Shown in pieces: positions 1 to 64,000 of a stretch of 64,000 nt of DNA (position 1 is its first letter; each line of letters begins with the position of its first letter). The DNA lies in contig CBDCTH010000012.1 in the NCBI GenBank assembly GCA_965222155.1, positions 32,001 to 96,000 of the forward strand, in the 5' to 3' direction. The position numbers and the translations under genes were made by a program. The DNA is from Gammaproteobacteria bacterium. Its GTDB lineage: Bacteria; Pseudomonadota; Gammaproteobacteria; Eutrophobiales; Eutrophobiaceae. Under the pieces are notes generated by a model, which saw nothing but the letters and a program-made list of their open reading frames with translations, made no database searches and had not been told where the DNA came from.

Positions 1-8
1 GTACTGGC

Positions 9-1868
9 GTGTGCCACGAACATCAGCGGGGACGCTGATGGAGCTGTGTTGAAGATGGGAGTGTGGCCTCCCGGAGTCGGCCTGCAGGGGCAGGCTCCAA
101 ACCACCGCCTGCTGCTGCGTGTAAGAGACGTGGTGGTGAGCGATGAGGAAAAGGCGGCAATAAAGCCGTCAGGTGAGTGATGAGAAGATGCGCGCGAGCG
201 AACCGCTGATGACGCATCGAAATGGGGTCAAGACGCGGTCAAAACGGGTGCCGGTCAGTAGCACCCGGATAAGTGTGGACGGTGCCTGCGTACGGTCCGC
301 GCGCCACCCGGTGATTAGGCGGCATGATCTCATCACAGGCTTCAACACGGGACGTGGGCACCTGGCATGGGGTGTTAAGGGAAAGCCACAAGTGGCTCAC
401 ACCACGAGGGAGAATACCGATACCCATGACAGGGTCGGAGCAACCCGTAGTAGTGCAGAAGGGGCGGTAATGGCGCTGGAGCGAAGGGGTTGCGTTATCC
501 AGTCTGAGCCGTCACATCAACCGGGCCGAGCGGGAGGAGTGTGAGGGGTTCAGACAAACCGTTACCGGTCACCAGGCGCAGGGTCTGGGAGGCCTATAAG
601 TGGGTGAACGGGAAGGGAAAAGCGGCGGGCGTCGAGGGCCAGAGTCTCGATGACGTTGCTCAGGACCTTGAGACTAACCTGTACAAGTTGTGGAATCGGC
701 TGGCGTCGGGCAGTTACTTCCCGCCACCGGTACGGCGTGTAGCGATTCCCAAGGCCGCGGGCGGGGTCCGACCTCTGGGTAGTCCGACGGTCTCGGACCG
801 CATTGCACAGAGGGTGGTCAAGCAGTATCTGGAGCCGGAGTGGGAGGTACTGTTCGACTCTGATTCCTACGGCTTCGGACCGGGCAAATCGGCCCATCAA
901 GCGGTGGAGCAGGCGCGTAGGCGCGGCTGGGAATATGACTGGGTCGTAGACCTCGACATCAAAGGCTTTTATGACACGATTGATCATGAGTTGCTGAGGC
1001 GTGCGGTTCGCCGGCACACCCAAGAGAACGGGGTGCTGATCGACATCGAACGATAGCTGAAAGCGCCGGTGGAAGTACCCGAGGGGTCAAGTCAGGAAAG
1101 ACTGACCGGCACGCTGCAAGGCGGGGTGGTCAGTCCGCTGCGGGCGAATGTGTGTCTGCATTATGCGTGTGACCAATGGCTGCGACGGACTTACCCGAAC
1201 GTCCCGGTCGAGCGCTATGCTGATGACGCGCTTTGCCACTGCCGCATGCGGTGGCAGGCGGAGAAGCTGAAGTCGGCGCTGGAGGAGCGATGTGCCACCT
1301 GCCAGTTGACGCTACACCCGGAGAAGACCCAGGTGGTCTACTGCCAGGACAGCAATCGACGGGGGTCTTAGTCCCACCTCCAGTTCACCTTTCTTGGCTG
1401 TTGCTTCCGACCGCGCAGGGCAAAGAACCGTTGGGGGAAGATCTTGACCAACGTCCTGCCGGCGGTAAGCCCGCAAGCACTCAAACGGATGCGGGCCCGA
1501 ATACGGAGGTGGCGCGTGCCGCAGCATGCGCCATTACCGCTGGAAGATAGTGCGCGTAGTCTCAATCCCGTTCTACGGGGCTGGGATCAGTACGACGGGC
1601 GATGCTACCCCACAGAGATGTGGACACTGTTCAAGTACGTTGACGAGCGACTCGGGGCCTGGCTCCGAAGGAAGTATAAGTCGCGCAAAGAGCACCGCGG
1701 GCGTAGCCGGCGGAGAGTGAACAACCGGGCCCAGCGAAACCCGTATCTTTTTGTCCATTGGGAACGACTTGGTCATGCAACGGTTGGATAACAAGAGTCG
1801 GATGAATCGAGAGATTCACGTTCGGTTCTGTGAGGGGCTGGGGGTGAAACTCCCCCGGTCTACTCGAC
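9..1868 (+). mobile_element. Group II intron (probably bacterial class D), degenerate, inserted in an IS5-family transposase gene
   Basis: Starts GTGTG at 9 and ends with domain V/VI (gagtcggatgaatcgagagattcacgttcggttc...ctactcgAC) at 1868. Joining the flanks (gtactggc|agtctgtctgcgggg) reproduces the uninterrupted sequence of the second IS5 copy (minus strand, ~5205-5226). Contains an RT/maturase ORF. Confidence 0.93.
541..1791 (+). pseudogene. ltrA: Group II intron reverse transcriptase/maturase, no endonuclease domain, in-frame stops at 1054-1056 and 1369-1371
   Basis: Three same-frame ORF pieces carry RT motifs NLYKLWNRLASGSYFPPPV, PTVSDRIAQ, DLDIKGFYDTIDH, QGGVVSP, ERYADD and an X domain (LNPVLRGW). 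The ORF ends just before domain V. Confidence 0.92.
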
Positions 1869-3028
1869 AGTCTGTCTGCGGGGCGGTGTACGTTCAGCAT
1901 GAGGCGCCGGTAGACCCGAGCAGCCTGACGCGCTTTCGCCAACGCATTGGGGCGGCGGGGTGTGCGCGGATTTTACAGGTGACGGTGGTGGCGGGGGTGC
2001 AGAGCAAGGCAGTGAAGACGACGGACTTCAAACGGGTGACGGTGGACACCACGGTACAGGAGATAAGCGGTGAGTTATCCGACCGACAGCAAGTTGCTGA
2101 ATCGGTCCCGGGTGCGGTGGGTACGGTTATGTCACAAACAGGGGGTGGTGTTACGCCAGAGCACTGCCCGCAAGGGGCCGCGGGCGTTACAACAGGCGAA
2201 CCGCTACGGTCATGCCAAACAGTATCGGCGGCTGCGGCGCGAGGTGAAGCGGTTACGCACGTATCTGGGCCGGGTGGTGCGTGACAGTGAGCGTAACACC
2301 GCTGGCAATCCGGCACAGCAGCGTATCTTTGCCGATGAATTGGCCTTAGCCAAGCGACTGCTGGCGCAGCAGAAACAGGATAAACACAAGCTGTACAGCC
2401 TGCATGCCCCGGCGGTGGAATGTATCAGTAAGGGCAAGGTGGCTAAACGTTATGAATTCGGGGTGAAGGCGAGTATTGCCACCACGAACAAGAGTAACTT
2501 TGTGGTGGGGGGTATGGCCTTGCCGGGCAGCCCGTATGACGGGCACACCTTGAAGGAAGCCCTGGCACAGGTACGGCGCTTGACCGGGACGAGTATTGAT
2601 GAGGCGTTTGTAGACCGGGGTTATCGGGGGCATGATGAAACCGAGTCCACGGTGTACATCTCCGGGCAGAAGCGCGGTATTAAGACACAGCGGTTAAAAC
2701 GGTCGCTCAAACGCCGCCAGGCAATTGAACCGGTCATCGGTCATTTGAAAGCCGACGGGCTGTTAGGGCGCAATCACCTGAACGGGACAGACGGCGACCA
2801 ATTAAATGTCCTGTTGAGTTGTGCCGGCCACAACCTGCGCCTGATCCTGAGACGGCTCAGGTTTTTTTGTCTCGAAAAAAGGATACTTATACTGGCTTGG
2901 CTCCGCGTGTTGGTTCCCGCAGCGCGTCTGTCAGGTGCCGGCACACAGTTGAACCTGAAAGCTGGCTTGTCTGGCTCCGCTACCGGTACCCATAATGGCA
3001 GCTTGAAACCGGGTTTTTCAGGATCGAC
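1869..3028 (+). mobile_element. IS5-family element copy 1 (3' part); transposase interrupted by the intron and frameshifted near 2060; 5' part lies left of the window
   Basis: Transposase motifs VTVDTTVQE, ECISKGK..YEFGVKASI, FVDRGYRG, RRQAIEPVIGHLK. Right terminal IR gggtttttcaggatcgac ends at 3028, followed by TAATTA. Confidence 0.9.
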
Positions 3029-3030
3029 TA

Positions 3031-3516
3031 ATTACTCAATCTGATGGACAATCTGCAAACCATAGGCCACCAAGACCTTACTTCATTCAAGCGCAGGCCC
3101 AAATATATCAACTCTCTAAGGTCGGCTGGATTCTTACGGTGTCCGTTCAGAATAATGACACTACAGCACAAGATGTGGTTACTAATCTTATAGTTCTTGA
3201 AAAATCTTTAGACCCTGCTAAAGGACCGATACACACAAGGAAGGAAGAAAACGCAAATCCTGTAGGCCTTCGCCAAATATTGAATCATCATTGGGGGCCT
3301 ATAGATGTCAAACAGCTCAAGCGGCCTGCATTTGTTGTATTCCAAATTCGGTATACCGATGCCCTGAGCAATGAAACATACTCACAGTCTTTTTTTCTGA
3401 AGTTCCTTGGCTCATCTCAAGACGGCACCTTTATTCAACAACTTATGAATGCCAACAGTTATGAAAAAACTAAAATGGAGAGATATTTTAGAGAACCTAG
3501 AATATCGACGCTGTAG
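3031..3516 (+). pseudogene. Hypothetical protein, probably 5'-interrupted by IS5 copy 1
   Basis: The frame of ORF 3139..3516 stays open back to the IS boundary at 3031. AT-rich; no family recognised. Confidence 0.55.
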
Positions 3517-3540
3517 TGTGATGCAGCGAGTAGGAGATGC

Positions 3541-3627
3541 ACGGGGTCAGGTCGCACAATGCACAAACACTTCAGTGTGGTTATTGTGGCCGCATCTTCA
3601 CGTGTGTATTGTGCGACCTGACCCCGT
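3541..3627. repeat. REP-like inverted repeat with 20-bp arms (acggggtcaggtcgcacaat / attgtgcgacctgaccccgt)
   Basis: Perfect 20-bp arms at 3541-3560 and 3608-3627, intergenic. Confidence 0.8.
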
Positions 3628-4026
3628 ATGCGCGTGGATGGGTTAACTGATACTCTCACCCGTTAGTTAAATATATGTTCCAAAATGCAATCAAAAAAGC
3701 GATGGAATTTACACTTCCGGTTGTTGTTACGTATCGACGTGAAAATGGTGAGACGGGGAGTTCAATTGGAACATGCATCATATTGAATAATGAAGGGTGG
3801 GTATTAACCGCTTCCCACATCGTAGAAGCAATGATGTCTTTTGAAAGCGAGATAGAGACTTTTTCAGCTTACAATGCCAAAGTTTCTGAAATCAACTCGG
3901 ACAGTAGCCTTAATAGGTCAGAACGTAAAAAGAAATTGCGTTCTCTAGATAGTCGACCCTGAAAAACCCTGTTTCAGGTTGGCATTGAGGGGGCCGGTAG
4001 GGGCGGCAGACAGACAGGCTTGTGGC

Positions 4027-5495
4027 TCAACAGCGTGCTGGCGCCTGACAGACGAACAGACGCTCTGCGGCAGCCAACCCGCGTAGCCAAGCCAGTATAA
4101 GTATCCTTTTGTTGAGACAAAAAAACCTGAGTCGCCTCAGGATCAAGCGCAGGTTGTGGCCGGCACAACTCAACAGGACATTTAATTGGTCGCCTTGTGT
4201 CCCGTTCAGGTGATTGCGCCCTAACAGTCCGTCGGCTTTCAAATGACCGATGACCGGTTCAATTGCCTGGCGGCGTTTGAGTGACCGTTTCAACCGTTGG
4301 GTTTTGATGCCACGCTTCTGCCCGGAGATGTACACCGTGGACTCGGTTTCATCATGCCCCCGATAACCCCGGTCCACAAACGCCTCGTCAATACTCGTCC
4401 CCGTCAAGTGCCGTACCTGCTCCAACGCTTGTTTCAAGGTGTGCCCGTCATACGGACTGCCCGGCACGGCCAACCCTCCCACCACAAAGTTGCTCTTGTT
4501 CGTGGTGGCAATACTCGCCTTCACCCCAAATTCATTGCGCCCCTCCTTGGGCGCAACCCTTCGGGCGGCTTGCGCCGTGCAAATCGTCTGTCCTGACGAT
4601 TTGTCATAACGCTTATGTACCTTACCCTTGCTGATACACTCCACCTCCGGGGCATGCAGGCTGTACAGCTTGTTTTTATCCTGCTTCTGTTGCGCCAACA
4701 ATCGCTTGGCTAAGGCCAACTCGTCCGTAAATACCGCCTGTTGGGCCGGATTGCCCGCGGTGTTACGCTCACTGTCACGTACTACCCGCCCCAGAGCCTG
4801 CCCCTGTATGGAGTTGAGCAGGGGGAGGTGCGTAACCGCTTCACCTCGCGCCGCAGCCGCCGATACTGTTTGGCATGACCGTAGCGGTTCGCCTGTTGTA
4901 ACGCCCGCGGCCCTTTACGGGCATAGCTCTGACGTAACAGGACCCCGTGACGATGACATAACCGCACCCACCGCTCCCGTGACCGATTTAACAACTTGCT
5001 GTCCGTCGGATAACTCACCGCCTTCTCCTGTACCGTGGTATCCACCGTCACCCGCTTGAAGTCCGTCGTCTTCACTGCCTTGCTCTGCACCCCCGCCACC
5101 ACCGTCACCTGTAAAATCCGCTCACACCCCGCCGCCCCAATGCGTTGGCGAAAGCGCGTCAGACTGCTCGGGTCCACCGGCGCCTCATGCTGAAAGTACA
5201 CCGCCCCGCAGACAGACTGCCAGTACGGATTCTCCACCCAGCCCGACACCACCGCCTCATCGGATAACCCATAACAATGCTTCAGATAGTGCAACCCCAC
5301 CATCAACCGGGTCGGTTTCCCCGGACAGCCGTTATCCGGGCAGTACCGCGCACCGAATGCCTTATCAAACACCGACCAGTCCACCAGGTCGGCCAGGCGA
5401 TATAAGGCATGGCGTTGATTGAGCATAGTGTCCAGGCGTTCGCGGAACAGGTCGGTTGCGGTGCGGGTCGCGGCGTCAGGTTGTCTGGGCGTCAT
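4027..5495 (-). pseudogene. IS5-family transposase, frameshifted by a net 29-bp hairpin insert (~4796-4825) and carrying an in-frame 72-bp insert (4532-4606)
   Basis: N-terminal region PTRLMVGLHYLKHCYGLSDE..WVENPYWQ plus DDE region. Both inserts are visible by alignment to copy 1. Confidence 0.9.
4532..4606 (-). repeat. TGA-flanked 72-bp multi-hairpin element, in frame within the IS5 transposase
   Basis: Absent from IS5 copy 1 (KRYEFG versus [30 protein letters not shown]). Hairpins caaatcgtc/gacgatttg, cggc/gccg, ccc/ggg and ttgcgccc/gggcgcaa. Confidence 0.9.
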
Positions 5496-5846
5496 TTTTG
5501 CCTCCGACATTGCAAGAAAATGAAGGTCCATGATACCAAAACTGGCAATATCAGTCCAGGAAAAAATACTACTTACATCAATATGATCAATGAATTAGAA
5601 TGATTTATCGGGTTTTTCAGGAGCGACTAGATAGGCCGCCAAAGAACCCTGTCGTGAATTATTCATCCTGGTGGGGGCAAGATGGATGGAACATTGAGCA
5701 GTATCATGGACTTCAGATAGCTGATATAGCTGTAGGAAAGATATCTGGATATGATAGTAGCCTTGTAACTAGCTATCCAGTGTTTAAGAACCCGGGTGTT
5801 AATTTCGAGCCGGGTATTAATCTGTGTAAACTAGTACCCTTTCAAT

Positions 5847-6971
5847 TTAATTCTGACCGGTTAAGCTGTCATAGGCCCTGTGCAGTTTAACCCTGGCGTT
5901 ATCGACATCAAATAACCAAGTGATACTGGCCTTCTCCCGGTTGCGTTGGTTCTCCCAGGCAGCCCGTTCTGATTTTAACAAGTCCATGCTTGCAATGCGC
6001 CGGTCCAGACATTGCCGGTTCATATTACCGATTTCGATCTCCACCCTATTCAGCCAACTGGCGTGCTTGGGCGTATAATGAAACGCCAGTTTACGCAGCA
6101 ACCGCCGCGCCGCCGGCGCCGGGAATGCCCGGTACAAGGCGGCGGGATGGTGCGTGCTGTAATTGTCCAGTACCACCCGTATGCGTTCGGCCTCAGGATA
6201 ATGCTCATCCACTAATTCACGCATTATCTCAGCAAAGTCGGCGGTTTTCTTGGTGCCTGTCACCTTGGCATGACGCCAGCCACGATGACGGTCAAAGCAC
6301 AGAAAAATGTTGGCAACCCCCTTGCGCTCATAGTCATAGTCCGTCTTGCTCACCTGCCCGGGCGCCATCGGCTTGCCCGCATGCACCTCCCCCACCCACT
6401 GTTTTGTCGCCTCATCAAAGTTCACCAGCGGCACATCCGGTGACGGCACTTCAGCATACAAATCCAGACTATGCTCCAGCTGCGCAATGTACGCCGCATC
6501 CATCTGACCCAGGCACCACATCTTCCGTTGCCAGGGCTTGAGTTGATTCGCCTTCAATCGCTGCCGGATGGTTTCCATCGATACCTGTTCCATATCGGTC
6601 AGGGCAATCCACTGCTCAGCCAGCAAGGCCAGCGTCCACCGGCACCGACCCGACGGCGGTTCACTGCACGCAATCGACACCAGCAACGCATCCTCATACG
6701 CATCCGTCTTGCGCGGCTGTCCCGGACGAGCCCCCTCTGCCAACGCCGCCTCCAACCCATACTCCACAAACTCCCGCTGCGTCCGATACACCGTCGACGT
6801 GCTCACTGACAACGCCTCTGTAATCGCCTGGTCCGTCATCCCCCGTCCGTCCGCCAGCAGTAAAATCTGGGCCCGCTTGATGGCCCGCACCCGTTGCTTC
6901 CCCTGGGACGTGACCTGTTGCAAGTAACTCCGTTCCGCCACCGTCAGCGCAACCCTATAAGTGATATGCAT
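5847..6971 (-). CDS. IS630-family transposase (open frame, but several conserved positions appear substituted)
   Basis: N-terminal HTH region. DDE motifs NFDE, VVLDNYSTH and YTPKHASWLNRVEIE. Start taken at MHITY. Confidence 0.88.
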   Translation of the reverse strand: MHITYRVALTVAERSYLQQVTSQGKQRVRAIKRAQILLLADGRGMTDQAITEALSVSTSTVYRTQREFVEYGLEAALAEGARPGQPRKTDAYEDALLVSIACSEPPSGRCRWTLALLAEQWIALTDMEQVSMETIRQRLKANQLKPWQRKMWCLGQMDAAYIAQLEHSLDLYAEVPSPDVPLVNFDEATKQWVGEVHAGKPMAPGQVSKTDYDYERKGVANIFLCFDRHRGWRHAKVTGTKKTADFAEIMRELVDEHYPEAERIRVVLDNYSTHHPAALYRAFPAPAARRLLRKLAFHYTPKHASWLNRVEIEIGNMNRQCLDRRIASMDLLKSERAAWENQRNREKASITWLFDVDNARVKLHRAYDSLTGQN

Positions 6972-7022
6972 GCCAGTACCCCTCTTGTGATAAAGGGGAT
7001 AATGGATCATAAAATACACACT

Positions 7023-7286
7023 ATGTCGATCCCTGACGCGAAAAAATATGCCCCCGGCTATACCTATAAGCAAGGCCAGTACCTCGCCTTCATCTACTAC
7101 TACACCAAAGTCAACGGCATCGCCCCCGCTCAGGCCGATTTACAACGCTACTTCCAGGTCTCGCCCCCCTCAGTCCACCGCATGTTGACCCAATTGGAAG
7201 ACAAGGGACTCATTCGTAAACAGCCCGGCGTTGCGCGCAGCCTGTCATTGGTAATACCTGTCTATCAACTGCCACAACTTGATTGA
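7023..7286 (+). CDS. Small winged-helix protein (LexA N-terminal/MarR-like), IS630 passenger
   Basis: TYKQGQYLAFIYYY...PAQADLQRYFQVSPPSVHRMLTQLEDKGLIRKQPGVARSL resembles a LexA DNA-binding domain without the peptidase domain. Lies inside the IS ends. Confidence 0.75.
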   Translation: MSIPDAKKYAPGYTYKQGQYLAFIYYYTKVNGIAPAQADLQRYFQVSPPSVHRMLTQLEDKGLIRKQPGVARSLSLVIPVYQLPQLD

Positions 7287-7719
7287 TTTTCACTCGTCAA
7301 TCGATCAGAATTAAATGAAAACGGTACTAGGGTTTCCGTTCAATAGTATAAAACCTGAGTATGACGAAAAAAATAAACGTTTTATGTTGCCGCCGGGCAC
7401 TCTTCCAATGCCACTATTCCCTATAGAAGGTATTTTTACTCGTACTTTAAAAATCAAAGTTCCAGAAGAGACCATTCCTGTTATGTTTGTAGAGACCTCG
7501 TCTCCTGGATTAATGGGGCAGAGTGGCGGCCCCACATTTGATTCTGATGGAAGGATATGGGCTATGCAATCAAAAACAACACATTACCCATTGGGATTTC
7601 CACCAGGACAAAGAAATCAAGAACATCAATATCTTAATGCTGGCATGGGAACACATGCAGAAACAATTATAAATTTTTTTGAATCTATAGGAATTGAATA
7701 CAAATTATCCGAGGACTAA

Positions 7720-7920
7720 ATGGGAGATGCCATGAAAAGATCACGTGACCAATTTATCACTCATTATGAGCAGAAACTCCAAGACCGCACCGTAACATCT
7801 TATGGAAATAAACCCGTTACTACATTCGAAACTAATGAATTTTGGCAAGCTGTTACCGCTACAAACAACGAAATTGATGATCTGTTTAGGAAATTTAATC
7901 CGCCGATTCGTAAGGCCTAA
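7720..7920 (+). CDS. Hypothetical 66-aa protein abutting the protease stop codon
   Basis: TAA-ATG junction with GAGGA upstream; no family recognised. Confidence 0.5.
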   Translation: MGDAMKRSRDQFITHYEQKLQDRTVTSYGNKPVTTFETNEFWQAVTATNNEIDDLFRKFNPPIRKA

Positions 7921-7969
7921 GATGTGTTATGCCCACTTGGGAAAATACTTACCGCAACAACTTAATCCG

Positions 7970-8455
7970 CTAATCTTTGTTTGTCGGTTCTTCCGGTTGA
8001 CCCCATAATTCATTGATTTCATTTTCCAAATCAGGAAAGGAAAGATTTCTCCTTCTAAGAAACCCAATGAAATTCCTAGGAAAAGTTTCCTGAAATTCAG
8101 TGATTTTTTGGATCGTTTGATCCGCATTTTCTCTTTTTTTAGAGATATCTTCCGATACTTTGTCCGCCTTTTCGAAAAACTCTTCCGATCTTTTTTCCAA
8201 ATAGCGGAGCGACCTATTTTGTAAAAACTTAATAATGCCAATAAAAATTGCCGTAAAAAGCACAATTGTAACTATTTGCGACAAAAGTATCGGCCAGCTG
8301 TTCAGTATTTCATCAACCTTTACAGCCAGATCAATTAGCAATAAAAGAACCCAAATGACAATGCCAAGAGCAAGGCAACATATAATTATATTTGTGATAG
8401 GCTTCCCCAGCCTTTTTTCAAATTCTTCAATTAATCCAGAAAATCCTAAATCCAC
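7970..8455 (-). CDS. Hypothetical membrane protein with two hydrophobic segments and a charged helical C-terminus
   Basis: IIICCLALGIVIWVLLLLI and ILLSQIVTIVLFTAIFIGII. The start codon is uncertain (GTG at 8455 chosen; the ORF extends to 8506). Confidence 0.55.
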   Translation of the reverse strand: MDLGFSGLIEEFEKRLGKPITNIIICCLALGIVIWVLLLLIDLAVKVDEILNSWPILLSQIVTIVLFTAIFIGIIKFLQNRSLRYLEKRSEEFFEKADKVSEDISKKRENADQTIQKITEFQETFPRNFIGFLRRRNLSFPDLENEINELWGQPEEPTNKD

Positions 8456-8490
8456 AAGGAACCCCCGTATCCACCATATCGGATAATAAC

Positions 8491-8682
8491 TCAAGTGAGG
8501 CGACAACTATCCTGACAGAGGGGGTTAGTTTCCCAAGTAAGCATTGTACCTGTCGGGTACTCTTTAATAAGAGATGAAATAAGGTTTTTAGCGTGATCAC
8601 GTTTCCACACATATTCTCGTTGGAAAGCAGGAACAAATAATTGCTTCTCGTCAATCTTGTCCAGTATCTGAGATATCTGCAT
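8491..8682 (-). pseudogene. N-terminal fragment of a DUF262 (GmrS/ParB-like) protein
   Basis: LFVPAFQREYVW...LISSLIKEYPTGTMLTW is the DUF262 N-terminal signature, with GGAGG upstream. Homology is lost after WETN. Confidence 0.8.
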
Positions 8683-8754
8683 ACTACCTCCAATATTTAA
8701 TTGTCATACTTAAGCCAAACGCCCACAAAATTAATCTACCCATTCTAGTGTGCT

Positions 8755-11700
8755 CTATATCACTAGCCTCGTTTTACCAAGACGCAATAGTACATCCTTT
8801 TCGCTTATCTGATGTTGAGCCATGATGTCCTTTAATAGTTTGAAGTCCCATAATTTGACATTATACGTATCTTCCTGGTTACGTACTCGGGGTGAAATTA
8901 TATTAGCATTGGTTGCAACAATGAGTTCATCGAAGCGAATCCCTGTTGCCTGAGCATACGGCTGCCGTGCGGCGAATATCTCTCTTAGTGATTTCTCTGA
9001 ATTCAATCTTCCATCTGTGACATGCTTTACTTGTACAAGTACATTTTTGATGCCTTTAACAACCACGTCTGCACCTTTATCAGCCCCATCTTGAGTCAAC
9101 CTAACCTCACCTGTGTAATGTCGACTTAGAAGTTCTGCAATAAATGCTTCAAATTTTTGCCAGGATAAGTTTTTCAGATCATCCGGCCTATATACGTGTG
9201 AGGATGCACCTCCAGTTGGTTGGTTTACAACAAATAGCTTATTACCTAAGACCTGCGGATCAACTTCCTCCGGGGTAATTACAGCATCTTTCAGGGCGGT
9301 TTTCATACTTAACAACTGGTCAAGATTGAGGTCAAAAGAGGTTACATCTTCAACCGGGTGATGCAACACAGGTATATAAACATTGACGTCTTTATCTTGC
9401 CCTATACGATAAACGCGATCGGAGGCCTGCGCTTCTTTCGCAGGATTCCAATGTCTCTCCAGATGAACAACATTATTAGCGCCTACTATTGTCAAACCGG
9501 TACCGGCTGCCAGGGGAGACAAGATTATAATGTTAAAACCCTTCTCTCGTTCAAAGTCAGCTATCAGCGACCTGCGGGTTTGACCGCTGTGTCTGCTGGC
9601 AATCGCTTTGGTGTCTCCATTGATGACAGCTATTTGACGTTCAAATATTTTCCCCAAGGCTGCTTTCAGGAAGGCCTGTAAGTTCCTATTGATGACGAAA
9701 ATAATGACCTTTTCCTGCCGCTCCTGAATTTTGTATAACAGCTTGAGCAATCCCTGCAGTTTCCCAGATTCACTGATGGTTTCCAGCGCATTGTCTCTAT
9801 TTGCCGGTGTTGGCAATCCATCACCTTCGACCAGACCAGGATGCAGTGACACATCTCTCAGTCGGTGCAAACCGGATAAGACCGGATTGCCGGCCTCGCC
9901 GGATTCCTGTTGTTCATTGACGATTTGAATGATCGTCTCATAGCTCTGGCACTGCCTTTCAGTCATCGTACAACGTAAAACATCCATGTGCGTTGTAAAC
10001 TGGCTTTTGCGTCCTCCCGTAAAAATGGTCTTTTTTGGTAAGCCTTCCAATTGATCTTCTTTTACACGACGCAGCATTAACGCCCCCACGTCGCTACGTA
10101 GTCTCCTGCCTACACCAAGCCGAACCTTTGTCTTGTCTTCATCTCCTGCCTGTAAGATCGGTTTAATGTAATTTGTACGAAAGTTTTGATATGCGCCAAG
10201 ATGGCCCGGTTTTGCGGTATCCATCAAACACCAGAAATCAGCAAGACTGTTTTCTACAGGAGTGCCGGTGACAACGAGCTTAAAGCGAGCTTTTAACGCT
10301 TTAGCCGCCACAGTTGATAAGGAGTTGGGATTTTTGATGTTTTGAGCTTCGTCGAAAATGACAAAAGACCAATCTACACGGGCAAGGGAAAACTGGTAGT
10401 CGCGCAGTGTCTGGTAAGTAGTAAGTACAAGCCTTTTTGGCAGGTCTAATCTTTCTACCCCGAATTTATGTCCTACTTTCAGTGCATACTGAATCTCCTC
10501 CAGTTCAACATCGCGATTTTGTAAGGTTTCTTTTCCGGCACCTCGTACACGATACTGTTTCAAATCGGCGTCTGCTTGCAGCCTGACAACAGAGTTAAAG
10601 GGACTTACGGCAAAAGTCTTATCCAATTCATCTTTCCAGTTATCCAGCAAGCCCAATGGCGCCACGACGAGGACTGGCCCCGGTTCTTTTTCAACATTTA
10701 TGCCCTTTGCTTGTTCTAGATATACATTTACGGCCACTAACGACATATAAGTCTTCCCAAGCCCCATGTCATCCGCTAACAAACTGCCAAACTTGCCCAT
10801 ATCTTCAGATCCGATTGCAAAAGTGTGACTTGATAGTCCCAGTATCCACCGAATACCGCGTACCTGATAATTGTAAGGTTGGCGTTTGTATCGCTGCCAA
10901 TCGGGTTCATCCCGATAGAGTACATCATCGATTTTCTGTTCATCGCCAAAATCCCTGTCTGTATCATTTTTGGCAATTTCGATGGCAACACTTACTTGAT
11001 TATATTCTTCATCCAGTTTGGCATCTTTCGCTTTTTCTTCTTGCTTACGTTCAGTGATCTTTTTTCGCGTCTCGATTATCGCTGTTTGTATAGCTTCTTT
11101 ATCGCTTATATCGAAGAATTTATTATCGAAGACACATTGGCTAGCGCCAGTCTTCCAGGCTGCATTTACCTTCTCTTCAAATTTCCGGAGAGTTTCATCG
11201 TCATGAATGACCCGATCAATCTTTGTAGGTGCATAAATGGTTTCAGTATGCGCATCAAGCCAATTGATTCCGGTTTCATCAGTTTCACCGAAATAGGCAT
11301 GTGTGAATTCCTGAACTCCTTGAACCCGTAAGGAAAACCCTACATCAAGGTCTACAAGTGAAGCGTCCAAGTAAGCAGTGGGTGTTTTGAAAAAGGTGGG
11401 GACATGTTCCTTGGGGATATGGCGTCTTTTGATGATCTCCTGTACAGCCTCAAGTCTTTTTGCATCCATCAACAGTATCTTTCCCTGCACCCGAAAACTT
11501 TGTTGACCCTCTTTGTTAAACTGTTGCAGGCGTGATTTTACCTCGTCGGGCGAAATATCTGTAAAGGCCGGGATCAATTCTGCATTGCCGTCTTGATCAA
11601 GATTTACACTGACTGACACACCTACTGGTTCAGTGGCTTTAAGCATATCGAAATGACGCAGGTCAATCTCCAGTCCGGCATCCTTCGCCTGTTGAAGTTT

Positions 11701-12240
11701 AGATATGGCTACCAGATTGGAGTACTCGTCCCGGTACTGGGCATTCATGGCCTTATGCCTCAGTACAGTATCAAAAGCCAACCATTGTTCTTCGTTCAGC
11801 AAGTAAACTTCAGTATCCGTTAGGTAGAACAAGGGACCTTTGAATTCAAATTGTCGATTTTTAATACCTAGCAGGTCAACGAGTATCAATTCAAGTTGAA
11901 AGTTGGCGCTTGTGGTATGACCGGAAACATCAAGTTCAAACTTGCCGGGCCAGGGGTCGGGGATCTGAAGAAGGCGCCGAAGAGCGTCCTCCAACCGAAC
12001 CGCATCATCTGTCTCAATCAAAAACCCGTTGGCTATCTGCTCTGCCAGGCCTTGCTCTTGCAACATCTGCAAGTGTATGAACTGGTTCAGCCGATCCGGG
12101 TCTCCCTGTCCTTTATTACATTGCTCAAATAAATCATTAGGCAATGTCAGCAGCAGGCCATCACTATCGGAAGAAATTTCAAACAACTGTTTTTCGCCAT
12201 ACTTGGCAACAATCTCTCCTACTCGATCCCAGAGCGTCAT
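8755..12240 (-). CDS. zorD: Zorya type I ZorD: SNF2-family helicase/ATPase with C-terminal Mrr-like nuclease
   Basis: LADDMGLGKT, DEAQNIKN, TGTPVEN, GTGLTIVGAN, WNPAKEAQASDRVYRIGQ; C-terminal FEAFIAELL...DKGADVV..LVQVKH. Fourth gene of the operon. Confidence 0.85.
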   Translation of the reverse strand: MTLWDRVGEIVAKYGEKQLFEISSDSDGLLLTLPNDLFEQCNKGQGDPDRLNQFIHLQMLQEQGLAEQIANGFLIETDDAVRLEDALRRLLQIPDPWPGKFELDVSGHTTSANFQLELILVDLLGIKNRQFEFKGPLFYLTDTEVYLLNEEQWLAFDTVLRHKAMNAQYRDEYSNLVAISKLQQAKDAGLEIDLRHFDMLKATEPVGVSVSVNLDQDGNAELIPAFTDISPDEVKSRLQQFNKEGQQSFRVQGKILLMDAKRLEAVQEIIKRRHIPKEHVPTFFKTPTAYLDASLVDLDVGFSLRVQGVQEFTHAYFGETDETGINWLDAHTETIYAPTKIDRVIHDDETLRKFEEKVNAAWKTGASQCVFDNKFFDISDKEAIQTAIIETRKKITERKQEEKAKDAKLDEEYNQVSVAIEIAKNDTDRDFGDEQKIDDVLYRDEPDWQRYKRQPYNYQVRGIRWILGLSSHTFAIGSEDMGKFGSLLADDMGLGKTYMSLVAVNVYLEQAKGINVEKEPGPVLVVAPLGLLDNWKDELDKTFAVSPFNSVVRLQADADLKQYRVRGAGKETLQNRDVELEEIQYALKVGHKFGVERLDLPKRLVLTTYQTLRDYQFSLARVDWSFVIFDEAQNIKNPNSLSTVAAKALKARFKLVVTGTPVENSLADFWCLMDTAKPGHLGAYQNFRTNYIKPILQAGDEDKTKVRLGVGRRLRSDVGALMLRRVKEDQLEGLPKKTIFTGGRKSQFTTHMDVLRCTMTERQCQSYETIIQIVNEQQESGEAGNPVLSGLHRLRDVSLHPGLVEGDGLPTPANRDNALETISESGKLQGLLKLLYKIQERQEKVIIFVINRNLQAFLKAALGKIFERQIAVINGDTKAIASRHSGQTRRSLIADFEREKGFNIIILSPLAAGTGLTIVGANNVVHLERHWNPAKEAQASDRVYRIGQDKDVNVYIPVLHHPVEDVTSFDLNLDQLLSMKTALKDAVITPEEVDPQVLGNKLFVVNQPTGGASSHVYRPDDLKNLSWQKFEAFIAELLSRHYTGEVRLTQDGADKGADVVVKGIKNVLVQVKHVTDGRLNSEKSLREIFAARQPYAQATGIRFDELIVATNANIISPRVRNQEDTYNVKLWDFKLLKDIMAQHQISEKDVLLRLGKTRLVI

Positions 12241-13716
12241 CTACCGTCTGATTCCGTACTCATACCGGAATCTACGATAATCTGACCTCTCGAGAACTTT
12301 TTCCGGATCCACATTGATCCCCAGTTTTCTGAATTGCCCTAGAATCTTCCCCTGCCAGAAGCCATTATGCGATGTATACCAAGTATCACCGTTCTGGGAC
12401 GGCATGTTCCATCCGGTGCTTTTATTTAGATCATATAATTCCCTTTTTCGAAAAAAAGACTTTTCATAGTTAGTCGGTGCTGAATTTTCAGGAATCTCTG
12501 AATAAATCCAAAAACGGTGATTATGGGAACCCTCAACGATATGGGCACGATCCAGCTTCAGATAAATAATTGACGTGTTTGCATCATTCAATCTTGCATA
12601 GTTTGGCAACTTATCCTTGCTATAGTTGCGTTGCAGGTAGTAGTGTGCTTCTCTGCTTATGAATAATCTTGATCTACGTATAAGATTTTGCTTCCGTAAT
12701 CCCTCCAAAAATAAACGTCTCTTAGGAAACATTCTCACCAAGGCATCATCCCCACTTCTTGCAGCAAAATTTTCCAGGACTTCCAAGAATAACTTGAGAT
12801 CAAAACCACTCAATCTTTCATGGATCAGTTCAATAATTTCGGTTGGTATTTGTGCCCACCATTTTCGATAACGCTCGTCTGTCCGGGGAATACGCGGATC
12901 CCCGGCAATACTCAGGATGGTTTGTAACCAGTGCTCCGGTAACTCGATGCGTCTACCAGCTGCATTTTTGACCAAAACTTCAATAGCTGAATGTCCGAGG
13001 AGCCGTCCTTCATACGGTATCTCAGAAACGTCAGCCACACTTACCTCACCCAAGATAGACTGTTTGGCAGATAAACTTGGATCCAAAGCAGCAAGTTTCT
13101 TTATGTAATAAAACCCAACTGCTAACTCTTTAAATCTACCCTCGTATGTTTCGTCTATTCCAAGTACCTTCATAGTGTCTGCAAGCTTCGTTCTGTCAGC
13201 TTCTGCCTTTTCGACCACTTGAATATGTCCCTTTCCATGGAAAATGCAGTCTTTGTTAACATTAAGCAATGACACAACACCCACAGCTTTTTTATCATTC
13301 AGCTGTCTCAGTTGCTTCAGGAGAAAATTAGATAGTGAGTCCAGATCACCGCATTGATTGTAGTGCTTGAAAAAGATCTGAATCAAATTGATCAAATTTA
13401 CATAACCAATTTGCGGCTTGATTTGGTTAAATTTCTGAAGCGTCTTATGGTCGACTCCTGTTGACTTAAGAAATTCGTCCTCCTCTAGCCATAAATAAAT
13501 ACAAGCTCTGATCATAATTGGTTTGTCAATCAAATCAGAGAGCGGTTGGCGCTCCCCGACATTCCGCAATATAATGCAACTTTCCGAAAATGACTTACTA
13601 AAAGCTCCTCCAGCTTTGGCCATATACTGCAGTGTAGCGGACATTTTGAGCCATGCCTTCCTTGATTCAGAAGATATATCTTTCAAATTGACTTCAGTAT
13701 TAGGGAGACGGAGCAT
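12241..13716 (-). CDS. zorC: Zorya type I ZorC (EH-signature protein)
   Basis: IAGDPR...RYRKWW, FLEVLE, IVEGSHN and SHNGFWQ. Lies between zorB and the helicase. Confidence 0.82.
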   Translation of the reverse strand: MLRLPNTEVNLKDISSESRKAWLKMSATLQYMAKAGGAFSKSFSESCIILRNVGERQPLSDLIDKPIMIRACIYLWLEEDEFLKSTGVDHKTLQKFNQIKPQIGYVNLINLIQIFFKHYNQCGDLDSLSNFLLKQLRQLNDKKAVGVVSLLNVNKDCIFHGKGHIQVVEKAEADRTKLADTMKVLGIDETYEGRFKELAVGFYYIKKLAALDPSLSAKQSILGEVSVADVSEIPYEGRLLGHSAIEVLVKNAAGRRIELPEHWLQTILSIAGDPRIPRTDERYRKWWAQIPTEIIELIHERLSGFDLKLFLEVLENFAARSGDDALVRMFPKRRLFLEGLRKQNLIRRSRLFISREAHYYLQRNYSKDKLPNYARLNDANTSIIYLKLDRAHIVEGSHNHRFWIYSEIPENSAPTNYEKSFFRKRELYDLNKSTGWNMPSQNGDTWYTSHNGFWQGKILGQFRKLGINVDPEKVLERSDYRRFRYEYGIRR

Positions 13717-14470
13717 GCTCTACTCTATTACACATATCTATTCCTAATGCTTCCTGATATTCACAGGTACGTGGTTGCTTCATGGTAAAGCGCAGATCAA
13801 TCCTACGGTTTATTATTCTGAGTTCGGGTGTTATGTCTTCTTCTTCTACACGGCGGGTTTCAGCATAACCGCTTACAGAGAACATCCGTTCGCCATGGAA
13901 ATTCTCAATGTCATGAAGCTGTTTTGTGGATTCTTCTTGTCCCCAATATCGCCAAACCGATACTGCCCTGTCGGCGGACAACAACCAGTTGCCGATTTCC
14001 TTGTACTTGGAAGGCAAGCGATCCGTATGGCCCTCAACGGAGATCGTATCTATCCAGGCGCTACGATTTGAAGTTGTAATCCCATTGATAAGGTGTATAC
14101 CAATCTTTTCAACAGCGTTTATCTGGTGGTCCGGGATGCGGGCACTGTCACTGGAGAAGTTCAACGTTGAGGAAGGGATTCTTAACACACTGTCGTTCTC
14201 ACTGATATGCACTTCGATTCCCTCCCGGTCCAGCGCCTCTTTAATTTCAGCAAGAAGTTCGCTACGGACCTGGTTGGCTTTTTCAATCTCTTGGATAGTC
14301 AGATCTACCTCTTCATGCTGCTGGGTCAATTGCAGAATGAGTTGCAAGGCAGCAAGTATGAAGATGACCAGTAATCCTGCCATAATGTCTGAGAAAGAAA
14401 TCCAGTAGGGATTCGCTTCATCACCCCCGCCAGATTGGGTAATCGTTGATTTTGTTGACAGACTAAGCAT
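13700..14470 (-). CDS. zorB: ZorB, MotB/OmpA-like stator subunit
   Basis: NPYWISFSDIMAGLLVIFILA transmembrane segment with the conserved Asp; OmpA-like VEGHTD..NWLLSADRA..NRRIDLRF. Confidence 0.88.
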   Translation of the reverse strand: MLSLSTKSTITQSGGGDEANPYWISFSDIMAGLLVIFILAALQLILQLTQQHEEVDLTIQEIEKANQVRSELLAEIKEALDREGIEVHISENDSVLRIPSSTLNFSSDSARIPDHQINAVEKIGIHLINGITTSNRSAWIDTISVEGHTDRLPSKYKEIGNWLLSADRAVSVWRYWGQEESTKQLHDIENFHGERMFSVSGYAETRRVEEEDITPELRIINRRIDLRFTMKQPRTCEYQEALGIDMCNRVEHAPSP

Positions 14471-16274
14471 CAGGTGTCCTTAGTTTGTTGAAAGTATCTT
14501 CAATCTCATCTAGTAATGATTGCAGAGACTGCACTGTGGTAACCATTTGGTGGGCGAATTCTACCGTCTGTTTGTTCCAGTCATCCAAGCGAGCATTAGT
14601 CTGAACTCGTACCCTATCCGTGTAGTCGTTTAGAAAATCAGAAGCGCTCCTGGTAAGTGCCTCAAACTCGGATTTCATTGACGATTCATACTGATCCAAG
14701 GTGATTTTCATTGAGTTAATAAAGGTCTTCTGCCTATCCTCCATTTTTTCAAAGGACCGCGAAACCTCTTTTGAGGCCTCCCCCATAGTGTTCGAAGTCG
14801 ATTGTAATTCGCCCTTAAGATTTTTTATCTGTTCCAGAATTTGGTTGGTATTTTGAACCATCACATTATTTTCAGTCGATAGCTCCGTGACAGCCTTAAT
14901 TGAACTTCGAATCTCATTCTCTAACGTCTGTGTAGCCGACCTGATTTGAGAACCTGCGTGATCCATATTCGCTGAGGCATCAGCTATACGCTGTGTGTAA
15001 CTATCTAACCCAACCATTACACTAGATAGGCGCTCAGCTAGTTCAGCCATCTCAGCTGTGAGTTTTTGGTTTTGCTCTACTGTTTCGCGCGAAGTCTCAG
15101 CGCTTTGATTCGCTGAAGACGTCATCATGGTAGTAAATTCTGAGAGGTTTTCAAACAATTGATCTTTCAATTGTTTTTCTCGTTCATTGCTAGTCGAATT
15201 CTGTGTTTCTAGATTATAAAGAAAGTCGTTCATCTGAGACTGCCAATGCGTCATGCTTTCTTTCATATCAGTAGTAGCTTCTACCATCAGTTGTCGTTGA
15301 TTCTCTCCAGCTTCGGAAATTCCAGACATAAATCGGCGAACTAATTGAGCCAATGTGTCGGTAGCTCCTTCAGACATCCGGTCGGCAAGACCATGTGAAG
15401 CGCTAACCAGACTATCCATAGCAGGTTGCATTACCTGCTGTATTCCTGCCGTTACCTGCTCCCCCATCCCAGATACAGCTTGCTGTAATTGTTCACCAAT
15501 TCGCTCAGCCAAACCGTTCAGGCTATCTTCTGAACTTCTGGAGCTTGTAGCTATACTTACTAATGAATGTTCCGGCCTGATTCGGGGAAACAGAAAATCG
15601 ATAAGATGCTGCAGACGCGTGATATGAATTTTGACATTCTGCTCCAGCCATTTCTCATAGAAATTAAAAAGAACACTCAAAGATATTCCCCAGACAGAGG
15701 TCAAAAAAGCAACTGATGCACTTGCGATAACTAGCTGAATATCCTCCCGCTGCTCCTGTACATCACCGCTGAAAGAGATGCTACCAAGCCCCAATTGCAG
15801 CCCTGCAAAGGTCCCTATTACTCCAATAGCAGTAAGAAACCCAGGGACTGCCGCTACTAACCTACTGTCTGCGATATGGGGTGCTAAAGTCTGGCTATTA
15901 AAAAAATGTTCGGCATCAATAGTATTATTCAGATGTCTGCCATCGGATGATACAATCAGTGTCTCGTCTAACTCTTTCCAAAGGTTGCCTAAATGACCCA
16001 ATTTACGAGCCTCTTCCAATAAGGTTCTACGCGATTGTATAAGATTCTCAAGTGTCAATCCTGAGATTAAACGTTCAATTTTTTTTATTCTATTTTTTGC
16101 AGGTATAAACCCCCAAAAGAACGAGTATAGAGCAAATCCAGACGCTACAAGGATGAGGAAGCCAACGATACTTGCACTAAAGACCTCGGTAGTAATACTA
16201 GATAGCTCACCCTGTAGGTATTCCCAGAGCTTTGAAAATTTCGGTAAAAGACTTGATAAATCAATGTGTTCCAT
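14463..16274 (-). CDS. zorA: ZorA, MotA-like membrane region with a long helical cytoplasmic tail
   Basis: Three hydrophobic segments including AAVPGFLTAIGVIGTFAGLQLGL and ASVAFLTSVWGI, followed by a long heptad-rich tail. Overlaps zorB by 8 bp. Confidence 0.88.
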   Translation of the reverse strand: MEHIDLSSLLPKFSKLWEYLQGELSSITTEVFSASIVGFLILVASGFALYSFFWGFIPAKNRIKKIERLISGLTLENLIQSRRTLLEEARKLGHLGNLWKELDETLIVSSDGRHLNNTIDAEHFFNSQTLAPHIADSRLVAAVPGFLTAIGVIGTFAGLQLGLGSISFSGDVQEQREDIQLVIASASVAFLTSVWGISLSVLFNFYEKWLEQNVKIHITRLQHLIDFLFPRIRPEHSLVSIATSSRSSEDSLNGLAERIGEQLQQAVSGMGEQVTAGIQQVMQPAMDSLVSASHGLADRMSEGATDTLAQLVRRFMSGISEAGENQRQLMVEATTDMKESMTHWQSQMNDFLYNLETQNSTSNEREKQLKDQLFENLSEFTTMMTSSANQSAETSRETVEQNQKLTAEMAELAERLSSVMVGLDSYTQRIADASANMDHAGSQIRSATQTLENEIRSSIKAVTELSTENNVMVQNTNQILEQIKNLKGELQSTSNTMGEASKEVSRSFEKMEDRQKTFINSMKITLDQYESSMKSEFEALTRSASDFLNDYTDRVRVQTNARLDDWNKQTVEFAHQMVTTVQSLQSLLDEIEDTFNKLRTPDA

Positions 16275-16440
16275 TGTATAAAAATATTATGTTGAAGAAA
16301 TAGGGCAAAAGATTACTAAGAATAAATGTACCTTTCGATATAATGTATGGGTCTACCCCATATTACACTCTTGCTGTTGTAAATTGATAACGGTGTTCTC
16401 CCTATAAACTGACACAAGCATATTATGAAAAACAGTGCTT

Positions 16441-16850
16441 TGAGCTTCACCCCAGAACTAGACACCTGTAAATTCAAGATTTCCGGCTTTCTGGTGTTGT
16501 TGGTAAAACTCCTCCGGTGTCAGATCATCCAGCGATGAGTGGGGTCGATACTGATTATACTCCATTCGCCAGGATTCAATTTTCTCTTTCGCATCGTCCA
16601 GAGACAAGAACCAGTTCGCGTTCAGACATTCATCCCGAAAGCTGCCGTTGAAGGATTCGATAAACGGTTTATCCGTGGGTTTTCCGTGCCTGGATAAGTC
16701 CAGCGTCACCTGGTTCTCATACGCCCATTTATCAAGCGATTTGGAGATGAACTCACTCCCGTTGTCCACCTGAATACATAAAGGGAGACGCTGCTCTATC
16801 AGTTTTAATTGTTCCATAACGCTCACCACGTGTTCTCCCTTGATGGATTT
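16441..16850 (-). pseudogene. IS3-family transposase OrfB C-terminal remnant with probable right end
   Basis: [48 protein letters not shown]. Truncated at the 5' end. Confidence 0.85.
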
Positions 16851-16888
16851 GACCTTCCCCCTGGTCTGGCAGGCCGCCCAGCAAGGAA

Positions 16889-17710
16889 TTAAAGCTCGCG
16901 CAACAACTCGTTCAGGCTGACCTTCCCGCGTGTCTTCTCATCCACCTGCTTAACAATAACCGCACAATAGAGACTATATTTCCCATCCTGCGAAGGCAGG
17001 TTCCCCGATACCACCACCGATCCGGGCGGGACCCTGCCGTAACTAATCTCGCCGGTATCCCGGTTGTAAATCCGCGTGCTCTGCCCGATGTACACACCCA
17101 TGGAAATCACGGACCCTTCACCGACCACAACACCTTCAACAATTTCAGAACGCGCCCCGATAAAACAATGGTCTTCTATAACCGTCGGGTTGGCCTGCAA
17201 CGGTTCCAGCACGCCGCCCAGGCCGACGCCGCCGGAGAGGTGTACATTCTTGCCGACCTGGGCACAGGAACCCACCGTGGCCCAGGTATCCACCATGGTG
17301 CCTGAGTCCACGTAGGCCCCGATATTTACGTAACTGGGCATGAGAACAACGTTAGGCGCCACAAAGCTGCCGTAACGCACCATGGCCGGCGGCACGACCC
17401 GCGCACCGCTCGCAATGAAATCGTCTCTGCCGTAACCTGCAAACTTGGCTTTCACCTTGTCATAGTAATTGGTGCAACCGCCTTCCAGGACACGATTATC
17501 ATTTAATGCAAAAGACAGGAGCACGGCCTTTTTCAGCCACTGGTTGACTACCCATTCACCGTCCTGTTTCTGCGCTACCCGCATCTCACCGCTGTCCAGT
17601 CCGGCAATCGCCTCGTTAACGGCATCTTTAAGTGAATTATCTGCGTTGCGCGCGTTGATGCTGCTGCGTTGATCGAAAGCTTCGTTGATAATGTCTGCAA
17701 TACTGCTCAT
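16889..17710 (-). CDS. dapD: Tetrahydrodipicolinate N-succinyltransferase
   Basis: [41 protein letters not shown]. Confidence 0.97.
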
Positions 17711-17739
17711 TGGCTGATAGCTCCTATCCCATATGTTGG

Positions 17740-18996
17740 TTAGCGAATAAATTCTGCCATGCGTTCTGCTGCCTCTATACACGCAGGTAACGGGGCAGTC
17801 AAGGCGATGCGCAACCTGTTTGCCCCGGGGTCGTCTCCTGCGACCGGCCGCGACAAAAAACGTCCTGGCAGGACCAGCAGGTTTTGCTCCAGATAAAGCC
17901 GGTGGGTGAAGTCTACATCACGGGACTGTGGGCAATCCGTGGCGCACAGGGCGTCCCGCGCACGGCCCAATCCGTTCCGGGCAGATTGGTCAGGTACCCT
18001 GGGCCATAAATAAAAGCCGGCCTCTGGTTCACTGACGTCCAGGACGGGTTGTAGGATCGCCAGGACCGCAGTGAATTTCTCCCGGTACAGGTTGCGGTTA
18101 TCCAGTACATGAGTTTCATCACTCCAGGCTGCGTTGCTGGCTCGTTGAACGTACAGCGGCATGGCGCCGCCGTGATAAGTCCGGTACGTATAAAACGCAT
18201 TGATAATGTTTGCATCACCGGCTACAAACCCCGAGCGCAGTCCGGGGACGTTGGAGCGTTTGGAGAGTGAGTGAAACACGATGCAGTGCCGGTAGTCATC
18301 CCGGCCCAGCTTTGCCGCGGCCTCAAGCAACCCGAGGGGGGGATTGTCCTCATCCGGGTAGATTTCCGAGTAACACTCATCGGCAGCGATGATAAAATCG
18401 TATCGCTCGGCGTAGTCCAGCAGTTGTTCCAGGATTTCCAGCCTGGTAATGGCGCCCGTGGGGTTGTTTGGCGAACACAGGTAGAGCAGTTCACAACGCT
18501 GCCACACGTCTTTTCCGAAGCTGGAGAAATCCGGTTGAAATCCATCTTTTTCAACCAAGTTGACGTAATAGGGGGTGGCCCCGGCGAGCAGCGCGGCGCC
18601 TTCGTATATCTGGTAAAACGGGTTGGGAATCACGACCAGTGGATCCGCCTTGTTGCGATCAACGATTGACTGGGAGATGGCAAACAGCGCTTCCCGCGTG
18701 CCGTTGACGGGCAGCACCTGGCCGTCTGTCAGGCTCCGGGCAGGCAGGGAGAACCGTTTCGTTAACCACTCCGCAATGGTTTCGCGCAGTTCTTCCATGC
18801 CCCGGGTTGAGGGATACACTGCGGTCAGGTTCAGGTTTTCCGTCAGCGCTTCCAGTATGAAATCCGGCGTTTTGTGTTTCGGCTCTCCCAGGGAAAGGTC
18901 GATAAGCGGTTTTCTCGATACGGGCGTACCGGCTTTTTTCAGCTCCGCCAGTTTCTCAAAAGGATAAGGCTGTAGTTGTTCGAAACCCGGGTTCAT
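17740..18996 (-). CDS. dapC: Succinyldiaminopimelate transaminase, with a 24-aa repeat-derived insert
   Basis: [47 protein letters not shown]; adjacent to dapD. Confidence 0.93.
17918..17992 (-). repeat. TGA-flanked 72-bp element in frame within dapC ([24 protein letters not shown])
   Basis: Two TGA triplets exactly 72 bp apart. The first hairpin ccaatctg/cggattgg resembles the other copies. Confidence 0.7.
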
Positions 18997-19178
18997 TCGT
19001 TGAGTGCGCAAGTTTAAATCTATGGTACGGCAGGAAAAGACTATACCCTGTGTTCCTTGACATAGATAAACAGGACTTTCCCGAAATTAAGTGGTTAACC
19101 TGTACTGAAAATCAGCAGCACGTCATTATGATACAATTTGCAAACTTACTACAACAACGACGTACGAAAAACTGGTGT

Positions 19179-20261
19179 ATGAGTCATAAAGTTCTGATAC
19201 TGGCAGGAGACGGCATTGGCCCGGAAATCATGGGGGAGGCGGAAAAAGTCCTGGCTGCCCTGGTTGCAGAGTATGGTCTTGATATTTCCATCGAACATGC
19301 CCTGGTAGGCGGTGCGGCCTATGACGACTGCGGAACCCCGTTGCCCGGGCAGACCCTGCAACTGGCATTGGCGAGTGATGCGGTATTGTTCGGCGCCGTC
19401 GGCGGACCCAAATGGGATGGGCTGGCGCGTGAGTTACGGCCGGAGCGCGGCGCGTTGCTGCCCCTGCGTGCGGAACTTGCCCTGTTTGCCAACCTGAGGC
19501 CGGCGCTGACCTACCCGCAACTGGTGGCTGCCTCGTCGCTGAAGCCGGAACTGGTCAGTGGACTGGACATCCTGATCGTGCGCGAGCTGACCGGCGGTAT
19601 CTATTTCGGTAAGCCCAGGGGTATACATACGACAGAGTCAGGGGAACGTGAAGGGGTCAACACGCTGCGCTATACGGAGACGGAAGTTCGCCGTATCGCC
19701 CGCGTGGCTTTTTCTATCGCCATGCAACGGGATAAGCGGCTGTGCTCCGTGGACAAGGAGAATGTGCTGGAAGCGACCCAACTCTGGCGCCAGGTGATAC
19801 TGGATGTTGCCGCTGAATACCCTGAAGTCGAACTGCAACACCTGTACGTGGATAATGCCGCTATGCAACTGGTGCGCAGGCCCAAGCAATTTGACGTGAT
19901 GGTCACCACCAATATGTTCGGTGATATCCTGTCCGATCTGGCCTCCATGCTCAGCGGTTCCATCGGCATGTTGCCTTCCGCCTCACTGGATGAACGCAAC
20001 AAGGGGATGTATGAGCCGATTCACGGTTCTGCGCCGGATATTGCGGGCCAGGGGCTGGCCAATCCCCTGGCTATGATATTGTCTACGGCAATGATGCTGC
20101 GCTACTCCCTGAACCTGCCGGAGCAGGCGGACAGAGTTGAAAATGCAGTGAAATCCGTATTGACCCAGGGTCTCAGAACGGCGGATATCCACACGCCGGG
20201 CACCAAAAAAGTATCCACGGTGCAGATGGGCAACGCAGTAGTGCGTGCGCTCCAGGGATAG
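19179..20261 (+). CDS. leuB: 3-isopropylmalate dehydrogenase
   Basis: [41 protein letters not shown]. Confidence 0.97.
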
Positions 20262-20286
20262 ATTCTTATAACCGCTTGAAACTGAA

Positions 20287-21309
20287 ATGGACAAAAAAGT
20301 CAATGTTGCAGTCGTGGGGGCGACAGGTGAGGTAGGAGGCGCCATGTTGTCGATCCTGGCGGAACGGGATTTCCCGGTTGCCGAACTGCGCGCGGTGGCC
20401 AGCAGCCGTTCAGCAGGAAAGCGGATCGAGTTCAAGGATGACGAACTGGTGGTTGAGGACCTGGCTTCATTCGATTTTTCCGATATTGATATCGGGCTGT
20501 TCTCCCCGGGCGCTTCCGTATCCGCGCTTCATGCGCCCCGGGCTGTCGCTGCGGGCACGGTCGTCATCGATAATACCTCACAGTTCCGTTATGAGGATGA
20601 TGTTCCCCTGGTTGTGCCTGAGGTGAATCCCGCAGCCGTAGGACAATATGTTGGGCGCGGCATTATTGCAAACCCGAATTGTTCGACCATACAGATGGTC
20701 ATGGCGTTGAAACCCATTTATGACGCCGTGGGCATTGAGCGCGTCAACGTTGCCACTTACCAGGCCGTGTCCGGCAAAGGGAAAAAGGCGATTGAAGAGC
20801 TGGAGCAGCAGACCATCGCCCTGTTCAACGGCAAACCCGTTTTGCCTACGGAGCATCCCCGACAGATGGCGTTTAACGTGCTGCCCCAGATCGATGCATT
20901 TCAGGAGAACGGCTATACCAGGGAGGAGATGAAGATGGTCTGGGAGACGCAAAAAATCCTGGGAGACGATACAATCCGGGTGAACCCCACTTGTGTCCGT
21001 GTCCCGGTCTTTTACGGTCATTCCGAGGCCGTGCACATCGAAACGAAAGAGAAAATCACCGTTGACGAGGTGAGAACGTTGTTAACCGATTTTCCCGGAG
21101 TCGTCGTGATAGATGAACGGGAGGACGGCGGATACCCTACTGCCGTGACCGAGGCATCCGGGCATGACCCGGTCTTCATCGGCAGGATTCGGGAGGACCT
21201 GTCTCATCCCAGGGGCATTAATTTCTGGGTGGTTTCCGACAATATAAGGAAGGGAGCCGCATTGAACAGTGTTCAAATTGCTGAATATTTGCTAAAACAC
21301 TATTTTTGA
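20287..21309 (+). CDS. asd: Aspartate-semialdehyde dehydrogenase
   Basis: VVGATGEVG, IANPNCSTIQM, DNIRKGAALN. Confidence 0.96.
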   Translation: MDKKVNVAVVGATGEVGGAMLSILAERDFPVAELRAVASSRSAGKRIEFKDDELVVEDLASFDFSDIDIGLFSPGASVSALHAPRAVAAGTVVIDNTSQFRYEDDVPLVVPEVNPAAVGQYVGRGIIANPNCSTIQMVMALKPIYDAVGIERVNVATYQAVSGKGKKAIEELEQQTIALFNGKPVLPTEHPRQMAFNVLPQIDAFQENGYTREEMKMVWETQKILGDDTIRVNPTCVRVPVFYGHSEAVHIETKEKITVDEVRTLLTDFPGVVVIDEREDGGYPTAVTEASGHDPVFIGRIREDLSHPRGINFWVVSDNIRKGAALNSVQIAEYLLKHYF

Positions 21310-21345
21310 CTGCCTGTACGGGTTTACGCAGAGAGGAAAGCCGGG

Positions 21346-22977
21346 ATGAAGCAGAGAAAGTCAACATTTCAGATATTATTTCGCTGTCTGCTGGTAATAC
21401 TGGTGTCTGCCTCGGCACATGCCTTGAATCTGGGGGATATCAACCTGAAATCGGCCCCGGACCAACCGCTGGAGGCAGAAATTCAGTTGCGGGGCGTAGC
21501 TGCAGACGAACAGGACAGTCTGAGCGTCGGCCTGGCTGATGTCGCCGGGTTTCGCTGGGCCGGCATAGAATGGTCCCCGGTCCTGAACCAGTTGCAATTT
21601 GAGCTGAAGCGCGACGCTGACGCTACGGACTACATCCGTATCCACAGCAGTGAGGTGGTTCAGGCGCCCCTGTTACATTTTCTATTGAAAGTAGCCTGGT
21701 CCAAGGGCCGGCTGTTCAGGGAATACACCCTGGAACTGGACACGCCGCTGTACCTCAGCGGCGAGCAGCCGGGTGATGCCGTTGCGCAATCCTTCGCGCC
21801 ACCTGACATTCAGCGTGACTGGGAAGAAGTGAAGGCATCAGTCCGGGAAAACCGTAATTACGGACCGGTTGTCGAATTTGATACCTTATGGTCGCTTGCC
21901 CGCGAACTGCGCCCGGATCCATCCGTCACCATACAACAGATGATCCTGGCCCTGCTGCGCACCAACCCGGATGCCTTCAGTTACGACAATATCAACTGGT
22001 TGAAAAAAGGCGAGGTCCTGTGGATGCCGAATAACTTCGAATTACAGGCGCTCTCCGCGTCGGAGGCATTTGCCGAAGTACTGGCCCAAAACAACTTCTG
22101 GCGTGAGGCCCGCGGCTACGGCACCTTGGAAGCAGAGTTGCAGACTGCTTCCGGCGCAGTTGGACCCGACGGGGGGTTGCGCCTGCTTGCGGTTGCCGAA
22201 GAAGACCGCGAAGATAACGGCGCCGCGGCTGTCGACCCGGACGGCGCGGCACAGGCGGAAGCCCTGGTACTGGCAAACGAACAGGTCGAAGAGTTGTCAC
22301 TGGAAAGAGTAGAACTGGAAGACAAGCTGACAGAAGCTGAGACTATCATTGAGGATCTCAGGCGCCTGGTTGAACTCAAGGATGATGAACTGGCTGCATT
22401 GCAAGGGCAAACCATGAGTGAACAGGCAGAACCGGGACCAGGCCTGCTGGAACGATTGAATTCATTCTATGACTCAACGATTGAGTCATTATCCGGGCCA
22501 AAGTTCCAGGCAACATTTGCTTCAACCTATAACCTGGTCAGGGATTATTGGTATATTGCGCTTGCGTTGCTTGTGGCGCTTGTCCTTGCCGGATTGTTGC
22601 TGCGCCGCAGAAAGCCCGATAACGATAGAGGGGAAGAGGTAACACCCACGGTTGCGAGCCGGTCTGATTTAGCCGAAGCGCTCGCTATCGAGAAAGCGGT
22701 TTTTCCGGATGAGGATAATGGCAAGGATGCAGACAGCGCTACAGAAGACTCCCCGGATGACATCGACGTGGGAGAAGATGAGGCCAAAGATGACGTCGAG
22801 GACGGAGAGGTGGAAGAAGAAGACCTGGTGCAGAATAAACTTGAACTTGCCAGGGCTTATCTTGAACTTGGTGATGAGGAGAACGTCCGTTCCATTCTGC
22901 AAGAAGTTATGTCGGAAGGGAATGCAGCACAAAGGGAAGAGGCGCGGCAATTACTGGAACAGGCTGCGTCAGAGTGA
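21346..22977 (+). CDS. fimV: FimV/HubP-family polar landmark protein (short form)
   Basis: Signal peptide, LNLGDINLKS, LysM-like DTLWSLA..NPDAF, transmembrane segment, acidic tail and KLELARAYLELGD. Located between asd and truA. Confidence 0.88.
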   Translation: MKQRKSTFQILFRCLLVILVSASAHALNLGDINLKSAPDQPLEAEIQLRGVAADEQDSLSVGLADVAGFRWAGIEWSPVLNQLQFELKRDADATDYIRIHSSEVVQAPLLHFLLKVAWSKGRLFREYTLELDTPLYLSGEQPGDAVAQSFAPPDIQRDWEEVKASVRENRNYGPVVEFDTLWSLARELRPDPSVTIQQMILALLRTNPDAFSYDNINWLKKGEVLWMPNNFELQALSASEAFAEVLAQNNFWREARGYGTLEAELQTASGAVGPDGGLRLLAVAEEDREDNGAAAVDPDGAAQAEALVLANEQVEELSLERVELEDKLTEAETIIEDLRRLVELKDDELAALQGQTMSEQAEPGPGLLERLNSFYDSTIESLSGPKFQATFASTYNLVRDYWYIALALLVALVLAGLLLRRRKPDNDRGEEVTPTVASRSDLAEALAIEKAVFPDEDNGKDADSATEDSPDDIDVGEDEAKDDVEDGEVEEEDLVQNKLELARAYLELGDEENVRSILQEVMSEGNAAQREEARQLLEQAASE

Positions 22978-23002
22978 TGTTATAACCCGGATATTACCGC
23001 TT

Positions 23003-23791
23003 ATGAAGATCGCTGCCGGAGTTGAATATGACGGGTCAAAATATTCGGGATGGCAAAGACAGAAGCTCTCAGTGTCAGTACAGCAGCACGTTGAAGCCGC
23101 CTTGTCGGGCGTCGCCGACCATCCGCTTTCAGTAACCTGTGCCGGTAGAACGGATGCCGGCGTACATGCGCTCAACCAGGTTATTCATTTTGAATCAGAC
23201 GCGCTCCGGGACGCTCATTCCTGGGTATTTGGTTCGAATACCCATTTGCCGGGGGACATCAGTTTGACCTGGGCAAAACCCGTTCAAGCGGATTTTCATG
23301 CGCGTTATTCGGCAACGAGTCGTATTTACAAATATATTATCCTGAATCGCCCTGCGCGGCCGGGCCTGGGCCATGGTTACGTTACCTGGGAATGTCGTCG
23401 CCTGGATTCCGACAGAATGTCCCGGGCAGCTTTGTCATTGGTTGGTGAACATGATTTTACTTCTTACAGGGCAAAATCCTGCCAGGCAAAAACACCCGTC
23501 AGAAACGTTTTGAACCTGAGCGTCAAACGGGATAACGAGCATGTCGTCATTGTTGTTGAAGCCAATGCCTTTCTCCACCACATGGTGCGCAATATCGCTG
23601 GCGTGTTGATAGAGATTGGAATAAGTAAACACGAAGTTGGCTGGGAAATTGACGTGCTTAACGCGAAAAGCAGGGACTGTGGCGGTGTTACCGCCGCGGC
23701 TGCCGGGCTTTACCTGACGGGAGTGAATTATCCTGAAAAATATGGAATTCCGCAACAGCAGACAGACCGTTATTCGGATTACTATTTATAA
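23003..23791 (+). CDS. truA: tRNA pseudouridine(38-40) synthase
   Basis: EYDGSKYSGWQ, CAGRTDAGVHA, FLHHMVRNI. Confidence 0.96.
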   Translation: MKIAAGVEYDGSKYSGWQRQKLSVSVQQHVEAALSGVADHPLSVTCAGRTDAGVHALNQVIHFESDALRDAHSWVFGSNTHLPGDISLTWAKPVQADFHARYSATSRIYKYIILNRPARPGLGHGYVTWECRRLDSDRMSRAALSLVGEHDFTSYRAKSCQAKTPVRNVLNLSVKRDNEHVVIVVEANAFLHHMVRNIAGVLIEIGISKHEVGWEIDVLNAKSRDCGGVTAAAAGLYLTGVNYPEKYGIPQQQTDRYSDYYL

Positions 23792-23803
23792 AGCTACGCA
23801 AAA

Positions 23804-24433
23804 ATGTCTCTGGAGCGCCGAGTAAGGACAAAGATCTGTGGGATTACCCGCGTTGAAGATGCCCGTGCAGCAATCGACGCGGGGGCGGATGCCCTGGGAT
23901 TCGTGTTCTACCAGGCCAGTCCCCGCTATATTGCGCCGCGCCCGGCACAGGAAATCATCAGTCAGCTGGCGCCGTTCCCGGCAAAGGTCGGACTGTTCGT
24001 CGACCCTGATAGGGAAATTGTTTCTGCCGTGCTGAAAACGGCCAATCTGGATATTATTCAGTTTCACGGGGATGAGGAACCCGGTTTTTGCCGTAGTTTC
24101 GACAGACCTTACATCAAGGCTGTGAGGATGGAGCACGGTGTTGATTTGCATGAGATGTGCCGGCACTATGCCGATGCCGCGGCCCTGTTGCTGGACAGCT
24201 ACTCCGAAACCGTCCATGGTGGGACCGGTACCTGTTTTGACTGGAGTTTAATCCCGGCTGAATTATCGAAGCCGATCATCCTTGCCGGGGGGTTAACGGT
24301 TGCAAACGTTGGCCGGGCAGTCGCCGCCTGCAAACCGTATGCAGTTGACGTAAGCAGTGGCGTCGAACTGGACAAGGGGATCAAGGATAAGGCTGAAATA
24401 ATCGCATTCATACGAGAGGTATCAGATGTTTAA
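23804..24433 (+). CDS. trpF: Phosphoribosylanthranilate isomerase
   Basis: KICGIT, QFHGDE, ILAGGL, VDVSSGVE. Confidence 0.96.
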   Translation: MSLERRVRTKICGITRVEDARAAIDAGADALGFVFYQASPRYIAPRPAQEIISQLAPFPAKVGLFVDPDREIVSAVLKTANLDIIQFHGDEEPGFCRSFDRPYIKAVRMEHGVDLHEMCRHYADAAALLLDSYSETVHGGTGTCFDWSLIPAELSKPIILAGGLTVANVGRAVAACKPYAVDVSSGVELDKGIKDKAEIIAFIREVSDV

Positions 24434-24480
24434 ATTGTATTTTTACACGGAAATTTTCATGGATTGTACTATTCCGGTGG

Positions 24481-24554
24481 TGATAAATCGTCAGGACAGA
24501 CGATATGCACGGCGACAGCTGCCCATAGGGTTGCACACAGGAGGTACGCAATGA
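24481..24554 (+). repeat. TGA-flanked 71-bp copy of the hairpin element, overlapping the trpB start
   Basis: tgataaatcgtcaggacagacgatatgcacggcg...cgcaatga closely matches the reverse complement of 4532-4606 and is one base shorter. Confidence 0.88.
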
Positions 24555-25741
24555 ATATGCCGGATGAACACGGTCATTTTGGTGTTTATGGCGGTCGATT
24601 TGTCGCAGAGACATTGATTGAACCACTGGATGAATTGACTCGGGCTTATAAGAAGTACCTACACGATGAAGCATTCCTGGCAGAATTAGACCGTGACCTG
24701 AAGACGTTCGTGGGCCGGCCGTCACCCCTGTATCACGCGCGCAGGTGGAGCGGAAAACTGGCCGGAGCCCAGGTCTACCTCAAGCGGGAGGATTTAAATC
24801 ATACCGGCGCCCATAAGGTCAATAATACGGTCGGCCAGGCCCTGTTGGCAAAGAGAATGGGGAAAACCCGTATCATTGCAGAAACCGGCGCGGGTCAGCA
24901 CGGTGTGGCAACCGCTACCGTTGCCGCCCGCCTGGGCCTGGAGTGCGTCGTGTACATGGGCGCTGAAGATATACAGCGCCAGGCTGTGAACGTATTCCGT
25001 ATGAAGTTACTGGGGGCCGAAGTCGTAGAAGTCACCTCCGGTTCACAGACTCTGAAAGACGCCATGAATGAAGCCATGCGCGACTGGGTGAGCAATGTCG
25101 ACGATACGTTTTATATTATCGGCACCGTGGCGGGGCCGCACCCGTATCCGACATTGGTCAGGGACTTGCAGTCAATCATCGGTAGGGAAACCAGACAACA
25201 GTGTCTCGAAGCGACAGGCAAACTGCCTGATGTTCTCATGGCCTGTGTCGGTGGCGGCTCCAATGCTATAGGATTATTTTATCCGTTCCTGAATGATACA
25301 TCGGTGAAGTTAATCGGCGTGGAGGCCGGTGGCCTGGGCCTGCAGACCGACCGGCACGCGGCCCCGTTAAGCGCTGGCAAACCTGGTGTCCTGCATGGCA
25401 ACCGGACTTACCTGATGGTAGATGAGCATGGACAGATCAGGCCTACCCATTCCATTTCTGCCGGGCTTGATTATCCGGGAGTAGGTCCGGAGCATGCCTG
25501 GTTAAAGGATTGCGGCAGGGTAGAGTATGCCACGGTAAATGATACGGAGGCTATTGCTGCATTTCATGACCTTACCCGTACGGAGGGGATCATGCCGGCG
25601 CTGGAATCAAGTCATGCCCTGGCATACGCAATAAAGATAGCCGCGCAGATGGACAGGGACGCTACGATGATCATCAACCTTTCAGGCCGTGGCGATAAGG
25701 ATATTCAGACGATCGCGACCATGGAGGGAATAACACTTTAG
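24551..25741 (+). CDS. trpB: Tryptophan synthase beta chain
   Basis: [55 protein letters not shown] precedes ATG 24551. Confidence 0.97.
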
Positions 25742-25835
25742 GGCGCCCCGCCCTCGACGAGGGCAAGCTGCTCTCGTTCTCAGGGAGCTGATGAAATTAG
25801 CGGGAACTGCTGAAAATAAATCTGCTGTAAAAAAA

Positions 25836-25864
25836 TTGACATTTGAAAGAAGAATGGTTAATCT
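25836..25864 (+). promoter_or_regulatory. Candidate sigma70 promoter for the accessory cluster
   Basis: TTGACA, 17-bp spacer, TAATCT, with an A-tract upstream. It lies about 500 bp before the first gene. Confidence 0.4.
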
Positions 25865-25992
25865 CAATGGCAATTGTCTCATTAGCGGGATATTACCAAT
25901 GTCTGCATTACGTATCTGTCTAGCTGCTTGCATCAGAGGTATAAGCGATGTTGCAGGAGGTTTCGTGCGCCATGTAGCGTCTATTGCATCTA

Positions 25993-26011
25993 CCCCCCCC
26001 CCCCCCCCCCC
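25993..26011. repeat. Poly-C homopolymer (19 C)
   Basis: Counted directly. Confidence 0.9.
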
Positions 26012-26373
26012 GCATCAGACAATAGGCACTACACCTCTTATCTGAACCGGAATCCGGTCGCTGAACGCGACTTTACGCCGGATGCCTGTTTCGGCTTCGC
26101 CCCCTCCGACGCGATAGCTGTATTCCCCTTACGGTTTCTGAAGAAACCGGGCAGCGCAGCCTGCTCTGCCATCATCACCTGCGGCAATAAAGCGCCGAGT
26201 ATCTATATGCACGCGCTGGGAGTTTTGAGAACTAGGGGACAGGGGAAAGATATCTTCGGTCACTCAGAGAATTCTCACGACACTGTCCTGGCTGCTTCCA
26301 TGGTGCAGTCACTCGACAAGACCTTAGACTCGTCCGCGCACGACGTACAAAGTGCATCCTCAGCAAACTCTCT

Positions 26374-27759
26374 TTGGAGACCATCAATATGAAACAGCCT
26401 GCCAGTCAGAACCTCTTGCCCGGCATTATTTACTTCATCGGCCAAGCGCCTCGCTCCGTCATGGCAACAGTCAGGGCATGGGGCCTGAGATGCAACCGCA
26501 GTGTTTTGTTCGGAATGCTGGCTCTGGGGGTTTTTTCGTTTTTCCCCGGCCTGTCGAACGTGCAGGCGCAGGAAGATGTATCGTACATCTGGGATTGCGA
26601 TATCGAGCCGGACCCGAGTTGTATTGAATGGCCGGAGAAAAACGACATGGCCGTAGATGCGACGGTAGAGGCGCTAAAAAATAATGGCTATATGAAGATC
26701 GCCCTGCCTGCATCTGAACTTTCTCCTGATCTCCTGGAAAAATTTAACCAATTGAACATGACAGACGACTTGATGGATTGCGTTTTACTTTTTAAGAGAG
26801 AAGATGATTCCACGGCAGTAGTTTGCCCTACTGCCGTGGCAGTGCGGGAGGAAATCGAAGAGATAATTGAAGAAGCAGAAGCCTCAGTCACACGCGAGGC
26901 ATCAAGCTACTTTTCACGGACAGTGGTGAATCGGGTGCGCACCTTACGCGCCGCTGCCAAAAGTGGTTTCTCGCCTTCGACAACGCCGCAAACCACCTCG
27001 CAAGATGCCGTGACCGGGCTCAATGCGGGGGACAATACAGCCACAAGGCTTATCGATAACGTAGCGATTGATCTCGGGGGAAGCGGTACGCGCTCCAGGG
27101 GACGCTTCGACAATGCGTCCGTGTACATGCTGGCTACCACCGACAGGGTGCTTAATACGCAGTCTGTCTTGGGATTAGGTCTGGGAGTCGAGCATTCGTG
27201 GGGCGAGTATCAAGTCGCAGAGCTGGATCGCGAATCGACAGGTCTGACCCTGACTGCGTACGGCGCGCGCATACTCAATAAGAATTTCCTCGTGCTGCCT
27301 CACGCCGCCGTGACCTATTTGCGCAAGCGCACGGAACAAGCTCAGATTAAACAACGCGCCGATGCTTGGCGCGCGATGGGGTCACTGGCACTGCTGGGAC
27401 AACATGCGATGGATACCGTCAATCTGAGTGGAGTGGGCCAGTTTGTCTATACCCATGACACCTATGGAGATGCCAGCGTCATGACTGGCGCTGGTGACGA
27501 CCTGTATGTAGGTCAGGGGGTCTTGAGCGGGGAAGTGGCGTTCGTGGCGGATAAAAGAATCCATCCCTTCCTCGGCGTGACCGGAAGCTACGATCTGGTT
27601 CGAAGCACTTCCACCGGCGAGCGGTTCGGTTACGAGATTTCCGCCGGACTTCGTTCAACCTCAGCCTCGGGGCCGGCTATGGCCGCATTGATTTCCTATG
27701 GCAGACGCGACGATGAAAAGACCAAAAGCGGTAGTCTTTTCTTAAAGTTTTCCTGGTGA
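26374..27759 (+). CDS. Autotransporter-like outer-membrane beta-barrel protein with a small Cys-containing passenger
   Basis: Signal peptide ending SNVQA-Q; C-terminal alternating strands (VLGLGLGVE, GLTLTAYGA, IHPFLGVTGSYD) and an aromatic terminus LFLKFSW. Start codon uncertain. Confidence 0.65.
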   Translation: METINMKQPASQNLLPGIIYFIGQAPRSVMATVRAWGLRCNRSVLFGMLALGVFSFFPGLSNVQAQEDVSYIWDCDIEPDPSCIEWPEKNDMAVDATVEALKNNGYMKIALPASELSPDLLEKFNQLNMTDDLMDCVLLFKREDDSTAVVCPTAVAVREEIEEIIEEAEASVTREASSYFSRTVVNRVRTLRAAAKSGFSPSTTPQTTSQDAVTGLNAGDNTATRLIDNVAIDLGGSGTRSRGRFDNASVYMLATTDRVLNTQSVLGLGLGVEHSWGEYQVAELDRESTGLTLTAYGARILNKNFLVLPHAAVTYLRKRTEQAQIKQRADAWRAMGSLALLGQHAMDTVNLSGVGQFVYTHDTYGDASVMTGAGDDLYVGQGVLSGEVAFVADKRIHPFLGVTGSYDLVRSTSTGERFGYEISAGLRSTSASGPAMAALISYGRRDDEKTKSGSLFLKFSW

Positions 27760-27825
27760 TGAGTCACTGACCCGCCGGAGGACTAAACCCACTGTTAACC
27801 TGTTAACCCTAAGGAGATTCAGACA

Positions 27826-28464
27826 ATGAATAATCATTCTTTCTCAAAACCTGTCAGTAAGTCGATACCGTGCTCAAGCTGGAAATATGCTGTCGGATTC
27901 GGTCGGTTTCTTGTAGTGGCGGGCCTGCTCGCGGTCTTTTCAGCCTGCACGCCGGAGAACATAAAGGTCGTTGAAGTGCCTGTTGAAACGCCCAAGTGTG
28001 AACTGCGTGACTTGCACCAGGCCAACAAGTTCGTCACCGAAGCGTGGGCGGTGCCGGACAGCCAGTTCAACGTGGGTGAACCACTTAGCTTGCAGACACG
28101 GGTCAGCTCACCTTCCTATATGAACATCTTTTACGTGAGTACCTCGTGCAAAGTCACCCGATTGTTGGACAACGAGTGGGTTTCGAAGGATGAAACCGGC
28201 GCAATTATCGGTTTTCCACGTCGCAACAGCGGGATACAGATGGAATTAAAGCCGCCGGCAGGCGAAGAAGCCTTCTACTTTGTGGCGACCCGCCAGAAGC
28301 TGGTATTTCTGGCGAGTAAGGATATTTTGCGCGAAGCGAACGGAATCGCCAGTCTTGACATGAACCCGGAGCAGTTCTACGGAAGGTTGGAACAGGCGCG
28401 TAGACGCATCAATCCGGACGAATGGAGTATTACAACCCTCCGGACGTCCGTTATCAGTCACTGA
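27826..28464 (+). CDS. DUF4384-like domain lipoprotein
   Basis: AAGGAG upstream; lipobox FSA-C; FNVGEPLSL..SYMNIFYV..KVTRL..PPAGEE pattern. Confidence 0.72.
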   Translation: MNNHSFSKPVSKSIPCSSWKYAVGFGRFLVVAGLLAVFSACTPENIKVVEVPVETPKCELRDLHQANKFVTEAWAVPDSQFNVGEPLSLQTRVSSPSYMNIFYVSTSCKVTRLLDNEWVSKDETGAIIGFPRRNSGIQMELKPPAGEEAFYFVATRQKLVFLASKDILREANGIASLDMNPEQFYGRLEQARRRINPDEWSITTLRTSVISH

Positions 28465-28589
28465 AATCAGAAGGGCGAACTGGGCCGGCATCACTCAAAG
28501 CGTTTTACGGAATGTGCGCAAGCAGACAGGCCCGGTATCGCTCCCCGGATTAAGGTGAACCATTTAACTTTAAGAGAGGAGACAACACC

Positions 28590-29234
28590 ATGAAAACGAT
28601 AATCAAATCCATGACCGGCCGGCGTGTCAGGAACGCCGTGTACGGGGCTGTGTGCGCGAGCCTGATCCAGGCCGTAAGCATGGCGCCCGCACAAGCGGAT
28701 GACGCCAACGAGGAGTCTTACCTGAAGGATCTGGACATCCGCCAGGTTGCCATAGCCAAGATCGAAGAGACTCAGACCCTATCCGAGACATCTCCGAGCA
28801 AGCTGAAGGTCTCTGCATCGGTGAACCGGGCAGACCACACTTATAACCACGGCGACAAGGTTGTGCTCACCATCAAGACCACCAAAGACGCCTATGTGTA
28901 TGTCCTCGACACCGGTACCAGCGGTAAAGTGCACCAGATTTTCCCAAATAAATACGCGCAAGAGAATTTCGTGAAAGCAAATGTGCCTGTCGCCATTCCT
29001 GCCGATGACATGTACGATTTCGTCGTTTCGCATCCCAAAGGGCCGGAACTGCTCACCGTCATTGCATCCACCGACGCTTCACCCTTGACCGATAACCTGA
29101 TCGATGGCTCGGCAGGCCCGTTCATGGCATTACGCGGAACGGCAGAGTCAGTGGCCAAGGACCTTAGTGTGTCTCTGCGCCGCGATCAGCACAAGGATAA
29201 GGATATTTCGAATCTGGTGCTATATATCAAATAG
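28590..29234 (+). CDS. Exported DUF4384-domain protein
   Basis: Signal peptide ending AQA; YNHGDKVVL..DAYVYVLD..GKVHQIFPN..PKGPELLTVIAS. Confidence 0.78.
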   Translation: MKTIIKSMTGRRVRNAVYGAVCASLIQAVSMAPAQADDANEESYLKDLDIRQVAIAKIEETQTLSETSPSKLKVSASVNRADHTYNHGDKVVLTIKTTKDAYVYVLDTGTSGKVHQIFPNKYAQENFVKANVPVAIPADDMYDFVVSHPKGPELLTVIASTDASPLTDNLIDGSAGPFMALRGTAESVAKDLSVSLRRDQHKDKDISNLVLYIK

Positions 29235-29331
29235 TGGCAAATAGTGGGAATTCCCAAAACTCCTTGCAGACGTATCAACCTTGACGCCCGCGCGCTGGTT
29301 CAGAGTACGATCCCAAGTGGAGAGACTGCCG

Positions 29332-31368
29332 ATGCTTGATTCAGTGTCGCCCAGGTCAGCAGACGCTTCCCGCATGATTGCCGTCTCCCTGTGTCTGCTG
29401 ACCTTGATGGTGTATCGGGTGAGTGCCGACGAGATCATTGATGCGCACGACATCGTGCGGCAGATAGCACCGGCCGATCCCGGTTTGAACAACACGCGCG
29501 GGATCGGAGTCGAATACGCATCACCGGCAGATGATTTCCGCAGAATTGCCTTGCCTGCTATTGAATTCGAGTTCAATTCCGACCGGTTGACAAACCGGGC
29601 CATACGGCAATTGGTTGAATTGGCCCGGGCATTGAGAGCGGAGAAGCTCCAATCCTTTTTCTTCGCGGTACAAGGGCATACCGACAGTATCGGGGGTGAA
29701 ATCTACAATCGCGGGCTTTCCTGGCGTCGGGCCCGCACGGTAAAGCGCTATCTCTCCCGGGAGCAGGGGTTGTCCGAGAACCGTCTTGTGGAGGTCGGGC
29801 TGGGGGAAGGGTTTCCCATCGCGGGCATCCCGTCGGATGACGAACGCAACCGACGTGTCGAAGTGGTGAACCTGGGTTCGACGCCAACCCCTCCGGCGGC
29901 GGCCCCTGCGGGTGAAGGGAAGCGGGTACGGACGAAACGAGCCCTCCTGATCGGGATAGATAAATACGAACAGGTCTCCCGCCTGAACGGACCCGTGAAC
30001 GATGCCAGACAAATGCGGGACTTTATCTCAGAGTATCTCCAGTACGACCCCGAGCAAGACATCAAGCTGTTGTTTGATGAAGATGCGACCCGGGCCAACA
30101 TCCTGGCTGAGATAGAGAACTGGCTCATCGCGCCGACCGTGTCGGGCGATGAGGTCTTCCTGTTCTTCAGCGGCCATGGCTACCAACAATCGGACCACAA
30201 CCTGGATGAGGCGGATGGACTGGATGAGACCTGGGTGCCGGTGGATGTGGCCGTGCAGAAAGATGGTAGCGTTCAGGGAATGATCACAGACGACGAGATC
30301 GCGCAGCAGTTGGTTCGGTTGCAGGGAAGGGAAGTCTACATCGTGATCGATGCCTGCCATTCCGGTACGGTAACGCGCAGTATTGGCGATTGGCGCTATG
30401 TGAAAACCCCTCATCTGCCCGATGGGCGGCCACTTCGTCTGCCGGCGTCTGGCGCAGACGCACGGACGCGCGGGGTGGGAAACACCGGATTCCAGCCCGA
30501 ACAATTCGTCTCTGCCGAGGCGCCTGGTGTCACCGTCTGGACGGCAGTCAGGGCGGACCAGAAGGCGCTCGTGGACGAGGAGACGCCTGAACACAATCGC
30601 AGCAGTGTGTTTACCCGACGCTTGCTTTGGGGCGTACGCGACGGCAGGGCGGACTGGAACCGGGACGGCATCGTGATAAGACGCGAGCTGCAAAGTTATG
30701 TTCTCAAGCAGTCGTTAGCGTACTGCGAGCGGCATAAAACCACTTGTGACCCCAGCCGCGGTTTAACACCGCAGTTCTATGCATCCACGGCGCAAGTTTT
30801 TCAAGAGCCCGCCTTTGGGCTGACGCGCACGGCCCTGCCGCGGGCTGCTGCTCTGGCCAAGGATATCCTCATCAGTCCGCCCGACAATAATGGTATACCG
30901 AGCGAAGATCGGTTGCGGTTGAGCATGAAACCGGCATCGAAGATAAGGGTTGGCGCCGAACTCGAGATCGTGGTCGAGAGTGATAGAGACGGGCATCTTG
31001 TCTTGCTTGACATCGACGCGAATAATCGCTTGGTGCAAGTGTTTCCCAACGAACCCGGCCTTAAAGCGGGCTTCTCCCCTTGGATTCAGGCGGGGCGGCC
31101 GATGACTATCCCAGGAGAAGGCGCCGGGTTCCGATACCGTGCCACGCCTCCGACAGGACGCGGCGAATTGATCGCCGTGGTCTCAAAAGAAAATCCCCGC
31201 GTAGGGAAATTGACCTCAAGATACAAGGATCTGTCTGTCGTTCCAGATTCGGAGGCCTACCTTGTCGAGTTATGGGAAGCGTTGCGCCGCGGAGCGGCAG
31301 AGCAAGAGGACAGGGCTCATAGCGAGTGGATCATGGGAAAAATCAAGTACGAAATCGTTTCTCAGTAA
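29332..31368 (+). CDS. Exported OmpA-like + caspase-family (peptidase C14) + DUF4384 fusion protein
   Basis: Signal ending VSA-D. OmpA motifs FEFNSD, QGHTD, YNRGLS..RA and NRRVE. Caspase motifs ALLIGIDKY, GPVNDA, FFSGHG and IDACHSG. C-terminal VGAELEI..GHLVLLD..QVFPN..PPTG. Confidence 0.88.
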   Translation: MLDSVSPRSADASRMIAVSLCLLTLMVYRVSADEIIDAHDIVRQIAPADPGLNNTRGIGVEYASPADDFRRIALPAIEFEFNSDRLTNRAIRQLVELARALRAEKLQSFFFAVQGHTDSIGGEIYNRGLSWRRARTVKRYLSREQGLSENRLVEVGLGEGFPIAGIPSDDERNRRVEVVNLGSTPTPPAAAPAGEGKRVRTKRALLIGIDKYEQVSRLNGPVNDARQMRDFISEYLQYDPEQDIKLLFDEDATRANILAEIENWLIAPTVSGDEVFLFFSGHGYQQSDHNLDEADGLDETWVPVDVAVQKDGSVQGMITDDEIAQQLVRLQGREVYIVIDACHSGTVTRSIGDWRYVKTPHLPDGRPLRLPASGADARTRGVGNTGFQPEQFVSAEAPGVTVWTAVRADQKALVDEETPEHNRSSVFTRRLLWGVRDGRADWNRDGIVIRRELQSYVLKQSLAYCERHKTTCDPSRGLTPQFYASTAQVFQEPAFGLTRTALPRAAALAKDILISPPDNNGIPSEDRLRLSMKPASKIRVGAELEIVVESDRDGHLVLLDIDANNRLVQVFPNEPGLKAGFSPWIQAGRPMTIPGEGAGFRYRATPPTGRGELIAVVSKENPRVGKLTSRYKDLSVVPDSEAYLVELWEALRRGAAEQEDRAHSEWIMGKIKYEIVSQ

Positions 31369-31450
31369 GGTGGCCCATGGCGTTGAACAGTCCTGACACA
31401 AACTTTCGGCCCGCATTTCCCATAAACAGAGGCATCCTTGCTGGGTTGCT

Positions 31451-33976
31451 ATGGCAACAAAGGGACAAACTCATAGCAACTCATCGACAATAGCGGATTT
31501 TTTATTCATGACCAGTGATTTTATCAGAACAGTGGACCGGCTCTGCCCTGACAGCATTGAGCGCGGCAGGCATCAAGTGTGGTTCCTGTGTCTTGTCATG
31601 TGGATGGCGCTAACAGGCGCCCCAGCGTCGGTGGAGGCGCAAGGCCTCAGCCAGTTGCGTAATTCTTCGCGGAACCTGACACGTCATAGCCTTGAAGCGA
31701 TCCGCACGATCATCCGACCCACACTCGGCATCGTCCAAGGGCGGGCTGGTGCCGTTACCGGACTGCATCTCAATAATGACCGGAGTCTGCTGCTTGTGGT
31801 GCTCGGGGACGGAAGCGTGCGTTTTTGGGATTTGGAACGCGGTGTGCAGCTCGGTTCCGCGATCGGGCGCACACTTGTTTCGGGTGCGTTTCGTGGGGGC
31901 GGGAGCGATGCCGTCGCGGTGCGCCGCGAGGGTTCCCTGGTCCTGGTTCAGGCAGACGGAACAATCCGACGTCTACGGGAGAGTACAGGCGCTTCCCCAA
32001 GCCCGGCGCCGGTCGTATCCGGCGATGGGCGCAGCGTGGTGTTCCACACAGCTGACGGTGATTGGTACTGGATGCACGTCGATTCGAACTCGCGCCAACG
32101 GCTTGATGATGCCGGGCGCGACCTCCGGCCGATTCTGTCTCATGATGGTTTGAAGGTGGCATACCACACGAACCGGGGCGTCTGGGCTGTGCGTTCCCTT
32201 GACGCTCATGGCGCCAAGGGAGCGGAGGTCGAACTCGGTACGTGCGTGCAAGATGAAGTTCGGGCATTGACCGGCGCCTTCACGCCGGACGGCAGCCGGA
32301 TTGTATTCGGTGATGAGCAGGGTGGATTTTGTACATGGCTTGTTTCCGGACCGGGAAGCCCCAAGCGACTCAGCGCTCGGCGAGCCGCGTATCCGGGAGC
32401 GATCAGGTTGCTTGCAATCGGGCCGGATGGCAAGCAGGTCGCGCTTGGTGGGCATGACGCCACGGTGGCGGTCTGGTCTGTTGCGCCTGTCCGGCGCCGG
32501 GCCACACTGGAATTGACCGGAGAGCGTCCTCGTTCTCTCCTGCTGGATACCGGACGCGGCTGGCTGTTCACTGGCGAGGACAACGGAACAGTCGGTATTT
32601 ATTCCCTCCGCAACAAGCTGCGTATTGCGCGCCTGGTGTCCATGGATCGCGGTTGGGCAGTGTTGGATCGCGCAGGACGCTTCGACGGCTCTCAAAATGG
32701 GTTTGACAGTCTGGTCTGGGCGGGTGAGGCCGAGGAGGATACACGCCCCCTCGACGCCTTCTCGGAAAGTTATTTCGAGCCCGGCCTCCTCCTCAGGCTC
32801 GACGATGCGTCGCCTGTGTTCTTGAATGAGAATATCCGCGACCTGTCCGAGGATGGCTATGTTCGCCCGCCCAAGGTCAGTATTGATCCGGTAAGCGCGC
32901 AAGCCGCCGACCAACAAGGGCACTTGTCGCTACGGGTCAGGGTCGAGCCTGGCTATTGCTGTGAAGTCTCTGAAATCCGTCTGTATCACAACGGTAAACT
33001 GGTCCCGGCAGACCGCGCTGAGGCCTCCCCTGGCGACATGATCGACTACCTGGTTCAGCCACTGCCCGGCGAGAACAGCTTCGATGCGATCGGGGTAGGA
33101 CCAGGAGGGGTAGACGGACCAAAAGCATCGACAACGGTGATGCTGGACTTACCGGAACCGTCGGCCCCGTCCATTCAGATAGTCGCGGTCGGGATCAACG
33201 AGTACAACGGACCCCTGAGGAAGCTGCGTTTCAGTCGTAACGACGCCGAAACCATCCTGGACACCCTGCACAAACGAGCAAACACCACGTTCGCCAGCGT
33301 GAAAGCGATTAAGTTGCTGGATTCATCTGCAAATTTCCATGCAATCGAAGAGCATATTATAGAAACCACGCTAGCGCCACACGACGTGCTGGTGGTTTAC
33401 TTGGCCGGTCATGGCTACGCCTTGAATAAAGACGGGCGCTGGGAATGGTATTTTCTGCCCTTCACCACAGCTTGGGGTGAACATGCCGGGTTGGACTGGG
33501 AAAAGGAGATGAAGACGATGATCCCTCGCCATGGGTTGTCCAGCCGGCAGTTGCTGAATTTTCTGACGAAGACCGCGCCGCGCCGAGTGTTTTTTATTCT
33601 CGATTCATGCCGGTCCGGTGCGGTAGTTGACACGATGAAGCATTTCGGCGGGCAGGAGCTCACCGATTCGGCGGGACAAAAGATGCTGCACAAGCTCGGG
33701 CGCGTGGGGGGTATTCACGTGTTGGCGGCAACGCGGGCGGACCAGGACGCGGTGGAACTGATTTCCGCTCCGCACGGTGCTTTGACCTATCTGGTCCTGC
33801 ATGGATTGGAAGGCGCCGCCGACGAGAATCAGGATAGCCGGTTTTCCGTACGTGAGCTGATCGGCTACGCAAACCGAGGGATGCCCCTGCTCTCCCGGCA
33901 ACTCGTCCAGGATAATATCAGCCAGAATCCTGTCGGCTATTCGCACGGTGAGGACTTTGTACTCGGCAAATTATAA
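31451..33976 (+). CDS. WD40 beta-propeller + beta-rich linker + caspase-family (C14) protein with an N-terminal signal/hydrophobic segment
   Basis: GDGSVRFWD, FTPDGSRIV, GHDATVAVW, GRFDG, IRLYHNGKLV. Caspase motifs VAVGINEY, YLAGHG, ILDSCRSG and HGALTY. Confidence 0.86.
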   Translation: MATKGQTHSNSSTIADFLFMTSDFIRTVDRLCPDSIERGRHQVWFLCLVMWMALTGAPASVEAQGLSQLRNSSRNLTRHSLEAIRTIIRPTLGIVQGRAGAVTGLHLNNDRSLLLVVLGDGSVRFWDLERGVQLGSAIGRTLVSGAFRGGGSDAVAVRREGSLVLVQADGTIRRLRESTGASPSPAPVVSGDGRSVVFHTADGDWYWMHVDSNSRQRLDDAGRDLRPILSHDGLKVAYHTNRGVWAVRSLDAHGAKGAEVELGTCVQDEVRALTGAFTPDGSRIVFGDEQGGFCTWLVSGPGSPKRLSARRAAYPGAIRLLAIGPDGKQVALGGHDATVAVWSVAPVRRRATLELTGERPRSLLLDTGRGWLFTGEDNGTVGIYSLRNKLRIARLVSMDRGWAVLDRAGRFDGSQNGFDSLVWAGEAEEDTRPLDAFSESYFEPGLLLRLDDASPVFLNENIRDLSEDGYVRPPKVSIDPVSAQAADQQGHLSLRVRVEPGYCCEVSEIRLYHNGKLVPADRAEASPGDMIDYLVQPLPGENSFDAIGVGPGGVDGPKASTTVMLDLPEPSAPSIQIVAVGINEYNGPLRKLRFSRNDAETILDTLHKRANTTFASVKAIKLLDSSANFHAIEEHIIETTLAPHDVLVVYLAGHGYALNKDGRWEWYFLPFTTAWGEHAGLDWEKEMKTMIPRHGLSSRQLLNFLTKTAPRRVFFILDSCRSGAVVDTMKHFGGQELTDSAGQKMLHKLGRVGGIHVLAATRADQDAVELISAPHGALTYLVLHGLEGAADENQDSRFSVRELIGYANRGMPLLSRQLVQDNISQNPVGYSHGEDFVLGKL

Positions 33977-34055
33977 CCGGCGGTGCGGTGAGCGATACCC
34001 CTGCCTCAGGCTCGCTGCAGCGCGGGCCGGCGCGTATCGTGCCTCTCATCAGCGA

Positions 34056-34131
34056 CACCAGTCTGCCGGGAGCAGATTTGGACGCTCGAAGGGCACCCGC
34101 CGGACATATGTCAGGGAACGCCGCATATCAA
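34056..34131 (+). repeat. Degenerate member of the ~72-bp hairpin element family
   Basis: agtctgccgggagcagatttgg (first hairpin), followed by short GC hairpins and atatg/catat. TGA ends are not intact. Confidence 0.5.
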
Positions 34132-34154
34132 TAATCCAGCCAGCCGCAACCATA

Positions 34155-35012
34155 GTGTACCCAAGCGTGCTCACAGCAACCCATTACGAGAAATGCAGGC
34201 AGGGCGTTTCGCTTATCGCCTTCATATGGGTCGTGGCAGGCTGCTCAGTGTTGGAGTCGTCCGTAGCGCCAGGGGTTTGTCCGGATCCAGCGTGTGCGGA
34301 TTGGGAGTTTCTCCCGTTCTCGCACAAGGGGACCCCGCTGGTTGGCTTCCGCAAGCCCGGTGGCGCTGACTCAGGCCATCTGGTCGTTTACATCGAGGGC
34401 GATGGAAAGGGATGGCGAAACCGGTCCAGGCTGTCCGGAAACCCGACACCGGGAGACCCGATCGGGTTACGACTGGCGCTACAGGACTCAAGCCCCGGGT
34501 TGCTCTATCTGGCGCGCCCCTGCCAGTATGTCCAACCCGAACTGCTCGAACACTGCCAGCCGTCGCTCTGGTCAACTGGCCGTTATGCGGAGCATATCGT
34601 AGAGACGATGGATCGTGCTGTCAGCGCGGCAAAGCACGCTCAATCCGACCGGCTTACCCTGGTGGGATATTCCGGCGGTGGGGTGATCGCGGCGCTGCTG
34701 GCCTCGCGCCGGTCGGATGTGGAGCGGTTGATTACGGTCGCCGCCCCCCTGGACACAGATACCTGGGTTAAGCATCACCGCGTGTCACCCCTGACGGAAT
34801 CCTTGAACCCGCTTACAAGCGCGATCACGGGTTCGGTGCGTGAATTTCACTTCCATGGCGAGCGGGACCAGATAGTGCCTCCCGAAGTCATCAAGCCGTA
34901 CATCCGTCAGGCTGCCCGCGCCGGCGTCCGGTTCTTCACGCTGGCCGAGTATGACCATGGCTGCTGCTGGGTACGCGACTGGCCGGCATTGCTGGCCATG
35001 ACGGATGAGTGA
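34155..35012 (+). CDS. Alpha/beta-hydrolase lipoprotein (esterase/lipase-like)
   Basis: Lipobox VAG-C, VYIEGDG, YLARPCQY, nucleophile elbow GYSGGG, GERDQIVP, DHGCCW. Start codon uncertain (the ORF is open from 33948). Confidence 0.8.
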   Translation: MYPSVLTATHYEKCRQGVSLIAFIWVVAGCSVLESSVAPGVCPDPACADWEFLPFSHKGTPLVGFRKPGGADSGHLVVYIEGDGKGWRNRSRLSGNPTPGDPIGLRLALQDSSPGLLYLARPCQYVQPELLEHCQPSLWSTGRYAEHIVETMDRAVSAAKHAQSDRLTLVGYSGGGVIAALLASRRSDVERLITVAAPLDTDTWVKHHRVSPLTESLNPLTSAITGSVREFHFHGERDQIVPPEVIKPYIRQAARAGVRFFTLAEYDHGCCWVRDWPALLAMTDE

Positions 35013-35169
35013 GAAATGCGGACTGGTAATTCAATCTGTGACGATCATGCCTGCCCTGGTCAGCTGCTTTGTGGGCCGGACTGGGCTTGTTCAAATCTGA
35101 AGACGCTGGACGAGCATATCAGTCATATCACCTGCCTTTTATTGACTATCTAACACAGGAGAAAGAAAC

Positions 35170-37404
35170 ATGGCGACGACTATTTACGAAGATAAGGGGG
35201 ACGCAGCTGCCGGCTCAGAAGCCAGCTATTCAATGTCTGTCAGCGATATATCTTCGGCCTTTGAGTATCCCTTCACTGGTGTCTATGTGGGTGCTCATAG
35301 CACGCCAACTTTTGTCGACCTGGACAGCGACAGCGACCTGGATCTGATCATAGGCGCGGGTAACGGCAACCTGTACTACTACGAGAACACGGGTACGCGC
35401 AGCCAGCCGAACTTCACTGCACCCGCCGTTAGCGCCAATCCGCTGGGTGGTGTTAATGTGGATTCCGACAGCGCCCCGACCTTTGCTGATCTGGACGATG
35501 ATGGCGACCTGGACCTGATCGTAGGCGCGGGTAACGGCAACCTGTACTACTACGAGAACACGGGTACGCGCAGCCAGCCGAACTTCACTGCACTCGCCGG
35601 CACTGCCAATCCCCTGAGTGACGTCTCTGTAGGTTATGAAGACATCGTGCCAACCTTTGCTGACCTGGACGATGATGGTGACCTGGACCTGGTCATGGGT
35701 GAGTATTACGGCGGTCTGTACTACTATGAAAACATCGGTACGCGCAGCCAACCGGACTTCACACGTACCGATGTCATCAATCCTCTATATAGCATTTATG
35801 TGGCGGGAACACATCACGTTCCTGTCTTTGTCGACTTGGACGACGACGGTGACTTGGACTTGGTGGTGGGTAAGCATGATGGCGACTTGCTCTACTACGA
35901 GAACATGGGCACAAGCAGTCAGCCTGATTTCACAGAGCGTACCGGTGATGCTAATCCAATGAATGGCATTGATAAGGGTGATCATAGCACGCCAGCCTTT
36001 GCCGACTTGGATGACGATGGTGACTTGGACTTGGTCATGGGTGAGGGCGAATTTCCGGATGAGCTTCCGGATCCGATGGACGACAGGCTACTCTACTACG
36101 AGAATACCGGCACGCGCACCAAAGCAAGTTTTACTTTTATTCCCGCTAATACATCGCGCATTGATGGTACTGATGCTGATGATCACCTCATTGGTGACGA
36201 CATGGACAATGAGATATACGGGAAAGGAGGTAACGACATACTGCAGGGTAAGGGTGGTAATGACAAGCTAAATGGCGAAGCTGGGAACGATACCGCTTCC
36301 TACATCGACTCGAACGCCGGTGTGCAGGTCAATCTAGATGCGGGCGATGCTGCGGGAGGCAGCGCGGCAGGTGACACGTTAATCAGCGTTGAGAATCTCA
36401 CTGGGTCCAAGCACGCTGATACCCTGACCGGCGACAACAATAATAATACTCTCAAGGGTCTTGAGGGCGACGACACGCTGGATGGCGGTGCAGGCGACGA
36501 TACACTTGCCGGTGGCGCCGACGCTGATACGTTGGCAGGCGATGACGGCAACGACACACTGGATGGTGGTGCCGGCGACGATACGCTTATCGGTGGTGCC
36601 GGCAGCGACACGCTTATCGGTGGCGGGGGCAGCGACACCGTATCTTATGCTGGTTCGGACAAACCTGTGGCAGTCCTCCTGAGCTACGGTCACCTTGTTC
36701 AACAAGGGCATGCCCAGGGCGATACGTTGAGCGGTATCGAGAACCTCATGGGTTCCGAACACAATGACCTGCTGCTGGGTGATGGCAATGCCAACCGGCT
36801 TACAGGTGGTGACGGCGACGACGCGTTGAATGGCTATGGTGGTGACGATGAACTGGAAGGCGGCGGCGGCGCCGATGATATGGAAGGCGGTAGTGGGGGT
36901 AGTGATACCGTGTCCTATGCAGCCTCGGACGCGGGGGTAACGGTAGACCTTCAAACCCAGTCCGCCAGTGGTGGCCATGCTCAGGGAGACAGGATCTCCG
37001 GCTTTGAAAACGTCACCGGGTCTGACCACGCAGATACGCTGATTGGCTCCGACGGCGCGAACCGACTCAAGAGTGGTTACGGTGATGATACGCTGACCGG
37101 CGGCGCCGGCGAAGATGTTTTCATCTTCGCCTATAACATAGTCCTAGTCCTAGGCCCAGCCGGTTACTACGACGATTTAATTGTTGCTAATGGAAAAGAC
37201 ACGATCACTGACTTTGCCGATGGTGAGGACAGGATCGAGATCGAGCTTGGTGTGTTCGGAATTGAAGATTTCGACGACCTGCAAGAGAAGATCACACAGG
37301 ATGGAAACAACACGCTGATCACCTTCGATGCCGATAACGGGATTACCCTGGAGAATGTAGACATGGCTATCATTGGCGCCGACGACTTCATCTTTGTAGC
37401 CTGA
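35170..37404 (+). CDS. FG-GAP/VCBS-repeat + RTX calcium-binding repeat protein (likely type I secretion substrate/adhesin)
   Basis: Five PxFxDLDxDxDLDL..YYEN units at ~57-aa period, many GGxGxD nonapeptides, C-terminus ADDFIFVA, no signal peptide, AGGAG upstream. Confidence 0.88.
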   Translation: MATTIYEDKGDAAAGSEASYSMSVSDISSAFEYPFTGVYVGAHSTPTFVDLDSDSDLDLIIGAGNGNLYYYENTGTRSQPNFTAPAVSANPLGGVNVDSDSAPTFADLDDDGDLDLIVGAGNGNLYYYENTGTRSQPNFTALAGTANPLSDVSVGYEDIVPTFADLDDDGDLDLVMGEYYGGLYYYENIGTRSQPDFTRTDVINPLYSIYVAGTHHVPVFVDLDDDGDLDLVVGKHDGDLLYYENMGTSSQPDFTERTGDANPMNGIDKGDHSTPAFADLDDDGDLDLVMGEGEFPDELPDPMDDRLLYYENTGTRTKASFTFIPANTSRIDGTDADDHLIGDDMDNEIYGKGGNDILQGKGGNDKLNGEAGNDTASYIDSNAGVQVNLDAGDAAGGSAAGDTLISVENLTGSKHADTLTGDNNNNTLKGLEGDDTLDGGAGDDTLAGGADADTLAGDDGNDTLDGGAGDDTLIGGAGSDTLIGGGGSDTVSYAGSDKPVAVLLSYGHLVQQGHAQGDTLSGIENLMGSEHNDLLLGDGNANRLTGGDGDDALNGYGGDDELEGGGGADDMEGGSGGSDTVSYAASDAGVTVDLQTQSASGGHAQGDRISGFENVTGSDHADTLIGSDGANRLKSGYGDDTLTGGAGEDVFIFAYNIVLVLGPAGYYDDLIVANGKDTITDFADGEDRIEIELGVFGIEDFDDLQEKITQDGNNTLITFDADNGITLENVDMAIIGADDFIFVA

Positions 37405-37494
37405 CCTGGCAATCTGCTGACCAGCCCCCAAACTCTCATGATCAGGGCTTTGCACACCCCGACGGCATGTAACTAAAACAACTAGGGGAGCAAC

Positions 37495-38083
37495 ATGACT
37501 GTTCTGAAAAAAGATAACGGCACTGCGGCGCCTACAGGTGCTCGTGGTCAGTACAAGATGGCCATTGACGAGGACTTGCGGGGCACGCTCAACAACACCA
37601 CTGGTGATAGGAGCAATCCTGTTGCTGACATTGATGGGGGTTATAGCAGCATCCCAACCTTTGCCGACCTGGACAGCGACGGTGACCTGGACCTGGTCGT
37701 GGGTGAGGTCGGATGCCGGGGTGACGGTGAATCTCAAAGACGGCACAGATGAATGAGGTCATGCTGAGGGTGATGTGATTGTTGATGTGTAGAGCGTAGT
37801 TGGTTCAGACTATGAGGATACCCTGACTAGCAACGACGGTGCTAACCGGCTGTACGGCGGTCCCGGCGCCGATACCGTTATTTTTGCGCCTGGGAACGGG
37901 GACGACCTCATCGGTGACTTTACCGATGGCGAGGACTTGATTGACCTCACTGGCTTCGACGATCTCGAAGCGTCGGGCGATGCAGAGGGGGTCACGCTCG
38001 ACCTGTCGGCCCAGGACGGGGGAACGATCCGGCTGGCAGACTTTGATATGGCTGACCTGGATGCGGCGGACTTTATTCTTTGA
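37495..38083 (+). pseudogene. Internally deleted and frameshifted paralogue of the FG-GAP/RTX protein
   Basis: One PTFADLDSDGDLDLVVGE unit joined to SDAGVTVNL, then LYGGPGAD, DFTDGEDLIDL and the terminus LDAADFIL, with stops in between. Confidence 0.78.
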
Positions 38084-38151
38084 CGGATTCTGAATTCTGG
38101 GGACAGGATATTTGGGGGAACTGCTGCTCCATCACGCCGGCAAAACAAACG

Positions 38152-38829
38152 CTAACGGGAGCTACCGGTCGGCTTGATTTCTTTCAGGAGTGAATTTGCT
38201 GCTACGGCAATAATATTACGGTCCATTGGATAATTTTCTTTCCCTGCGTGAATGATATACAGTCTTTTCAGGTGCAAATCATCCATTGCTATGCGCATTG
38301 ATTTAGTCACTTTTGGCGAGTCGGTGCGCTTGAATTCAACACCGGACCGCTGCCTGCCGTGAGTTATCATCAAATCGAGTTCTGCCCCTGAATGCGTTAC
38401 CCAAAAATAGCATTGATCCCACTCTGCCTTGGACTGCTGTACAACCTGTTCCAGTAGAAAACCTTCCCAACTCGCCCCGAGTTTGGGATGTGTATCCAGG
38501 TCATGAAAGGATTTTATACCGAGTTGAGCGTGCAGCAATCCACTATCCCTTATATACAGTTTAGGAGATTTTACTACCCGTTTACCGATATTTTCGGACC
38601 AGGGTTGCAGCAAACGCACTGCAAAAGTGGCGCTGAGAATGTCCAGGTATTTTCCTATGGTCGTATGGGATACGCCTTCAAGATCGAACCAATTTACGTT
38701 GTTTGAGCTTTGTCCCGCGAGCTGTCTTGCGAGGCTTGTTTTACCGACCTGCCGAGCGCCAAGTAAGGCGACAACCGGGTAATTTTTGCTCAGGCGATTT
38801 ATTGCAGATAGATGTGTGGCACGTAGTAT
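38152..38829 (-). pseudogene. AAA+ ATPase/DUF4143 protein with a large in-frame internal deletion and no evident start codon
   Basis: One frame reads PVVALLGARQVGKTSLARQ..WFDLE directly into GVSHTTIGKYLDIL..KSPKLYIRDSGL..ELDL..VEFK. The Walker B region is absent. Confidence 0.8.
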
Positions 38830-39071
38830 ATGTTTTTTCGTTCTTGAAATCTGAAACTATCTGTTTCAGATTTCAAGGTATTCCCATCTAACACAGGGTC
38901 TGCCGGGTTCGGAAAAGTGCTGAAACCAGGCGATTTGTTGCACTTATGACTTGAATTCGCCAGTATATTGGTTACAGAATAAAGATTATTATCAGGGAGA
39001 CAGGCGAGTTGCGGGAATCACTACCGGTCTTGGCTCAGACTGGTGGGCAAACGTAACGACAGGAGAGTGCC

Positions 39072-41471
39072 ATGCAAGAAGTCAGCATCGAATACAACAG
39101 GAACCGGGCGGCCCTGGTACAACTACTGGAGTCAATCGACCGTCCCGGGGATTATTGCACCCATGGCAGGTTGTTCGTGCCGATGCCTCGAATAGAGGTC
39201 GACCAAGTGGGGACGATCGCATTTCCGGTTCTGGAGATGCAAACTCAGGCCTTGATCAGGGCGGCGGAACGCGCCCCCTACGGTCGGGGGCCGGAGACGC
39301 TGATAGACGACACCGTTCGCGCTGGGTGGCAACTCGACGCGAAAAAAGTCCACTTGGGCGGTGATGGCTGGAAAAACACTTTTACTCAGATCCTGGGCGA
39401 AGTGTCGACAGGGCTGGGTTACCCGGTTGAACAGGTCTGTGCGGAATTCTACAAGTTGCTGATCTATGGACCCGGCGGGTTCTTTTCGGCTCACCGCGAC
39501 ACCGAGAAGAAAGACGGTATGGTCGCCACGCTGGTTATCGCCCTCCCGACTGCCGGCGCCGGCGGCGAACTGGTCATCGACCATAAGGGACGCAAGACCG
39601 TTGTCGACATGGGTCCCCGAGACCCGTCTGAGTTGGCATTTGCGGCCTTTTTCGCTGATTGCGTACACGAGGTCCGAGCGGTCACTGAGGGATATCGCAT
39701 CACACTTACCTATAACTTGATCCTGCAAAATGGCGCTACGGGCGCGGCGCCCGGAAACGCGCCGTATTACGGAGACCAGGTAGAGACTATCGCTACCCTG
39801 CTCTCGGAATGGGGCCGCGACGACGAGGCGGAGGATAAGATCGTCTGGCTGCTGGAACACGATTACAGCGAGGCGGGCCTCTCCTTCGCTACCTTGAAGA
39901 ACGTCGATGCCGCGCTTGGACGGGTCCTCACGCAGGCCGCGAGGCGCGCCGATTGTGCGCTTTACGCGGCGATTTTACACATTGAGGAATATGGCAACGC
40001 GGAATACGTGGACATTGACTATTTCGAGAGGGGCCACGGCCGTGGTTACTATGGTGGTCCCGACGAATTGGACTACGAGATGGGTGAACTGGTCGAGGCC
40101 TGGCACTGGCTTGAAGGATGGACCGCCCCCGACGGCATAAAACCGGAATATGAAAAAATTCCGTTGCTGCCTGAAGAACTGCTGCCCCCCGACGCATTGG
40201 ACGACGCTGAGCCGGACGAGCAAAGGGTGAACGAAGCCAGCGGCAACGAAGGTGTCAGCGTGGAACGCGCCTATCGCCGCGCGGCCCTTGTGTTATGGCC
40301 AAACGCAAAGACCTTGGCGAACCTTGTACAGGGCGGAATCACAGGCGCTATCAACCACGTCGAGGCGGAACTCGAACGTAGCGCCGGGCAGGCGGAAGCG
40401 GAGGGTCGGATACGGAAACTGTTTGCTCAACTAATCGATCTCTGGCCACCGCTATCCCCCTACCTGGAGAGCCGTAATGGAGAAGACCGCAGCAGGATGC
40501 TGCGCCTGCTGCACACGCTTACAGATAAGGCCATGACCAGACGTTTCCTGCACCAGGTAATGATACCGCACTACCGCAGCAGTGATAACGAGGACTTGGT
40601 GATCGCAGCGGCGAAGATCGGCCCTGAAGGAATGAGGGACTTCTTGTCAGATTTCGTCGCAATGAATCTGCCGAAGCAGACGGCCGCTGTTATCGAACTG
40701 GTGTGGCGCCTTTGTAAACAACTTGACGGACAGGAGGGTGACGCATGGCGAGCTATACTCAGGGACGCCGCGCGGGCCGTCTACCGCGGGCTGCCGCTTG
40801 TCGTGGAACCACCGAAAGACGACGAATCGCCCTGGCGCCGACGCCGGATAGAGCCGTTTGCCGTGCAGACCATCCGGGATCTTTTTCTGCCGGCTTGTCG
40901 TCTGGACCTTGAGAACAAGGCAAACGACGCTGCCATGCTGCTCACCGGATATCCCCAAATCGTTATACCGGAGCGCGCGCTTCCGCAGGCTTTGGCGGAA
41001 CTACAAACTCTTGCGGAGCCCTTGCTGAAAACCACCACTTTTACGACGCTCTGGTGTCATGCGGCCAGGCACCTGCTGGCGCGCAGCGCGACGCCGCCCA
41101 AGGAACCACAGGATTGGGTCCTCACCGTCAAAATTGGATGTGACTGCCGGCATTGCCGGACATTACAAGTTTTCTGCAATGATCCCATGGCAACGACGAC
41201 ACGTTTCGCAGTACGGCAGGAACTGCGCAGCCACCTGCGTCATACCATCAAATACCACCAACTCGACATACACTATGAGACCGAACGCCGTGGCCGGCCC
41301 TATACGCTCATTTGTACAAAAACCCGGGACAGCTACAAGCGGAGACTTGCGCAATACACCAAGGACATTGAACACATGCAGATGCTGATAGCATCAGCGC
41401 CACCGGACCGGGCACCGGCGTGGAGCGGCGCTGACGACCTGGAACGGCTGCGCACGGCAGTCGCACCTTGA
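39072..41471 (+). CDS. Large 2OG-Fe(II) oxygenase-family protein with a long helical C-terminal region
   Basis: YKLLIYGPGGFFSAHRDTEK (HxD), GGELVI, DCVHEV...GYRITLTYNL; C-terminal CDCRHC; AGGAG upstream. Confidence 0.85.
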   Translation: MQEVSIEYNRNRAALVQLLESIDRPGDYCTHGRLFVPMPRIEVDQVGTIAFPVLEMQTQALIRAAERAPYGRGPETLIDDTVRAGWQLDAKKVHLGGDGWKNTFTQILGEVSTGLGYPVEQVCAEFYKLLIYGPGGFFSAHRDTEKKDGMVATLVIALPTAGAGGELVIDHKGRKTVVDMGPRDPSELAFAAFFADCVHEVRAVTEGYRITLTYNLILQNGATGAAPGNAPYYGDQVETIATLLSEWGRDDEAEDKIVWLLEHDYSEAGLSFATLKNVDAALGRVLTQAARRADCALYAAILHIEEYGNAEYVDIDYFERGHGRGYYGGPDELDYEMGELVEAWHWLEGWTAPDGIKPEYEKIPLLPEELLPPDALDDAEPDEQRVNEASGNEGVSVERAYRRAALVLWPNAKTLANLVQGGITGAINHVEAELERSAGQAEAEGRIRKLFAQLIDLWPPLSPYLESRNGEDRSRMLRLLHTLTDKAMTRRFLHQVMIPHYRSSDNEDLVIAAAKIGPEGMRDFLSDFVAMNLPKQTAAVIELVWRLCKQLDGQEGDAWRAILRDAARAVYRGLPLVVEPPKDDESPWRRRRIEPFAVQTIRDLFLPACRLDLENKANDAAMLLTGYPQIVIPERALPQALAELQTLAEPLLKTTTFTTLWCHAARHLLARSATPPKEPQDWVLTVKIGCDCRHCRTLQVFCNDPMATTTRFAVRQELRSHLRHTIKYHQLDIHYETERRGRPYTLICTKTRDSYKRRLAQYTKDIEHMQMLIASAPPDRAPAWSGADDLERLRTAVAP

Positions 41472-41597
41472 GAAAACGGAATGTGATGTAATTGAAACCA
41501 ACCCCAACTCTCTTTTCCAGGGACGGCTGACATGTGAATAGAAGGTTGTGGGGCAGGCGAACCACGCCAACACAATGATAGGCTGGGTTTATAAAAT

Positions 41598-41621
41598 GGG
41601 GACAGATTTAAATCTGTCCCC
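41598..41621. repeat. GGGGAC...GTCCCC palindrome, copy 1
   Basis: Perfect palindrome ggggacagatttaaatctgtcccc, followed by a partial repeat aaatctgtcc. Confidence 0.88.
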
Positions 41622-41679
41622 AAATCTGTCCTTTTCTGGTAATCTTACACCTTGGAAAAATTTTAAACTTCATCAACCC

Positions 41680-42489
41680 ATGAGCCGAATTTCATCCTCA
41701 TTCCAGGCACTTAAGCAACACAGTAGAAAAGCCTTGGTCCCGTTTATCACTGCGGGGGACCCTTGTCCGCAAGTTACGCTCACAATCATGCAATCCCTGG
41801 TACGTCACGGGGCTGATTTAATTGAACTGGGCGTCCCGTTTTCAGACCCGATGGCGGATGGCCCGGTAATTCAACGGGCTAATGAACGCGCGTTGACTCA
41901 GGGAGTCTCACTGACGAGTGTTTTGCAAATGGTCGAACAATTCCGTCAGTCCGATACCCGTACTCCCGTAATTTTGATGGGTTATTTAAACCCCATTGAA
42001 ATCTTCGGTTACGAGGAGTTCGCCCGGGAAGCCGCTGCGGCCGGGGTTGACGGGGTAATAATCGTGGATATGCCGCCCGAAGAGGCGGTGTTGCTTAACC
42101 GGCATTTGCGCGCCAGGCAAGTCGATCAGATTTTCCTTGTTACCCCCACTACTACCGAGCAGCGGATTGAAATCATAGCGGGGATTGCCTCCGGGTTTCT
42201 TTACTATGTCTCTGTGAAAGGGACGACCGGCGGGAAAGGAGCTGACCCGGTTAAGGTTAATGAAAAGCTGCACCTGCTGAGACGCAAAACCGACTTGCCC
42301 CTGGCCGTCGGTTTCGGGATAAAAGATGCTGAAACAGCAGCACGGATCGCAGATTATTGTGATGCCGTTGTCATCGGCAGCGCCCTGGTTGAGACGATCC
42401 ATGCTGCCGCAACTGCAGGAAGGGATATTGCCGCCCAGGCCGGCTCTTTTATTGCACCTGTACGACATACCCTGGATAAGGCGGCATAG
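41680..42489 (+). CDS. trpA: Tryptophan synthase alpha chain
   Basis: [38 protein letters not shown]. Confidence 0.97.
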
Positions 42490-42500
42490 CGGCGCGTAAT

Positions 42501-43364
42501 ATGAGCTGGCTGGATAAATTACTTCCCTCAAGGATAAAAACCAACAGCACCAATCACCGGTCGGTGCCGGAGGGGGTATGGACAAAGTGCGACAGCTGTA
42601 ACGCAACACTTTATCGGGCGGAGTTGGCGCGTAACCTGGAAGTTTGTCCAAAATGCAGCCGCCATATGCGTATTGGCGCCAGAGCCAGGCTGAACAGCTT
42701 TCTCGACCGGGGCGATCAGGTTGAAATCGGCGCTGATATCAAGCCGGTAGACAAGTTAAAATTTCGCGACAGCAGGAAATACAAGGACCGGCTGACAAGC
42801 GCGCATAAGGAAACCGGTGAAAATGATGCCCTGGTAGCGATCAGGGGAAGTGTTAAAACAATACCCCTGGTTGCCGCCGCCTTTGAATTTGAATTTATGG
42901 GTGGTTCCATGGGTTCGGTAGTAGGAGAACGGTTTGTGCGCGCCGTGGACGCCTGTATAGAACATAATGTTCCGCTGATTTGCTTCTCTGCAAGTGGCGG
43001 CGCACGCATGCAGGAGACCTTGATCTCGCTTTTCCAGATGGCAAAAACAAGCTCGGCCTTGAGTAAACTGCGCAAGGCCGGCTTGCCTTATATCTCAGTT
43101 CTGACGAACCCTACAATGGGAGGCGTATCAGCGAGCCTGGGTAGTCTGGGAGATATAAATATTGCAGAACCGGGCGCTTTGATAGGGTTCGCCGGTCCCC
43201 GCGTAATCGAACAAACCGTACGCCAGACCCTGCCGGAGGAATTTCAGAAAAGTGAGTTTTTATTGGAACACGGGAATATCGATATGATTTCGGACAGGCG
43301 TGACATGCGGGATAAGATAGCATCATTATTATCTATTCTTTGCCATAAACAGCGCATCGTTTAA
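42501..43364 (+). CDS. accD: Acetyl-CoA carboxylase carboxyltransferase beta subunit
   Basis: Zinc finger [38 protein letters not shown]. Confidence 0.97.
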
Positions 43365-43369
43365 CGTCG

Positions 43370-44698
43370 ATGAGTTCCGTCCCTGAAATAGCGCCCAGGC
43401 TACAACAGCAACCTGAATTCAGGTTTTCTCACCTGACTGGCTGGCTGGCGTGGCAGGAAAGCCTGCATTTCACAGCCATAGAATTGGGTCTGGACCGCTG
43501 CAACAAGGTGGCCGGGAGAATGGGCCTGCTGAAACCGAACAGTAAGGTAATCAGCATATCCGGCACTAACGGGAAAGGTTCCAGCGCGGCAATGCTGGAT
43601 GCAATGTTGAGACAGTCCGGTTACAAGGTGGGGACATACACTTCACCACACTTAACCAGGTATAACGAACGGATTTGTATTAACGGCAAGCAGGTGACGG
43701 ATGACCAGCTTTGTCATTCATTTCAACGCATTGACCAGGCGCGGGGAGATATTTCCCTGACCTATTTCGAATTCGGCACCCTGGCTGCCCTGGACATATT
43801 CCAGCGTTCAGGCCTGGACATCATTATTCTGGAAGTCGGGCTGGGCGGTCGATTGGATGCTGTCAATATCCTGGATGCTGACATTGCCCTGGTAGTAACG
43901 ATCGACCTGGATCACGAGAAATGGCTGGGTTATACCAGGGAAAGCATCGGCAGGGAAAAAGCAGGGATATTCAGATGTGGTCGTCCGGCAGTCTGCTCAG
44001 ATTTAGTCGCGCCGGGATCCATCGCAGCTTGTGCGCAAGAATCAGGCGCTTCGCTGTATCAGGCAGGTCAGGATTTTACCTTTACGATTGATGCGGACAC
44101 CTGGACCTGGAGATGTTCCGATAAAGTTTATGAAGGTCTGCCCAAGCCCAGTATCAATAATGCCAGGCAGGTACAAAATGCCGCCGGCGTGCTGATGGTG
44201 CTGGAAACCATGGCCGCTGAATTTGTGGTCAGCCGGGAAACAGTAAAGGCCTGTCTCCGGGATTTTCGACTTGCCGGCCGGTTCCAGGTTATTCCAGGAG
44301 AAATACCCTGTATCCTGGACGTCGCGCATAACCGCCAGGCCATCTCGGCATTGGTTGAAAATGTGAAGAGGATTCCATGTCTCGGAGAAACGCATATTGT
44401 GATAGGCATGCTCAAGGATAAAAATCATACTGCCGTTTTCGAGGAATTGGAGGAAATTGCCGATCGCTGGTATGTGGCCGAATTGCAGGCTGACCGCGCG
44501 GCAAGTCTGATAGAATTAACCGGCGCCTTGGGAAAATATGAAGACGCCGAGAAAATCAAGCAGTTCCAAACTGTCTATGAAGCACTGGCAGAAGCCGAGG
44601 CTTGTACTTATATCGGCGACAGGATCATTGTTACCGGATCATTTGTAACTGTCGGCACCGCAATTGATTATCTGAAGCGTAATTGGGGACGGAATTAA
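43370..44698 (+). CDS. folC: Dihydrofolate/folylpolyglutamate synthase
   Basis: GTNGKGS, YTSPHL, LEVGLGGRLDAVN, LDVAHN. The stop codon lies inside a palindromic repeat. Confidence 0.95.
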   Translation: MSSVPEIAPRLQQQPEFRFSHLTGWLAWQESLHFTAIELGLDRCNKVAGRMGLLKPNSKVISISGTNGKGSSAAMLDAMLRQSGYKVGTYTSPHLTRYNERICINGKQVTDDQLCHSFQRIDQARGDISLTYFEFGTLAALDIFQRSGLDIIILEVGLGGRLDAVNILDADIALVVTIDLDHEKWLGYTRESIGREKAGIFRCGRPAVCSDLVAPGSIAACAQESGASLYQAGQDFTFTIDADTWTWRCSDKVYEGLPKPSINNARQVQNAAGVLMVLETMAAEFVVSRETVKACLRDFRLAGRFQVIPGEIPCILDVAHNRQAISALVENVKRIPCLGETHIVIGMLKDKNHTAVFEELEEIADRWYVAELQADRAASLIELTGALGKYEDAEKIKQFQTVYEALAEAEACTYIGDRIIVTGSFVTVGTAIDYLKRNWGRN

Positions 44699-44708
44699 TT
44701 CCGTCCCC
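44685..44708. repeat. GGGGAC...GTCCCC palindrome, copy 2, overlapping the folC stop
   Basis: ggggacggaattaattccgtcccc. Confidence 0.88.
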
Positions 44709-44721
44709 TGTGGAACTGGAA

Positions 44722-45288
44722 ATGGAACAGAGATTAAAAGAAAGACTTACCGGGATAGTCGTTTTGATTTTGCTGGCTGTGATCGTTATGCCCCTGCTGC
44801 TGGATGATACCCGGGAAGTGGAGACCAGGATCACGGCAACCAACATTCCGGAAAAGCCGGATGACAATTTCACCACGCGCTTGATACCCATCCCGGAACA
44901 GGATGAAATTCTCCCGGTTACAGAGGAGGCGGAAGATATTCCGGCCCCGGTCGATGGGAATGACGTGGGCAGCGTTGAGGCGGCTAGCGCTAATGAGCCC
45001 ACACCGACTGCACCCGAGGCCCGCGCTGAATTGGAAAACAAGGATTTAACCGGATGGGTTGTACAGGTTGGCAGTTTTTCCAGGGCAAATTCCGATAAAC
45101 TTAATGAACAATTACGAGAAGCCGGATATCGATCATATGTTGTTGATGAGCCGGTGAAAGCGAAAGACGGTTCTTTGTTGTACCGGGTAAGAATAGGCCC
45201 CGAGGTTCTCCGTTCGGAAGCATTGAAGCTGAAGGCTGAATTAAAGAAGGAAATGAACCTGGAAGGTCTTGTATTGAACTATCCGTAA
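44722..45288 (+). CDS. dedD: SPOR-domain cell division protein, DedD-like
   Basis: LKERLTGIVVL transmembrane segment, acidic linker and WVVQVGSFS..YRVRIGP; sits between folC and cvpA. Confidence 0.85.
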   Translation: MEQRLKERLTGIVVLILLAVIVMPLLLDDTREVETRITATNIPEKPDDNFTTRLIPIPEQDEILPVTEEAEDIPAPVDGNDVGSVEAASANEPTPTAPEARAELENKDLTGWVVQVGSFSRANSDKLNEQLREAGYRSYVVDEPVKAKDGSLLYRVRIGPEVLRSEALKLKAELKKEMNLEGLVLNYP

Positions 45289-45377
45289 CACTCGGTTCTT
45301 GCAAAGGTTGCTTATAAATATGCAAACATTCTGGGTTTCAACCAGTCAGATCAGATAAATCGGACAAGGATCTGATT

Positions 45378-45884
45378 GTGGAAGGCGTTGACATAGGTAT
45401 TCTGATAATTTTGTTCCTGCCTGCAATCATGGGATTGCTATACGGTTTCTTGAACGTCCTGTTTTCAATTGCCGCATGGATAATGGCTGTTGTGACGGCA
45501 GCTAAAGTCAGTGGTTATCTTTCTCCCTTATTGGCTGATTATCTGGAACCGGTACTCAGGAATGTCATTGCTTTTGCCGGCGTTTTTATTATCAGTCTGG
45601 TGATCTTCACTGCGTTGGGATATTTCGTAGTGAAATTACTCGGCAGGACAGGGTTGACTGCCGCCGACAGGTTTTTAGGTTTTTTCTTTGGAATTGGACT
45701 GGGTGGGGTGATTATTGTCATCCTTGTTTTCCTGGCCGGCTTTACGGCAATATCAAAACATGAATGGTGGCATGAAGCCGTTCTAATCGAACCGTTCCAG
45801 CGTGTCTGCGTATGGGGCCAACGCTTTCTTCCGGAAGACATTGCGGTTTATCATCGTTACGAACCAAATCCGGTAGGAGAATAG
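45378..45884 (+). CDS. cvpA: CvpA family membrane protein
   Basis: Hydrophobic, with TGLTAADRFLG; directly upstream of purF. Confidence 0.88.
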   Translation: MEGVDIGILIILFLPAIMGLLYGFLNVLFSIAAWIMAVVTAAKVSGYLSPLLADYLEPVLRNVIAFAGVFIISLVIFTALGYFVVKLLGRTGLTAADRFLGFFFGIGLGGVIIVILVFLAGFTAISKHEWWHEAVLIEPFQRVCVWGQRFLPEDIAVYHRYEPNPVGE

Positions 45885-45893
45885 AGAGAGCAG

Positions 45894-45918
45894 GGGGACA
45901 GATTTGAAATCTGTCCCC
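45894..45918. repeat. GGGGAC...GTCCCC palindrome, copy 3
   Basis: ggggacagatttgaaatctgtcccc. Confidence 0.88.
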
Positions 45919-45935
45919 GGAAGCTATTACAGAAA

Positions 45936-47453
45936 ATGTGCGGCATTATCGGAATTGTTGGTAAATCCAACGTCAACCAGGCGCTGTTCGACGGCCTGAC
46001 GATCCTGCAGCACCGGGGGCAGGATGCAGCGGGTATCGTTACCTGCGACAGTGCCCGGCTTTATCTCTGCAAAAACAACGGTCTGGTCAGGGATGTTTTC
46101 AATGCCAGCCAGATGCTTAACCTCAAGGGCAACATGGGCATCGGGCATATCAGGTATCCCACTGCAGGATGTTCATCTTCCTCTGAAGCACAGCCGTTTT
46201 ATGTTAACTCTCCCTACGGAATTGCCCTGGCTCATAACGGGAATCTCACCAACAGCGAAGAACTGAAACGGGTTCTCATAATGGATGGATTAAGGCACAT
46301 AAATACGGAATCGGATTCTGAGGTTTTGCTGAATATCCTGGCCTTCGAATTGCAACACATCGGCAAACTGAAAAAGGACCTGACGCCGCAGGATATTTTT
46401 TCGGTTGTACGGAGGCTGCATAAGCGCTGTCGGGGTGGGTACTCTGCCGTTGCACTGATTTCCGGCGTCGGTGTTCTTGCCTTCCGCGACCAGTTCGGCA
46501 TCCGTCCGATTATCTATGGCGAGCGCACCACCGACAGGGGCAAGGAATTTGTTGTAGCCTCTGAAAGTGTGGCCATGGACGCCCTGGATTTCAGCGTGCT
46601 GCGTGATATAAGACCGGGAGAGGCGATATTCATCAGTGAACAGGGTGAGTTATTTTCAGATCAATGTGTGGAACACCCGCAACATACGCCTTGTATCTTT
46701 GAATATGTCTACCTGGCCAGACCGGATTCCGTTATCGATAACATCTCCGTGTACAAGACCCGTTTGCGCATGGGGGAGGCCCTTGCCGCGCAGATATTAA
46801 GGCTCCGGCCGGACCATGATATCGACGTGGTGATCCCCATCCCGGACACGGGTCGCACCGCTGCACTGCCGCTGGCCTATGAACTGGGCGTTAAATACCG
46901 TGAAGGATTTATTAAGAACAGGTATATCCCCCGCACGTTTATCATGCCCGGACAGAGCATCAGGAAAAAGTCTGTAAGGCAGAAACTGAACGCAATCGGA
47001 CTGGAGTTCCGGGGAAAGAATGTGCTGCTGGTGGATGATTCCATCGTGCGCGGTACAACCTCCGGGGAGATCATACAGATGGCCCGTGATGCGGGTGCGG
47101 CAAAAGTGTATTTTGCCTCTGCGGCTCCACCGGTACTTTATCCCAACGTTTACGGTATTGACATTCCGACACCTGACGAACTGGTTGCCCATGGCAGGAC
47201 TGAAGAGGAAGTATGCGCGGCTATCGGCGCTGACTGGCTGATCTACCAGGAAGTGGAAGACCTGATTAAGGCGGCAAGGGAAGGGAATCCGAGTATCAAC
47301 CGGTTTGAAATGTCCGTCTTTACCGGTGAATACGTTACCGGAGACGTGAGCGAAGACTACCTGACAAACCTGTCGATACAGCGCAACGATGCGGTCAAAC
47401 AGTCCCGCGCCCTGGTCGATGACGTGCTCAACGACCTGTCGGATATGACGTAG
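45936..47453 (+). CDS. purF: Amidophosphoribosyltransferase
   Basis: [31 protein letters not shown]. Confidence 0.97.
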
Positions 47454-47683
47454 TCACAAAGCCATTAAATTAAGACGTCTGGACATCTACCATGTCAGAC
47501 ATGAAACAACGGCTTCAAGAAGTCCTCTTGGTCAGATACGAGTGCTACCCTGCAGACACTGTTGTTAATGTCCAAGCCACTGTTAATCAAGGAAATTGAG
47601 GACCGAGTATAAAAAGCGGGATCTGGAGTGGTATCTACTGCGTTACTGTAACTTATCGTTACCCTTCTTTCTCGTGTTGAATT

Positions 47684-47889
47684 CAGGGCAAACGCATACT
47701 TTTGAATTCAGACGTTTTTACCCGATTCCGTCATTCTGGCGCAAGCCAGAATCCAGTGAATAACCCCTCATCACCATGATCATGCGCTGTTGTTTGACTG
47801 GATGCTGGCATTCGCCAGCATGACGGGCGGCGTTTTCCGGTTGGTTTCCTGTCTTCTGCAACAGAATCCAAAAGTATGCGTTTGCCCTG
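47684..47889. mobile_element. MITE copy 1 (206 bp) with CAGGGCAAACGCATACTTTT terminal IRs and a 10-bp target duplication
   Basis: gtgttgaatt at 47674-47683 and 47890-47899; an internal pair of CGTC-type hairpins. Confidence 0.9.
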
Positions 47890-47918
47890 GTGTTGAATTA
47901 CTCTGAATGAAATAAAAC

Positions 47919-47946
47919 TTGACAATACATATATTATATGTATATT
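47919..47946 (+). promoter_or_regulatory. brnTA promoter with an overlapping palindromic operator
   Basis: TTGACA, 16-bp spacer, TATATT. Inverted repeat atacatat-att-atatgtat at 47925-47943. ATG is 6 nt after the -10 box. Confidence 0.65.
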
Positions 47947-47952
47947 TAAATT

Positions 47953-48228
47953 ATGGAAGTTGAATGGAATCAGGAAAAGGCCAGATCAAACCTCGAAAAA
48001 CATAGCGTTTCGTTTGAAGAAGCGTTCAGTTCCTTATTGGACCCTGATGCTTTGGTATTAGAAGATTTTGATTCTGAAGGGGAAAGCAGATGGATTCTCA
48101 TAGGGATGAGTAACAGGGTACGACTTCTTACGGTCGTATATACACTCCGTAGTGAAGATAGTATCCGTTTAATTTCCGCCAGAAAGTCCACTCGTAAAGA
48201 AGGTTACTACTATGCGCAAAGAATATGA
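47953..48228 (+). CDS. brnT: BrnT-family toxin
   Basis: EWNQEKARSNLEKHSVSFEEA, ESRWILIG, IRLISARK. Confidence 0.9.
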   Translation: MEVEWNQEKARSNLEKHSVSFEEAFSSLLDPDALVLEDFDSEGESRWILIGMSNRVRLLTVVYTLRSEDSIRLISARKSTRKEGYYYAQRI

Positions 48229-48481
48229 TTTTTCCAAAGCCAGGAAAGCCGTGGATGTTCCGCACCTGGCCAGACTGCAAGCCGGGTTAAAGGGTAAAAC
48301 CAGAATAACCATCATGCTTGATAATGACGTACTGGAAGAATTTCGCCATAGAGCCAATGAGGTAGGACTGGGCTATCAAACACTTATCAATCAGACTTTA
48401 CGCTCCCATATAAACGCTCGCCCACTTGATGAACAAACAATTCGTAAGGTTATCCGGGAAGAGATATCGTCAATAAAATAA
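48212..48481 (+). CDS. brnA: BrnA-family antitoxin
   Basis: MRKEYDFS, KTRITIMLDNDVLEEF, GYQTLINQTLR; overlaps brnT. Confidence 0.9.
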   Translation: MRKEYDFSKARKAVDVPHLARLQAGLKGKTRITIMLDNDVLEEFRHRANEVGLGYQTLINQTLRSHINARPLDEQTIRKVIREEISSIK

Positions 48482-48616
48482 AAGTAAGAGATAAGAAATT
48501 ACGTTAAAAAAGAAATAATACACATCGAATCGTAGCTTGAAATACTCGTCATACTGGCGCAGCCTGCTGGAAAAGTTGCTGCAATAATGACCCATCATCC
48601 TAAATATTTCATTCCA

Positions 48617-48808
48617 TTATTGCCACACTGGGTGCTCCATCCAGTTTTCTGGTATTCCCATTGCCGCTCGCCATTTCCTGTCTGCTGCAATGGGTTTAAA
48701 CAGGTCGTTACATTGTTTTTTCCATTCATCGATACGATGTGAGGGGAGATTTCGTGTAGACTTCAACCACTGGGAATCCTCGTGACGCAGGCAAAAAAAA
48801 GCCGCCAA
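48617..48808 (-). pseudogene. Possible C-terminal remnant of an Abi-like protein
   Basis: Ends AMGIPENWMEHPVW, resembling the MGFPxNW terminus of Abi-family proteins. No N-terminus present. Confidence 0.45.
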
Positions 48809-49010
48809 GGTTGCGCATTGTTAAGAGGCGTGACGGCTATGTTAGACATATTATAGCTCCAGTAGATGGCAGATTCAAGAGAATTATGACTTCTTCCCGT
48901 AAAACTGATCTAGACCAAAAAATTCTGGCATTGTTGAGACTCACCTTAAGCAATGGGGCTATCGTGTAGCTCAATACCAAAACTGGCGACATATAGAGTG
49001 AATGGAAGTG

Positions 49011-49297
49011 CTAAAGCCTGTATATCCAGCTATCCCGAAGTTTCTTGACGCCGTCCTTATGTAACGTGGCAGTACGCGTACCCAATTCACCTCTGGGATT
49101 TTTTCGGAAATCTTCCACTGTTACTTGTCCCAGATAGACCTCAGTGAATGTCATCGGAGCCCTGTTATTGGCAGGTTCTGAAGTGGTATCTACCGATCCT
49201 GTATCGCCATTTGAAAATCCTGCCAGCGCAGTTCGTATGGTGGTTTGGCTGCATCATTAAATTTGGAGGCATCAACAATATTATGTGTGATTACCAT
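49011..49297 (-). pseudogene. Internally deleted hypothetical gene remnant
   Basis: MVITHNIV...YELRWQDFQMAIQD is joined out of frame to VDTTSEP..FTEVYLGQV..RGELGTRTATLH..WIYRL*. Confidence 0.45.
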
Positions 49298-49340
49298 GAT
49301 GTTATTTGAAGTGTGCCGAGGAAAAGCCCCAGGGCCTATG

Positions 49341-49814
49341 CTACTCTTCTTCCTTGCGCTTGTTTTCCGGGCCGGTAAAACCGGTCGCCTTGAAAAAGTT
49401 GTTCTGCAGTTGCCGCCATGCTTCCATGTTTTGCTCCGTTAGCTCGTTCATTGTTGCGGTAAAAGGGTTGCTGCTGACCGCCTGCTGGAAATTTTTCTGG
49501 ATGTTCCGTTGTTGTGAAGCCAGCATTTCCAGGCTTTTCTCCATGTATTCGCTGAACGCGGACTGGTAGGCGTTGCCGTAAAAACGGATGAGCTGGGTCA
49601 GCATCGGTGTATTGAAGATGGGTTCGCCTTCGTGTTCCTGTTCCGCGATAATCTGCAGTAATACGCTGCGCGTCAGGTCTTCCTCAGATTTGACGTCGGT
49701 GACACAGAACTCAACACCGTCCAGCACCAGCTTCCTGACGTCATCCAGCGTGATATATCTACTGATCTCGGTATCGTAGAGGCGGCGATTGGGGTATTTT
49801 TTTATGATACGCAT
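49341..49814 (-). CDS. phaR: Polyhydroxyalkanoate synthesis repressor
   Basis: RIIKKYPNRRLYDTEISRYITL, EDLTRSVLLQII, LIRFYG. Confidence 0.93.
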   Translation of the reverse strand: MRIIKKYPNRRLYDTEISRYITLDDVRKLVLDGVEFCVTDVKSEEDLTRSVLLQIIAEQEHEGEPIFNTPMLTQLIRFYGNAYQSAFSEYMEKSLEMLASQQRNIQKNFQQAVSSNPFTATMNELTEQNMEAWRQLQNNFFKATGFTGPENKRKEEE

Positions 49815-49833
49815 GTCGGTGAAAATGCTCAGG

Positions 49834-51015
49834 TTATCTTTCCAGCGCCAGGGCAACTCCCTGGCCGCCGCCGATGCACAACGTGGCCAGGCCCTTGTGC
49901 GCGTCCCGGCGTTGCATGGCATGAAGAAGCGTGACTAAAACCCGGCAGCCCGAAGCGCCGATGGGATGTCCCAGCGCAATAGCACCGCCGTTGACATTCA
50001 CTTTCTCCGGGTCCCAGCCCAGTTCGTTATTGACGGAGATGGCCTGGGCGGCAAATGCCTCATTGGCTTCAACCAGGTCCAGTTCATCGACGCTCCAGCC
50101 CGCCTTGCTCAGACAGCGTTGTGTTGCCGGAATCGGCCCGGTGCCCATGATAGCCGGATCAACGCCGGCGCTGGAGTAAGCTCTGATACCGGCCATTACC
50201 GGCAGGCCCAATTCATCGGCTTTTTGGCGTCTCATGACAACTACCGCCGCTGCGCCGTCATTGAGGCCGGAGGCATTGGCCGCAGTGACCGACCCCTCGC
50301 GGCTAAAAGCAGGCCGCAACTTCGCGATCTTTTCCGCAGTAACCCCTTGTTTCGGATACTCATCTTCAGAGAATATGACAGGGTCGGCCTTTCGTTGCGG
50401 GATGCTTATGGGAACGATCTCTTCATTGAATATGCCGTCTGCCTGGGCTTTTTCCGTTTTTTGCTGGGAGAGTGCAGCGAACCGGTCCTGTTGTTCGCGG
50501 GAGATCTGAAACTTGTTCACGATATTTTCTGCGGTCACGCCCATGTGGTAGTCGTTAAATGCATCCCACAGACCGTCGCTAATCATGGAGTCCAGCATCT
50601 TCCAGTCGCCCATCTTGGTGCCGGAGCGGGATCTGGGCAACACGTGCGGCGCCCGGCTCATGTTTTCCTGTCCCCCGGCTATGATGATTTCAGCGTCACC
50701 GCATTTTATTGCCTGTGCCGCGAGGTGGACGGCTTTCAAACCGCTTCCGCAGACTTTGTTAATCGTCATGGCCGGCACTGAATGGGGCAAACCGGCTTCT
50801 ATCGCAGCCTGGCGCGCCGGATTTTGACCTTCACCGGCGGTAAGCACCTGTCCCAGGATAACCTCATCGATCCGGTCAGGGTCCAGGCCGGTTTTTTCCA
50901 GTAGAGATTTGATTACCGCGGCTCCCAGGGAATGAGCCGGAATATTCGCAAGGGAGCCGCCGAAAGAACCGATAGGGGTCCGTCCTGCGGCGACAATAAC
51001 TACATCGATGGTCAT
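49834..51015 (-). CDS. phaA: Acetyl-CoA C-acetyltransferase (beta-ketothiolase)
   Basis: [28 protein letters not shown]; adjacent to phaR. Confidence 0.9.
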
Positions 51016-51066
51016 AATAATACTACCTCAATATCATGGGTTTTCATGTCGGAACGGTAATCAAGC

Positions 51067-51095
51067 ATTATAACCATAATAGATGCACTGCACAA
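51067..51095 (-). promoter_or_regulatory. phaA-phaR promoter with a candidate PhaR box over the -35 region
   Basis: TATAAT on the minus strand (51067-51072). TGCACTGCACAA at 51084-51095 fits the TGC-repeat type of PhaR site. Confidence 0.5.
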
Positions 51096-51166
51096 AACAG
51101 CCCCGCATCCTAACAAAAACATTGCGCGGATACCAGCCCGGATTTACGCAAGCGCAGTGTCCCTCA

Positions 51167-51190
51167 GGGGACGGATTTAAATCCGTCCCC
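51167..51190. repeat. GGGGAC...GTCCCC palindrome, copy 4
   Basis: ggggacggatttaaatccgtcccc, just downstream of lpd. Confidence 0.88.
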
Positions 51191-51207
51191 GGTACTTCCC
51201 TAGTGCT

Positions 51208-52632
51208 TTAGATGTGCAGTGCGCGTTTATCGCTTGCAAGGGCCGCTTCATGCATGGCTTCCGCCAGAGTCGGGTGGGCATGGATGGTGCGTGCAATATC
51301 TTCGGAACTGCCGTCGAATTCCATGGCGAGAACAGCTTCGGCAATCAGTTCGGAAGCGTTCGGTCCCAGTATGTGGATACCGAGGATCTGATCAGTCCCG
51401 GCATCACTGAGTATTTTTATCATGCCGCTGCTATCGCCCATAGCCAGTGCGCGTCCGCTTGCGGCAAATGGAAATACGCCCGTTTTATAGGGCTTCCCGT
51501 CTGCCTTCAATTCGAACTCGGTTTTTCCGACCCAGGCGATTTCCGGCCAGGTATAAATTACCCAGGGTACCAGGTCCAGGTTGAATCCGCTTTTTTGTCC
51601 GGCAAGACGTTCGGCTACCATCACACCTTCTTCAGAGGCCTTGTGAGCCAGCATCGGGCCGCGTACCACGTCGCCGATGGCATAGACATTCGGTAAATTG
51701 GTGGCGCAATAGTCATTAACTTTAATACCGCCCTGGTCGTTCAGGGCCAGGCCTGCTGCTTCGGCCTCCAGTCCGCGCACGTTGGGAGAGCGCCCGACAG
51801 CCACAATCAGTTTGTCGAAAGTCAACTGCTGCTTGTCTTCGCCCTGTTGGTAAGTCACGCTGACTTCACGCTTGTTAACGCCCGTACCCATGACCCTGGC
51901 GCCAAGTCGTATATCCAATCCCTGTTTCGTCAGAATTTTTTCGGCTGCGGCGGCAATCTCCCGGTCTACGGGCGCCAGGAAGTCATCCAATGCCTCCAGT
52001 ATGATGACCTGGGAGCCCATCCTGCCCCAGACGCTGCCCAGTTCCAGACCGATCACGCCTGCGCCTATGATACCCAGTCTCTGCGGCACTTCCGTGAAGG
52101 CGAGAGCGCCCGTGGAATCGACAATCCTGTTCTGGTCGACAGAGGCAAAGGATGTTTCGGTCGGGACGGAACCGGTGGCGATAATAATGTTTTGGGCGGT
52201 GACCTTGTATTCCTCGGCAGACTTAGTACCTGTCGGCAATACCTGTACCTGATTGTCGCCCAGGAGTTTGCCCTGGCCCTGTAGCCAGTCTACCCCGTTC
52301 TTTTTGAACAACCCGGCGATACCCCGGGTCAGTTTCTGCACGATCCTGTCTTTCCGGGTTATCATTTTATTGATATCCAATTTCACACCGGTGACGTTGA
52401 TGCCGTGCTCAGCCGCCTGCTGTTTGATGAAGGAGTAATGATGAGAGGAATCCAGCAGCGCCTTGGACGGTATACAACCTGTATTCAGGCAGGTTCCACC
52501 CAGGTTGGGTTTGCCGTCAATGCTCAGCCCGTTATCCACACAGGCCGTAGTGAGTCCCAGTTGCGCACAGCGGATCGCACTGATGTAGCCGCCGGGACCG
52601 GCGCCTATCACTACCACGTCATAATTTTTCAT
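51208..52632 (-). CDS. lpdA: Dihydrolipoyl dehydrogenase (E3)
   Basis: GAGPGGY, GGTCLNTGCIPSK, HAHPTLAE. Confidence 0.95.
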   Translation of the reverse strand: MKNYDVVVIGAGPGGYISAIRCAQLGLTTACVDNGLSIDGKPNLGGTCLNTGCIPSKALLDSSHHYSFIKQQAAEHGINVTGVKLDINKMITRKDRIVQKLTRGIAGLFKKNGVDWLQGQGKLLGDNQVQVLPTGTKSAEEYKVTAQNIIIATGSVPTETSFASVDQNRIVDSTGALAFTEVPQRLGIIGAGVIGLELGSVWGRMGSQVIILEALDDFLAPVDREIAAAAEKILTKQGLDIRLGARVMGTGVNKREVSVTYQQGEDKQQLTFDKLIVAVGRSPNVRGLEAEAAGLALNDQGGIKVNDYCATNLPNVYAIGDVVRGPMLAHKASEEGVMVAERLAGQKSGFNLDLVPWVIYTWPEIAWVGKTEFELKADGKPYKTGVFPFAASGRALAMGDSSGMIKILSDAGTDQILGIHILGPNASELIAEAVLAMEFDGSSEDIARTIHAHPTLAEAMHEAALASDKRALHI

Positions 52633-52639
52633 GTCGGGG

Positions 52640-54040
52640 TCAGATTTGTAACAACAGGCGTGACGGGTCTTCCAGTAATTCTTTCATCGCCACCAGGTAA
52701 GATACGGCTTCCCGTCCGTCGATAATACGATGATCGTAAGACAGCGCCAGGTACATCATCGGCCGAATCACGACTGCGCCGTTTTCCGCAATCGGACGCT
52801 CCTCAATTTTATGCATTCCCAGGATGGCGCTTTGTGGCGGATTGATGATAGGCGTGGATAACAGGGAACCGAATACGCCGCCATTTGTGATGGTAAACGT
52901 TCCACCGATTAACTCTTCTATGGTGAGTTTTGCATCACGCGCTTTTTGGCCGTATTCGCCTATGGTCTTTTCTATTTCGGCAAAACTGAGCTTGTCCGCC
53001 GCGCGTATTACCGGCACGACCAGCCCGCGTGGCGAACTGACGGCAATGCCTATATCAAAATAGTTATGATAGACAATCTCGTTGCCGTCCACCGAGGCGT
53101 TAATGATCGGGAATTTCTTCAGGGCTTCAACCGCCGCCTTGGTGAAGAACGACATGAACCCCAGCTTGACCTGATGGGTTGTTTCAAAACTATCCTTGTA
53201 GCGGCCGCGCAAATCCATTATCGGCTTCATATCTACTTCGTTGAACGTAGTCAGGATAGCGTTTTCCTGCTGTGCCGTGAGTAAACGTTGCGCCGCTCGC
53301 CTGCGCAAACGACTCATAGCGACACGCTTTTCCGCTCCCTCCGGAGCTTCATCTCCGTCCTTTTGTTGTTCAGCATCAGTTTTCCACCTCCTGTCTTCTG
53401 CCTGCTGTTCTGTTCCCGCTGTTCCGGCACCCTGTTCAGCAGTGGCTGTTGCCGTACGCGTCGCGCCTGATGTCTGTTCCTTGTCTCCTGCCGCCTGCCC
53501 ACTGTCTTCTGTTGTCTGTTCCCCTTTGCCTGTTTCAGCCAGATAATCCAGCACCTGTTTTTTGGTCAGTCTGTCTCCGCTTGCCGGGACATCCCTGGCA
53601 TCCAGGTTATGTTCGGTCAACAGCTTCCTGACAGCAGGGCTTAATTTGGGCTCTTTTTCCGCAAGCAGTGATTGTTGCCGGGAATCAGCTTCAGTTTCAG
53701 CTTCTGCCGTCGGCGCTACGCTATCCGGCTCATTTGCAGGCTCAGCCGAGACTTCCTGTTCATCTAAGCCGGATTTCTCTGTTATTACGGCGGCAGCCTG
53801 CCCCTCGGTATCGATTTCTGCAATCAACTCGTCACTTTCCACGTCCTCGCCGCTGTTTTTCAGGATTTTTACGAGCATCCCGTCTTCCGGCGCAACCACT
53901 TCCAGGGTGACTTTGTCCGTCTCCACGTCAATCAGGGCATCACCAAATTTGACCATATCTCCAGGCTGTTTCTGCCAGTCCATCAACGTGGCTTCAGCAA
54001 CAGACTCTGCCAATACGGGAACTCTGACTTCGACTAGCAA
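52640..54040 (-). CDS. sucB: 2-oxoglutarate dehydrogenase E2 (dihydrolipoyl succinyltransferase)
   Basis: Lipoyl motif [26 protein letters not shown]. Confidence 0.96.
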
Positions 54041-54077
54041 TGCGCTCTCCTGTTCTTGCTCGGGTTATCGAATGGTC

Positions 54078-56960
54078 TCAGCGCGCCCACCTTCTTCTTT
54101 GCATCTTCTGTAAATGGGTAGTCACTTCCATCTTTTCCAGTTGCAGTGCGTCATCAACCAGTTGTTTTTGCTGGGCCAGGTGCAAACTCATGGAGCCCGC
54201 CGCGGGGGAGGCTGAATAAAAGCGCCCGGCATAGCCAAAGACATGCTGTGTACTCAGGCATCCAATCATTGTCCCCCTGGATTGCATATAGTACCAGCCC
54301 CCTTGATTCTTGGGCTCTTCCTGTACCCATACGACTTCCCTCGCGTTCGGGTATGAGTCGATCACGCGTTTCATTTCATCAAGCGGAAACGGAAATATCT
54401 GCTCCAGGCGGATAATGGCTATATTGCCGATCTCATTGGTGCGCCTGGATTCCAGCAGGTCATAATATACTTTACCAGTGCAAACCAATAAACGGGTTAC
54501 GGCTTCCTTTTGTATGTTGTCGTCAATTTCGTCAATGACCAGTTTAAATCCGCCCGCGCTGATTTTGTCCAGGGTTGAGGTCGATAACTTATGTCGCAGC
54601 AGGCTTTTCGGACTCATGACGACGAGGGGTTTACGATAAGGCCTGAGAACTTGCCGGCGCAGCAGGTGGAACATCTGGGCCGGCGTGCTGGGTTGGCAGA
54701 CCTGCATGTTCTCCAGGGCGCATAATTGTAAAAAACGCTCCAGCCTGGCGGAAGAATGTTCCGGTCCCTGGCCGTCATAGCCGTGGGGTAAAAACATGGT
54801 TAGTCCGCAAAACCGCCCCCATTTTGCTTCGCATGAACTGATAAACTGGTCAATCACAACCTGTGCGCCATTGGCAAAATCACCGAACTGGGCCTCCCAG
54901 ATCACCAGTGCATTAGGCTCGGCGCTGCTGTAACCATAATCAAAGGCCAGCACGGCCTCTTCCGAAAGTATTGAATTGATGACCAGGAACGAAGGCTGCA
55001 CCTCCTTGAGATGCTGCAAGGGTAAATGCTTGTCACCATCATCCTGGTTGTGGATGACGGCATGGCGGTGGAAAAAAGTTCCGCGCCCGCTGTCCTGGCC
55101 GGAAATCCGCACCGGGAAACCGGCATCAAGCAGCGCCGCATAGGCCAGTGTCTCCGCGTAGCCCCAATCCATTTCCAACTCGCCGGCGCCCATTTTTTTT
55201 CGGTTTTCTATGATCCTCGACACGGTCGGATGCAGGTTGAAATGATCCGGGACATCGGTGAAACGTTCAGTCAGCCTGGTCACTAATGCCGGGTGTATAG
55301 CCGTAATGACTTCCATGTCCCAGGAAGTATTTTTATACGGTTCGTAGTTGATTAAATACCGGAAATCGGCATTGCTTGCCTTGGCGCCCGCTACGCTCCG
55401 GTTGGATTCCAATGAATTGACATAGGACCTGGCAGAGGCCTGGATTTCATCCCGGGTAACGATTTTTTCACCTGCCAGGCGTTCGGAATATATGTCCCTG
55501 ACGTTCTTGTGTTCCCTGATTTTCCGGTACATGATGGGCTGGGTTGCAGCAGGTTCGTCCGCTTCACTGTGGCCGTGTCTGCGATAACACACCATGTCGA
55601 TTACCACGTCTTTTTTAAATTCCATGCGATAATCCAGGGCCAGTTTGGTAATGTATACGACCGCTTCAGGGTCATCTCCATTAACGTGAAATATCGGCGC
55701 CTGCACCATCTTGGCAACGGCCGTGCAATACAGGGTTGAGCGTGAATCCAGGGGGTCGCTTGTAGTAAAACCGATCTGGTTATTGACGATGATATGAACG
55801 GTGCCGCCGGTGGAATAACCACGGGTCTGCGACAGGTTGAACGTTTCCATCACTACGCCCTGGCCGGCGAAGGCAGCGTCGCCGTGGATGAGGATAGGTA
55901 ATACCTGGTTGCGCAATTTATCGTGGCGCCGGTCCTGGCGTGCGCGCACGGAACCCTCTACAACCGGGTCAATAATCTCAAGATGGGACGGATTAAATGC
56001 CAGGGTCAAATGAATGACTCCCCCCGGGGTTTGAATATCGGATGAATAACCCAGGTGATATTTTACGTCCCCGGAGCGGGTAAATTCGTCGCCGCTTGTC
56101 TGGTTGCCTGCGCCCTCAAATTCACCGAACAATTCTCCGGGCAACTTGCCGATAATATTGATGAGTACGTTTATCCGGCCGCGGTGCGCCATACCGATTA
56201 CCGCTTCCCGCACCCCCATTTCCCCACCCGACTGGACTATTTCATCAAGCATCGGAATTATTGCTTCGCCTCCTTCCAGCGAGAAACGTTTTTGTCCCAC
56301 GTATTTCCTGTGCAGGTATTCCTCCAGGGCATTGGCGGCAATAATACGCTCCAGTATCCGTTTTCTTTTCTCCGGCGAGAATTGGGGGCTGCCCCTGGTT
56401 TCTTCCAGTCTTTTTTGAATCCAGCGCTTTTCCTTTGTTTCATTCATGTACATGTATTCAGCGCCTATCGACCGACAGTAAGTGGTCTTGACGATATCGA
56501 TGATCTCGGAAAGAGGCAGTTCATCAGGCGCAAACAGCGAACCCGTGTTGAATATCCGCCCCATGTCTTCATCGGTGAACTGATAATAAGCAGGGTCCAA
56601 CTCGGGTACTTCCGGTCGCACATATTGTTTCAGGGGATCCAAATCGGCTTGCTGGTGGCCGCGAAAGCGATGCGCGTTGATCAGCTGTAATACCAGGGCC
56701 TGTTTTTTATTATCCGTGTTAACGGCATCTGTTTGCCGCGCAGCAGGTGCAGGGACTTTATCATCTATTGCCGCAGTCTGCGCTGTCTCCTCGACAGGAC
56801 TGGGCACAACATCGGTTTCCGGGCCTTCCTGATTCAGGTCATCAAAGTATTCACGCCATTCAGCAGCCACGCTGGCAGGGTTATCCAGGTACCGTGCATG
56901 TATTTCTTCAATAAATGCGGTATTACCGCTGTAAAAAAGGGATGGTCCGGGCGCGCTCAT
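54078..56960 (-). CDS. sucA: 2-oxoglutarate dehydrogenase E1
   Basis: KRFSLEG, GMAHRGR, HGDAAFAGQG, WEAQFGDF, PKSLLRH. Confidence 0.97.
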   Translation of the reverse strand: MSAPGPSLFYSGNTAFIEEIHARYLDNPASVAAEWREYFDDLNQEGPETDVVPSPVEETAQTAAIDDKVPAPAARQTDAVNTDNKKQALVLQLINAHRFRGHQQADLDPLKQYVRPEVPELDPAYYQFTDEDMGRIFNTGSLFAPDELPLSEIIDIVKTTYCRSIGAEYMYMNETKEKRWIQKRLEETRGSPQFSPEKRKRILERIIAANALEEYLHRKYVGQKRFSLEGGEAIIPMLDEIVQSGGEMGVREAVIGMAHRGRINVLINIIGKLPGELFGEFEGAGNQTSGDEFTRSGDVKYHLGYSSDIQTPGGVIHLTLAFNPSHLEIIDPVVEGSVRARQDRRHDKLRNQVLPILIHGDAAFAGQGVVMETFNLSQTRGYSTGGTVHIIVNNQIGFTTSDPLDSRSTLYCTAVAKMVQAPIFHVNGDDPEAVVYITKLALDYRMEFKKDVVIDMVCYRRHGHSEADEPAATQPIMYRKIREHKNVRDIYSERLAGEKIVTRDEIQASARSYVNSLESNRSVAGAKASNADFRYLINYEPYKNTSWDMEVITAIHPALVTRLTERFTDVPDHFNLHPTVSRIIENRKKMGAGELEMDWGYAETLAYAALLDAGFPVRISGQDSGRGTFFHRHAVIHNQDDGDKHLPLQHLKEVQPSFLVINSILSEEAVLAFDYGYSSAEPNALVIWEAQFGDFANGAQVVIDQFISSCEAKWGRFCGLTMFLPHGYDGQGPEHSSARLERFLQLCALENMQVCQPSTPAQMFHLLRRQVLRPYRKPLVVMSPKSLLRHKLSTSTLDKISAGGFKLVIDEIDDNIQKEAVTRLLVCTGKVYYDLLESRRTNEIGNIAIIRLEQIFPFPLDEMKRVIDSYPNAREVVWVQEEPKNQGGWYYMQSRGTMIGCLSTQHVFGYAGRFYSASPAAGSMSLHLAQQKQLVDDALQLEKMEVTTHLQKMQRRRWAR

Positions 56961-57140
56961 CGTATTTCCACGTTTCTGCAATAGTTTTGTCTGTTATTTC
57001 TGAGGTTTGTCCGCAATTATTCAGTCTCATACACAAAATCAAGCCGTATTATATGACTATTTCTTGAAATTATACCTGAATACTTTCGTAACACACTAAA
57101 CTGTAAGCTGTTTTATATTATGGGAGGATCTTCTTCGAGA

Positions 57141-57340
57141 CAGGGCAAACGCATACTTTTGAATTCAGATGTTTTTGCCCGATTCCGTCATTCTGGCGCA
57201 GGCCAGAATCCAGTGAATAACCCTTCATTACCCTGAGCTGTTGTTTGACTGGATGCTGGCATTCGCCAGCATGACGGGCGGTGTTGTCCGGTTGGTTTCC
57301 TGTCTTCTGCAACAGAATCCAAAAGTATGCGGTTGCCCTG
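57141..57340. mobile_element. MITE copy 2 (200 bp) in the sucA-gltA divergent intergenic region
   Basis: Closely similar to 47684-47889; flanks ttcttcgaga and ttcttcgagg match at 9 of 10 positions. Confidence 0.9.
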
Positions 57341-57449
57341 TTCTTCGAGGTTTTGACATCTTGACTTGCGGACTGTTCTCATAGATGTATGCTAGATAAA
57401 TAACATAACTATAATAGTTGCAGATTCCCCGGTAGAAGGAGAAGGTTTC

Positions 57450-58739
57450 ATGACGCGTACAGTTACTATCACTGATAACAAAACCGGCAAACAACTCGAA
57501 TGTCCGGTTTCTGAGGGCACTTACGGCGCCCCGGTTATCAATACCAAGTCCCTGTATAAGGAACTGGGTATGTTTACCTATGATCCGGGTTATACCACCA
57601 CCGCCAGTTGCAGCAGCGCCATTACTTACCTGGATGGAGAGAAAGGGATACTGTTGCACCGCGGTTACCCGATAGAACAACTGGCGGAAAACAGCACCTT
57701 CCTGGAAGTTGTCTATCTGTTGATCCATGGTGAATTGCCAAACCGACAGCAGATGGATGAGTGGGAGCATTCCATCAAGATGCACATGATGACACATGAG
57801 CACCTGTCCCGGTTTTACTCGGCCTATCGCTACGATGCTCATCCCATGTCGATCATGGCAGGTGTGACCAGCGCCATTGCCTCGTACTACCATGACCGTA
57901 CCGATATCAGGGACCCTGATAACCGCTTGATGACCGCCAAGCGAGTTATCGGCAAGATTCCCAACGTGGCATCCAAATGCTATCGCTATGCCTCCGGCCT
58001 GCCTTTTGTCTATCCCGATAATTCACGCAACTATATTGAAAATTTCATGTATATGATGTTTTCATGGCCCACTGAGGAATACACGCCGTCAGCGGTTGCC
58101 GTACGCGCCCTGGACCTTCTTTTCATACTCCATGCCGACCACGAACAGAACGCCAGCACCTCGACCGTGCGCCTTGCCGGCAGTTCTGAAACCAATCCTT
58201 TTGCCTGTGTCGCCGCCGGCATTACAACCCTGTGGGGCAAGTCCCACGGAGGTGCCAATGAGGCCGTGATCCGGATGCTGGAGGAGATCGGCAAGCCATC
58301 GAACGTCGGGAAATTCGTTGCCCGGGCAAAAGACAGCAAAGACAGCTTCAAGTTGATGGGCTTCGGCCACCGGGTTTACAAGGAATATGACCCAAGGGCA
58401 AAAATCATTCGTGAGGCAAGCCATAATTTATTGGATGAAATGGACCTGAATCAGCCTTTGTTTGAAATAGCTATGGAATTGGAACGGATAGCCCTGGAGG
58501 ATGACTATTTTATCAAGCGGAAACTGTACCCGAACGTTGATTTTTATTCAGGCCTGATCTACCAGGCCCTGCGCATTCCTACCTCCATGTTTACGGTGAT
58601 GTTTGCCCTGGCGCGCAGTGCCGGCTGGATTACCCAATGGATGGAATTGATGGAGGATAAGGACTTTCGTATCGGTCGCCCAAGACAGTTGTATGTCGGC
58701 GAAAAATCCCGTGATTACATACCCATTGAAGATAGATGA
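57450..58739 (+). CDS. gltA: Citrate synthase
   Basis: [40 protein letters not shown]. Confidence 0.97.
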
Positions 58740-59722
58740 GCATGAAACCCAGCGTACGCGTTGTTGTTACCGGTGCTGCCGGTCAAATCGGTTATGCCTT
58801 GCTGTTCCGGATTGCCGCCGGAGAGTTTTTAGGCAAGGATCAACCGGTAGTTCTACAACTGCTTGAGATTCCCCCCGCCTTGCCGGCATTGGACGGTGTG
58901 GTTATGGAACTGGATGACTGTGCTTTTACGACGCTGGCCGGGGTGGTGACCACCTCTGATGCCGATATTGCCTTCAAGGATGCGGATTTTGCTTTCCTGG
59001 TCGGGGCAAAACCGCGCGGGACCGGAATGGAACGTGCAGATCTGTTATTGAGCAATGCCGAAATCTTTAACGTGCAGGGCAGGGCCTTGAACGATCATGC
59101 AAGTCGTGACGTTAAAGTGCTCGTTATCGGCAATCCGGCCAATACGAATGCCTTGATCACCATGAAGAATGCACCGGACCTGGACCCGCGTCGGGTCATG
59201 GCGATGATGCGTCTTGATCACAACAGGGGATTGGCAATGCTTGCCTCCCGGGTTTCGCGCCCGGTAGACGTCATCCGTAAACTCACTGTCTGGGGGAATC
59301 ATTCAACCACGCAATACCCGGATCTCCACCATACTCTGGTGGATGGGAAACCGGCCATGGAACTGGTCGAACAAAGCTGGTATGAGAATGAATTTATTCC
59401 CGGAGTGGCGAAGCGCGGCGCCGAAATTATCAAGGCCCGGGGTGCGTCCAGCGCCGCATCTGCTGCAAACGCCATCCTGGATCATACCCGTGACTGGGTA
59501 TTCGGAACCCGTGAAAATGACTGGACAAGTATGGCTGTGGCTGCAGATGGTAGTTACGGCATTCCGGAAGGCATTGTCTATTCCTTCCCAGTTACCTGTG
59601 CTGATGGTACTTGTGAGATAGTCCGGGGGTTGGACATCAATGAATTCAGCAGGATAAAGATGAAACAGACGCAAGCCGAACTGGAACAGGAAAGAGACGC
59701 GATCAAGCACCTGTTCCGTTGA
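58736..59722 (+). CDS. mdh: Malate dehydrogenase (MDH type 2)
   Basis: [34 protein letters not shown]. Confidence 0.96.
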
Positions 59723-59723
59723 C

Positions 59724-59748
59724 GGGGACGGAATTGAATTCCGTCCCC
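59724..59748. repeat. GGGGAC...GTCCCC palindrome, copy 5
   Basis: ggggacggaattgaattccgtcccc, immediately after the mdh stop. Confidence 0.88.
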
Positions 59749-59825
59749 AGCGCAAGGTTGCAGCTTGCCGTCAAAGGTAATGTGTGTTAAAAATACCACC
59801 TTTTTGCACTGGTATAATAGACAAA

Positions 59826-60335
59826 ATGCCCAGTTCACGTTCACAAATTGATGCAGATGGGTTTCGCGCTAACGTAGCAATCGTCTTGTTCAACGATCAG
59901 CGCCGCCTGTTCTGGGCAAAACGGGTTGGAATGGACGCTTGGCAGTTTCCCCAGGGCGGCATCAGACAGCACGAATCTGTTGAAGCGGCCATGTTCAGGG
60001 AACTGCATGAGGAAGTAGGGCTATTGCCTGAACACGTGGAAGTGGTTGGCGTGAGCCGGGACTGGTTACATTACAGACTGCCGAAAAAATACATCCGACG
60101 CCACATCAGACCGCTCTGTATCGGTCAGAAGCAGCGCTGGTACCTGCTCAAACTGACAAGCGATGAAAGCAACGTCAACCTGGCCTCAAGCCGTCGCCCG
60201 GAATTTGATCACTGGCGCTGGGTAGACTCCTCTGAGCCCGCCAGAAGCGTCGTGTTCTTTAAACGGGATGTCTATAAGCAGGCGCTGGCGGAACTGGGAC
60301 CGTTGATGAAAGTGCAGTCTCTATATGAAAGTTAA
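59826..60335 (+). CDS. rppH: RNA pyrophosphohydrolase
   Basis: IDADGFRANV, WQFPQGG, Nudix box RELHEEVG, CIGQKQ, FKRDVY. Confidence 0.93.
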   Translation: MPSSRSQIDADGFRANVAIVLFNDQRRLFWAKRVGMDAWQFPQGGIRQHESVEAAMFRELHEEVGLLPEHVEVVGVSRDWLHYRLPKKYIRRHIRPLCIGQKQRWYLLKLTSDESNVNLASSRRPEFDHWRWVDSSEPARSVVFFKRDVYKQALAELGPLMKVQSLYES

Positions 60336-60537
60336 TCAGCGTCTAGCGTTATTAAAGGAGTGGCACAAAAGTTTTCACGCCCTGACAAATGGTATTGATC
60401 CCGATTCTCTTTCAACCTTATCTGACGATCAGAAAAAGGTATTAAAAGATATCGTATATAAATGACTCCGCCAGAATGGGTGTTGTCTGTTTTCCATATG
60501 AACAAGCCATGAAAAATCGTGCCACAATGGAAGATGT

Positions 60538-60940
60538 ATGCCAACTGTATTAAGAAATGGGCCGTACAGGTTTTACTTCTATAGCAATGAAAGAGGAGAA
60601 CCGCCTCATATTCATGTCAGGGCAAACGCATACTTTTGGATTCTACCCGTTGAAACCGTGATCCAGCCCTGAAATTCGGCATACCATTCCTGCGAAAGCA
60701 GGAATGGGAAACGGAGTTTTCACGGGGAATTCATGTTTTTTGCTATTGAATATAAAAGTATGCGTTTGCCCTGATATTTATGTACAAAGAGAGCGATTTC
60801 TTGCAAAATTCTGGCTGCAACCAGTTGCTTTGGCAAGCTCAAAAAGATTTAAGTCACATGAATTGAATTCGATAAAGCAGATAATCGAAAAGCACAAAGA
60901 GCAATTACTGGAGGCTTGGTATGAACGAGCGAGCAGTTAA
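60538..60940 (+). pseudogene. DUF4160-family protein interrupted by a MITE
   Basis: MPTVLRNGPYRFYFYSNERGEPPHIHV joins in frame to QRERFLAKFWL..LLEAW once the MITE and one target duplication are removed. Confidence 0.85.
60618..60773. mobile_element. MITE copy 3 (156 bp): same terminal IRs, different interior
   Basis: cagggcaaacgcatactttt...aaaagtatgcgtttgccctg; flanks atattcatgt and atatttatgt (9 of 10 match); internal hairpin ccattcctgcgaaagcaggaatgg. Confidence 0.88.
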
Positions 60941-61157
60941 AATGTATCCGTTAGTAGAGTTCTCGGAAGATAAACTTGTTGTCTGGTTAGTGGATGGACG
61001 AACAATAATGATACCTCTTATATGGTTTCCCCGGCTTGCAAGCGCGACAGCTGAACAGTTACGAAAATATGAAATATTGGGAGATGGTGAAGGTATCCAC
61101 TGGCCGGATATAGATGAAGATCTGAGTGTAAATGGACTGCTTCGTGGCACGCACTGA
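60921..61157 (+). CDS. DUF2442-family protein, usual partner of DUF4160 in a putative toxin-antitoxin pair
   Basis: LVDGRTIMIPLIWFPRL..AT..GIHWPDIDEDLSV. Confidence 0.85.
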   Translation: MNERAVKMYPLVEFSEDKLVVWLVDGRTIMIPLIWFPRLASATAEQLRKYEILGDGEGIHWPDIDEDLSVNGLLRGTH

Positions 61158-61190
61158 AGAGTGAACCCACCGTCTACATGATTTACGCAG

Positions 61191-61565
61191 TTAATCTCCC
61201 TGGTTTGATTTCTCCATCATAAGCAACGGCAATAAGCGCCGGATGGCCCGCTTCTTTATTCTTTCTACCGCGCCCACATAGAAATCGGGGTTGACCCCCC
61301 TGTCTGTCAGGGCGGTTTGCAGTTCGGCCAGGATCGAATTGCAGGTTTCAACCGCATTGCCTGCGACGACACGAATATCCGGGCTTGATGCCACATGCTC
61401 ACGTGCCTCGTCCTGCAAACAGCTTGTATATGCCAGATTTGTTTCGCCCATCAATATCATATCTGCGCTGTCAAATGAGTTTCTCGGCGGCGTTTCTGCA
61501 AATGCCGCAACGCCGGCAAAATACAGGAACATCATTATCCCGTATATCTTGCCGGGGCTAACCAT
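61191..61565 (-). CDS. Hypothetical exported protein
   Basis: Signal-like N-terminus (AFA-E) and two Cys residues; overlaps the dps stop codon. Confidence 0.55.
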
Positions 61566-62034
61566 GGTCTTCCAGCAAACTGCGCAGCATCCAGGCATTT
61601 TTCTCGTGGATTTGCATGCGTTGCGTCAACAGGTCCGCCGAGGGTTCATCATTGGCGCTCTCCACTACCGGGAATATACTCCTGGCTGTCTTGACCACCG
61701 CTTCCTGACCCTGGACCAGTTGCCTTATCATCTCTGCCGCTCCCGGCACTCCGGTTTCCTCCCGGATCGAGGACAATCGGCTGAATTGCTCATAAGACCC
61801 GGGTGCCGCTACCCCCAATGCCCGGATGCGTTCTGCAATTTCATCCACTGCCGTCGCCAGTTCCGTGTAGTGCTGTTCAAACAGGGTGTGCAAAGTGCTG
61901 AACATCGGTCCGGTCACGTTCCAATGGAAATTATGTGTCTTCAGATAGAGTGTATAACTGTCGGCCAGTAACCTGGACAAACCTTCAGCTATCTGTTGCC
62001 GGTTATCTTCGGAAATACCAATATCTATATGCAT
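61558..62034 (-). CDS. dps: Dps family DNA protection protein
   Basis: [33 protein letters not shown]. Confidence 0.93.
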
Positions 62035-62237
62035 GAGATCCTCCTGTCTGGAATCGTGATTAATCAATTATCAAACAGCATAGCGCAATATCTTGGATAA
62101 CGATATTCGTAATATTTTATGGAAAGGATAGATTAAATTAATCATTACCGGCTACGCCGGAATAGCCAATGCAGAGCTATGTGTTTGCATTGAGTCATTC
62201 CAATACAAGTGATGTGGTTTTCATATAAACTGTTGCC

Positions 62238-62765
62238 ATGTATAAGGATGCCGTAATACTCGCCAAGACCTTTTGTTACATATGCCTGCTGAAGTATCGG
62301 CCCCAGGACGTTCCTGCTTCCCGGGAGTTGTTGATGCTCAGCGTCGGAATTTATTTTCTGCTTGATTTCGTGCTGGCAGAACTGGATAAGAACATAACGG
62401 GGGCGCTGCCGGCAGCTATCGTCGGTACTGTGTTTTTATTGGTGTTTGTTCTGTTACTGTTGCTGTTGTGTCGTAAAGTAAACAGGTGGGCTCAGACTGT
62501 AACGGCATTGGCCGGAACCGGGATAATTTTTGGTTTATTGCTCATGCCTGGTGTCCTGACCGTGTCCGAATCCGGCCCGATGACATTCATGCAACAAATC
62601 TTCTCCGTACTCCTTTACCTTGTGCTCATCTGGTACGTGGTGGTTCTGGCGCATATTTTTCGACATGCAATGTCGTCCTCGTTCGCCCTCGGGACATGCG
62701 TCTCGATCATGTATATGTTACTGGGGATATTCATCGAGTTAACCCTCGTGTATCCCGATTCGTGA
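62238..62765 (+). CDS. Hypothetical inner-membrane protein upstream of mpl
   Basis: PQDVPAS motif and about five hydrophobic segments; its stop overlaps the mpl start (GTGA). Confidence 0.7.
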   Translation: MYKDAVILAKTFCYICLLKYRPQDVPASRELLMLSVGIYFLLDFVLAELDKNITGALPAAIVGTVFLLVFVLLLLLLCRKVNRWAQTVTALAGTGIIFGLLLMPGVLTVSESGPMTFMQQIFSVLLYLVLIWYVVVLAHIFRHAMSSSFALGTCVSIMYMLLGIFIELTLVYPDS

Positions 62766-64000
62766 AGCTGCATATACTCGGGATCTGCGGTACGTTTATG
62801 GGCGGTATCGCCCGCCTGGCGCAACAACTCGGTCACGAGGTTGCCGGCAGTGACCGGAATGTTTATCCGCCCATGAGTGAGGAATTGGCCAAATCAGGCA
62901 TACAGGTCAAGCAAGGCTATGACCCGGACCGGCTCAACCCCAGGCCGGACCTGGTCATAGTCGGGAATGCCCTGTCCCGGGGCAACGAGAGCGTAGAGTA
63001 CGTGCTGGCGGAAAAGATTCCCTACATGTCCGGGCCACAATGGCTGGCAGAAAATGTGTTGCCGGGACGCATGGTAATTGCCGTCTCCGGCACCCATGGC
63101 AAAACCACCACTTCAAGCATACTTGCCTGGCTGTTGCATGGCGCGGGACGGGACCCCGGGTTTTTGATCGGCGGGGTGCCGGAAAATTTCGGGTGCTCCG
63201 CGACCATCGGCAGTTCAGAACTGTTCGTGGTTGAAGCCGATGAATATGACACGGCTTTTTTCGATAAGCGGTCGAAGTTTATCCACTACCGTCCCGATGT
63301 ATTAATCATCAATAATATAGAATATGATCACGCGGATATATTCGCAGATGTAGCGGCTGTTCAGAGGCAGTTTCACCATCTTATCCGGACCGTTCCCGGC
63401 AACGGCCGGATTATTGCGAGGGCGGCAAGTCCACATATCGATACGCTGCTGGAGATGGGATGCTGGTCACCGGTGGACCGTTTTGGTGACGTTTCCAGCG
63501 CCTGGCGAACCGTACCGTTGAACCGGAACTATTCGGAGTTCCAGGTAATCAAACAAGGACAGGAAGTGGGGAGGGTGCACTGGTCGTTATTTGGCGAGCA
63601 TAACGCGGAAAATGCCCTGGCGGCGCTGATAGCGGCACACCGGGTTGGTGTGGATATGCAGCAGGCCTGTGAAAGCCTGTCCGGTTTTACCAGCGTAAAG
63701 CGGCGGTTACAATTGCTGGCGAGAGTCGATGGCGTTTCAGTTTATGACGATTTTGCCCACCATCCGACGGCCATCAAACGTGCGCTGCAGGCGCTCAGAA
63801 GCCATGTTGGTGAACAACGTCTCATTGCCGTACTGGAGTTACGTTCGAATACGATGAAAGCAGGAATACATAAAAATACGCTGGCCGCGGCGCTGACGGA
63901 TGCGGACCTGGTCTATGTGCTTGAACCTTCGGGACTTGGCTGGGACCTGCGCGCGAGTCTTAGCGGTCTGGCTGACAAGTTGCGCGTATTTGTCACTGTG
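62762..64000 (+). CDS. mpl: Murein peptide ligase, partial (runs off the window)
   Basis: My translation from GTG 62762 gives KLHILGICGTFMGG, GTHGKTTT, EADEYDTAFFDKRSKF, YDDFAHHPTAI and RSNTMK. It is absent from the supplied ORF track because no stop falls within the window. Confidence 0.93.
   Translation, partial: MKLHILGICGTFMGGIARLAQQLGHEVAGSDRNVYPPMSEELAKSGIQVKQGYDPDRLNPRPDLVIVGNALSRGNESVEYVLAEKIPYMSGPQWLAENVLPGRMVIAVSGTHGKTTTSSILAWLLHGAGRDPGFLIGGVPENFGCSATIGSSELFVVEADEYDTAFFDKRSKFIHYRPDVLIINNIEYDHADIFADVAAVQRQFHHLIRTVPGNGRIIARAASPHIDTLLEMGCWSPVDRFGDVSSAWRTVPLNRNYSEFQVIKQGQEVGRVHWSLFGEHNAENALAALIAAHRVGVDMQQACESLSGFTSVKRRLQLLARVDGVSVYDDFAHHPTAIKRALQALRSHVGEQRLIAVLELRSNTMKAGIHKNTLAAALTDADLVYVLEPSGLGWDLRASLSGLADKLRVFVTV

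Follow-up and report, generated by a model that had tools for sequence, protein, structure and literature searches.

A candidate envelope protease module with two caspase-type enzymes and DUF4384 proteins, encoded between trpB and trpA

Introduction

Bacterial relatives of the caspases have been studied almost solely as cytoplasmic proteins, namely orthocaspases, gasdermin activators and Craspase. In the LapG/LapD/LapA system of Pseudomonas, a surface protein is under the control of a cysteine protease of the periplasm; LapG is a member of another protease family and acts, under c-di-GMP control, on an RTX adhesin that leaves by type I secretion and carries a periplasmic retention module. Here we describe a six-gene cassette (g1 to g6) from a 64,000-nt stretch of DNA (the window) that has two intact proteases, a predicted wall anchor, and candidate partners and motifs, and that makes caspase-type proteolysis beyond the cytoplasm open to testing in a compact setting. 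None of the LapG/LapD/LapA features (LapG family, RTX substrate, c-di-GMP control) was found at the cassette.

The cassette can be compared with two further groups of described enzymes. Its product g4 shares the catalytic dyad and both S1-pocket aspartates with type I metacaspases (yeast Yca1/Mca1, PDB 4F6O; Trypanosoma brucei MCA2, PDB 4AF8) and bacterial orthocaspases. The N-terminal Pro-rich or zinc-finger prodomain of type I metacaspases is absent from g4, whose N-terminus is instead a signal peptide followed by an OmpA-like wall anchor, with a DUF4384 module at the C-terminus, and whose predicted site is the periplasm rather than the cytoplasm. Type III-E Craspase (the TPR-CHAT protein Csx29 with its substrate Csx30) is likewise a caspase-fold protease acting on a partner protein, but it is cytoplasmic, RNA-guided and of the CHAT rather than the C14 family. 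In the cassette, Pfam detects neither CHAT nor Cas domains; CRISPR genes are absent, and DUF4384 is the sole link to Craspase.

Individual parts of this arrangement have been catalogued before. In a survey of prokaryotic metacaspases, WD40 is given as the commonest accessory domain, N-terminal helices are noted as possible signal peptides, some members are described as extracellular, and 23 operons with multiple C14 domains and 14 metacaspase operons with OmpA are counted (Asplund-Samuelsson et al. 2012, PMC3501461). C14-DUF4384 and C14-WD40 fusions, as well as OmpA in metacaspase operons, are on record in that survey and in PMC7475262. A sequence-only reading of the window had proposed an undescribed system, and this stands in so far as we found no functional description in the literature searched; it is weakened by the fusions and the OmpA operons already on record. 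Within its main text, the survey (PMC3501461) neither names a system nor suggests a function, and a cassette of five to six genes with an autotransporter, two free DUF4384 proteins and an OmpA fusion is absent from it.

Gene content and recurrence of the cassette

Six open reading frames, all co-oriented on the + strand, occupy positions 26374-35012, where the sequence-only reading had placed six adjoining genes. The features are listed below, with the surrounding insertion first.

25742..41547, no strand assigned: insertion of ~15.8 kb between trpB (24464-25741) and trpA (41548-42489), carrying the cassette and unrelated cargo
26461..27759, + strand: g1, signal peptide, passenger of ~95 aa with four Cys, helical linker, probable C-terminal autotransporter-type beta-domain
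26374, + strand: alternative TTG start of g1 (longest ORF)
27826..28464, + strand: g2, DUF4384 lipoprotein, lipobox ...VFSAC
28590..29234, + strand: g3, predicted periplasmic DUF4384 protein, signal peptide ending AQA|DD
29281..31368, + strand: g4, signal peptide, then OmpA-like domain, metacaspase-type C14 domain and DUF4384 module
29566-29853, + strand: OmpA-like domain of g4
29935-30642, + strand: C14 domain of g4, His299 at 30175-30177, Cys359 at 30355-30357
30946-31191, + strand: DUF4384 module of g4, flanked by K527-D528 and K649-D650
31451..33976, + strand: g5, signal peptide, WD40 beta-propeller, conserved middle region, C14 domain
about 31733-32635, + strand: WD40 beta-propeller of g5
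33185-33838, + strand: C14 domain of g5, His654 at 33410-33412, Cys720 at 33608-33610
34167..35012, + strand: g6, lipoprotein, putative alpha/beta-hydrolase, lipobox VVAGC, accessory component
33948, + strand: alternative start of g6 (longest ORF); GTG 34155 or 34167 is probably the true start

The flanking genes were identified by Pfam. Of 15 genomes from the same genus, 12 have trpB and trpA no more than about 250 nt apart, as do all 7 genomes of other families. Flanking direct repeats, an integrase and a tRNA were sought at the insertion and none was found, and scans for promoters and terminators gave signal at the level of shuffled sequence. A Zorya-like island is also present in the window.

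A single-sequence search of genome contigs with g4 found no relative; an alignment-based search of genome contigs recovered loci with a g4 orthologue, 11 in all, from metagenome-assembled genomes (MAGs) titled Ca. Spongiihabitans (the source of the closest orthologue), Binatia, and Alpha- and Gammaproteobacteria. Both g2 and g3 precede g4 at 10 of the 11 loci, g5 follows it at nine (represented by its propeller part only in one of these), an autotransporter gene is present at 10, and g6 at three; one locus (L022) has g4 without partners. Since the order g2-g3-g4-g5 is shared across phyla by MAGs in which the flanks are unrelated, the grouping exceeds chance, and the cassette is a real unit. 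The co-occurrence in other genomes on which the earlier proposal depended was therefore found. A domain scan of the whole genome located three DUF4384 domains and two C14 domains, every one of them inside the cassette.

Protein features

Pfam assigns Peptidase_C14 to g4 (79.3 bits) and g5 (28.7 bits) above the cut-off of 21.4, and their translations contain the motifs SGHG and DACHSG (g4) and AGHG and DSCRSG (g5). The complete His/Cys dyads that had been claimed for both proteins are invariant, H299/C359 in 36/36 aligned g4 sequences and H654/C720 in 9/9 aligned g5 sequences. By sequence, the C14 domain of g4 is nearest to type I metacaspases (profile E 3.4e-30 to Yca1), and in the alignment D241 and D357 occupy the positions of both S1-pocket aspartates of T. 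brucei MCA2 (Asp95, Asp211). In PMC6426788, these TbMCA2 residues are described as highly important for the accommodation of basic substrate residues, and cleavage after Lys or Arg is predicted for g4 from the alignment. An acidic stretch of g4, DHNLDEADGLDE, aligns with EDLDGDEEDGMDD of Yca1. The latter we take to be a Ca2+ site. The linker past the catalytic Cys of g4 (residues 361-407) is rich in Arg and Lys and modelled at low confidence; its composition is only suggestive of autoprocessing by an enzyme whose activity is putative. The arrangement of the domains is uncertain in the g4 structure model (pTM 0.46).

The C-terminus of g5 matches the g4 C14 profile with 99% probability (E 9.4e-18), and through this profile alignment D598 and D718 fall on the same S1 positions. 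In the alignment g5 is more divergent than g4 and has no acidic stretch. Its WD40 match scores 32.4 bits against a cut-off of 27, with several propeller families below their own cut-offs. Searching the PDB with the C14 domain of g5 as a single sequence returned spurious designed-propeller matches only, and a search of g5 for a hidden DUF4384 domain found none. We dropped an analogy of g5 and g4 with TolB-Pal because its sole basis was weak NCBIfam matches.

The OmpA-like domain of g4 scores 61.9 bits in Pfam (cut-off 27.2), and T134, D135, N143, L146, S147, R150 and A151 are invariant in the g4 alignment (36 sequences). These are presumably the peptidoglycan-binding residues, and their retention agrees with the wall-binding role proposed in the sequence-only reading. 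Export signals, judged by eye, were seen on every product and are kept in orthologues: the lipobox Cys41 of g2 is invariant in 10/10 sequences, as are Cys58 and Cys108, the g6 lipobox is kept in 4/4, and orthologues of g3, g4 and g5 have hydrophobic N-termini with A-x-A-like end sites. All six products thus look exported, as had been claimed, and a periplasmic location is predicted for g3, g4 and g5. Conserved Cys pairs in the alignments of g2, g4, g5 and g6 fit an oxidising compartment.

DUF4384 (PF14326) does occur three times, as a lipoprotein (g2, 44.1 bits), a soluble protein (g3, 83.7 bits) and a caspase fusion (g4, 58.4 bits), each above the cut-off of 27. Profile comparison indicates homology between g3 and the C-terminal module of g4 (97%), and in the g3 model the domain core is a beta-sandwich. 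The invariant residues K46-D47-L48 and K190-D191 flank the domain in g3, and a K-D-[LIVM] motif on either side of the DUF4384 anchor is found in 20/20 core modules versus 0/57 other DUF4384 modules (background, 6% per search window). The K-D motifs flanking the g3 and g4 modules are candidate cleavage sites; they directly precede beta-strands in the g3 model and may be structural instead. The g3 segment DTGTSGKVHQIFPN is conserved, with D, TGTSG and PN invariant. We treat the likeness of its DTGTSG to an aspartic-protease motif as coincidence, because it lies at a predicted hairpin and other DUF4384 domains have unrelated residues there. No PDB relative of g3 was found by sequence, a Foldseek search with its model gave nothing at E <= 0.001, and an ESM Atlas search gave no lead, all scores being below 0.9. 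With VIA-align, g3 has generic beta-sandwich matches only (best Z 9.1, an S-layer domain; macroglobulin domains, Z 7.4-7.8), so we claim no specific fold family. A complex prediction for g4 (residues 216-695) with g3 (residues 40-214), run without controls, scored 0.00 and is evidence neither way.

Pfam has no direct match for g1 of the window, and among 15 family members weak direct matches for two. The profile of the g1 family, over g1 residues 136-420, matches proteins with PF03797 (99.9% probability, E 1.9e-31); PF03797 was present in 6/6 scanned proteins from its eight distant matches. In g1 the signal peptide has the end ...VQA|QE, the C-terminus reads ...KFSW, and F is the last residue of the family consensus; g1 is probably an autotransporter beta-domain protein (type Va). 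An outer-membrane barrel, as the sequence-only reading had it, fits the PF03797-type match, but with a variable surface passenger the protein would be more than an anchor. The profile has no PDB match, and the g1 family shows no significant similarity to, and no detectable kinship with, the second autotransporter family of the cassettes. For g6, Pfam alpha/beta-hydrolase matches are sub-threshold (best, Hydrolase_4, 24.9 bits against 27) and no solved relative was found below E 0.02; in 4/4 sequences, the invariant residues include Ser169 of GYSGG, Asp234 and His264, together with six Cys. The earlier suggestion of g6 as a lipase-like effector loses ground, as g6 is accessory and, being present at only 3/11 related loci, an unlikely general effector.

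Functional interpretation

We tentatively favour a reading in which a transferable, self-contained cassette, horizontally acquired, builds an envelope protease module for regulated, limited and Lys/Arg-specific periplasmic proteolysis; as one joint claim, we place it a little short of probable. The metacaspase-type g4 would be held on peptidoglycan by its OmpA-like domain, and g5 would be a second, soluble caspase-type enzyme whose WD40 propeller binds a partner or ligand. The lipid-anchored g2 and the soluble g3, both beta-sandwich proteins of the DUF4384 type and relatives of the module at the g4 C-terminus, would belong to a set of docking partners or substrates with candidate cuts at the flanking K-D motifs. 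The autotransporter, with its variable surface passenger, would be the outer-membrane component, and the output would be an altered envelope or surface state. A bolder form, about which we are doubtful, is an extracytoplasmic caspase relay: the propeller-caspase, switched by a periplasmic or surface-derived ligand, would activate or join the wall-tethered, calcium-dependent metacaspase, g4 would excise DUF4384 modules at the invariant K-D sites, its own included, and the outcome would be a rewired connection of the outer membrane to the cell wall or a changed state of the surface autotransporter. The sequence-only reading had proposed a putative cascade of the two proteases, in which the WD40 protein would be sensor or initiator and the DUF4384 proteins would be adaptors, inhibitors or substrates.

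That the genes are unrelated envelope genes lying side by side is barely credible: g6 and the type of autotransporter differ between loci and L022 has g4 alone, but the g2-g3-g4-g5 order persists between phyla amid unrelated flanks, OmpA is fused here and separately encoded in related clusters, and the cassette holds the genome's every C14 and DUF4384 domain. Envelope defence or programmed lysis, with the passenger or the WD40 propeller sensing phage, predator or damage and the caspases destroying tethers to bring about lysis or vesicle shedding, would suit an inserted island of patchy cross-phylum distribution with a variable passenger, and the window also contains a Zorya-like island. Caspase and WD40 are, moreover, a typical pairing of conflict systems. 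We nevertheless consider it unlikely, given that PADLOC 2.0 reports no system (only a generic caspase model match, and weak ZorB/MotB matches to the OmpA domain), that phage or other defence genes are not regularly attached to cassette loci, and that there is no sign of toxicity.

Surface-protein processing in the style of LapG-LapA, in which the periplasmic proteases would control display or release of an autotransporter adhesin for host or biofilm attachment, draws on the autotransporter of every complete cassette, on repeat-rich passengers in six cassettes, and on weak, sub-threshold fn3, LapA and Calx-beta matches (one Calx-beta match is over cut-off) that suggest adhesin-like repeats. The Ca. 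Spongiihabitans name of the closest orthologue's MAG also appears in sponge-microbiome papers. This reading seems improbable to us, for a folded type-Va autotransporter leaves almost nothing exposed to the periplasm and the g1 passenger here, at ~95 aa, has no adhesin domain. Very improbable is a sortase-like transpeptidase, in which g4 would cut at K-D and join DUF4384 proteins either to peptidoglycan or among themselves, forming a tether between outer membrane and wall or a periplasmic lattice. The OmpA-like domain would bring stem peptides next to the g4 active site, g2 orthologues carry Pro-rich (VEVP)n spacers, the best g3 fold matches include S-layer and biofilm-scaffold domains, and other clan CD enzymes that ligate provide a model for g4; yet matches of Z 7-9 are common among beta-sandwiches, and we know of no established transpeptidation by C14 enzymes.

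Working out the function of the cassette would give DUF4384 a role, show whether the bacterial envelope runs protease cascades, and explain the recurrent exported clusters of C14, OmpA and DUF4384 in many lineages. If the relay were true, the cassette would be a mobile, plug-in device for envelope signalling or execution without a described counterpart.

Related clusters in other lineages

Clusters in Thiocystis violacea DSM 207 (L044) and a Desulfocicer MAG (L059) have an exported C14-DUF4384 protein, an OmpA-like wall binder, a second C14 protein and free DUF4384 proteins. They differ from the cassette in that OmpA resides in a separate TPR protein, whereas it is fused in g4, the second caspase has an FGE-sulfatase domain instead of WD40, and the paired K-D motifs are absent. 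Among 69 non-core loci, C14 and DUF4384 share an ORF in 51, a second C14 lies within 6 kb in 27, an OmpA gene is present in 14, and the second C14 and the OmpA gene occur together in 10. The components of these loci bear signal peptides too, and other lineages show a looser theme in which C14-DUF4384 is accompanied by a second C14 and by OmpA as a separate protein, each with a signal peptide.

Gene content and catalytic residues

Positions 26374 to 35012 hold six open reading frames, all on the + strand and separated by 46-190 nt, in keeping with the six closely spaced, co-oriented genes of the sequence-only reading. We refer to them as the cassette, g1 to g6:

26461-27759, +, g1: probable autotransporter; no Pfam match for the window protein itself
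27826-28464, +, g2: putative lipoprotein; Pfam DUF4384 (44.1 bits against a cut-off of 27)
28590-29234, +, g3: predicted periplasmic protein; Pfam DUF4384 (83.7 bits)
29281-31368, +, g4: Pfam OmpA (61.9 bits), Peptidase_C14 (79.3 bits) and DUF4384 (58.4 bits)
31451-33976, +, g5: Pfam WD40 (32.4 bits) and Peptidase_C14 (28.7 bits, cut-off 21.4)
34155 or 34167 (likely GTG start, giving a standard lipoprotein leader) to 35012, +, g6: alpha/beta-hydrolase Pfam matches, all sub-threshold

The caspase His/Cys motifs described earlier in g4 and g5 are present and do not vary among relatives: H299 and C359 of g4 are invariant in 36/36 sequences (alignment A1, g4 relatives), and H654 and C720 of g5 in 9/9 (alignment A3, g5 relatives). 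Profile alignment matches the C-terminal domain of g5 to the g4 C14 domain (99% probability, E 9.4e-18) and brings their GHG and D-x-C-x-SG motifs into register. In g6, the GYSGG serine Ser169 is kept together with Asp234 and His264 in all four sequences.

Profile comparison places the g4 C14 domain closest to type I metacaspases (yeast Yca1, E 3.4e-30; T. brucei MCA2, E 7.5e-20). One acidic segment of g4 lines up with the Yca1 segment taken to be that enzyme's calcium site. In the OmpA-like domain, T134, D135, N143, L146, S147, R150 and A151, presumably the peptidoglycan-contacting residues, are kept in 36/36 sequences. In g4, D241 and D357 line up with the pair of Asp in MCA2, which a passage of PMC6426788 describes as very important for the fit of basic substrate residues, and cleavage by g4 after Arg or Lys is therefore predicted.

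Export signals and compartment

Export was judged by eye from the N-termini and tested by their conservation among orthologues. All 10 g2 sequences keep the lipobox Cys and all four g6 sequences have a lipobox, while g1, g3, g4, g5 and their orthologues begin with a charged N-terminus, followed by a hydrophobic stretch and an A-x-A-like site. Export of the components, as originally proposed, is thus supported. An oxidising compartment would fit the invariant Cys pairs of g2 (C58/C108), g4 (C482/C489) and g5 (C265/C294) and the six invariant Cys of g6.

Conserved linkage and distribution

The OmpA, C14 and DUF4384 architecture is common to all of the best 120 of 663 g4 relatives (E <= 0.001), and g3-like proteins form about 179 clusters. 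Taking one genome per species, we found 570 stretches with g4 relatives and kept the best 80, among which 11 loci (L013-L023) carry full-architecture g4 orthologues. By record title, these belong to Ca. Spongiihabitans, Ca. Binatia (three), Alphaproteobacteria (four MAGs, of which one has two copies), Gammaproteobacteria and an unclassified bacterium. The proposed linkage holds in these genomes: g2 and g3 lie directly upstream of g4 in 10/11 loci, and a g5-type gene follows g4 in 9/11, eight of them full length and one (L021) reduced to a 323-aa propeller part. The sequence of L023 stops within g4, L022 has g4 without partner genes, and g6 is present in 3/11. Beyond the cluster, no flanking gene family is common to the loci except one, found in 4 loci. 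The cassette is a genuine unit. Two of the copies, L017 and L021, come from a single Alphaproteobacteria MAG (isolate p16x34bins.43), where they sit on separate contigs, the second copy having the 323-aa propeller ORF as its g5.

In 10/11 loci the cluster includes an autotransporter gene. The family of g1 itself is small: a search of 1.84 billion representative proteins finds only about 25 relatives. Across its last ~300 residues, g1 matches autotransporter beta-domain proteins; six of the 8 distant matches were scanned and all six carry PF03797, and the family profile matches PF03797-bearing proteins at 99.9% (E 1.9e-31, profile-profile). Direct Pfam support within the family is weak (2/15 members, the window protein not among them). 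From the distant matches and the profile-profile score, g1 is a probable autotransporter of small type-Va form, whose passenger of ~95 aa has four Cys. Autotransporters of the g1 type occur in L013, L015, L016 and L023, and a second family occupies exactly the remaining six loci (L014, L017-L021), passing the PF03797 cut-off in 4/6. Its passengers are repeat-rich, with weak sub-cut-off fn3 and LapA matches and one Calx-beta match above cut-off. No relatedness between the two families was detected.

Insertion between trpB and trpA

By Pfam annotation of the flanks, the gene order in the window is leuB-asd-fimV-truA-trpF-trpB ... trpA-accD, with a trpB-trpA interval of ~15.8 kb. The same two genes lie within ~250 nt of each other in 12/15 same-genus genomes (in the other 3, the 1.5-kb flank contains no trpB) and are adjacent in 7/7 genomes of other families. 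Among 22 same-genus genomes searched, none has a full-length g4 relative and two have weak partial matches; the g3 family is found in 2/400 genomes sampled from the class, namely the window's own and one partial match (E 2e-17). The cassette accounts for every DUF4384 domain (three) and every C14 domain (two) of the genome. The flanks show 80-92% protein identity to congeners and the contig is ~3 Mb or more, which makes a binning artefact unlikely despite the assembly contamination score of 7.28%. No integrase, tRNA or flanking repeats were found at the insertion.

Other genes accompany the cassette. Directly after it, a 744-aa FG-GAP/VCBS and RTX-repeat protein with 171-nt tandem units (35170-37404, +), which has no counterpart adjoining the cassette in other loci, is followed by a short FG-GAP fragment (37495-37752, +). 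A 155-aa ORF (38152-38619, -) has a DUF4143 match confined to the C-terminal end of the domain (profile positions 61-159 of 160) and is probably an AAA-ATPase gene remnant within the insertion, which also holds a 799-aa protein (39072-41471, +) whose one recognised feature is a 2OG-Fe(II) oxygenase domain close to the N-terminal end. Elsewhere in the window, a low-GC stretch (0.42-0.45) at 8755-16274 (-), with 5847-7073 (-), has four genes whose order is that of a Zorya-type defence system. Their products are a coiled-coil protein of 603 aa, one resembling OmpA/MotB, an EH_Signature protein and an SNF2 helicase that carries an Mrr nuclease domain; next to these genes is a DDE transposase.

DUF4384 modules and K-D motifs

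g3 is homologous both to the module at the C-terminal end of g4 (97%) and to g2 (96.6%). The AlphaFold2 model of g3 (mean pLDDT 71; core residues 72-214 mostly >80) is a beta-sandwich whose fold matches are generic, the best being an S-layer domain (Z 9.1), with macroglobulin domains at Z 7.4-7.8. Invariant K-D-[L/I] motifs flank the module in g3 (K46-D47, K190-D191) and g4 (K527-D528, K649-D650). In a search anchored on the FPN motif of DUF4384 and scanning both sides, K-D was found on both sides in 20/20 core modules versus 0/57 other DUF4384 modules, against a background of 6% per window. As both proteases are expected to cut after basic residues, these motifs are candidates for cleavage; they might just as well have a structural role, since the model positions them just before beta-strands.

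A DTGTSGKVHQIFPN motif at g3 residues 107-120 is present in 43/43 g3-family proteins, with the D and TGTSG invariant. Its DTG(T/S) part is similar to the signature of aspartic proteases, and other DUF4384 domains have unrelated residues at that position. Among g2 orthologues, that of L015 (8289-9662) is 457 aa long with two tandem g2-type modules, and several, from L013, L020, L016 and L021, have (VEVP)n repeats directly after the lipobox that look like a rigid spacer.

Possible function and rival explanations

Starting from the parts, intact catalytic residues, export signals, conserved linkage and mobility that these comparisons establish for the cassette, we tentatively read the whole as a periplasmic, wall-anchored, Lys/Arg-specific proteolytic module, a reading that we place a little short of even, with each single step lower. 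The g5 propeller would bind a partner or ligand, the DUF4384 proteins would be docking partners or substrates, and the autotransporter would be the component facing the surface. Of the extracytoplasmic cascade first envisaged, localisation and linkage are supported, and the cascade itself would be one possible mechanism. Rival explanations would make the cassette a defence or lysis device, have it control adhesin display or cast it as a sortase-like ligase; PADLOC recognised no known defence system in the cassette.

Several elements of this arrangement have precedents. Passages of a 2012 metacaspase survey already record WD40 fusions, possible signal peptides and extracellular localisation, as well as operons in which several C14 domains occur, and 14 metacaspase operons that include OmpA (PMC3501461). 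DUF4384 on orthocaspases is noted in passages of PMC7475262 and PMC6426788, and part of the Craspase preprint places DUF4384 in one group of Csx30 proteins. In the literature searched for DUF4384 we found no system described, and the supplements of the papers cited here may list this architecture. Phrase searches for a caspase or metacaspase described as periplasmic, extracytoplasmic, secreted or extracellular, or for a caspase-like lipoprotein, returned nothing, and none of the best-ranked matches combined a metacaspase or orthocaspase with an autotransporter or OmpA-like protein. The cassette belongs to a surveyed but functionally unstudied class, exported prokaryotic caspase homologues.

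Exported C14 proteins beyond the cassette

The other 69 of the best 80 loci show a looser version of the same theme. C14 and DUF4384 share one ORF in 51, a second C14 gene lies <=6 kb away in 27, an OmpA gene is present in 14, a free DUF4384 gene in 9, and a second C14 gene and an OmpA gene occur together in 10. By Pfam, the loci of Thiocystis violacea DSM 207 and a Desulfocicer MAG encode C14-DUF4384, TPR-OmpA, C14-FGE-sulfatase and free DUF4384 proteins, all with N-terminal signal-like sequences. In these two clusters the OmpA domain has its own gene, whereas in the cassette it is fused into g4, which argues for a functional link. The Desulfocicer locus also has an exported TPR-CHAT protease and a DUF3160 protein (3977-6613, -; 12318-14216, +) among its C14, DUF4384 and OmpA genes.
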